From Acaryochloris marina S15 (GTDB lineage: Bacteria; Cyanobacteriota; Cyanobacteriia; Thermosynechococcales; Thermosynechococcaceae): a stretch of DNA of 32,000 nt. The stretch is taken from assembly GCF_018336915.1 (NCBI RefSeq), contig NZ_CP064923.1, forward strand, positions 1,620,001 through 1,652,000, written 5' to 3'. Positions 1 to 32,000 of the stretch are shown here, piece after piece. The notes beneath the pieces were generated by a model, which saw only the letters and a program-made list of their open reading frames with translations, was not told where the DNA came from and searched no databases. The first letter of the stretch is position 1. The number at the start of each line of letters is the position of its first letter. A program made the translations under genes and the position numbers.

Positions 1-270
1 CGATGCCAAAATTACCCCTGCGGCAATAAACGGGAAGCGGCTACCTAGCCAGCGCTGGGCGCGATCGGAGTAGTTCCCCATTAGGGGTTCCATGAGCATT
101 GCCAGGCCGTTTTCCAGCAGTAAGATACCCGTGACAAAGACAGAGGTAAATCCAAACTCACCTAGCAGTTTTCCCAGGTAAAGGTTGTAGATCACCCACA
201 TCAATACAATCGCTCCTTGGACTAGGGCCAGGGCAAAGACTTGTACCCACAGAATTCTTTGCTGTTGCAA
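1..270 (-). CDS. MFS-type transporter, N-terminal part (the gene starts in the window and runs off the left edge)
   Basis: Absent from the ORF track because it is open at the window edge. My minus-strand translation from TTG 270..268 has no stop: LQQQRILWVQVFALALVQGAIVLMWVIYNLYLGKLLGEFGFTSVFVTGILLLENGLAMLMEPLMGNYSDRAQRWLGSRFPFIAAGVILAS. It shows hydrophobic helices followed by a G-x-x-S-D-R-x-x-R loop, like the MFS TM2-TM3 motif. An in-frame TAG at 294..292 limits the start. There is no ATG, so the TTG start is assumed. Purine-rich GAGAAGGGA lies just upstream. Confidence 0.5.
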   Translation of the reverse strand, partial: MQQQRILWVQVFALALVQGAIVLMWVIYNLYLGKLLGEFGFTSVFVTGILLLENGLAMLMEPLMGNYSDRAQRWLGSRFPFIAAGVILAS

Positions 271-516
271 AATTTGTATTCCCTTCTCTTGCTATGGGGT
301 AAAGTGACTTGAAACCAACGTTCTTATCTGATTAAAAGTTTCTCACTCTATCACCAACCAGATGCTGTATCAGGCTTTTTCTTTTTTTATGGCAGCATAG
401 ATGCCCAGTAAGCTTGCCCATTTCATTCCCCTGAAACAAACAGATCAACACCCGATTTAAGTATTGATGCCAAAGTTGTAGAAAAGCTTCAGTTCTCGTC
501 ATTCTGCGCTTTTATA

Positions 517-1332
517 TCACTCTAGAACTAGCCTTTGAAACTCCTTCAACGTTTGAAAATACCGTTCACCTGCGACTTGCGAGAAATTATTGTGACCGGC
601 CTCTGCAACCCATAAGGATCGTTTGGGTCCAGATGCTGCCTCGAATAACCGTCGGCCCTGTTCAATGGGAATCACCTGATCGTTTTCTCCATGCATCACC
701 AGCACGGGAGCTTTGACTTGCTTTAATCTGTCCAGACTGGTGAACTTATCGAAGGGCAAAATCGGAATCGGCACCACCACTCGAAAGATGGAAGTAAATG
801 TGCTTTCCAAGATCACTCCCGCCACTGGATACTGGGTGGCCAAATACACCGCAGATCCGCCTCCCAGGGAGCGCCCCTTTACTAACAGCCGATTAGGCTT
901 TACCCCCAACTCTTTGGTCAGATAGGCATAGGCTTGCTTTGCATCTTCATAGGCATTGCTTTCACTGGGGTGACCATCACTGGTGCCATAGCCTCTGTAA
1001 TCGTAGGCAAACACGCTCAGGCCAGATTGCTGAAGCTGTTCTAGCCGGGGCCGGATATCTCCCAAATCTTCTGCATTGCCGTGGATATACAGCAACGTAA
1101 AAGTCGCATCGGGATTGGGGAAATAGAGGGCCGAGATCTCTTCCTGGTTGGTGACCGGAAGCTTGATCACCTCATCTGTATCTCGGTAGCTTGGGGACTG
1201 AGGCAGGAAAATCATGCTGTCCGCTTTGAAAAAGATATAGAGCGCAAAGCAACCGTAGATAAAGATGGGGGCCAGAATCAGTCTTTGCCAACTGAAAGAC
1301 CCCAGCAAAATTTGTCGATAGTTTAACTTCAC
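517..1332 (-). CDS. alpha/beta-fold hydrolase (ABHD12/13/BEM46-like serine hydrolase) with an N-terminal membrane anchor
   Basis: 271-aa ORF. It has an HGNAED oxyanion region, a nucleophile elbow GRSLGGG (G-x-S-x-G), and later HGENDQVIP and AGHNN that fit the acid and His of the triad. The N-terminal segment LILAPIFIYGCFALYIFF is hydrophobic. Confidence 0.9.
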   Translation of the reverse strand: MKLNYRQILLGSFSWQRLILAPIFIYGCFALYIFFKADSMIFLPQSPSYRDTDEVIKLPVTNQEEISALYFPNPDATFTLLYIHGNAEDLGDIRPRLEQLQQSGLSVFAYDYRGYGTSDGHPSESNAYEDAKQAYAYLTKELGVKPNRLLVKGRSLGGGSAVYLATQYPVAGVILESTFTSIFRVVVPIPILPFDKFTSLDRLKQVKAPVLVMHGENDQVIPIEQGRRLFEAASGPKRSLWVAEAGHNNFSQVAGERYFQTLKEFQRLVLE

Positions 1333-1432
1333 GATCCTTGTGCCTCAGGTCTTTGATGGGGAGAGCTGCGTTCGTTGCTTCTAGTCTAGGCAATTAAGCT
1401 ATGGTTGAAACGTCAGCAACGCCAGTAAACCT

Positions 1433-1927
1433 ATGAAACTCAGTCGTGAAGAATTAAGCCGTCGCTACGCAGCCGGAGAACGTCGATTTGCCGGAGCCGA
1501 CTTCACTTCCTTAGACCTCCATCAGCTGGATCTGAGCCAAGCCGATTTTAGCGGTGCCGAGTTTTGTAGCTGTAACCTGAGTGAGGTTAACCTCAGCCAA
1601 GCCGATTTGAGTGGGGCTGATTTGAGTGATGCCAATCTCACTAAAAGTGATCTGAATAAAGCCGATTTGAGCGGGGTGGATTTAAGTGAAGCCAACCTGA
1701 CAGCCGCCAACCTCAAGGATGCCGATCTGAGCGGGGTGGATTTAAGTGAAGCGAATCTAACAGATGCAGACCTTCAAAATGCTGACTTGAGCGGGGTCGA
1801 TCTGAGTGAATCCAACTTACAAGGGGCCAATTTGCGAGGGGCTGATATCAGTGGTGCCGATGTTACCAATAGCCGCTACTGCCAAACCATCTTTCCCAGC
1901 GGCAAGATTCGCAATGACCATTGTTGA
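1433..1927 (+). CDS. pentapeptide-repeat protein
   Basis: 164-aa ORF made almost entirely of A(D/N)LxX pentapeptides (ADLSGADLSDANLTKSDLNKADLSGVDLSEANL...). Confidence 0.92.
   Translation: MKLSREELSRRYAAGERRFAGADFTSLDLHQLDLSQADFSGAEFCSCNLSEVNLSQADLSGADLSDANLTKSDLNKADLSGVDLSEANLTAANLKDADLSGVDLSEANLTDADLQNADLSGVDLSESNLQGANLRGADISGADVTNSRYCQTIFPSGKIRNDHC
1661..1840 (+). repeat. three tandem 60-nt coding repeats inside the pentapeptide-repeat gene
   Basis: Units 1661-1720, 1721-1780 and 1781-1840 each begin gc(c/t)ga(t/c)(t/c)tgagcggggt(g/c)ga and encode (A/D)DLSGVDLSE(A/S)NL.... The first two are near-identical at nucleotide level. Confidence 0.85.
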
Positions 1928-2048
1928 ATAGCTCTCCCGATTTTTTGAGGCTAGTTTTGCCATCACCTCATTAGATTCGGCGTTGGCAAACCATTCCGAA
2001 AAGATCAGTATGCTTTCAGGCTCTTATCATGTCGCTCTTGAATAATGG

Positions 2049-4019
2049 GTGGGGTGTGAGTTTGCTTTCTCTGAGATGCTGTATCGACGACCGTTTAGGC
2101 CTCTTCAATCTTTTCTAATTCTATTTTTCAGTATTACTCTCTTACTGACTGGACTCTCCCTTCCATCCCAAGCAGAGATTACTATTGGCCGCAGCTTCGA
2201 TACCGCACCGATTGTGTTGGATGGCAAAGTACTGTTTCACATCAGTAAACTTACTGAATTTTCTGCACAAGACCGAGCTAAACAGGCCAACGATAGCTTA
2301 GCCCAAGCGATACGGGACTTTGCAGCGGCCCAGGATTCCCCTGCCGTTCCAACTGTGGAGGTGACGCCAGGGCCTTTACCCACCTTACGCTTGGCCGACC
2401 GTCACCTATTAACGGTGACTGACCGCGATGTCATGTTGGGTAAGGGAGTGCTTGAGCAGGCGGTTGAGTGGCAAAGCACGATGAATCTAGCGATTGCTAA
2501 GGGGCTCAAGGAACGCACCTTGACCTATCGACAAAAAGCGATCTTCAACAGTGGGGTGGCTGTACTGTTAGCCATCCTCCTCCACTGCGGGATTCAATGG
2601 ATCCGGCTCCGGTGGCGACGGCAGCAGTTGCGAACGATGCAAGATACGAAACGCCCTTTAAAGCTACTGGGATTGACGGGCCTTCAGCTTTTGGTCTGGG
2701 GCGGAGCAGGTTATTATGTCTGCGAATTATTCCCCCAGTTCCGTACCCTGCTGTACTTGGTATTACGGAGTTTTGATGAACCGATATTGATCCTGAAAGA
2801 GCAGGAACAGGGATACGGCATCGTTGACCTGTTGATTGTGATGGGGTTGATTCTGGGGTTGTGGGTGATTGTGCGGGGGTTGACGCTTCTGCTCAAGGCT
2901 AGGATTTTGCCGTTGCTGGGGGTGAATCGGGGATTGCAAGATGCGATCGCAATTCTCACCCAATATGTCCTCACCGGGTTGGGGGTCGTCGTTATCCTCC
3001 AAGTTTTAGGCGTCGATATCAGTGCCCTGTTAATTGTCGGCAGTGCCCTGGGCTTGGGGATTGGTTTTGGTCTCCAAAATATTGTTAGCAACTTTATTAG
3101 TGGTATCATCCTGCTCCTCGATCGTCCCATCGAGGCCGGAGATTTCGTCAAAGTCGGAGATTTAGTCGGCTCCGTCGAGAAAATCGGCACCCGCAGCACC
3201 GAACTGCGCACCCAAGATGAAGTGACGATCATCGTTCCCAACTCCCATTTTTTAGAAAAAGAAGTGGTGAATTGGAACCACAGCAGTTCCGTCTCTCGCC
3301 TGCATCTGCCCGTGGACGTGGCCTATGGTTGTGATGTCGACCGTGTTCAAACCGCCCTTATTGAATCCGTCAGTCATCATCCAGAAGTTTTGGCTCATCC
3401 TCAACCCCAAGTTCAGTTTCTGGGGTTTGGAGAGAGTGCCCTTAACTTTGAAGTCTTGGTGTGGTTTCGCGAACCGCGCCAGCAGTATCGTCTCAAAAGC
3501 GATCTGTACTTTCGTGTCGAATCCATGCTGCGCCAGTACGAGATCGAAGTTCCATTTCCCCAGCGGGATTTGCATGTGCGATCACCTCACCTAGAGCAGC
3601 TGATCGATTTGCTAGTGCAGCAGCGGACGGAAAATGCCCCTCATTTGTATTATCCAGACTCTGTGCGATCCCAATCTTCCCCCCCACCGATCCTTTCTTC
3701 CCCCCCATCTAGTCCTCGATCTATCTCACGGTCCTCTTCTCCAGACATCAACCTGGTAGAACTCGTGGCCCAGATGAAAGGTGACCAGGGACTGAATATT
3801 CAAGATCGCCGTCATCGGTTGAATATTTATCCCCGATGTTTTGTGGGCTCAGAAGCGGTTATTTGGCTTATGCGAACCCAACGGGCCACCCGCAAAGAAG
3901 CCCTGCGTATTGGTCGGCTACTGATGCGAAAGCGGATTATTCATCACGTTTTGGATGAGCATCCCTTTGATGATGCCTACCTGTTCTATCGCTTCTATGA
4001 AGATGAGCAACAAGAATAG
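2049..4019 (+). CDS. MscS-family mechanosensitive channel with a C-terminal DEP domain
   Basis: 656-aa ORF. The MscS core is GSALGLGIGFGLQNIVSNFISGIILLLDRPIEAGDFVKVGDLVGSVEKIGTRSTELRTQDEVTIIVPNS, preceded by several TM helices. A Pro/Ser-rich linker follows, then the DEP-like NIQDRRHRLNIYPRCFVGSEAVIWLMRTQRATRKEALRIGRLLMRKRIIHHVLDEHPFDDAYLFYRF. The track start at 2049 is GTG. ATG at 2076 (MLYRRPFRPLQSFLILFF..., signal-like) is an equally plausible start. Confidence 0.9.
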   Translation: MGCEFAFSEMLYRRPFRPLQSFLILFFSITLLLTGLSLPSQAEITIGRSFDTAPIVLDGKVLFHISKLTEFSAQDRAKQANDSLAQAIRDFAAAQDSPAVPTVEVTPGPLPTLRLADRHLLTVTDRDVMLGKGVLEQAVEWQSTMNLAIAKGLKERTLTYRQKAIFNSGVAVLLAILLHCGIQWIRLRWRRQQLRTMQDTKRPLKLLGLTGLQLLVWGGAGYYVCELFPQFRTLLYLVLRSFDEPILILKEQEQGYGIVDLLIVMGLILGLWVIVRGLTLLLKARILPLLGVNRGLQDAIAILTQYVLTGLGVVVILQVLGVDISALLIVGSALGLGIGFGLQNIVSNFISGIILLLDRPIEAGDFVKVGDLVGSVEKIGTRSTELRTQDEVTIIVPNSHFLEKEVVNWNHSSSVSRLHLPVDVAYGCDVDRVQTALIESVSHHPEVLAHPQPQVQFLGFGESALNFEVLVWFREPRQQYRLKSDLYFRVESMLRQYEIEVPFPQRDLHVRSPHLEQLIDLLVQQRTENAPHLYYPDSVRSQSSPPPILSSPPSSPRSISRSSSPDINLVELVAQMKGDQGLNIQDRRHRLNIYPRCFVGSEAVIWLMRTQRATRKEALRIGRLLMRKRIIHHVLDEHPFDDAYLFYRFYEDEQQE

Positions 4020-4171
4020 TTTGCCAATAATGACCCATTTTTTTCGGATAGCCGTAGAAATATCTAGATTATTTGGCCTGAAATGCTAATCAAAATAGAA
4101 GTTCAATAGTTTTACTGATGCCGAATTGACTGCATTTGAAAGAGCATTGTAGCGTCGCGACACCATGATCC

Positions 4172-6868
4172 GTGCCCCCAGACATCAATGACCCGCAACG
4201 AAAAATCCGGCATCTCCTAATCCTTGAGGATTTGGATGGTTTTCGCTTAGTGCCTTTGGAGGAATCTTCCTATTTTCTAGGCCGCGACGTAACCAATTCT
4301 ATTGTCGTCCGCTCCCAAGGGATTTCTCGTCAGCATGCCTTGTTTTTACGAGTGACTAATGCAGATCCCAATAGCTATGGATTTATGCTCATTGATGGCA
4401 ACTTACAGGGAGAGGCCAGCACGAATGGCACCTCTGTAAATGGCGAGAAATGTGCGTCTACCAAGCTCAATCATGGAGATCGGATTGTATTTGGCCGCCA
4501 AATGAAGGCCAAATATCTAGTTTTAGGGGCATTGACCGATCTCGAATTTGGAGATTTCTGTAAAAACTTTGATTTTGAGGAAGCCGTTACCCGAGATATT
4601 AATCCTCGGGAAACCTTTGTACATGAAGGGGACGACCCTCCTAGTTTCGGAGCAACCTCTTTGGTTCGCTTAGCCTCTTTTCCCGAAATTTTGCCCAGCC
4701 CCATGTTTGAAGTCAACCTCAAAGGAGAGTTGACCTATATCAACCCCGCTGCCCATAATGCCTTTCCCAGCCTGCAAATGCTGGGTGTAGATCATCCAAC
4801 CGTTCATGGGTTAATTTCCTTAACGCAATCTTCTAAACAAAAAATTCTCAGCCGGGAAGTAACGGTTGATCAGCAGGTCTATGAACAGTCCATTCACTTT
4901 ATTTCTGAGAATGGTCTAATTCGCTGTTGCTTATCCGACATCACTGAGCGCAAAAAAGTCGAGGCGGAATTATTCAAGCGTGATCGGTTACTGCAAAGCG
5001 TTGCCGAAGCCACAACCCACCTGTTAGCCAACGCCAGTTATGAAGAAGCGATTGATGCGGCATTAGCCCGATTTGGCACCACCGCCGGGGTGGATCGCAT
5101 CTGTATTAGCGAGAATCATGTGCATGCGGAGACCCATCGGCTAGCCACCAGCATTCGCTATGAATGGACAGGCCCTCAGATTGCTTCGATTCGCCACTTT
5201 GAACATCGCCAAAACCAGCTCTATAGCAATCCTCATCTGCAGCGATGGTACACCACCTTAGCAGGGGGTGCTGCTATTAGCGGGGTCACCCAAGGCTTCT
5301 CGACCGCTGAGCAAACGATGCTTTCCCAAGAGAATGTTCAATCTATTCTGGCGGTTCCCATTATTGTCAAAAATAACTTTTGGGGGTTTGTGGAACTCCA
5401 TGACTGTAATGACAATTACCACTGGTCCGACCAGGAAGAGGCCATTCTACGGACGATGGCAACTAGTGTGAGTGCTGCCTTAGAACGACAAGATAAAGAT
5501 GAGATTATTCATCAGCAGGCCTTTCATGATGCCCTGACGGGACTGCCTAACCGAGTGCTGTTTGCGGAGCGTTTGGATCAAGCGCTGACGGAAGCCCGTC
5601 GCAATCAAGACAATCTGGCAGTCATGTTTATGGATTTGGATAAGTTCAAAACCATCAATGACACCTTGGGCCATTCTGTAGGGGATGAACTGCTAAAAGA
5701 AGTCGCCAATCGTTTGCAACATTGCTTACGGGGCGGAGATACGGTCGCCCGTTGGGGAGGCGATGAGTTTACCCTATTACTGGCGAGTGTCAGAACAGTT
5801 GCCGATGCGACGAGGACGGCTCAACGAATTCTAGATGCCTTCCAAGAAGTGGTGAAAATTGATCATCATGAAATCTATATCAATGCCAGTATCGGTATTG
5901 CTTGCTTCCCGGATGACGGTCAGGAAGCAGAAGTTCTCCTGCAAAATGCCGACGTTGCCTTATATCAATGTAAGGAGCAAGGACGGGGAATTTTCCAAGT
6001 TTATGATGTTGATATGAACTCGGAAGCCACGGAGTTATTTGCCCTGCAAAATGACCTCCGTCATGCTTTAGAACGTCAAGAATTTATGTTGTACTATCAA
6101 CCCCAAATCAATTTGCAGTCAGGGGAAATTACAGGTTTAGAAGCGCTGATTCGGTGGCAACATCCTGAACAAGGTCTGATTTCTCCGGCTACATTTATCC
6201 CGCTTGCCGAAGAGTCGGATCTAATCGTGCAAATTGGCAAATGGGTGTTAGAAGTGGCCTGCAAACAAATCGTGGAATGGCGACAGATCACCGGTATGCC
6301 GTTGACCATTTCCGTCAATTTATCGGCCCGGCAATTTTATGACCCCACCTTGGTGGAAACGATTTCGCAAGTGTTATGGAAAACCAGACTCGATCCGAAG
6401 TATTTGGAATTGGAAATTACCGAAACCATTGCTATTAAGAATATCTCTCTAGCCCAAGAAGTGCTGAAACAGCTTCAAGGGATGGGGATTAAGATTGCCA
6501 TGGATGATTTTGGTACGGGTTTTTCATCTCTCAACTATCTCACTCAGCTCCCCTTAGATACCCTCAAAATTGATCAATCTTTTATCAAACGGTTGACCTC
6601 TGATGCCAAAGAATTAGAGGTGATCAATGCTGTGCTTTCCCTGGGGCGGGGACTGCATTTAAGCGTGGTGGCAGAAGGCGTTGACACCCCTGAACAGTTG
6701 GAGTTGTTAAAAGCTTTGAAATGTGAAACAGTGCAGGGATTCTTGATCAGTCCGCCTCTCCCTGTTCTGGAAGCTACTAGCAAGCTACAGGCTAAAAGCT
6801 TGCCATATCAAACGGTAGAACAGGACATCAAGCAGACCTTGCCCCAACCAGCTTTGCTGGTGAATTGA
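4172..6868 (+). CDS. multidomain c-di-GMP turnover protein: FHA - PAS - GAF - GGDEF - EAL
   Basis: 898-aa ORF with a GTG start. The N-terminal FHA pattern is YFLGRD...ISRQHA...TNGTSVNGEK. The diguanylate cyclase domain is LTGLPNR...RWGGDEF, with RGGD five residues upstream (an RxxD I-site pattern). The EAL domain has EALIRW, ELEITE, DDFGTGFSSLNYL and QGFL. The PAS and GAF assignments for residues about 180-440 are less certain. Confidence 0.92.
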   Translation: MPPDINDPQRKIRHLLILEDLDGFRLVPLEESSYFLGRDVTNSIVVRSQGISRQHALFLRVTNADPNSYGFMLIDGNLQGEASTNGTSVNGEKCASTKLNHGDRIVFGRQMKAKYLVLGALTDLEFGDFCKNFDFEEAVTRDINPRETFVHEGDDPPSFGATSLVRLASFPEILPSPMFEVNLKGELTYINPAAHNAFPSLQMLGVDHPTVHGLISLTQSSKQKILSREVTVDQQVYEQSIHFISENGLIRCCLSDITERKKVEAELFKRDRLLQSVAEATTHLLANASYEEAIDAALARFGTTAGVDRICISENHVHAETHRLATSIRYEWTGPQIASIRHFEHRQNQLYSNPHLQRWYTTLAGGAAISGVTQGFSTAEQTMLSQENVQSILAVPIIVKNNFWGFVELHDCNDNYHWSDQEEAILRTMATSVSAALERQDKDEIIHQQAFHDALTGLPNRVLFAERLDQALTEARRNQDNLAVMFMDLDKFKTINDTLGHSVGDELLKEVANRLQHCLRGGDTVARWGGDEFTLLLASVRTVADATRTAQRILDAFQEVVKIDHHEIYINASIGIACFPDDGQEAEVLLQNADVALYQCKEQGRGIFQVYDVDMNSEATELFALQNDLRHALERQEFMLYYQPQINLQSGEITGLEALIRWQHPEQGLISPATFIPLAEESDLIVQIGKWVLEVACKQIVEWRQITGMPLTISVNLSARQFYDPTLVETISQVLWKTRLDPKYLELEITETIAIKNISLAQEVLKQLQGMGIKIAMDDFGTGFSSLNYLTQLPLDTLKIDQSFIKRLTSDAKELEVINAVLSLGRGLHLSVVAEGVDTPEQLELLKALKCETVQGFLISPPLPVLEATSKLQAKSLPYQTVEQDIKQTLPQPALLVN

Positions 6869-6898
6869 TTCATCGCTTTTAGAGGGCTTGCCCACACC

Positions 6899-7429
6899 AT
6901 GCGAATTCTAGAAACCGAACGGCTGCGGCTGCGACAATTTTGCGCTGGGGATTTAGAGGCCTATGCTGCCATGCTGGCAGATCCTGAGGTCGTGGCTTAT
7001 ATCGGGTCTGGAGAAACCTTATCTCGGACCCAAGCCTGGAAGAACATGGCTATGGTGCTGGGGCATTGGTCTATCCGAGGCTATGGCTTATGGGCAGTGG
7101 AAGAAAAAGCCACCCAAACCCTGATGGGTCGGGTGGGCCTCTACTATCCCGAGGGCTGGCCGGGGTTAGAGGTGGGCTGGATGTTGGCGCGATCCTACTG
7201 GGGATACGGCTATGCCCTAGAAAGTGCGAAGGCGGCTGTAGATGTGGCTTTTAACCAGTTGCAGTGCCCGAAACTCATTAGCTTGATTCATCCCGAGAAT
7301 GTAAGGTCGCAACGGGTCGCCCAACGCTTGGGCAGCCAGAAAACGACAACCCTCACCCTTAACGACCTGCCGATTTGGCAATATGAGCTGTCTCCATCTG
7401 CGGTAAACGGATCTCAAGATCTCCATTGA
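6899..7429 (+). CDS. GNAT-family N-acetyltransferase (RimJ/RimL-like)
   Basis: 176-aa ORF. It opens ILETERLRLRQF...DLEAYAAMLADPEV, then has WAVEEKATQTLMGRVGL, WGYGYALESAKA and HPENVRSQRVAQRLG. This layout is typical of the RimJ/RimL-like GNAT subgroup. Confidence 0.85.
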   Translation: MRILETERLRLRQFCAGDLEAYAAMLADPEVVAYIGSGETLSRTQAWKNMAMVLGHWSIRGYGLWAVEEKATQTLMGRVGLYYPEGWPGLEVGWMLARSYWGYGYALESAKAAVDVAFNQLQCPKLISLIHPENVRSQRVAQRLGSQKTTTLTLNDLPIWQYELSPSAVNGSQDLH

Positions 7430-7463
7430 TCATTACAATGGGGGCAATATCGCTGCAACGTCT

Positions 7464-9941
7464 ATGGGTGATTCTGTTCCAGTTGTATCCACCTCAGGCC
7501 TCCCCGATTGGGTGAGGCTGCAACAAGCCCTCTCTGTGGAAGCCGATCGCGGATTCTGTGACCTAGAAGGTAAGCAATTTCGCTTTAGTCAGTTTCTTCA
7601 GCAGAGTTTGGCCAGTTCGGTCCCGCCCCATTCCGAGTCCACTGTGCAAGAGCGGTGGCAGTCCACGGCCCAGAAGTTTAGCGGTTATGCAGAACTGACC
7701 CTCAACCAACGTCAGCACTTGGTGGCTGAAACCCGACGCCTCCTCTATTCCACCCAGAAGGATTATCGTCAGGCTACCGACCCACCCCCTAAACCTCGAA
7801 AGCCTGCCACCCAAAAGCTCAAGGCTACGCCCCAGAAGCTATCCCTGGATCTGCCCATTCTGTCTTTGTCAGGAATTGGCCCTAAGAGTGCTCAGAAGCT
7901 GGAGAAGCTGGGACTCTATAGTGTGCGTGATTTACTGTTCTACTATCCCCGCGACCATATTGACTATGCCCGACAGGTGTCGATTCGTGATCTAGAAGAA
8001 GGGGCAACGGTCACCCTGGTAGCGACGGTGCGGCGGGTCAATTGCTTTAGCAGTCCCCGCAATCCCAAGCTGACTATTTTTGAGCTGGTGGTTAAGGATG
8101 CCTCGGGCCAGTTAAAACTCAGTCGATTCTACGCCGGTAATCGCTTTCGCAGTCGGGGTTGGCAAGAGCAACAAAAGCGTCTTTACCCTCCGGGAGCCGT
8201 TGTAGCGGCCTCTGGTTTGGTCAAGAGCAGCAAGTATGGCATCACCCTAGATAATCCTGACCTAGAGGTTCTGAACCATTCTGGGGACAAAATTGAGTCC
8301 ATGGTGATTGGTCGGGTGGTGCCCATCTATGCCCTGACGGAAGGGGTAACACCTGATCTGGTGCGTCGAGCAGTGGTGGCGGCCTTACCCGCGGCTAAAA
8401 GCCTTCGCGATCCATTGCCTGAGGGCCTGAAGCAGCAAAATAATTTGACGGATTTGCCAAGTGCGATCGCAAATGTGCATTTCCCCCCGGATAGTGATGC
8501 CTTAGATCGAGCCCGTCGTCGCTTGATCTTCGATGAATTCTTTTACTTGCAGCTAGGGATGCTGGTCCGCCGAGAACAGCAGCGCCAAACCCAAGAGAGT
8601 GTCCCCCTGAGCATCCACGGAGAGTTACTGGAGCAGTTTTATGAGGTGTTGCCCTTTACCCTCACAGGGGCTCAACAGCGGGTGGTCCAGGATATTCTGG
8701 CAGACTTGCAATCCACTAAGCCCATGAACCGTCTGATCCAGGGGGATGTCGGGTCAGGTAAAACTGTGGTGGCAGTGATTGCCCTGTTGTCAGCCATTCA
8801 ATCCGGGTATCAAACCGCCCTGATGGCCCCGACGGAAGTCTTGGCTGAGCAGCATTATCACAAGCTAGTGGAATGGTTTAATCAGCTACATTTACCCGTC
8901 GATTTATTAACGGGGTCCACCAAAGCTGCTAAACGTAGGCAAATTTCTGAACAGCTTACAACAGGAGAGCTGCCCCTGCTGGTCGGCACTCACGCCTTAA
9001 TTCAAGACAATGTTGAATTTGATCGCTTGGGTTTAGCCGTGATTGATGAGCAACATCGCTTTGGCGTCCAGCAGCGGGCATTGCTCCAACAAAAAGGCCA
9101 GCATCCCCATGTGCTCACCATGACCGCCACCCCCATCCCGCGTACCCTAGCGTTGACTTTGCATGGTGATCTGGATGTCAGTCAGATTGATGAGCTACCG
9201 CCGGGACGACAGGCCATTAAAACCACCATGTTGACCGCCCGTGATCGGGCCCATGCTTACGACCTGATGCGACGGGAAATCGCCCAGGGACGACAAATTT
9301 ATATTGTCCTGCCCCTAGTAGAGGAGTCCGAAAAGCTAGATTTACGCTCGGCTGTGCAAGAGCATGATCGCCTCCAGAACACTATTTTTCCCAACTTCCA
9401 GGTGGGGCTGCTGCACGGACGGCTGACCTCTGCGGAAAAAGAAGCGGTCATTTCCCAGTTTCGCGACCAAACGCTGCAGATTATCGTTTCGACCACCGTG
9501 GTGGAAGTGGGGGTCGACATTCCCAACGCCACAGTGATGTTGATTGAACATGCCGATCGGTTTGGCTTATCCCAACTCCATCAGCTGCGGGGCCGAGTCG
9601 GTCGAGGGGCCCATCAGTCCTATTGTTTGCTGATGAACAGTTCGAAAACGGAAACAGCCCGCCAGCGTTTAGCGGTGTTGGAACAGTCCCAAGATGGCTT
9701 TTTTATTGCTGAAATGGACCTGCGCTTTCGGGGGCCAGGAGAAGTTTTAGGCACCCGCCAATCGGGGCTGCCCGACCTAGCCCTAGCCAGCTTAGTGGAT
9801 GATCAAGAGACTCTAGAATTAGCCCGTCAAGCGGCTGAAAAAGTCTTGGAAAAAGACAGCACTTTAGCCCCTTGGCCCCTGATGCAATCTGAATTAAATC
9901 TTCGCTACCAAAAACTCATGGGCGGTGCAATTTTTACATAG
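7464..9941 (+). CDS. recG: ATP-dependent DNA helicase RecG
   Basis: 825-aa ORF. It has a wedge/OB region, Walker A GDVGSGKTVVA, the DEQH box (VIDEQHRFGV), TATPIPRT, and the helicase C motifs HGRL...VSTTVVEVGVDIPNATVM and QLRGRVGRG. The TRG-type end is GPGEVLGTRQSGLPD. Confidence 0.96.
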   Translation: MGDSVPVVSTSGLPDWVRLQQALSVEADRGFCDLEGKQFRFSQFLQQSLASSVPPHSESTVQERWQSTAQKFSGYAELTLNQRQHLVAETRRLLYSTQKDYRQATDPPPKPRKPATQKLKATPQKLSLDLPILSLSGIGPKSAQKLEKLGLYSVRDLLFYYPRDHIDYARQVSIRDLEEGATVTLVATVRRVNCFSSPRNPKLTIFELVVKDASGQLKLSRFYAGNRFRSRGWQEQQKRLYPPGAVVAASGLVKSSKYGITLDNPDLEVLNHSGDKIESMVIGRVVPIYALTEGVTPDLVRRAVVAALPAAKSLRDPLPEGLKQQNNLTDLPSAIANVHFPPDSDALDRARRRLIFDEFFYLQLGMLVRREQQRQTQESVPLSIHGELLEQFYEVLPFTLTGAQQRVVQDILADLQSTKPMNRLIQGDVGSGKTVVAVIALLSAIQSGYQTALMAPTEVLAEQHYHKLVEWFNQLHLPVDLLTGSTKAAKRRQISEQLTTGELPLLVGTHALIQDNVEFDRLGLAVIDEQHRFGVQQRALLQQKGQHPHVLTMTATPIPRTLALTLHGDLDVSQIDELPPGRQAIKTTMLTARDRAHAYDLMRREIAQGRQIYIVLPLVEESEKLDLRSAVQEHDRLQNTIFPNFQVGLLHGRLTSAEKEAVISQFRDQTLQIIVSTTVVEVGVDIPNATVMLIEHADRFGLSQLHQLRGRVGRGAHQSYCLLMNSSKTETARQRLAVLEQSQDGFFIAEMDLRFRGPGEVLGTRQSGLPDLALASLVDDQETLELARQAAEKVLEKDSTLAPWPLMQSELNLRYQKLMGGAIFT

Positions 9942-9991
9942 ATTTGCAACAATCCAAATTTATAGGTATCATTAGTTATTATCATGTGTGT

Positions 9992-10050
9992 GCTCCGGGG
10001 ATCCGCGACTTTAGACTCCGTAATTGTCGTTCCCGGGGCAATTTATTTTT
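9992..10050 (+). terminator. candidate intrinsic terminator downstream of recG
   Basis: GCTCCGGGGA (9992-10001) pairs with TTCCCGGGGC (10030-10039) for 10 bp including 2 G-U pairs. An inner CGAC/GTCG pairing is possible. The T-rich tract AATTTATTTTT follows (10040-10050). The interior loop is large, so confidence is moderate. Confidence 0.4.
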
Positions 10051-10250
10051 AAATCGACTGACAGAGCGTCTCCCCTTCACGGAACAGGCATGCTCTCTCT
10101 TAGAATAGCGAAACCCTCTCCAGTGCTGATACAGCAAGGATTGTGTGGCCGGATCCCTAAAAAGACGAAGGATCGAAACAACCCATTCAAAACTCTTTGA
10201 ACCTTTCTAGGACAGGGCCAGTCTAAGCAGTAGCGTTACACAATTGACTT

Positions 10251-10523
10251 ATGACTAAAAAATCCCTTGTTTTAGCTGCTTTTCTAGTACTGGGTTCCAC
10301 TGGAATTGCGATCCCGGCTAATGCTAAACCGATTATTCGTAAAGGTCCCAAAAGAACCTTAGTTCATAGCCCTAAGCGCACCTTTTACAGCGGTCCCAAA
10401 CGGACATTTTATAGTGGCCCGAAGCGAACTTTTTACGATGGTCCGAAGCGAACCGTTTTTAATGGCCCCAAGGTAACGGTAGTGAAGGGACCCAATAAAA
10501 CGATTGTCAAACCCCATCGTTAA
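10251..10523 (+). CDS. small secreted basic protein with seven tandem 8-residue GPKRTFY-type repeats
   Basis: 90-aa ORF. The signal peptide MTKKSLVLAAFLVLGSTGIAIPANA is followed by KGPKRTLV HSPKRTFY SGPKRTFY SGPKRTFY DGPKRTVF NGPKVTVV KGPNKTIV. Confidence 0.7.
   Translation: MTKKSLVLAAFLVLGSTGIAIPANAKPIIRKGPKRTLVHSPKRTFYSGPKRTFYSGPKRTFYDGPKRTVFNGPKVTVVKGPNKTIVKPHR
10341..10508 (+). repeat. seven tandem 24-nt coding repeats (GPKRTxxx units)
   Basis: The 24-nt period is read directly. The units use different synonymous codons (ggt ccc aaa aga acc / agc cct aag cgc acc / ggt ccc aaa cgg aca / ggc ccg aag cga act ...). Confidence 0.85.
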
Positions 10524-10566
10524 TCACCGAATTGGGTGTGGATAAATTTCCCCTGAACTGATCAGA

Positions 10567-10586
10567 AAAAGCTTGGCCAAGCCTTT
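10567..10586. terminator. short palindromic hairpin between convergent genes (possible bidirectional terminator)
   Basis: AAAAGCTT-GGCC-AAGCCTTT forms a 7/8-bp stem around the perfect palindrome GCTTGGCCAAGC. It lies between the stop of the repeat protein (10523) and the stop of dut (10607), with A/T runs on both sides. Confidence 0.3.
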
Positions 10587-10606
10587 ATATTTCCCCTTTA
10601 ATGACG

Positions 10607-11050
10607 TTAGGAATATCCAGTGGATCCAAATCCTCCCTCTCCTCTTTGGGTGGAGCTTAATTCAGATACTTCTTCAATCTCGACTCGCAAAATAGGTGCA
10701 ATCACCATTTGGGCAATTTTCATCCCTTCAACTACCTGAAAGACTTCTTGGCTGTGGTTAATTAAAATCACGCCAATTTCACCGCGATACCCCGCATCAA
10801 TGGTTCCCGGTGAATTCAATACCGTAATGGAATGCTTGAGGGCTAACCCACTGCGCGGGCGCACCTGGGCTTCCGTTCCTTGGGGTAACTCGATGGCAAT
10901 CCCGGTGGGAATGAGTACAGATGCACCCGGCGAAATTTGCTGGGCTTGGATGGCAAATAGATCTAGTCCTGCATCATCAGTGTGACTATAGCAAGGCACT
11001 TGGGCTGCTTCGTTTAGCTTGATAATTTTGATTTTCATCATTTTTGGCAT
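10607..11050 (-). CDS. dut: dUTP diphosphatase (dUTPase)
   Basis: 147-aa ORF carrying the trimeric dUTPase motifs [31 protein letters not shown] and the C-terminal [10 protein letters not shown]. The true start may be one of the internal Met residues in MPKMMKIKI. Confidence 0.94.
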
Positions 11051-11236
11051 ATTAGCTTACAGCCTTTGTCCTTAATCCAAACTCTGCAATGCTTATAGGG
11101 GAAATAGTAAAACAACACTCTGGATCTGGATGAAACGGCTTCGCCTCACTGGCGTGAACAGATCAAAAAATAAAGTAATGGTCATGATATCCGAATGCCC
11201 AGTGCAAGCGCTGGTTAAAGCTGAAATTAGCTACAA

Positions 11237-11533
11237 CTAAACCGTTGGCTGAATGGTTAGCTTGAATCCGAGGGCTTTAGTAACTTTTGCGACTATCGCA
11301 AAAGTGGGGTTGCCATCAACTGATAGCGCTTTATACAGCCCTTCTCTGCTCAAACCTGTTTCTCGGGAGAGTTGACTCATATTTTTAGCCCTAGCGACAA
11401 CTCCTAGAGCATGAATAATTAAAGCAGGATCATCTTCTGCTTCTTCAACACATGCCTCTAGGTATAGCTGAATATCTTCGTCTGTTTTGAGATGCGCGGC
11501 TGAATCCCAGCGAGTTGTGCTTATGGACATCAT
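11237..11533 (-). CDS. addiction-module antidote protein (HigA-like HTH antitoxin)
   Basis: 98-aa ORF. WDSAAHLKTDEDIQLYLEACVEE...ALGVVARAKNMSQLSRETGLSREGLYKALS..GNPTF matches my memory of the TIGR02684-type antidote family. Its ATG abuts the stop codon of the upstream toxin remnant, giving an operon layout. Confidence 0.85.
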   Translation of the reverse strand: MMSISTTRWDSAAHLKTDEDIQLYLEACVEEAEDDPALIIHALGVVARAKNMSQLSRETGLSREGLYKALSVDGNPTFAIVAKVTKALGFKLTIQPTV

Positions 11534-11818
11534 TCAATCCTCCAACGGTTTAGCAATTTCCTTGGCCCTTTTAATGTCAGCATTTTGGGAGCTTTTATCG
11601 CCACCAGACAGCAATATGACAACAACTGAACCACGTTGTACAAAGTAAACTCTGTAACCCGGACCATAATGAATGCGAAGCTCGCTAACCCCGGCAACAT
11701 CGCCGAAGTTGCCAATCTCGATACGGTCAATACGTGCTTGCACACGTGCTTTAGCTTTGCGGTCTCGCAGTTTATTGAACCAATTGGCGGTCTATGATGT
11801 CCCCAATAACAATCCCAT
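11534..11818 (-). pseudogene. HigB/RelE-superfamily addiction-module killer gene interrupted by an in-frame TAG at codon 9
   Basis: The track ORF (11534..11743, GTG start) encodes only VQARIDRIEIGNFGDVAGVSELRIHYGPGYRVYFVQRGSVVVILLSGGDKSSQNADIKRAKEIA. Reading further upstream in the same frame gives ATG(11818..11816) GLLLGTS TAG(11794..11792) TANWFNKLRDRKAKAR. As I remember the family, that completes its N-terminus at about 94 codons in total. Confidence 0.65.
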
Positions 11819-11940
11819 CACAATTTTCAGGTGTGGCATTTTTATGTGCACCAAAAACAAGTTTTAAATTTAGTCGGTGAACAACATCCCATTTTAATGA
11901 CTAAGTTTAGTTTCAGCTAAAGGTGATCAACTTCAACGAT

Positions 11941-12342
11941 TTATTTGGTTGAGATAACCTCAAATAAAGTTGAGGTACAGACTAATTCAACACGACCGAA
12001 GTTACCGCAGAGAATGTGTGTAGTCGGTTCACGATGGTGGTAGCTATCGATGCATCCGTAATCAACTGAACCATCTTGATCCTTCGTAGGAACAATGTCC
12101 TCCTTTTGCTTGAGGCCTGATATTTTTCTAACCCCAGCAAAGACTAGCCTAGCCTTTTTGTAGCAAGTGTATTCATTTGGCTTGGGTGTCTCATATGCGA
12201 CGTTCTCAGGCCAAAGGCTTGCTTCTAAATCGAATATAAGGGAGTCTCCCTGGTACCGCCAATCTAATACAAAACTATCAGTGAGATCTACTCCGTAAAG
12301 GCTTGATTTTAAGTCCATTATGTGAAACCTAATGACTCTCAT
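11941..12342 (-). CDS. hypothetical protein (about 125-133 aa), second gene of an unknown two-gene cassette
   Basis: ORF with no motif I recognise (DSFVLDWRYQGDSLIFDLEASLWPENVAYETPKPNEYTCYKKARLVFAGV...). The first ATG (12342) lies inside a 20-bp-stem hairpin, so ATG at 12318 (MDLKSS...) is the more likely start. GC is visibly lower than in the flanking core genes. Confidence 0.6.
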   Translation of the reverse strand: MRVIRFHIMDLKSSLYGVDLTDSFVLDWRYQGDSLIFDLEASLWPENVAYETPKPNEYTCYKKARLVFAGVRKISGLKQKEDIVPTKDQDGSVDYGCIDSYHHREPTTHILCGNFGRVELVCTSTLFEVISTK

Positions 12343-12378
12343 CAGTGGGCAGCGGCCTGCTGCCCGCTGATGAGAGTC
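12334..12378. repeat. strong inverted repeat / hairpin (20-bp stem, 5-nt loop) at the junction of the two cassette genes
   Basis: GACTCTCATCAGTGGGCAGC (12334-12353), loop GGCCT, GCTGCCCGCTGATGAGAGTC (12359-12378). There is a single T/G (wobble) position. No U-tract follows on either strand. Confidence 0.75.
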
Positions 12379-12419
12379 TTCATCATTAACCGGATTAGCG
12401 GTTCAGATGAATGGCATTG

Positions 12420-12998
12420 TTATCGCTTATTTTCAATCAACGGAAAGTTCCATCTCTCTGGAAGCTTAGCATCACAAAGTTGGCAATAGAACCACGCATC
12501 TTTGACGATGTTGCATGCGTTGCAGTTAGGGCATAGTCGAAACACAATGACGTCTGTGAATCGACCGGGATGTTTAATACCAATGCGATTCAGTACTGAT
12601 TCAACTACCCACCAAGACTCAGGTTCAGGACAAAATCCTGTGGATTGATTTGAGATTGTAGCTATTTCATGGTTCTGGTCAATCGTTATTTCACCTGCTG
12701 AAAGAACAGGACCACCAGCAGCGCAAGCAATATGTTCCGATCTCCGAGTTGCTAGACGCAGAGTTTCATTGACGCCGATTGTAAAGGTTGCGATCCAACT
12801 GCCCTCTTGTGTTTTTTCGGTCGCAGTGGACGTGAGCCAATGACAAAGGTCATCTGCACAGAGGATTGATGTTCCAGCTGGTTGAGTTCGGGCAATATCG
12901 TGAATCTCTGCTGGGCCGACGTACTGATATTCGCGATGTAGCATTGCCGTTTGTCCAGCGGGATAACTAAGGTTAAACGGCAGCGTAATGCATGACAC
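12420..12998 (-). CDS. hypothetical protein with a C-terminal four-Cys zinc-ribbon-like motif
   Basis: 192-aa ORF. The conserved-looking core is YQYVGPAEI...LRLATRRSEHIACAAGGPVLSAGEITI...ISNQSTGFCPEPESW, followed by CPNCNACN...CQLCDAKL. I recall similar uncharacterised proteins in actinobacteria and cyanobacteria but no assigned function. Met19 (ATG at 12944) may be the true start. Confidence 0.7.
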   Translation of the reverse strand: MSCITLPFNLSYPAGQTAMLHREYQYVGPAEIHDIARTQPAGTSILCADDLCHWLTSTATEKTQEGSWIATFTIGVNETLRLATRRSEHIACAAGGPVLSAGEITIDQNHEIATISNQSTGFCPEPESWWVVESVLNRIGIKHPGRFTDVIVFRLCPNCNACNIVKDAWFYCQLCDAKLPERWNFPLIENKR

Positions 12999-13168
12999 CT
13001 CAATCCAATATATTTAATGTCAATTGCCGAATAATACCCTCTTCATGCAGATTATATTTTGAGAGTTTGATCCCCCCTAAATGGGCTATAAAAGCGACAT
13101 ATTGTTGGATAAACCTCTATCAGGACCAAAAACTTGGACAACTGTAATGTCTCTAATTCGCGTATACT

Positions 13169-13459
13169 CTAATCGCTCTGAGCAACTAGAACAAAGGGTT
13201 GCACAATCAACGTGGTGAATTTTGTCTCTGGTTGAGTATTCCAGTCGCTCAACTGTTGAGCCGAGGGCTTGTAAATCAGACTTTCGCTGATCCAATGATG
13301 GACAGATTGGGTATTGTCATTTGCGATCGCAGCCCCCACATCCAGCAAATCTAAATGAGGCGTCACCACAATAATGGCATCCCGTTGAGAATGGGGAATC
13401 AGATCCTTCCATTCAATATCCGCAATGTCTTCAGCGAGTTTGTCTTTGATATCTTGCAT
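13169..13459 (-). CDS. small conserved hypothetical protein (possibly DUF2288-like)
   Basis: 96-aa ORF: MQDIKDKLAEDIADIEWKDLIPHSQRDAIIVVTPHLDLLDVGAAIANDNTQSVHHWI.... It contains a HIP1 site and has core-like composition. The family name is from memory only. Confidence 0.7.
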   Translation of the reverse strand: MQDIKDKLAEDIADIEWKDLIPHSQRDAIIVVTPHLDLLDVGAAIANDNTQSVHHWISESLIYKPSAQQLSDWNTQPETKFTTLIVQPFVLVAQSD

Positions 13460-13603
13460 AGTTAGTCAGTGGTTCAGGTGGATCCATCATCTCAGGTCAA
13501 GCTAAGTTTGGAAAATCCTGATGCTAGCCCTGAGATTATTTTCCTTAAACCTAGCAAAAGGTTAATCAGTATACGATAAAAGAGCCGTTGACTTGGACGC
13601 TGT

Positions 13604-14815
13604 ATGAGCAATTCTCGACCCTATGACGTTGTTCTCTACGGAGCGAGTGGGTTTACTGGGCGGCAAACGGTTGAATATTTTGCCGAGCATGCGGGTGAGC
13701 AAATCCGATGGGCGATCGCAGGTCGGAATCGCCAAAAACTTGAGCAGGTCAAAGCCGACTGTGCTTCTGCTGCGGATGTCTTAGTAGCCGATAGCCAGGA
13801 CCAGGAAGGACTGGATACCATTGCCGAACAGGCCCACGTCATTCTCAATACTGCCGGTCCCTTCGCCTTATATGGGGATTTGTTGGTGGATGCCTGTGTC
13901 CGTAAGCAAACCCACTACGTCGATATCACTGGCGAAACCCCCTGGGTCAAATCACTCATCCAGCGCTACCATGCCAAAGCCTCAGCGGACGGCACCCGCA
14001 TTATTCCCTTCTGTGGTTTTGATTCAGTACCATCAGACCTGGGTACCTACCTAGTGGTGCGGTTTATGCAGCAGGAATTGGGCGTCTCTTGTCGGCAAGT
14101 TAAAGCTTGCTTCAAAGCTGCAGGCGGCTTTAATGGCGGCACCTTGGCTTCTGCCATCAACTTGATGCAGTCAGGAGAGTCTTCCCAGATGGCGGATCCC
14201 TATTTACTCAATCCCCCGGAAGAGTCCCCCCTCGATATTGCACCCCTGAGCCAAGATCCCAAGGGACCGCAGTATGACTCAGACTTGCAGGTCTGGACGG
14301 CACCTTTTTTCATGGGACCTGTGAATACTCGCGTGGTCAGACGCAGTAGCGCCCTCTTTGATCAATGGCAAGAGTCCTATGGTGCCCATTTTGCCTATCA
14401 AGAATATCTGAAATTTGATGGACCGTTAGCTGCCCTCGGTACCACTTTGGCAACGGGGGTATTTGGATTGGCCTTAAGTCAAGGGTGGGCTAGATCATTG
14501 CTACAGTCTCGACTGCCTCAACCGGGCAGCGGTCCTTCTACTCAGGTGATGGATGAAGGATGGTTCCGTTGTGAATTGATAGGGCAGGCCAGTAATGGCC
14601 AACAGGTGCGGTGCCTGATTCACAATCAAGGCGATCCAGGTAATCGCTCGACGGTGAAGTTTTTATGCGAGTCGGCCTTATGTTTGGCGACTCAGGCTGA
14701 TCAGTTGCCGGGTAAGCAACGCGGTGGTGTGTTGACTCCAGCGACTGGATTAGGCGATGTGCTGGCCGATCGCTTACGCCAGGCAGGGACCACGATTGAG
14801 CTTACAGTTGTCTAG
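13604..14815 (+). CDS. saccharopine dehydrogenase-like NAD(P)-binding oxidoreductase (trans-acting enoyl reductase family)
   Basis: 403-aa ORF with the N-terminal Rossmann motif YDVVLYGASGFTGRQTVEYF. It continues AGRNRQKLEQV, NTAGPF, THYVDITGE and CGFDSVPSDLG. Confidence 0.9.
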   Translation: MSNSRPYDVVLYGASGFTGRQTVEYFAEHAGEQIRWAIAGRNRQKLEQVKADCASAADVLVADSQDQEGLDTIAEQAHVILNTAGPFALYGDLLVDACVRKQTHYVDITGETPWVKSLIQRYHAKASADGTRIIPFCGFDSVPSDLGTYLVVRFMQQELGVSCRQVKACFKAAGGFNGGTLASAINLMQSGESSQMADPYLLNPPEESPLDIAPLSQDPKGPQYDSDLQVWTAPFFMGPVNTRVVRRSSALFDQWQESYGAHFAYQEYLKFDGPLAALGTTLATGVFGLALSQGWARSLLQSRLPQPGSGPSTQVMDEGWFRCELIGQASNGQQVRCLIHNQGDPGNRSTVKFLCESALCLATQADQLPGKQRGGVLTPATGLGDVLADRLRQAGTTIELTVV

Positions 14816-14872
14816 AGAGGCCAGCGAGCTAACGGATGGTTTGGAACCTACCACATTATCTTCAGTAAGGAG

Positions 14873-17800
14873 CTATTTCACCGTGGCCCGGAAACGAATG
14901 GCACCATAAGAAGTGGTGGGAGAGCCTGTGCTGATGGCGTGGGGCAGATTCCCCAGATTGATGACAACTGCGCCGTTATCTTCGGTTTGGGCTGCTGTAC
15001 CGTTACAAGCGGCGGGTAGTGCAGAACCAGGTGGAAAGAACTGAGCAATGTCACCGTCTGCATCGTTGGTATAGGAGAACGTATTACCGTCATACTCCAC
15101 CACCATGCCTCGATTAGCTCCTACACCACCGCTAGGTCCGGGGGGGACGGAGTTAAAGGCATCTGGGACATAAGTTTGGAAGTCGGGCACTTTGTCACAG
15201 AGTTGAACATCAGCAGCATCTATATTTCCGGTTGAGAGGAAGTAAATGGTGTATTCAACTTCATCACCCGGCCGAGTCCGACCGCCATCTGTGCCACCAA
15301 TCAAGAAAGTACTGCTCGCTTTACCGGTGGTATTGGGCCACTTGTCCGTATCGGGTGGTGTTGCAGCTTCGATAGTGTTGTCGTCATAAACATAAGCTTC
15401 TTCCTGCTTATAGGCCGCTAAATTGTCGCCAGCGACACTAGTTGTGCCGCCGTTGACCTTAGTGATCCGCTTAACCAGCAGCAAGTTGGGGTCATAGGGA
15501 GGAATACATGGCGGCAAAGTGAACTCTACGGTATCAATAAAGTTTCCAGCTCTGATGTTGCCGGTGGCGGTAGAGACCGCTCTTAATTCAACCCGGGTGA
15601 CGTACTGCCCCGCCGGAACGGTGTAGGTGCCATTGTAGAGTTTCCATCCTTCGTTGGGGTCGTTGACATCATTGCCAGACGTGAATGTTCCTTGACTGAC
15701 GGTAGCGCCAGGAGGGCCAAGGCGAAACTCCATGGTATCGTTGCCCGTTCGACCCCGGTGAGCAAACTGCCAGCCCATCGCCGCCCCCGGTGTGGTCACC
15801 ACATCCTGAAATAGAGCACCATCTTCTTCGGCGTTGATTTCAGCATGTTGTCCCCCTTCAAAGGCATCAAAGGGAACTTGCCCTCCGCCATGTTGGGATT
15901 GCCATATTTCTATATCATCCAGCGGTGTAGGTGTAGTCGTACCTTCAAAGTTCCAGCCGGGTACATCGGTCTCGTTGTATTGGCGAGCTAAGGTGGGAGC
16001 ACTGCCAAAGGATAGAACTGAGGAGGGTGAACCCTGGGCAATATCTAATAGCTCAAATTCTCCATCGACTAGGCCCGTCACGGCGCAGGCGTTGATATCT
16101 GTGACGGGAGAAGCAATATTGACTTCGTAATCTTCAACTTCTCCATCTGTGGCGGATCCGTCCGGTCCTAGGCCAGTTTGGCTGCCGAAACGGAAGCGAG
16201 CATAGGTTGGACCATGCAAGAGCGTTATATCTGGAATAAAGGAAAGGCTATTATTGCCTGCACTTAAGTTTTCATCATCAAAGATCTGCTCACCTGGATC
16301 ATCAAAGTCACCATCTTGGTTATAGTCAATCCAAGCATTGAGGATGCCAGCTTCGGAGGCGTTAACATCAACGGTGTTGCTAATCCCTGCCTGTACGACA
16401 TGAATGGTATCGGGGAAGCTAAGAGACGGGCTAAAGGTGACTCCATCTTCATCATCGGTACCGTCGCCATCGTCGCCGTCGGCCCCAGCCCCGGCGTCTC
16501 CACCGAGCTGAGTATCCGCTTCGCTATCAGGAGCCGCACTGCCTAGATAAAGCGCGGGCGATATAGTGTGGCTAGCATCGCCGTAGGAATCAGGGGCATC
16601 ACCATAGTCACTAGGTTGAAGATTAATCCCGAAATTAACTCCGCTGACATCAACTGAGTTAACGGTTATGGGGGTAGCACCATTGACGGTACCGTCTCCG
16701 GAGGATGCTGTTCCTTCTCCCGTATTAACCCAACCGGCAGGAAGACTAGCTGCAGGGGCCGTATTCCCTTGTACACCAGCCGTAGTACTAAGCGATACCG
16801 TGTATTGACCGGCCCCAATTGCCTGAAAAGAATAAATACCATTCGATGCAACCGTGGTAGAAGCAACAACATTGCCACTACTATCTACCAAATTTGCAAA
16901 TAGTCCACCCGCATTGGTGCCTGTCCCATTGATTAAGCTATCCGTTAATCCATTGGTATCATCAAAAACTGTTCCCGAAATTGTTACAGGTTCAGCAACA
17001 GACACTCCTCCGAAGAAAAATCTGTCACCCGAATAGGTGGTTGGACTTGACCAAGGACCTGGCTGAGAGTCTCCTCTGACATAAACTCTAAAGGTAAGGG
17101 ACGTAATATTAGTGCCCGTGAACAGGACACTACCACAAGCAGCCCCTGTAGAGCAGGATGAAGTTATGGTAGCCGCAGTGTTTGATATTGTGTTGCCCGT
17201 AACGTCAAAAAAAGCAGACCCAGATAATCTACTGGCGGTAATACCTGGGGTGGCTAGTTCGAATTCGGCTGTATGTCCATGAGCTAATCCGCCTACAACG
17301 CTTGTCCCACCCAAAGCACTTATCTGGATTACTGGATTTGAAACAGGTCGATTAAACGTTACAGTGATGTCCCCATAGTAATATCTACCATTTGTGGATA
17401 GATCAGCGATACGCAAGGGCTCTACCGTTGCAAATAGGTCAAAGGCATAGTTGTCAACTACCGATATTCCTGTCCCTGGCGTGCTATTGGGGCTTGAAGT
17501 GAACATGGAATCGACAGGTGCGCCAAGAGCATTCATCGAACTGAAGACAGACCTTGAGGCCGGCGTAGTACCTGTAGTATTAATCGATGATCCAAATGCT
17601 AATCCGTCTGTATATTGCTGATTCGAGAGAGAAACCGTTATGGAAATATTTGGTGTATAGGGTACAAAAGTATTTCCTGTCGTGTTCTCTTGAAGAGTTG
17701 CTGTGTGCGGTCCTGCACTGGGGCCATTGGGGGGACTCGTGTAACTGCCTACCGAGAATTCTAAATCTCCTGCCAATGCAAATGATGGAAAGATTGTGTC

Positions 17801-17965
17801 AACAATTAAAAAATTGAGCGATATGCTTCCTGCAAGTAGAGGAAGCATCCATAATTTTTGACCCTCAGTCCCTAGTTTTCTTTTAGTCGACACTAGAGAA
17901 ATTTCAGACTGCTTACAGCGAGGAGAAAGCAGTCTTGCTAATTGGTCGAATAATTGCATGGTCAA
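14873..17965 (-). CDS. large secreted mosaic surface protein: N-terminal beta-rich domain, SdrD-B-like domain, GEVED domain, lectin-like beta-sandwich, shared DUF11-like C-terminal domain
   Basis: 1030-aa ORF with a signal-like segment KLWMLPLLAGSISLNFLIVDTIFPSFALA (Met40, ATG 17848, is an alternative start).
- Residues about 327-447: ISGTVFDDTNGL...DSSGNVVASTTVASNGIYSFQAIGAGQYTV (SdrD B-like).
- Residues about 452-616: DYGDAPDSYG...DGDDGDGTDDEDGV...LNAWIDYNQDGDFDDPGE...TYARFRF...DGEVEDYEV (GEVED).
- Residues about 625-816: GW..IEIWQS...FEGGQHAEINAEEDGALFQDVVTTPG..W.FAHRGRTGNDTM (carbohydrate-binding-like).
- Residues 823-1030: homologous to the C-terminus of the 1386-aa protein. Confidence 0.92.
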   Translation of the reverse strand: MTMQLFDQLARLLSPRCKQSEISLVSTKRKLGTEGQKLWMLPLLAGSISLNFLIVDTIFPSFALAGDLEFSVGSYTSPPNGPSAGPHTATLQENTTGNTFVPYTPNISITVSLSNQQYTDGLAFGSSINTTGTTPASRSVFSSMNALGAPVDSMFTSSPNSTPGTGISVVDNYAFDLFATVEPLRIADLSTNGRYYYGDITVTFNRPVSNPVIQISALGGTSVVGGLAHGHTAEFELATPGITASRLSGSAFFDVTGNTISNTAATITSSCSTGAACGSVLFTGTNITSLTFRVYVRGDSQPGPWSSPTTYSGDRFFFGGVSVAEPVTISGTVFDDTNGLTDSLINGTGTNAGGLFANLVDSSGNVVASTTVASNGIYSFQAIGAGQYTVSLSTTAGVQGNTAPAASLPAGWVNTGEGTASSGDGTVNGATPITVNSVDVSGVNFGINLQPSDYGDAPDSYGDASHTISPALYLGSAAPDSEADTQLGGDAGAGADGDDGDGTDDEDGVTFSPSLSFPDTIHVVQAGISNTVDVNASEAGILNAWIDYNQDGDFDDPGEQIFDDENLSAGNNSLSFIPDITLLHGPTYARFRFGSQTGLGPDGSATDGEVEDYEVNIASPVTDINACAVTGLVDGEFELLDIAQGSPSSVLSFGSAPTLARQYNETDVPGWNFEGTTTPTPLDDIEIWQSQHGGGQVPFDAFEGGQHAEINAEEDGALFQDVVTTPGAAMGWQFAHRGRTGNDTMEFRLGPPGATVSQGTFTSGNDVNDPNEGWKLYNGTYTVPAGQYVTRVELRAVSTATGNIRAGNFIDTVEFTLPPCIPPYDPNLLLVKRITKVNGGTTSVAGDNLAAYKQEEAYVYDDNTIEAATPPDTDKWPNTTGKASSTFLIGGTDGGRTRPGDEVEYTIYFLSTGNIDAADVQLCDKVPDFQTYVPDAFNSVPPGPSGGVGANRGMVVEYDGNTFSYTNDADGDIAQFFPPGSALPAACNGTAAQTEDNGAVVINLGNLPHAISTGSPTTSYGAIRFRATVK

Positions 17966-18038
17966 AACTCAAAAATAATAGGAATTTGGTTGGCTGCTGA
18001 TTAAGTATTGGTCAGCAACAGGGTTGAAATTCTTTGTC

Positions 18039-18647
18039 CTAACAGGGCGTTAAAGAATATGGAGAGAGATACCCAAAATGTTGATTAAATATATTTTTGG
18101 CAACAGTTTTTTTAGTTGAAGGCCCAGGTGTTTTCAGCAGTAGTTGATTTTGTAGAGCTGAATGATCTGCTGTTTTACTCGCTGGACTAGGAATACTTCT
18201 GCCAGTGGAAGTGTTCCTAGTCCAGTACAGTCTGGCCCAGAAAATTTGAAATCTAGGGTTATCTGCGGGAAAATTATAGGCCGCGGAGGAAGAGGTGAAG
18301 GCAGTGGCATCACTATCTATATAATCTATCCAGTCAGCATTATTTGTGAGGAGTTTGTTGGTGCCAGTAGTTGTAGTTGTTTGAGCACTATTGCAAGAAC
18401 CTGTTCGGATTCCTAATGTCATTGAACAGGTGATGATGGGGTTCCCAAACATTGTGGTTTTCCCCCGAAGCTGAAAAGGATTACGAGTAGCGAAGGGGCT
18501 TTGATCTTGCACAATAATGGGTGGCAATGCTAAAGACATGGTAGCTGCTGTTACAAAAAAGCTCGATAACAAAGCTTGAGGTCGATGCTGTTTTCTTGGT
18601 TGCTTTCTTACACAGAATACTTTTAGGAAAGGGAAATAGGAGAACAT
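18039..18647 (-). CDS. signal-peptide ORF resembling only the N-terminal module of a large surface protein (possible gene remnant)
   Basis: 202-aa ORF directly upstream of the 1030-aa gene on the same strand. It has a basic plus hydrophobic N-terminus (RKQPRKQHRPQALLSSFFVTAATMSLALPPII). It then reads GKTTMFGNPIITC...C...LLTNNADWIDYIDSDATAFTSSSAAYNFPADNPRFQIFWARLYW. The 3' third is AT-rich and ends abruptly. Confidence 0.55.
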   Translation of the reverse strand: MFSYFPFLKVFCVRKQPRKQHRPQALLSSFFVTAATMSLALPPIIVQDQSPFATRNPFQLRGKTTMFGNPIITCSMTLGIRTGSCNSAQTTTTTGTNKLLTNNADWIDYIDSDATAFTSSSAAYNFPADNPRFQIFWARLYWTRNTSTGRSIPSPASKTADHSALQNQLLLKTPGPSTKKTVAKNIFNQHFGYLSPYSLTPC

Positions 18648-18697
18648 ATTTTTTCTGGGTATAGGATAAAGCGATAACCCAAAAGCTACCGACTGGT

Positions 18698-18736
18698 TGC
18701 TTTACGTTGCTATTTGCGCAATAGCAACGTAAAGCA
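18698..18736. promoter_or_regulatory. perfect 16-bp-arm palindrome upstream of the 202-aa ORF (candidate operator or 5' leader hairpin)
   Basis: TGCTTTACGTTGCTAT (18698-18713), 7-nt centre TTGCGCA, ATAGCAACGTAAAGCA (18721-18736). The arms are perfectly complementary. It lies 51-89 nt upstream of the ATG at 18647. Confidence 0.6.
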
Positions 18737-19666
18737 TACCTAAAATTATTTCTGGTAAAAAAGTGTCTCTAACAGGATGGGTCAAGCACAAGCAAAATCG
18801 ATCATTGATTTCCATGTTTAGTCAATAGGAATAGACTCAATTACTTTGCCCGTACTGTCATGCAAGAAGATTCTAAATCCTGTCATAAATCTATCAAGAT
18901 TGGCATTCATTCCCTTGCTGTAGCTTGGCATAATGGTTAAACAAAGAGAACGCCATTCATCAGTCAAAGCAAAGGATTGAACTGAATGTGAAAAAGTTTT
19001 CTTTTTTTCTGCATGTCTATGAAAACTTATTCTTATGAATATCTTTTTCGATAAAAAATAACTAAATATAATGATGGGCAAAAGCCCCGATAGTATTGTC
19101 TTTGCTTTGATCTGCTAGTTTGTTTTTACAGTAATTTTTACTTTGATAACTTCTTTAATTATTAATCTATTTCAATAATTAGATATTGATTTTAATTCGA
19201 TGCGTTGTAGTCACTATTGATGCGCCATCTACAGCTAGGTAGAAAACTTCTTCCTCATTAGATCTTTTAGATGGCGAATTGCTAACCCTAGGATTTTTGA
19301 TGGGTTCAAGGTAAAAAGACTACCGCGAGATTTTAATTTATCTAGTTAGGAAAAATTTCTTTGGATGCGCACAATCATAAGTATCATCCAGCTCTTTTAG
19401 ATTTATCTTTTTCGGTAGGAATCCTTGCCAAAGGACTTAAAGCTTGGTGTAGGGTCAGTCCTGGTTCTGGGAATACTATTGAAGCGAAATCGGAATATAT
19501 CCTTCTTTACTCCGAATTTCGCAGGTGCAAGTGTCAGATTGACGGGAAAAACAGGGGGAGTTGGACGGATGGTTCAAAATTGCCCTTCTGTACAAGAGAC
19601 TCCATCCAAGGAGCTTTCTCCACCGGTGGATGACGGTAAACCTCTGAACCAAATATTTTTAATTCC

Positions 19667-22600
19667 ATGATGAAACGCATTCGTTTCCCGAAGATAACTT
19701 TTGCCCGCTGGCAAGCTTGGCTGCACGGAATCAACCGTTCGACCAAAAGAGGACTGATCTTGGCCTTCAGCACATTCTTATGTGCTTTAATGGCTCACTT
19801 CGGTCTATTCCATGAGCCAGCAGTCGCGGCACCCAATGCCGACTTAGCCCTGTTGAATGCATTTGTCCCCACAGAGAGTCCTCCAGGCGTTCCCGTCATC
19901 TATCGTTTAACGTTCAACAACAACACCAGTAACCCCGTTAACATCACCAGCCTCAACCATACGTTGCCTGCTGCGCCGGGGAACTTGGTGTTCGATGCGG
20001 CAGCAACCACCAATACCTGTGGCAGTACGGTCAATATCACGACCGGTAGTGCAGGCGGAGGGCCAGGGTCATTTGCCATTACGGGGGGAGCTATTCCCGT
20101 TGGTGCCCCTGGATGTATTATCGAAATTCCAGTTAGGGGCTTTAATGCTGGCAACCATAACGACACCATCCCCGCAGGTGCATTATTTACAGCAGACGGT
20201 GAGAATCCCGATCCCACCGCAGCAACCTTACAAGTGGATGGTTCATCGCCTGCAACCCTTAATAAATCATTTTCTCCCAACACCATTCCTGGAGATGGCC
20301 GCTCGATTGTCACCATCCGCATCAATAACCCCAATGAATATGACCTGACGGGGACAACGGCAACGCCAACCCTAACGGATGATTTGCCCAGCAGCCCCTT
20401 TCAGCTCACAGTCGATACTCGTCCAGGAGCCCCTACTCCCACTACGAACTGTACTGGGGGAACGGTCAATATTAAGCCAGGGGGCACTGGTATTGAATTG
20501 ATCGGTGGCACCCTTCCCAATGAAAGTTTTTGTACCGTTACCTTTCCGGTGACTCAACCTAATGGTGGGACCTATTCCAACAACATTCCTTCCGGTTCTC
20601 TCAGCACAGAGAATCTGGTTAGCAACAGTAACTCCCCTAGCGCAAATTTGAATGTGCAGACCGAAATCTCTATAGCCAAGGTTTTTGGGGCTGGCGGGCG
20701 GGATGAAGGGGAAACCACCAGTTTAGCCATTACGATTACCAATGGCGGTGGACCCCTTACGAATGCCACCCTAACGGATGCTTTACCTGCCCCGATTGTG
20801 GTGGCAGATGTCCCCAATGCGACGACAACTTGTACCCCTAATGGTTCCGAAGCACTCACTGTCACGCCAGGGGCATCCAGTATTACCCTCAATAGTGCTA
20901 ATGTCCCTTCTTCTGCTCAAGTCCCTGGCTCAGATGCGACGACGAATAGCCTGGGATCTTGCACGATCAACCTGACGGTCAAGGTCGATCCAGGCGTCAT
21001 TGGCAATATTGACAACAGCAATGGTTCCTCAGTTACCAACACCATAGCCGCTGGTGACTTAGGAAACGACGAAGGTCGTACCAATGCTGATCCAGTTTCA
21101 GACAGTATTAATGTTCGACCCGCATTGGTGGTGAATAAGGGCTACTCCAACAATGACACCATCTCTCCCGGAAATACTTCTCGGATGACCATTACCGTCC
21201 GAAATAATTCGTTTGCAGTTGGGGCAACAGGAGTGGGCTTCACTGATACCTTACCGGGCAGTTTAGAAATTGCTGATCCACCCAATATTACAAATAGCAA
21301 TTGCGGTTCACCAACCATAACAGGAGCTGCAACTACTAATGTACTTACCTTTAGTGGCGGCACCATTGGTACCAACTCCACTTGTACCGTACAAGTGGAT
21401 GTGTTCTTACCTCTGGGAACGTCAGTCGGCACCAACCTAGATAACGTCATTCCTGACGACTCGATCCTGAATGATCAAGGATTAGATAGCAATGCGGTTA
21501 CGGGGAGTCAAGGCCGCTTAAACGTGGTCGATCGCGTTGAAATCATTAAGTCTTTCAACAGCAGCTCCGTTCGTCGCGGCGTGCCCTCAACCCTAAGCAT
21601 TAGCATTCGCAATAATCGTCGTACTGATACTGGGGTAACGCAGCCACTCACAGGGGTCACGATTTCAGATGATTTAACCACAAACACTCCTGCGGCTAAC
21701 TTGCAGATAGCAACTCCTGCTAACTTTAGCCAAACTGGTTGTGACTTTAGCAGTACACCTATTTTTACAGGAAACACCTCTGGCAGTACATCCTTCAGCA
21801 TGATCAACGGCAGTATTGCCCCTGTCGATGATAGTGATCCAAATGCGGATACCTGTACGATCGAGTTTGATGTTATTGAGATCGCTACGACAAATACTCC
21901 GCCTTTTATCCCTCCTGTGACCTATACCAATACAACATCAGGGTTTAGTAATATTGAAGGTGAACCCGCAACCGAAGATGACGCTGTACTAACGGTCACC
22001 TCTCCCTTAGAAGGCACCAAAACCTTCCAGTCGGCTGAAGTGGTTGCTGGGGGTAAGTCCACGGCAGTCATTGAGTTAACGAATACCTGGGACCAACCCT
22101 TAACCGTTACAACCTTCACAGATACTTGGGCTCAAGCGAATGTCACGGTTGCATCTCCACTGGTGACTAGTTCAACCTGTGGGGGCACCATTACCACGAC
22201 TCCAGGAAGTCAATCAGTCAATTTTGCTGGCGGTGTGGTACCTGCTCAAGTGGGCGGAGTACCTGGCATTTGTACCATTCGATTTGAAGTCGTTATGGAT
22301 GGAACAGGCAGCACCACTTTTGTAAATAGTTTGCCGGCTGGCTCTATCACCACTGCTGAAGGATTTGTGAACCCGGTTGTTGTCGATGGAACTTTAACTC
22401 GGACAACCGCCAATATTAATCTCAATAAATCCTTTAGTCCCCTGAGTATTAGAGTGGGTGATCCGAGTACCTTAACGGTGACAGTGACGAACCCCAATGG
22501 CGGCATCCCCGTCACTCAATTAGGGTTTACGGACACGATGCCTGCCGAGATGGTGGTGTTCTCCGTGCCTAATGCCACGACAACTTGTAGTGATGGCAAT

Positions 22601-23827
22601 AGTGGAACTGCTACCGTCACAGCAACACCCGGTCAAAATACCTTCACTTTGTCGGGGGCAGCCTTAAACCCCAATCAAAGTTGTACCGTTACGGTACGGG
22701 TAACACTATTGGATACCGGCAATACGATTAACCAACTACAGCCGGGGGATGTCTTTAGCCAAGAGAATGTCACCAATAGTGCATTAGCCCAAGCCACTCT
22801 CAATGCCTTGGCAGCTATCACTCCCGGTAAATCCTTTAATCCCACCTCTGTAGAAGGGGGCGAGATTAGCCAGTTAACCTTAACGATTACCAACAACCAG
22901 ACCAATACTGAATCGGGTGAACCGTTATCGAATGTGTCGATTAACGATTCGCTGCCCGCCGATTTATTTGTGGCCAATACCCCAAATGCTTCGACAACCT
23001 GTCCAAGCGGGACCGTAACGGTAACTCCTGGGGGATCTACCGTGCAGATGACCGGGGCAACCCTAGCCCCTGGAGCCAATTGCCAGGTTCAAGTAGATGT
23101 GGTGTCTAGTTTGATGGGGAGCTATCAAAACCGGATTGAACGGGGAGATTTGACGGCTCAAATTCAACCCTCGATTGATCCAATGCCCGGTGGCAACCCT
23201 ACTACCATTCAAAATACGTCTCGACCGACGGCGATCTTAACAGTGAATTCCGATAGATTGCCCCCCGAGATCTTGCTAGTGAAGCGGATTACGGCAGTGA
23301 ATGGAGTCAATGTGACCGGGTTTGAGGATGGTTCCGACGGCGATGATAACGATCCACATTGGCCTTCACCCGTGAGTAACTCATTGCGAGGGGCCTTAAA
23401 TCTATCGACTCCCGTAAAGCCCGGTGATGACTTGGAGTATTCAATTTACTTCTTAAATACAGGGTTATCGGAAGCCTTTAGTTTGACGTTGTGTGATCGC
23501 GTTCCTGACTTCACCACCTATGAGCGAAATACCTACAACAACCAGCCCAATCAAGATCCAGGCGGAATAGCCGGATCTGGACGCGGCATGATGCTAGGTT
23601 TAGGCACAAATGAAGTCTCCCTCACCAATGGGCCGGATGGTGACCAGGGCTATTACTTTGAACCGAATGTCGATCCAATGGTGACTTTACCGAATATCAA
23701 CTGTGATGGGACGAATACCAACGGTGCCGTGGCGGTGCAACTGAGCAGTAATGTTCCCAATGCCACCGCTGCAGGTGTACCTGTGAATTCCTATGGTTAT
23801 ATTCGGTTTACCGCCAAGGTGGACTAG
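19667..23827 (+). CDS. giant secreted repeat protein: eight tandem Cys-pair beta-sandwich-type modules (DUF11/TIGR01451-like) plus the shared C-terminal domain
   Basis: 1386-aa ORF with a signal-like N-terminus (KRGLILAFSTFLCALMAHFGLFHEPAVAAP). Residues about 56-1195 form eight diverged modules of about 135-155 aa. Each follows the pattern K-x-F-x-P...T-x-T-(V/I)-x-N...(F/L)-T-D-x-L-P...T-x-C...G...C-T-(V/I)-x-(V/F)-x-V. Residues 1196-1386 are homologous to the C-terminus of the 1030-aa protein. Confidence 0.92.
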   Translation: MMKRIRFPKITFARWQAWLHGINRSTKRGLILAFSTFLCALMAHFGLFHEPAVAAPNADLALLNAFVPTESPPGVPVIYRLTFNNNTSNPVNITSLNHTLPAAPGNLVFDAAATTNTCGSTVNITTGSAGGGPGSFAITGGAIPVGAPGCIIEIPVRGFNAGNHNDTIPAGALFTADGENPDPTAATLQVDGSSPATLNKSFSPNTIPGDGRSIVTIRINNPNEYDLTGTTATPTLTDDLPSSPFQLTVDTRPGAPTPTTNCTGGTVNIKPGGTGIELIGGTLPNESFCTVTFPVTQPNGGTYSNNIPSGSLSTENLVSNSNSPSANLNVQTEISIAKVFGAGGRDEGETTSLAITITNGGGPLTNATLTDALPAPIVVADVPNATTTCTPNGSEALTVTPGASSITLNSANVPSSAQVPGSDATTNSLGSCTINLTVKVDPGVIGNIDNSNGSSVTNTIAAGDLGNDEGRTNADPVSDSINVRPALVVNKGYSNNDTISPGNTSRMTITVRNNSFAVGATGVGFTDTLPGSLEIADPPNITNSNCGSPTITGAATTNVLTFSGGTIGTNSTCTVQVDVFLPLGTSVGTNLDNVIPDDSILNDQGLDSNAVTGSQGRLNVVDRVEIIKSFNSSSVRRGVPSTLSISIRNNRRTDTGVTQPLTGVTISDDLTTNTPAANLQIATPANFSQTGCDFSSTPIFTGNTSGSTSFSMINGSIAPVDDSDPNADTCTIEFDVIEIATTNTPPFIPPVTYTNTTSGFSNIEGEPATEDDAVLTVTSPLEGTKTFQSAEVVAGGKSTAVIELTNTWDQPLTVTTFTDTWAQANVTVASPLVTSSTCGGTITTTPGSQSVNFAGGVVPAQVGGVPGICTIRFEVVMDGTGSTTFVNSLPAGSITTAEGFVNPVVVDGTLTRTTANINLNKSFSPLSIRVGDPSTLTVTVTNPNGGIPVTQLGFTDTMPAEMVVFSVPNATTTCSDGNSGTATVTATPGQNTFTLSGAALNPNQSCTVTVRVTLLDTGNTINQLQPGDVFSQENVTNSALAQATLNALAAITPGKSFNPTSVEGGEISQLTLTITNNQTNTESGEPLSNVSINDSLPADLFVANTPNASTTCPSGTVTVTPGGSTVQMTGATLAPGANCQVQVDVVSSLMGSYQNRIERGDLTAQIQPSIDPMPGGNPTTIQNTSRPTAILTVNSDRLPPEILLVKRITAVNGVNVTGFEDGSDGDDNDPHWPSPVSNSLRGALNLSTPVKPGDDLEYSIYFLNTGLSEAFSLTLCDRVPDFTTYERNTYNNQPNQDPGGIAGSGRGMMLGLGTNEVSLTNGPDGDQGYYFEPNVDPMVTLPNINCDGTNTNGAVAVQLSSNVPNATAAGVPVNSYGYIRFTAKVD

Positions 23828-23834
23828 AAAAACT

Positions 23835-23872
23835 GTTTCGGGCCAGCGCTGTTCAAGCGCTTGGCCCGAAAC
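23835..23872 (+). terminator. stem-loop immediately after the 1386-aa gene (candidate terminator)
   Basis: GTTTCGGGCCAGCGC (23835-23849), loop TGTTCAA, GCGCTTGGCCCGAAAC (23857-23872). This is a 15-bp stem with one bulged T, starting 8 nt after the stop codon. No clear U-tract follows. Confidence 0.55.
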
Positions 23873-23883
23873 ACTAGTTGTGA

Positions 23884-24276
23884 TTGCTTATGGATTCAAC
23901 AATGAACTATTTTGTAAAACTCTTTTTCCTGGTTGCACTCTCTTTCTCAGTCATTTTTTCCTCTGTAGGGATGGGATATGCCAGTGAAGTTCATCCTTAT
24001 TCTATGTGGCTCAAGCAAGGAGAATCGTTTGACCTCGAACAATATTTGTCGGTCAATGAATCAATGACAGCAGGTTGTAATGAAGACTGTTTTGATGTTG
24101 ATTTAATTTTGTATGACGCAACTAAAAAAGAAGTGGTGTATCAAGATATTGATGCCAATACTAATCCTAAGATTACGGCCCCCTATGATGGTGATTTTGT
24201 AGTCAACCTATCATTGCCAAATTGCTCACTCAGTAGAGGCTGCAAGGTTTGGCTTGACTTGGATGAGGAAGGGTAA
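23884..24276 (+). CDS. small secreted protein, possibly with a pre-peptidase C-terminal (PPC)-like beta-sandwich
   Basis: ORF of about 124-130 aa. The track start is TTG; ATG at 23890 or 23902 is more likely. The signal peptide is MNYFVKLFFLVALSFSVIFSSVGMGYA. The mature part, Y..WLKQGESFDLE...DCFDVDLILYDATKKEVVYQD....ITAPYDGDFVVNLSL, resembles the PPC-domain pattern (DxDLYLYD...G.Y.v.V). The gene is AT-rich. Confidence 0.6.
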   Translation: MLMDSTMNYFVKLFFLVALSFSVIFSSVGMGYASEVHPYSMWLKQGESFDLEQYLSVNESMTAGCNEDCFDVDLILYDATKKEVVYQDIDANTNPKITAPYDGDFVVNLSLPNCSLSRGCKVWLDLDEEG

Positions 24277-24601
24277 ACGAAGCTCTATATTTATCGACTT
24301 AAGGAGTACTTTTTCTAATAACGACAAGAAAAAGGAAGTCTTTCTCTTTATTTTTTCATATTTAAAGAATTATGCTGAAGATTTGTAAATCAAAGACAAA
24401 ATTCAGTAAGTATGGCAAAAATAGTATGTGCGTAGATATGACATCGATTTTGTATGATGCCATGTCTATGAAAGGGGGATTGTAGGTAATGATTGAAATA
24501 CTTTTCTCGGTTGTAATGAAAGTTCCTCAATGATCTGAACTGGGTACACTAAAGTGCAAGCTGAGCATCTCGTTCTACTCCTTTTTTAGCCGAATTTAGC
24601 C

Positions 24602-26512
24602 ATGACACTGAATACGCCTACATCCCCGACGGTGGATTTGCCTTCGAATGAAGAGTCGAAGGGCTTGATTTTGATTGTTGATGATACGCCCCATAACTTG
24701 CAAATCCTGTCCACGGCGTTAACGAAGCAAGGCTATCAGGTGCGAGGGGCAGCCAATGGCTCCATGGCTTTGATTGGGGCCAGAAATATCATGCCCGACT
24801 TGATATTGCTGGATATCAAGATGCCAGAAATGGATGGCTATACGGTGTGTGAGCGATTGAAGTCGGAAGCACAAACCCAAGAGATTCCAGTCGTTTTTAT
24901 TAGTGCCTTAGACGATGCCTTGGATAAGGTCAAAGCCTTTACAGTGGGTGGGGTAGACTATATCACCAAGCCTTTTCAACTGGCTGAGATTTTGGCTCGG
25001 GTGGAAAATCAACTGACCATTGGTCGGTTGCAAAAAGAACAGCGCAAACAAAATGAACGATTACAAGCCGAGGTGCGCGATCGCATTGCTGCCGAAGCCC
25101 AGATTCAAGCCCTCAATGCTGACCTAGAGGAAAGGGTAATCCAGCGGACAGAACGGCTGAATCAAGAAATTGCTGAGCGGGAAAAAGTGCAGCAGCAGTT
25201 GAAATATATGGCGATGCACGATCCACTGACGGATTTGCCTAACCGGACTTTGTTTCTCAACTGCCTAGAAGAAACCCTACAGGAAGCCCAGAGCCATTCT
25301 GATCAATCATTTGCCCTGCTGTTTCTTGATTGCGATCGCTTCAAAGCCATTAACGATTCCTTGGGGCATTTGGTTGGGGACCAGTTTTTAGTTGCGATCG
25401 CAAAACGGTTTCACCGCTGCGTGGGCGATCAGCTCCTCGCCCGCTTAGGGGGCGATGAATTCACCATTTTGCTCAAAAATGTCTCCAGTGAGCAACAGGC
25501 CACGGATGTGGCAGCTGCTATTCAGCGCAGTTTACTAGAGCCCTTCCATATTGGAGACAACGAATTTTTCGTCTCTGCCAGCATTGGCATTGTGATGAGC
25601 AGCCCGGACTATCGACAACCCACAGAGATGTTGCGGGATGCCGATACCGCCATGTATCGGGCCAAAGCCATGGGCAAAGCGCGGCATGTCGTCTTCAATG
25701 CCAGCATGCATGAAGATGTCCAAAGTACTCTCCAACTAGAAACAGACCTCCGTCGGGCCATCGAACGCCAAGAATTTATTCTCAACTATCAGCCCATTGT
25801 GGCCTTAGATACGGGCATGATTACAGGGTTTGAAGCCCTGGTTCGCTGGATTAGCCCGGAATTAGGATTTATCTCTCCTGGGAAATTTATCCCCCTCGCT
25901 GAAGATACGGGTTTAATTATTCCCCTAGGGGAGTGGGTATTGCGGGAAGCTTGTCGCCAGCTGAATGAATGGCAGGCGAATAAGGTGACGGATATTCCCT
26001 TGACCATGAGCGTCAATTTATCCGTTAAACAATTCTCTCAGCCCAACCTGATTGAAACGATTGATCAAATTTTGATCGAGACCCAGCTCCCCGCCGAATG
26101 CTTAAAGCTGGAAATCACTGAAAGCGCCATTATGGAGAATTCCGACTCGGCGGCCAAGATTCTGGAGCAGCTGAGAGACCGTCAGATTTACCTCAGCATT
26201 GATGATTTTGGCACGGGCTATTCTTCCTTGAGTTACCTGCATCGGTTCCCCGTCAATACCTTGAAAGTCGATCGGTCTTTTGTCTGTCGGCTGGATGCTG
26301 CAGACGATAACGTTGCCATTGTTCAAGCCATTGTGACCTTAGCCCAAACCATGGGGATGGATGTCGTCGCCGAAGGGATTGAGACGACTGAACAGCAACT
26401 CCAACTGGCGAACTTAGGGTGTGAATATGGCCAGGGATATCTGTTTTGCAGACCCGTTAATGCTGAGATAGCGAGTGAAATGCTAGCCAGCAAAAATCAC
26501 AAATTGTTCTAG
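24602..26512 (+). CDS. response regulator with c-di-GMP turnover output: REC - coiled coil - GGDEF - EAL
   Basis: 636-aa ORF. REC: ILIVDDTPHN, LILLDIKMPEMDG, FISAL, KPF. The coiled-coil linker is RLQKEQRKQNERLQAEVRDRIAAEAQIQALNADLEERV. GGDEF: LTDLPNR...RLGGDEF, with no RxxD five residues upstream. EAL: EALVRW, KLEITE, DDFGTGYSSLSYL, QGYLF. Confidence 0.93.
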   Translation: MTLNTPTSPTVDLPSNEESKGLILIVDDTPHNLQILSTALTKQGYQVRGAANGSMALIGARNIMPDLILLDIKMPEMDGYTVCERLKSEAQTQEIPVVFISALDDALDKVKAFTVGGVDYITKPFQLAEILARVENQLTIGRLQKEQRKQNERLQAEVRDRIAAEAQIQALNADLEERVIQRTERLNQEIAEREKVQQQLKYMAMHDPLTDLPNRTLFLNCLEETLQEAQSHSDQSFALLFLDCDRFKAINDSLGHLVGDQFLVAIAKRFHRCVGDQLLARLGGDEFTILLKNVSSEQQATDVAAAIQRSLLEPFHIGDNEFFVSASIGIVMSSPDYRQPTEMLRDADTAMYRAKAMGKARHVVFNASMHEDVQSTLQLETDLRRAIERQEFILNYQPIVALDTGMITGFEALVRWISPELGFISPGKFIPLAEDTGLIIPLGEWVLREACRQLNEWQANKVTDIPLTMSVNLSVKQFSQPNLIETIDQILIETQLPAECLKLEITESAIMENSDSAAKILEQLRDRQIYLSIDDFGTGYSSLSYLHRFPVNTLKVDRSFVCRLDAADDNVAIVQAIVTLAQTMGMDVVAEGIETTEQQLQLANLGCEYGQGYLFCRPVNAEIASEMLASKNHKLF

Positions 26513-26594
26513 GTTTTGCCTTGATTTAGGCATTCTTCAACTTTCTCTAGTGCCCGTTGGTTTCGGCTCGGTTGTCAGGTCAATGTAGGCGAAC

Positions 26595-28073
26595 TTAGCG
26601 CCGTTGAAACATGCTGAGGGAAAGAACATAGACATAACCGATCAAAAAGAGTAGCAAAAACGGTAGTGATAAGTAATGGGCATTAACGACTGCTACGCTA
26701 ATGGTCACGAGTAAATACGCCACCATAGATAGTTCCAAGTAGGGAACTAAATTTCTGGCTGCGCGGTATTTTCTGGTCTTCCAGTCTTCTTCATTACTAG
26801 TGACGCCATGCTTGGGCGTGCGGACAAAATCACGTCCCACCCGGAACAGGCCATCATAAACGGCTAGGGATTGATTAATACTGAGTCCAATCCCCACACT
26901 CATTAATAAAAACAAGTTGGAAGCCAATTTCCATGGAGATTGTTTACCCAGTTGCTCTTCTTGAGCCACTGAGTAAAAAGCCAACAGACTCAGGGTGGTG
27001 ACTAGGAATAGGGGGAGATGGATAGCTAGACCATATCGCCAGCCCGTTTGAGCGAGAAAGAGTTGGTAGGGTAAGGATAAGAGAAGCAGGGCTAAGAGCA
27101 GTAGGTAATTAAAGTTATTGGTGAGGTGGAAAAAGGCTTCCACTTTCACATGCCAGGGGGCTTGAGATTTCAGAATAGGCATCAGCAGCTTTTTGGCCAC
27201 TTGGCTGGCGCCTTTAGCCCACCGAAACTGCTGGGATTTAAAGGAATTCATCTCCATGGGCAATTCGGCTGGGACTACAAGATTAGGCAGGTAAACACAG
27301 TCCCACCCTTTGAGTTGTGCTCGATAAGAGAGGTCCAAATCCTCTGTTACGGTCGTATGCTGCCATCCTCCAGCATCTTCGATGGTCTGGATGCGCCAAA
27401 TCCCAGCCGTACCGTTGAAATTAAAAAAACAGCCTGAGCGATTCCGAGAGGTTTGTTCCGTGACAAAGTGCCCATCCAACATTAGGGCTTGGATTTCTGT
27501 GAGGATGGAATAATGGCGGTTAATATGTCCCCAGCGGGCCTGAACCATCCCCACCTTCGGATTCGCGAAATAGTGAACCATGTTGAGTAAGGTATCGGGG
27601 GCTGGCACAAAATCTGCATCGAAGATCATCACCAAATCCCCCGTGGCGGATTGCAGCCCGTAAGCTAGGGCACCTGCTTTATAGCCTTTGCGATCGCACC
27701 GGTGAATATAGTCAATATTGAGGTGGTGCTGCTTTAGCTCTCGCACCTTAGCTCGACAAATCTCCCGCGTTTCATCCGTCGAGTCGTCCAATACCTGAAT
27801 TTGCAGCTTATCAACGGGATACTCCAAGGCGGCAACGGCCTCTAGGAGCCGATCCACCACATACATCTCATTAAACAAAGGGAGCTGAATGGTGACCTGG
27901 GGCAGTTCAGCGTCGGAGAATTGATGTAGCGGCTGAATATCGCGACGACGATGCAGGTAATATCGCCAAATAATCGAAATTTTGTGGAAGCTGTATACGG
28001 CGATCAGCGTCAAAATACCAAGGTATAGTTCAGGAATAACACCTGAAACGCTATCAATGAAACTAATGCCCAT
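26595..28073 (-). CDS. membrane-bound GT2-family glycosyltransferase, CslA-like; candidate monoglucosyldiacylglycerol synthase (MgdA-like)
   Basis: 492-aa ORF with an N-terminal TM helix. GT2 motifs present: VLDDSTD, FDADF, TEDLDLS and QQFRWAKG (QxxRW). Several C-terminal TM helices follow. No PilZ domain is present. The size and topology match my memory of cyanobacterial Sll1377/MgdA-type enzymes; this specific call is unverified. Confidence 0.85.
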   Translation of the reverse strand: MGISFIDSVSGVIPELYLGILTLIAVYSFHKISIIWRYYLHRRRDIQPLHQFSDAELPQVTIQLPLFNEMYVVDRLLEAVAALEYPVDKLQIQVLDDSTDETREICRAKVRELKQHHLNIDYIHRCDRKGYKAGALAYGLQSATGDLVMIFDADFVPAPDTLLNMVHYFANPKVGMVQARWGHINRHYSILTEIQALMLDGHFVTEQTSRNRSGCFFNFNGTAGIWRIQTIEDAGGWQHTTVTEDLDLSYRAQLKGWDCVYLPNLVVPAELPMEMNSFKSQQFRWAKGASQVAKKLLMPILKSQAPWHVKVEAFFHLTNNFNYLLLLALLLLSLPYQLFLAQTGWRYGLAIHLPLFLVTTLSLLAFYSVAQEEQLGKQSPWKLASNLFLLMSVGIGLSINQSLAVYDGLFRVGRDFVRTPKHGVTSNEEDWKTRKYRAARNLVPYLELSMVAYLLVTISVAVVNAHYLSLPFLLLFLIGYVYVLSLSMFQRR

Positions 28074-28311
28074 ATAATGCTTATCGTTGATTGAATATAC
28101 TCAGAATTTGCAAAAAATCCTTGTCTCCTGGCCCTGTATAAGTAGGTGGAGGACTGTATTCTATCTCGCCCAGACTAGAGACAGCTTAATTCAATCTGAG
28201 AAGATAATTAGTTTCTGCCCTCGGGCAATCCTCCTTGAAATGGCGAGTTTGCTGATGCCAGAAAGCCTCAAACTGGAGTCTGATTTAATAGGTGTGAGTT
28301 TCCTTTAATAG

Positions 28312-28830
28312 GTGCAATATCAAAAATCTTATTCAGAATTCATCAGGAGAGAAGCCAATTTGTATGAGGGGGATGATATCGATTTTTTGTATGTGCTCCG
28401 TCCCCACGGCTGGAGTGATTTGCTCCTCTATGTGGGGGGAGAAATCCATCACCTTTGTATCACGCATGTCTTCTCCGACCCGATTGTGGATCTGAGCTAT
28501 CTCGCGAGCAGCCTACACCATCGGGTGCCTGCCATTGAGCTTTTTCTCTGGGATGAACCTGGAGGCTACAGGCTTCGGTTTAAGCAGTTTAATGAACAGC
28601 ATCATTGGTATGCTGTTCAACTCGCCAGCTTTCCGGAAGGTCCTCCCGAATCCAGTCAATGCATCGAAACCGTTTTGGTCGCGTTCAATATCAAAGCTGA
28701 CCATTTTGTGAAGCTGATTTATAGCCAACTGGAGAAAACCGCCAAGCTTTGTGAGGACAAGAGCTATCGAAAGCACCGTGATTTTTCCTACATGGAATTC
28801 AATCACCTTCGTCAGCAGCTCAGTGATTAA
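28312..28830 (+). CDS. hypothetical protein
   Basis: 172-aa ORF with a GTG start and no internal ATG alternative near the 5' end. I recognise no motif (…LYVGGEIHHLCITHVFSDPIVDL…LWDEPGGYRLRFKQ…). Composition is core-like. Confidence 0.6.
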   Translation: MQYQKSYSEFIRREANLYEGDDIDFLYVLRPHGWSDLLLYVGGEIHHLCITHVFSDPIVDLSYLASSLHHRVPAIELFLWDEPGGYRLRFKQFNEQHHWYAVQLASFPEGPPESSQCIETVLVAFNIKADHFVKLIYSQLEKTAKLCEDKSYRKHRDFSYMEFNHLRQQLSD

Positions 28831-28861
28831 TGTACTTTAAATGCAAAGCTCCACTGGACTT

Positions 28862-30532
28862 TTACTCATCATCTTCAATCTCTAAGAATCGATCTTGGGC
28901 AATGGCAAACCACAGTTGCTGGGCTCGTTTGCCTGGCAGATCGACATTTCGATACATCGGTAAATCATCCACCAATGTCTCTTCGACTCGTCGATAAAAG
29001 CGGCGTCTATTGACCTTTTTGCGGCGCAATTGTTGGTCTAAGTTTTTGCGATCGCGCAGTTGGTATTGGCCGATGCGATCGCGCACTTCAGGATTGAGCT
29101 TACCCATCGCTTCTAAAACCTGGAATCCCACTTCATCCCACTGTTCTCGCAAAGGTGCATCCCCTTCATTCCGGGTCAATGCTCGACCTTGATAGTTGGG
29201 ATATTCCAAGAAAAAGGCTTCGTTGGTGACCTGGTTGAAGTAGCGAGAAGACACTCCTAGGGCATCAATCCGCTCGAACAACCGGGCTTTTCGGGACAGC
29301 TCTTCCCGAGATAAAGAGGGCGGTGCTTTGGGTTGGGCAGGCTCTTTTTGACTGACAGGAGCGACGTTACTTGTATCGACGCGCTCACGGATAGCCCAGA
29401 TGACGCCGCCTAACAGAGTTGCGATCGCACCCAAAATCATCACTTGTTTCAGCAGGGTGATCGTCCAGTTTTGGACTTTATTGCCAACCTTAGTGACCAC
29501 TCCCGGCTCTTTCACTACAGGTTCAGCAACTACCGTATGCTGGGTGACCTCAGCCTTAAATTCGGCGATATCCGTTGGGGGCGGTGGCGGAAAATCGGAT
29601 GCGGTCTGATGGATCGGGGGAGGTGTAGGTAGTTTTCGTCCTGGAGAAGGGGTGGCCAGATGCCCTAGCTGCTCTAAATCTCTTAAGGCTCTTTGGGCAG
29701 AAGGATAGCGGGCATTAGCTTGGGTGGCGACCATCGTCTCTAAGATCCGCGCCAATTCCTCATCCACGCCGATATGCCGCCACTGGAAGGCCCGAATATT
29801 GGCATCATAAAACTCCTGGGGGTCTTGGCCCATCAACATCACTAGAGCCGTTACCCCTAAAGCATAGAGATCGCTATGCTCATAAACTTTGCCTAATCGG
29901 ATCTGTTCTTCTGGGGCATATCCAGGCTTCCCTAGAATGGTGGTCCCCCCAAATTTTTGCTCGGGGTTATTGGGGTCCACAAACTTGCCAAAACTGGCCG
30001 TAATTTGCTTAACACCTCCAAAGTCAATCAGAATCGGTAACCCATCCCTTTGCCGTTGGATCAGATTATCGGGAGAGATGTCACGATGGATTAACCCCTG
30101 GCGGTGAATGTAGTCGAGCACCGGCAAAAGTTGAGTTAAAAACAGATAGATTTCGGACTCGGTGTAGGTTTGCCCTTGTTTGACTCGTTCTCGCAGCAAA
30201 GCCTGATAGGTGTCCCCTTCAACATAGTCTTGGACCAGGCAGAGAGACCGATCCTGCGGTCCCATAAACCATTCTCGGAATTGAGGAATTTGGGGATGAT
30301 CCAGCTTATAGAGAACCGCTGCTTCCCGCACAAATAGCTCTTTTGCCTTTGTTAGCAGGATTTCACTACTTTCACTGGCTGGGGCAAATTCTTTGAGGAC
30401 ACATCGCTCATTGAATCGATGAATATCCTCGACCAAATAGGTACAGCCAAACCCACCCTGGCCAAGTTCCCGCACGATTCGGTAGCGGTTGGCAATGGTT
30501 GTAGCTGGGGGATGATACTGCTGCGTTGGCAT
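28862..30532 (-). CDS. membrane-anchored Ser/Thr protein kinase (Hanks type) with a C-terminal domain of unknown function
   Basis: 556-aa ORF. Kinase motifs: GQGGFGCTY (G-loop), VLKEF (Lys), HRDISPDN (catalytic loop), IDFGGVK (DFG), GYAPEE (APE). A Pro-rich linker follows, then one TM helix (ILGAIATLLGGVIWAI, residues about 357-381). The last roughly 150 aa form a basic domain I do not recognise. Confidence 0.94.
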   Translation of the reverse strand: MPTQQYHPPATTIANRYRIVRELGQGGFGCTYLVEDIHRFNERCVLKEFAPASESSEILLTKAKELFVREAAVLYKLDHPQIPQFREWFMGPQDRSLCLVQDYVEGDTYQALLRERVKQGQTYTESEIYLFLTQLLPVLDYIHRQGLIHRDISPDNLIQRQRDGLPILIDFGGVKQITASFGKFVDPNNPEQKFGGTTILGKPGYAPEEQIRLGKVYEHSDLYALGVTALVMLMGQDPQEFYDANIRAFQWRHIGVDEELARILETMVATQANARYPSAQRALRDLEQLGHLATPSPGRKLPTPPPIHQTASDFPPPPPTDIAEFKAEVTQHTVVAEPVVKEPGVVTKVGNKVQNWTITLLKQVMILGAIATLLGGVIWAIRERVDTSNVAPVSQKEPAQPKAPPSLSREELSRKARLFERIDALGVSSRYFNQVTNEAFFLEYPNYQGRALTRNEGDAPLREQWDEVGFQVLEAMGKLNPEVRDRIGQYQLRDRKNLDQQLRRKKVNRRRFYRRVEETLVDDLPMYRNVDLPGKRAQQLWFAIAQDRFLEIEDDE

Positions 30533-30904
30533 TCAGATGCACTCCACATCGGCAGATTGAAACAGAGCAGGGTAAGGAACGGGGAAGCGCAATTTTTAGG
30601 GTGAGATTGAGGGCCAAGTTAAGTTATTGGCATCTTAGCAAACCCATCATTAGGAATTTTGGAGGTTATGACGCTTCTCGATTCTTTACAAAGGCTAACA
30701 AACCTATTTGCAAGTGGGTGTCATTTCAATCACTGCCTCTCCGGTGGCTCTATCACAGTCTCCGTAATCAACATAGACGTTTCTGAATGCCCTCTAGGTT
30801 CCCGATTTCGTCTCTTTTGGGTCCTAGGATTAGGAATAAAGGTGTCAATTTGACATCCCTCGTATACCATGTAGCCAACAGAAAGCGGTTTGTGAACAGG
30901 GTTT

Positions 30905-32000
30905 ATGGTTCGAGAGCAACGCAAACAGGCTACCAATGTGATTGGCACGGTCAAAGGACCTGGAGAAAGTGGAAACCAGTATGTGTTTATCACCGCCGAT
31001 ACCCAACACATCAAAATTGGCGAATTTGTGTCCTATCGCCTCACCCAAACCGACAATGTTCCCGTCGAAATTTTAGGTAAGATTTCAGCCTGCACCCTCG
31101 TGGATCATCTCCCGGATCGCATTTTTGCAGATACAGAAATTGACCCCAGTGCCATTGCTGCTCTGATCGGCTTTAAGTACTCCAGTCCCGAAATCTATGA
31201 AGTGGCTGTGGATGTGATCGGCTACTTCCATCCCAATCTTGGGTTTATGAATCCGCGCCAGCCCCCCGAACCAGGGGCCAAAGTGTATCGCGCTGATGAT
31301 CCTACCCTGCGGCGGATTCTGAATAAGCGCCAAGTCGGAGAGGTGGGCTCAGCCACGATTGGATCCTTACTGCTGCGGGATCTAGATGCCGTTCCCATTA
31401 GCCTAGATGTCAAAGCACTCGTCAGTACCCATATGGCGATTTTGGCGGGCACAGGCTCCGGCAAATCCTATACCGCTGGCGTCCTGATTGAAGAACTCCT
31501 CCGTCCTCATAATCGCGCAGCCGTCCTAATTTTTGACCCCCACGGCGAATATGGCACCCTAGAAGCCATGCGCGGCCATCCCGCTTTTAGCAGTGACGAT
31601 GGCTATGCTCCCCAGGTGCAAATCCTAACGCCAGAGCAGATCACCATTCGAATTTCGTCCCTCAGCTATGCCGATATCAAAATGCTGTTGCCGGAAATGA
31701 GTGAGCGCCAGCAGGCCATCCTCAATAAAGGCTTTAACAATCTTCAAGCTAGGAAACGTAAAAATGCCCGCTGGGATATCAATGATTTGATTTACGAGGT
31801 TAATGAAGCTGACGTTGTTCAAGATAAAAGCGGTAATGATCAGCCGGGTTCCTCTGCCCAAGCCCTGGAATGGAAACTAGAAAAACTCGCTAACTCCCCC
31901 TACTTCCATGCCTTTGAACACCTCACCCCTCAAGATTTATTTGAGCCGGGGCAAGTGACCGTTCTGCAAATGAACGAAATTAGTCAAGAAGAACAGCAGG
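30905..32000 (+). CDS. herA: HerA-like (DUF87) AAA ATPase, N-terminal 365 codons; the gene runs off the right edge
   Basis: Absent from the ORF track because it is open-ended. My translation from ATG 30905 has no stop to the end of the window. It reads MVREQRKQATNVIGTVKGPGESGNQYVFITADTQHIKIGEFVSYRL (HAS-barrel-like N-terminus) ...VSTHMAILAGTGSGKSYTAGVLIEELL (Walker A) ...AVLIFDPHGEY. The minus-strand track ORFs here (31085..31333, 31222..31464, 31625..31861) are antisense shadows. Confidence 0.8.
   Translation, partial: MVREQRKQATNVIGTVKGPGESGNQYVFITADTQHIKIGEFVSYRLTQTDNVPVEILGKISACTLVDHLPDRIFADTEIDPSAIAALIGFKYSSPEIYEVAVDVIGYFHPNLGFMNPRQPPEPGAKVYRADDPTLRRILNKRQVGEVGSATIGSLLLRDLDAVPISLDVKALVSTHMAILAGTGSGKSYTAGVLIEELLRPHNRAAVLIFDPHGEYGTLEAMRGHPAFSSDDGYAPQVQILTPEQITIRISSLSYADIKMLLPEMSERQQAILNKGFNNLQARKRKNARWDINDLIYEVNEADVVQDKSGNDQPGSSAQALEWKLEKLANSPYFHAFEHLTPQDLFEPGQVTVLQMNEISQEEQQ

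Follow-up and report, generated by a model that had tools for sequence, protein, structure and literature searches.

A strictly C-terminal domain in two adhesin-like proteins of Acaryochloris marina S15 suggests a possible, hitherto undescribed route of surface display or export

In chaperone-usher pili, two-domain adhesins bear their pilin domain at the C-terminus. The CLIPPER domains (DUF11, PF01345; PDB 9IFR), which are isopeptide domains of fibrillar adhesins, typically occur in tandem as internal units of the stalk (Protein Sci 2025, PMC12617251). In type 11 secretion (Slam/DUF560), a barrel gene is reported to lie beside cargo genes which share a C-terminal recognition domain (10.1101/2024.09.26.615229). 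The locus described here lies in a 32-kb stretch of A. marina S15 DNA (32,000 nt of contig NZ_CP064923.1, referred to as the window) and encodes two giant proteins with a common C-terminal domain (CTD) of about 205 residues.

The first-pass annotation of this DNA proposed four ORFs, of 1030, 1386, 202 and 130 aa, with the two giant genes diverging from an AT-rich spacer of about 1 kb, and the coordinates and base composition bear this out. The left gene (14873..17965, minus strand) encodes the 1030-aa protein and the right gene (19667..23827, plus strand) the 1386-aa protein; Thr, Asn, Gly and Ser, noted from the start as abundant, make up 38% and 42% of their residues, respectively. Between them lie the 202-aa ORF (18039..18647, minus strand) and the divergent promoter spacer (18648..19666), which is 1019 bp long, free of ORFs, and has a GC content of 0.363 compared to 0.482 for the window. 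The spacer holds a perfect 17-nt palindrome (18698-18736) and gave no match in an Rfam search; sister strains have a comparable spacer, of about 1.1 kb, between their copies of the two genes. Transporter, sortase and protease families were, as first noted, not detected within 14.8-24.3 kb (Pfam/NCBIfam), while the noted lack of glycosyltransferases needs the qualification that a GT2 enzyme is encoded at 26595-28073. The locus had also been singled out as the longest HIP1-free interval of the window. HIP1 sites do flank it at 13712 and 25077, but a gap that large among 11 random sites is not beyond chance (P ~0.095).

By BLASTP the giant proteins align at their C-termini only, residues 826-1030 of the left protein (14876..15490, minus strand) with residues 1200-1386 of the right (23264..23824, plus strand), at 38% identity (E=1e-27), and their bodies are unrelated, as had been seen by eye. 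The CTD profile matches both to the last residue (255 and 208 bits, respectively); each polypeptide stops one residue beyond the last conserved block, the CTD running to the stop codon. The domain is captured by no Pfam or NCBIfam model and is not detected by PF01345. Within the left-gene CTD, TIGR01451 (NCBIfam) matches at residues 899-935, and hhalign relates the CTD to CLIPPER with 97% probability, the invariant Asp of the 'CDxVP' motif aligning with the catalytic-Asp motif of 9IFR. Across 237 distinct CTDs, residues K7, R8, T10, Y83, C98, D99, C162 and G196 are 100% conserved, and W51 and F200 are 99% conserved. The domain has an invariant Cys pair, a DGD motif and aromatic positions that are conserved, and its amphipathic strand ends at the free C-terminus. 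An AF2 model of the left CTD is a beta-sandwich (pLDDT 79, pTM 0.80) for which Foldseek returned no significant PDB neighbour, the weak matches including CBM3 carbohydrate-binding modules. We regard the CTD as a predicted Ig-like domain derived from DUF11/CLIPPER, whose core is extended at the N-terminal side by a strand ('LLVKRIT') and a loop containing a Trp, and is elaborated at the C-terminal side.

An exhaustive search gave 117 full-length CTD matches, and every one of them stops within 0-3 residues of the C-terminus of its protein; the same is true of 48/48 matches from a word-index search. In each of the two giant proteins the profile matches the terminal domain alone, internal DUF7933/DUF11 repeats scoring below 0. 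The first-pass annotation had supposed that the shared domain was not an ordinary internal repeat, and had named internal DUF11 matches lacking positional preference as the contrary outcome; the giant DUF11-repeat proteins instead match the core of the profile alone, 14-37 times each. Judged from its sequence, the CTD forms a domain family of its own that is confined to C-termini, and the earlier supposition is upheld. The passenger regions it terminates are diverse (GEVED, SdrD_B, DUF7933, DUF11, beta-helix and others), and 181 of 213 family members have signal-like N-termini by hydropathy. The family occupies 515 genome loci and is found so far in cyanobacteria only, the best 76 of these loci all coming from cyanobacteria or likely misbinned MAGs. 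Arrays of 2-4 CTD genes occur in 34/75 loci.

In other genome loci, members of the family usually lie downstream of partner genes in the order F5-F7-F3-F1, optionally with F4, and so next to the F1 gene. This cassette encodes a DUF7925 protein, a DUF11 protein of about 188 aa, a DUF11/SdrD_B protein of about 510 aa, F1 of about 1250 aa and, often, a beta-helix protein. The F3 and F1 genes overlap by 1-4 bp, and in loci with F4 that gene shares 4 bp with F1. When loci were selected by the CTD (n=75), cassette genes were present in 34, absent in 15 and undetermined in 26, approximately 30% of the determinable loci having no cassette within 10 kb. When metagenome loci were selected by F1, a same-strand CTD gene lay downstream in 45 of the 52 with a usable downstream flank, at a median distance of 676 bp; three of the seven exceptions are genes running off the contig and four are truly without a downstream CTD gene. 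The arrangement was also present in 4/4 F1 loci on large contigs. In F5, F7 and the CTD proteins alike, the last element of the chain is an amphipathic strand, followed by a basic or Asn residue.

F1 has no Pfam or NCBIfam family assignment. Its AF2 model (pLDDT 70, pTM 0.51) is all-beta and comprises two Ig-like domains together with some 40 long strands, and the top Foldseek matches are SlpA, the T9SS protein SprA, LptD and the FimD usher. As the model is of moderate quality and the TM-scores are 0.15-0.25, the assignment is confined to the class of large outer-membrane barrels, and F1 is modelled as a giant outer-membrane beta-barrel. No inner-membrane partner or energy source was identified for the F1 system.

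The strict terminal position, the differing passengers and the linkage to F1 fit an anchoring or export tag, the role first suggested for the shared domain, and point to an undescribed pathway for surface display or export. From genomic context, it is probable, in our judgement, that the products of the two giant genes are adhesin-like cargo, exported by Sec and located at the cell surface, and that the CTD couples this cargo to a dedicated outer-membrane machine, the cassette, encoded elsewhere in the genome. The signal-like N-termini would direct export to the periplasm, where F1 would receive the disulfide-bonded cargo via the CTD and then either pass it through the barrel or hold it there. 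No cassette gene (F5-F7-F3-F1 or F4) lies within the 32-kb window, which has the look of a satellite locus for cargo. In the related Acaryochloris genomes L002 and L004, F3/F1/F4 adjoin other CTD genes; the locus of the window type (L010) is, like the window, without them.

The left gene encodes, from the N-terminus, a signal-like segment, a domain of unassigned function, an SdrD_B-like region (Pfam match below threshold), a GEVED domain and the CTD. The GEVED domain (residues 542-616; 16118..16342, minus strand) matches PF20009 (59 bits, cutoff 24.4; E 7.7e-16). Signal peptides were judged from hydropathy and from alignment to homologues; the predicted signal-peptide-like segment of the left protein (residues ~28-65; 17771..17884, minus strand) ends FALA/GDLEF, aligned with AIA/ANELEF in P0140 and TLA/GELEF in P0159. 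The left gene is considered intact because its product is colinear with full-length P0140 across residues 11-633 and 823-1030. In a blastn comparison with the closest sister strain, L082, window positions 13688-16615 and 18144-27000 align, while 16616..18143 is without a counterpart and replaces L082 2919-4219. Identity falls from 100% to 85% and then to 60-70% towards this stretch. It records a recombination or replacement event which gave the left gene its current form and left the 202-aa ORF isolated. The latter aligns (tblastn, alignment) to the signal peptide and N-terminal module of intact CTD proteins of 819-1166 aa, matching the N-termini of L010 819 aa (53% identity), L004 832 aa, P0066 and P0071; homology stops at about residue 182, after which the sequence diverges and reaches a stop codon. 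Sister strains have a single ORF of 819-1157 aa in its place. The 202-aa ORF is what is left, diverged and truncated, of the 5' part of a CTD gene that was displaced, and not a small secreted protein in its own right. We regard the window as a recombination hotspot in which the passenger of the left gene was swapped.

The right gene encodes a signal-like N-terminus, eight DUF7933 stretches (Pfam, 1.6e-109), DUF11 repeats (5.7e-10) and the CTD, and in other Acaryochloris assemblies its place is taken by orthologues of 1381-1394 aa. Each giant gene had been credited with a small signal-peptide ORF, and this holds for the conserved 130-aa ORF (23884..24276, plus strand) but not for the 202-aa remnant. 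Homologues of the former fall in nine clusters (59-98% identity); the genes as called are 100-126 aa long, with six at 123-124 aa, and the true start is probably Met7 (23902), giving 124 aa. With a variable signal peptide, a conserved mature part and four invariant Cys, it is a genuine predicted small secreted protein, restricted to the genus. It is always downstream of a gene of about 1385 aa, a position kept in L082, L083, L086, L084 and L010. The next gene (24602..26512, plus strand) is, as first annotated, a REC-GGDEF-EAL gene (Pfam: Response_reg, GGDEF, EAL), and directly past it is that for the GT2 enzyme. It is syntenic in all Acaryochloris loci examined, and in six assemblies the right gene is followed by the small ORF and then by GGDEF-EAL; in L007 it is present and both other genes are absent. 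Among the loci compared, a GGDEF-EAL gene was seen next to CTD genes within Acaryochloris only, and a c-di-GMP link to CTD genes is a candidate.

Four other readings of the CTD and its partners were weighed. The CTD might serve fibrillar adhesins simply as a terminal domain with a structural role or one in ligand binding, the ligand being, for instance, a carbohydrate, material of the sheath or polysaccharide made by the cell itself. The adhesins would then be exported by another route, and the cassette would be no more than a co-regulated part of a surface-structure operon. Its derivation from domains that normally form adhesin stalks, the weak CBM3 matches, aromatics and a DGD motif which could bind ligand or Ca2+, and the loci with no cassette nearby are all compatible with this. 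We nevertheless think it unlikely, since it leaves unexplained both the exact C-terminal end in 117/117 and the CTD gene directly after approximately 90% of F1 loci, and no other outer-membrane export route is evident for these Sec-type proteins.

It is distinctly unlikely that the system builds an usher-like fibre, in which the CTD would be a pilin-like polymerisation domain, F7 the major subunit and F1 the assembly platform, with the CTD proteins and the DUF7925 protein as tip or decorating adhesins. F7 is a single DUF11-like domain akin to the CTD core (E~1e-7), shares its amphipathic-strand ending with F5 and the CTD proteins, and FimD is among the fold matches of F1. However, SlpA, SprA and LptD all match F1 better than FimD does, the cassette has no Pfam Usher or chaperone match, and the CTD is modelled as a compact and complete sandwich in which no strand is obviously lacking.

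Many F1 homologues are named 'TonB-dependent receptor' by NCBI, which would suggest import and not export, and the TonB-dependent transporter FauA is among the F1 fold matches. SusC-type transporters can also have N-terminal Ig-like domains. That F1 takes up nutrients as a TonB-dependent or SusC-type barrel, with the CTD proteins as surface-exposed capture partners and not cargo, is very improbable, as F1 has no Plug or TonB_dep_Rec match (Pfam, NCBIfam), about 40 modelled long strands compared to the 22 of a TonB-dependent transporter, and its best fold matches in SlpA, SprA and LptD. The self-contained four-protein aggregation module of the first-pass annotation, under control of the adjacent REC-GGDEF-EAL gene, can hardly be maintained: c-di-GMP commonly controls adhesins in other bacteria and the gene order is kept in six assemblies, but one of the four ORFs is a gene remnant, the conserved F5-F7-F3-F1(-F4) partners are outside the locus, the adjacency ends with the genus, and L007 keeps the regulator with no right gene or small ORF.

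Coupling of CTD cargo to an F1 machine, the reading we prefer, has partial parallels. Compared to CLIPPER, the CTD has a homologous core, retains the catalytic-Asp motif and is borne by long, repetitive surface proteins; it differs in being single and strictly terminal, and in its N-terminal extension of about 58 residues and C-terminal elaboration of about 65. In type 11 secretion, an outer-membrane barrel gene is likewise reported to adjoin cargo genes with a common C-terminal domain, but the barrel is of another family, the cargo domain is a beta-barrel domain and the system is proteobacterial; no homology was detected. Chaperone-usher systems (FimH/PapG, FimD/PapC) resemble the present one in joining a variable N-terminal part to a conserved Ig-like domain required at the C-terminus, and in encoding a barrel with periplasmic Ig-like domains beside small Ig-fold subunits. 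F1 is much larger (about 40 modelled strands compared to 24), PapD-type chaperone families are not matched in the cassette, and the CTD model does not look like a strand-deficient pilin. From the T9SS, which the literature confines to a different phylum, the Bacteroidota, the system is set apart by a lack of sequence homology, of any match to the NCBIfam T9SS CTD models and of PorK/L/M/N, PorU and PorV genes in the cassette, and by a CTD twice as long and of CLIPPER derivation. It shares with the T9SS a Sec signal peptide (here predicted) on the cargo, an Ig-like beta-sandwich at the extreme C-terminus, very diverse passengers, many cargo genes per genome and, in the modelled F1, a very large single-chain outer-membrane barrel with SprA among its top fold matches.

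All four of the predicted open reading frames (ORFs) of the locus lie where the first-pass annotation had placed them. The minus strand carries the left giant gene (14873-17965, 1030 aa) and a 202-aa ORF (18039-18647), and the plus strand carries the right giant gene (19667-23827, 1386 aa) and a small ORF of 130 aa (23884-24276). The giant genes are divergent and the ORF-free part of their spacer, 18648-19666, is AT-rich, with a GC content of 0.363 compared to 0.482 for the window. Thr, Asn, Gly and Ser together make up 38-42% of both giant proteins. In Pfam scans the 1030-aa protein matched GEVED (7.7e-16) and, below threshold, SdrD_B, while the 1386-aa protein matched DUF7933 in eight stretches (1.6e-109) and also DUF11. 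The earlier description of unrelated bodies with a common C-terminus was borne out by BLASTP, which aligns only residues 826-1030 of the first protein with 1200-1386 of the second (38% identity, E=1e-27). Each polypeptide stops one residue past the last conserved block, ending in SYG(A/Y)IRF(R/T)A(T/K)V(K/D), an amphipathic beta-strand. This common domain of about 205 aa is referred to here as the CTD.

A word-indexed search with the 205-aa CTD as query found 48 proteins, in all of which the domain runs to the last residue, with the pattern '...SYGFIRFRAKVK' followed by the stop. As nothing longer than 346 aa came out of that search, and neither of the window's giant proteins (1030 and 1386 aa) was among its matches, the positional statistics were drawn from an exhaustive search with a 16-sequence CTD profile (A1). 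This yielded 7120 cluster representatives with E<=1e-3, of which 1167 reach E<=1e-30. Among the best 150 of the 7120, 117 matched the full profile, and all 117 end 0-3 residues from the C-terminus of the protein, 105 of them exactly there. The proteins carrying these full-length CTDs are 208-2266 aa long (median 1088). The remaining 33 are giant DUF11-repeat proteins which match the profile partially, 14-37 times each, with the best stretch mostly within profile positions ~45-120. In the window proteins the terminal domain alone is matched, and the internal repeats score below zero. Since full matches are terminal and the window's internal repeats score below zero, the CTD does not behave as an internal DUF11 repeat lacking positional preference, and the earlier suggestion that it is something other than an ordinary repeat is upheld. 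There is one CTD per protein and it is always C-terminal, unlike the tandem internal repeats of CLIPPER stalks.

CLIPPER is the name lately given to DUF11, a CnaA-like Ig fold with an intramolecular Lys-Asn isopeptide bond (PMC12617251, PDB 9IFR). Such domains typically form adhesin stalks, and in 9IFR the isopeptide triad is K715/N806 with D748 as the catalytic Asp (PMC12617251). On profile comparison the CTD is judged to be homologous to CLIPPER/DUF11, its core falling within that known superfamily. An hhalign comparison of the CTD alignment with canonical repeats and 9IFR gave 97% probability over CTD residues 60-138, and TIGR01451 matched the CTD of the 1030-aa protein at residues 899-935 (28 bits, cutoff 24). 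On the same protein the Pfam scan gave no match to PF01345, and DUF7507/CLIPPER_2 was sub-threshold (17.9 vs 27); in the 1386-aa protein the best PF01345 stretch among the matches listed is internal, at 917-1025. Compared to canonical repeats, the CTD has an N-terminal addition of ~58 residues, consisting of a long strand (LLVKRIT), a disordered loop and a near-invariant Trp, and a C-terminal elaboration of ~65 residues. No model in Pfam (2025 copy) or NCBIfam (June 2026) captures the domain as such.

In 237 distinct CTDs, K7, R8, T10, Y83, C98, D99, C162 and G196 (CTD numbering) are 100% conserved, W51 and F200 99%, and D147 98%. The invariant Asp of the CDxVP motif, D99, aligns with the catalytic-Asp motif of 9IFR, and it is the only member of the triad which can be placed, the Lys and Asn equivalences being ambiguous. 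An invariant Gly (G65) falls, with low confidence, in the column of the canonical Lys, the invariant K7 is located on the extra N-terminal strand, and no Asn is fully conserved across the 237 (N142 86%, N172 90%). A CLIPPER domain truncated before its Asn strand was considered and is unsupported, as hhalign places the later canonical strands ambiguously. We would speculate that the invariant Lys and Asp bond covalently in trans to a partner subunit or anchor, and not within the domain. The invariant Cys pair suggests a disulfide, and hence an extracytoplasmic location for the CTD. AF2 models the CTD as a compact sandwich of nine strands (pLDDT 79, pTM 0.80). Foldseek found no significant neighbour for this model in the PDB, the weak top matches being Gram-positive pilin backbones and CBM3, and searching PDB sequences with the CTD profile gave no match even at E<=10.

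A taxonomic scan using one genome per species gave 515 CTD loci. The best 76 of these come from cyanobacteria of many orders, including Acaryochloris, Thermosynechococcaceae, Nostocales, Leptolyngbyaceae, Chamaesiphon and Pseudanabaenaceae, with a few from evidently misbinned MAGs; the family has thus far apparently been seen in cyanobacteria only. Arrays of two to four CTD genes, mostly tandem, are carried by 34 of 75 loci. When the ORFs around the CTD genes were clustered, a conserved cassette emerged that lies upstream of them on the same strand. It comprises F5 (~800 aa, DUF7925), F7 (~188 aa, one DUF11-like domain and a signal peptide), F3 (~510 aa, DUF11 and SdrD_B), F1 (~1250 aa, modelled as a giant outer-membrane barrel) and, often, F4 (~540-770 aa, a beta-helix protein). 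F3 and F1 overlap by 1-4 bp, as do F1 and F4, where F4 is present, by 4 bp, which suggests that F3-F1-F4 are translationally coupled. In F5, F7 and the CTD proteins alike, the chain terminates precisely with an amphipathic strand followed by a basic or Asn residue. Loci selected through the CTD have cassette genes in 34 cases and visibly lack them in 15, with 26 giving no usable call, and one reading of the CTD is as a purely structural or ligand-binding terminal domain; we consider this unlikely. When F1 homologues were picked independently of the CTD, a CTD gene was found downstream on the same strand in 4 of 4 large-contig loci and 45 of 52 determinable metagenome loci, at a median distance of 676 bp from F1. 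In 3 of the 7 loci without a downstream CTD gene, the genes run off the contig.

F1 is highly conserved (~60% identity across orders, with >1500 homologues), and belongs to no family in either the Pfam or the NCBIfam scan, in which weak Pfam matches to Invasin_D3, DUF2490 and GH2_C5 were all that appeared. An AF2 model built from 45 sequences (pLDDT 70, pTM 0.51) has a disordered N-terminus, two Ig-like domains and ~40 long antiparallel strands extending to residue ~1130. The top Foldseek matches are all large outer-membrane barrels, namely Deinococcus SlpA, the type 9 secretion protein SprA, LptD and the FimD usher, with E values of 1e-9 to 1e-6. The model thus supports placing F1 in the class of large outer-membrane barrels, and not in a specific family because the TM-scores were just 0.15-0.25. 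An usher-like fibre, in which the CTD would be a pilin-type domain, would accord with the FimD match and is nonetheless rather improbable, as neither Usher (PF00577) nor PapD-like chaperone (PF00345) was matched in F1, F3, F4, F5 or F7 using Pfam and NCBIfam. NCBI often names F1 homologues 'TonB-dependent receptor' or 'Ig-like domain-containing protein'; an uptake barrel with CTD proteins as its capture partners is very unlikely, neither the Plug (PF07715) nor the TonB_dep_Rec (PF00593) domain being detected in one representative scanned with Pfam and NCBIfam.

The CTD family combines diverse passenger regions with one obligatory terminal domain, and 181 of 213 members have signal-like N-termini by a crude test. 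We infer that its members are probably Sec-exported cargo recognised through the CTD by a complex containing F1. Cargo would cross the inner membrane by Sec, fold in the periplasm and form its disulfide there, and would then be recognised by the F1 complex through the CTD, the last strand of which would have to be free. The complex would either export the cargo or hold it at the surface, and satellite loci like that of the window would supply extra cargo in trans. More tentatively, the CTD and F5-F7-F3-F1 may constitute an undescribed cyanobacterial route which moves folded Sec-exported proteins across the outer membrane or anchors them there, with the window genes as satellite cargo diversified by recombination.

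Synteny of the locus extends to six other Acaryochloris assemblies (L010, L082, L083, L084, L086 and, in reduced form, L007). The order is saccharopine dehydrogenase, left CTD gene (minus), a spacer of ~1.1 kb, right CTD gene of ~1385 aa (plus), a gene of 123-126 aa, REC-GGDEF-EAL and GT2. Across strains the left gene varies and the right and small genes are stable. The small protein, with homologues known from this genus only, has a variable signal peptide and a conserved mature part with four invariant Cys; its start in the ORF list is probably six codons too early. In L007 (Acaryochloris sp. IP29b_bin.176) the GGDEF-EAL gene adjoins a single CTD gene of 754 aa, and as both the ~1385-aa gene and the small ORF are absent, these two can be regarded as one insertion/deletion unit. 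The sister strain most distant from the window has its right-gene orthologue in two pieces, of 385/415 aa and 963 aa (L084 5881-9931, L085 412-4552), owing to a frameshift, a pseudogene or faulty assembly.

In other strains the left gene is a single ORF of 819, 821, 1144 or 1157 aa. Compared to L082, the closest sister strain, DNA identity is 100% at the start of the right gene, ~85% through the spacer and 60-70% across the 202-aa ORF; homology is then absent over 1.5 kb (16616-18143), and at 16615 and below identity is back to 92%. Intact CTD proteins (L010 819 aa, with 53% identity, L004 832 aa, P0066 and P0071) match the 202-aa ORF over their signal peptide and N-terminal module, after which the ORF diverges and stops. 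It had been taken for a small signal-peptide protein, and these alignments indicate instead a remnant of an old 5' end. The 1030-aa ORF has its own signal-like N-terminus and is colinear with the homologues P0140 and P0159. A single frameshifted gene of 202 + 1030 aa was rejected because of this N-terminus and the replaced 1.5-kb tract, which together imply that the passenger region of another type of CTD gene has recombined in. The left gene is thus an intact chimera, with the old 5' end stranded. Its 96%-identical orthologue in Acaryochloris sp. 'Moss Beach', the best protein match in the word-indexed search, which points to an Acaryochloris-type cyanobacterium as the source of the window, is annotated as 301 aa (P0001, HRE53_20475), starting at about residue 730 of the window protein, and the left gene may be disrupted in that strain. 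The module which follows the signal peptide, 'RN(Y/F)SPRF..RGRTTIFGN..TTCS...YVDIDSDxSTFNSSS...IVWAGLYW', recurs in many CTD proteins, among them L010 (819 aa), L004 (832 aa), P0066, P0071 and L008 (327 aa), and in the window at 18039-18647. Pfam has no family for it, and it could form the functional head of one class of cargo.

CTD loci in other genomes have further features. In Nostocales, transposase-like genes lie between F1/F4 and CTD genes (L012, L018, L027, L032, L038, L048, L073) or downstream of CTD arrays (L001, L012-L014, L019, L020, L022, L027-L030, L032). One type is ~205 aa long and tentatively a REP-associated Y1 transposase, on one faint Y1_Tnp match in L001, and the second type is a PDDEXK_2 gene of 284 aa; both may have contributed to the gene shuffling in these loci. 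Fragments of 163 aa related to F5 (DUF7925) lie between tandem CTD genes in Rivularia (L001/L020 6742-7233, L014 6448-6939), which is further evidence of recombination and decay within the arrays. A divergent multi-pass membrane protein of ~200 aa (cluster F12; L036, L046, L050, L051, L063, L076) adjoins cassette-free CTD arrays, or sits just after a CTD gene, and may be there simply by synteny between related MAGs, or may be an alternative partner. The Kovacikia minuta megaplasmid CP083583 (1.2 Mb) carries a full cassette and a CTD gene (L079 14088-16691) in which homology is lost ~30 residues before the end, through either a truncated variant or a frameshift.

The flanks of the window locus are ordinary chromosomal genes, with saccharopine dehydrogenase, RecG and an FHA-GAF-GGDEF-EAL protein on one side, and REC-GGDEF-EAL, a GT2 glycosyltransferase and a Ser/Thr kinase on the other. 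A self-contained module as in the first-pass annotation, controlled by c-di-GMP, is hardly credible. The GGDEF-EAL gene keeps its place across the Acaryochloris strains, its linkage to CTD genes was not found outside the genus, and the 'F2' cluster elsewhere consists of unrelated sensor kinases. That annotation reported no glycosyltransferase within the locus itself; the GT2 gene (492 aa, 26595-28073, minus) sits just outside it as the next gene after GGDEF-EAL, a position that it keeps in every sister strain. HIP1 sites at 13712 and 25077 do bound the locus, but with 11 sites in 32 kb such a gap has P~0.095. In view of that value and the synteny across Acaryochloris strains, the gap was dropped as evidence, including as a sign of foreign origin. 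Signalling genes are abundant in the window (2049-6868 and 24602-26512) and encode an MscS-DEP channel protein and the FHA-GAF-GGDEF-EAL and REC-GGDEF-EAL proteins, and two c-di-GMP enzymes lie <20 kb apart. At 18698-18736 (TGCTTTACGTTGCTATT TGCGC AATAGCAACGTAAAGCA) the spacer contains an inverted repeat whose 17-nt arms match perfectly around a loop of 5 nt, ~50 bp upstream of the start of the 202-aa ORF. It is imperfect in L084 and not conserved in L082 or L086, and could be an operator, a terminator or a chance occurrence. An Rfam scan of the window gave no matches.

The placement of large proteins on or beyond the outer membrane of cyanobacteria is poorly understood, and to our knowledge few routes have been described apart from type IV pili, TolC-type export and PEP-CTERM/exosortase. 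The loci described here offer a signature by which cargo can be recognised, namely the terminal domain of 205 residues in which the KRIT, EYxIYF, CD and C motifs are invariant, together with a candidate machine consisting of the highly conserved ~1250-aa barrel and three or four partners. Both are present across many cyanobacterial orders, and the question of the CTD and F1 is amenable to genetics in tractable strains. The signature would allow surface proteomes, including factors for adhesion, biofilm, mat formation and symbiosis, to be predicted from sequence, and cyanobacterial biotechnology might use the CTD as a tag for display or secretion. It would also show the CLIPPER/DUF11 isopeptide-type fold re-used as a terminal module.

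No description of the CTD or the cassette was found in searches of full-text literature. PEP-CTERM, LPXTG and GlyGly-CTERM proteins end in a motif, a hydrophobic helix and a basic tail, whereas the giant proteins have no hydrophobic helix. Type 1 RTX adhesins have RTX repeats, a C-terminal signal and no Sec peptide, whereas the giant proteins have signal-like N-termini, and Pfam found no HemolysinCabind match in the window proteins. Autotransporters carry a C-terminal transmembrane barrel within the cargo, whereas the CTD is modelled as a 9-strand sandwich, and the window proteins matched no autotransporter Pfam family. The CT (tubular) pili of Microcystis, with another fold and another gene cluster, and the GhpA/GhlA grappling-hook DUF11 filaments, giant tandem-repeat proteins of another architecture, were rejected as relatives. 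In chaperone-usher adhesins a C-terminal pilin domain and an usher resemble the CTD and F1 in arrangement, and in type 11 secretion a barrel likewise adjoins cargo with a common C-terminal domain. Type 9 secretion also has an extreme C-terminal Ig-like domain on Sec-dependent cargo and a giant barrel, SprA, a likeness of architecture alone. Its CTD models (TIGR04183/TIGR04131) gave no match in the four window proteins at E<=0.1 in NCBIfam, and PorK/L/M/N, SprA and PorU/V were not seen in 160 related loci. By the tests run, the CTD and cassette have no homology to the type 9, chaperone-usher or type 11 systems, which are the nearest analogues, and the CTD/F1 pair would be analogous, not homologous, to type 9 secretion.
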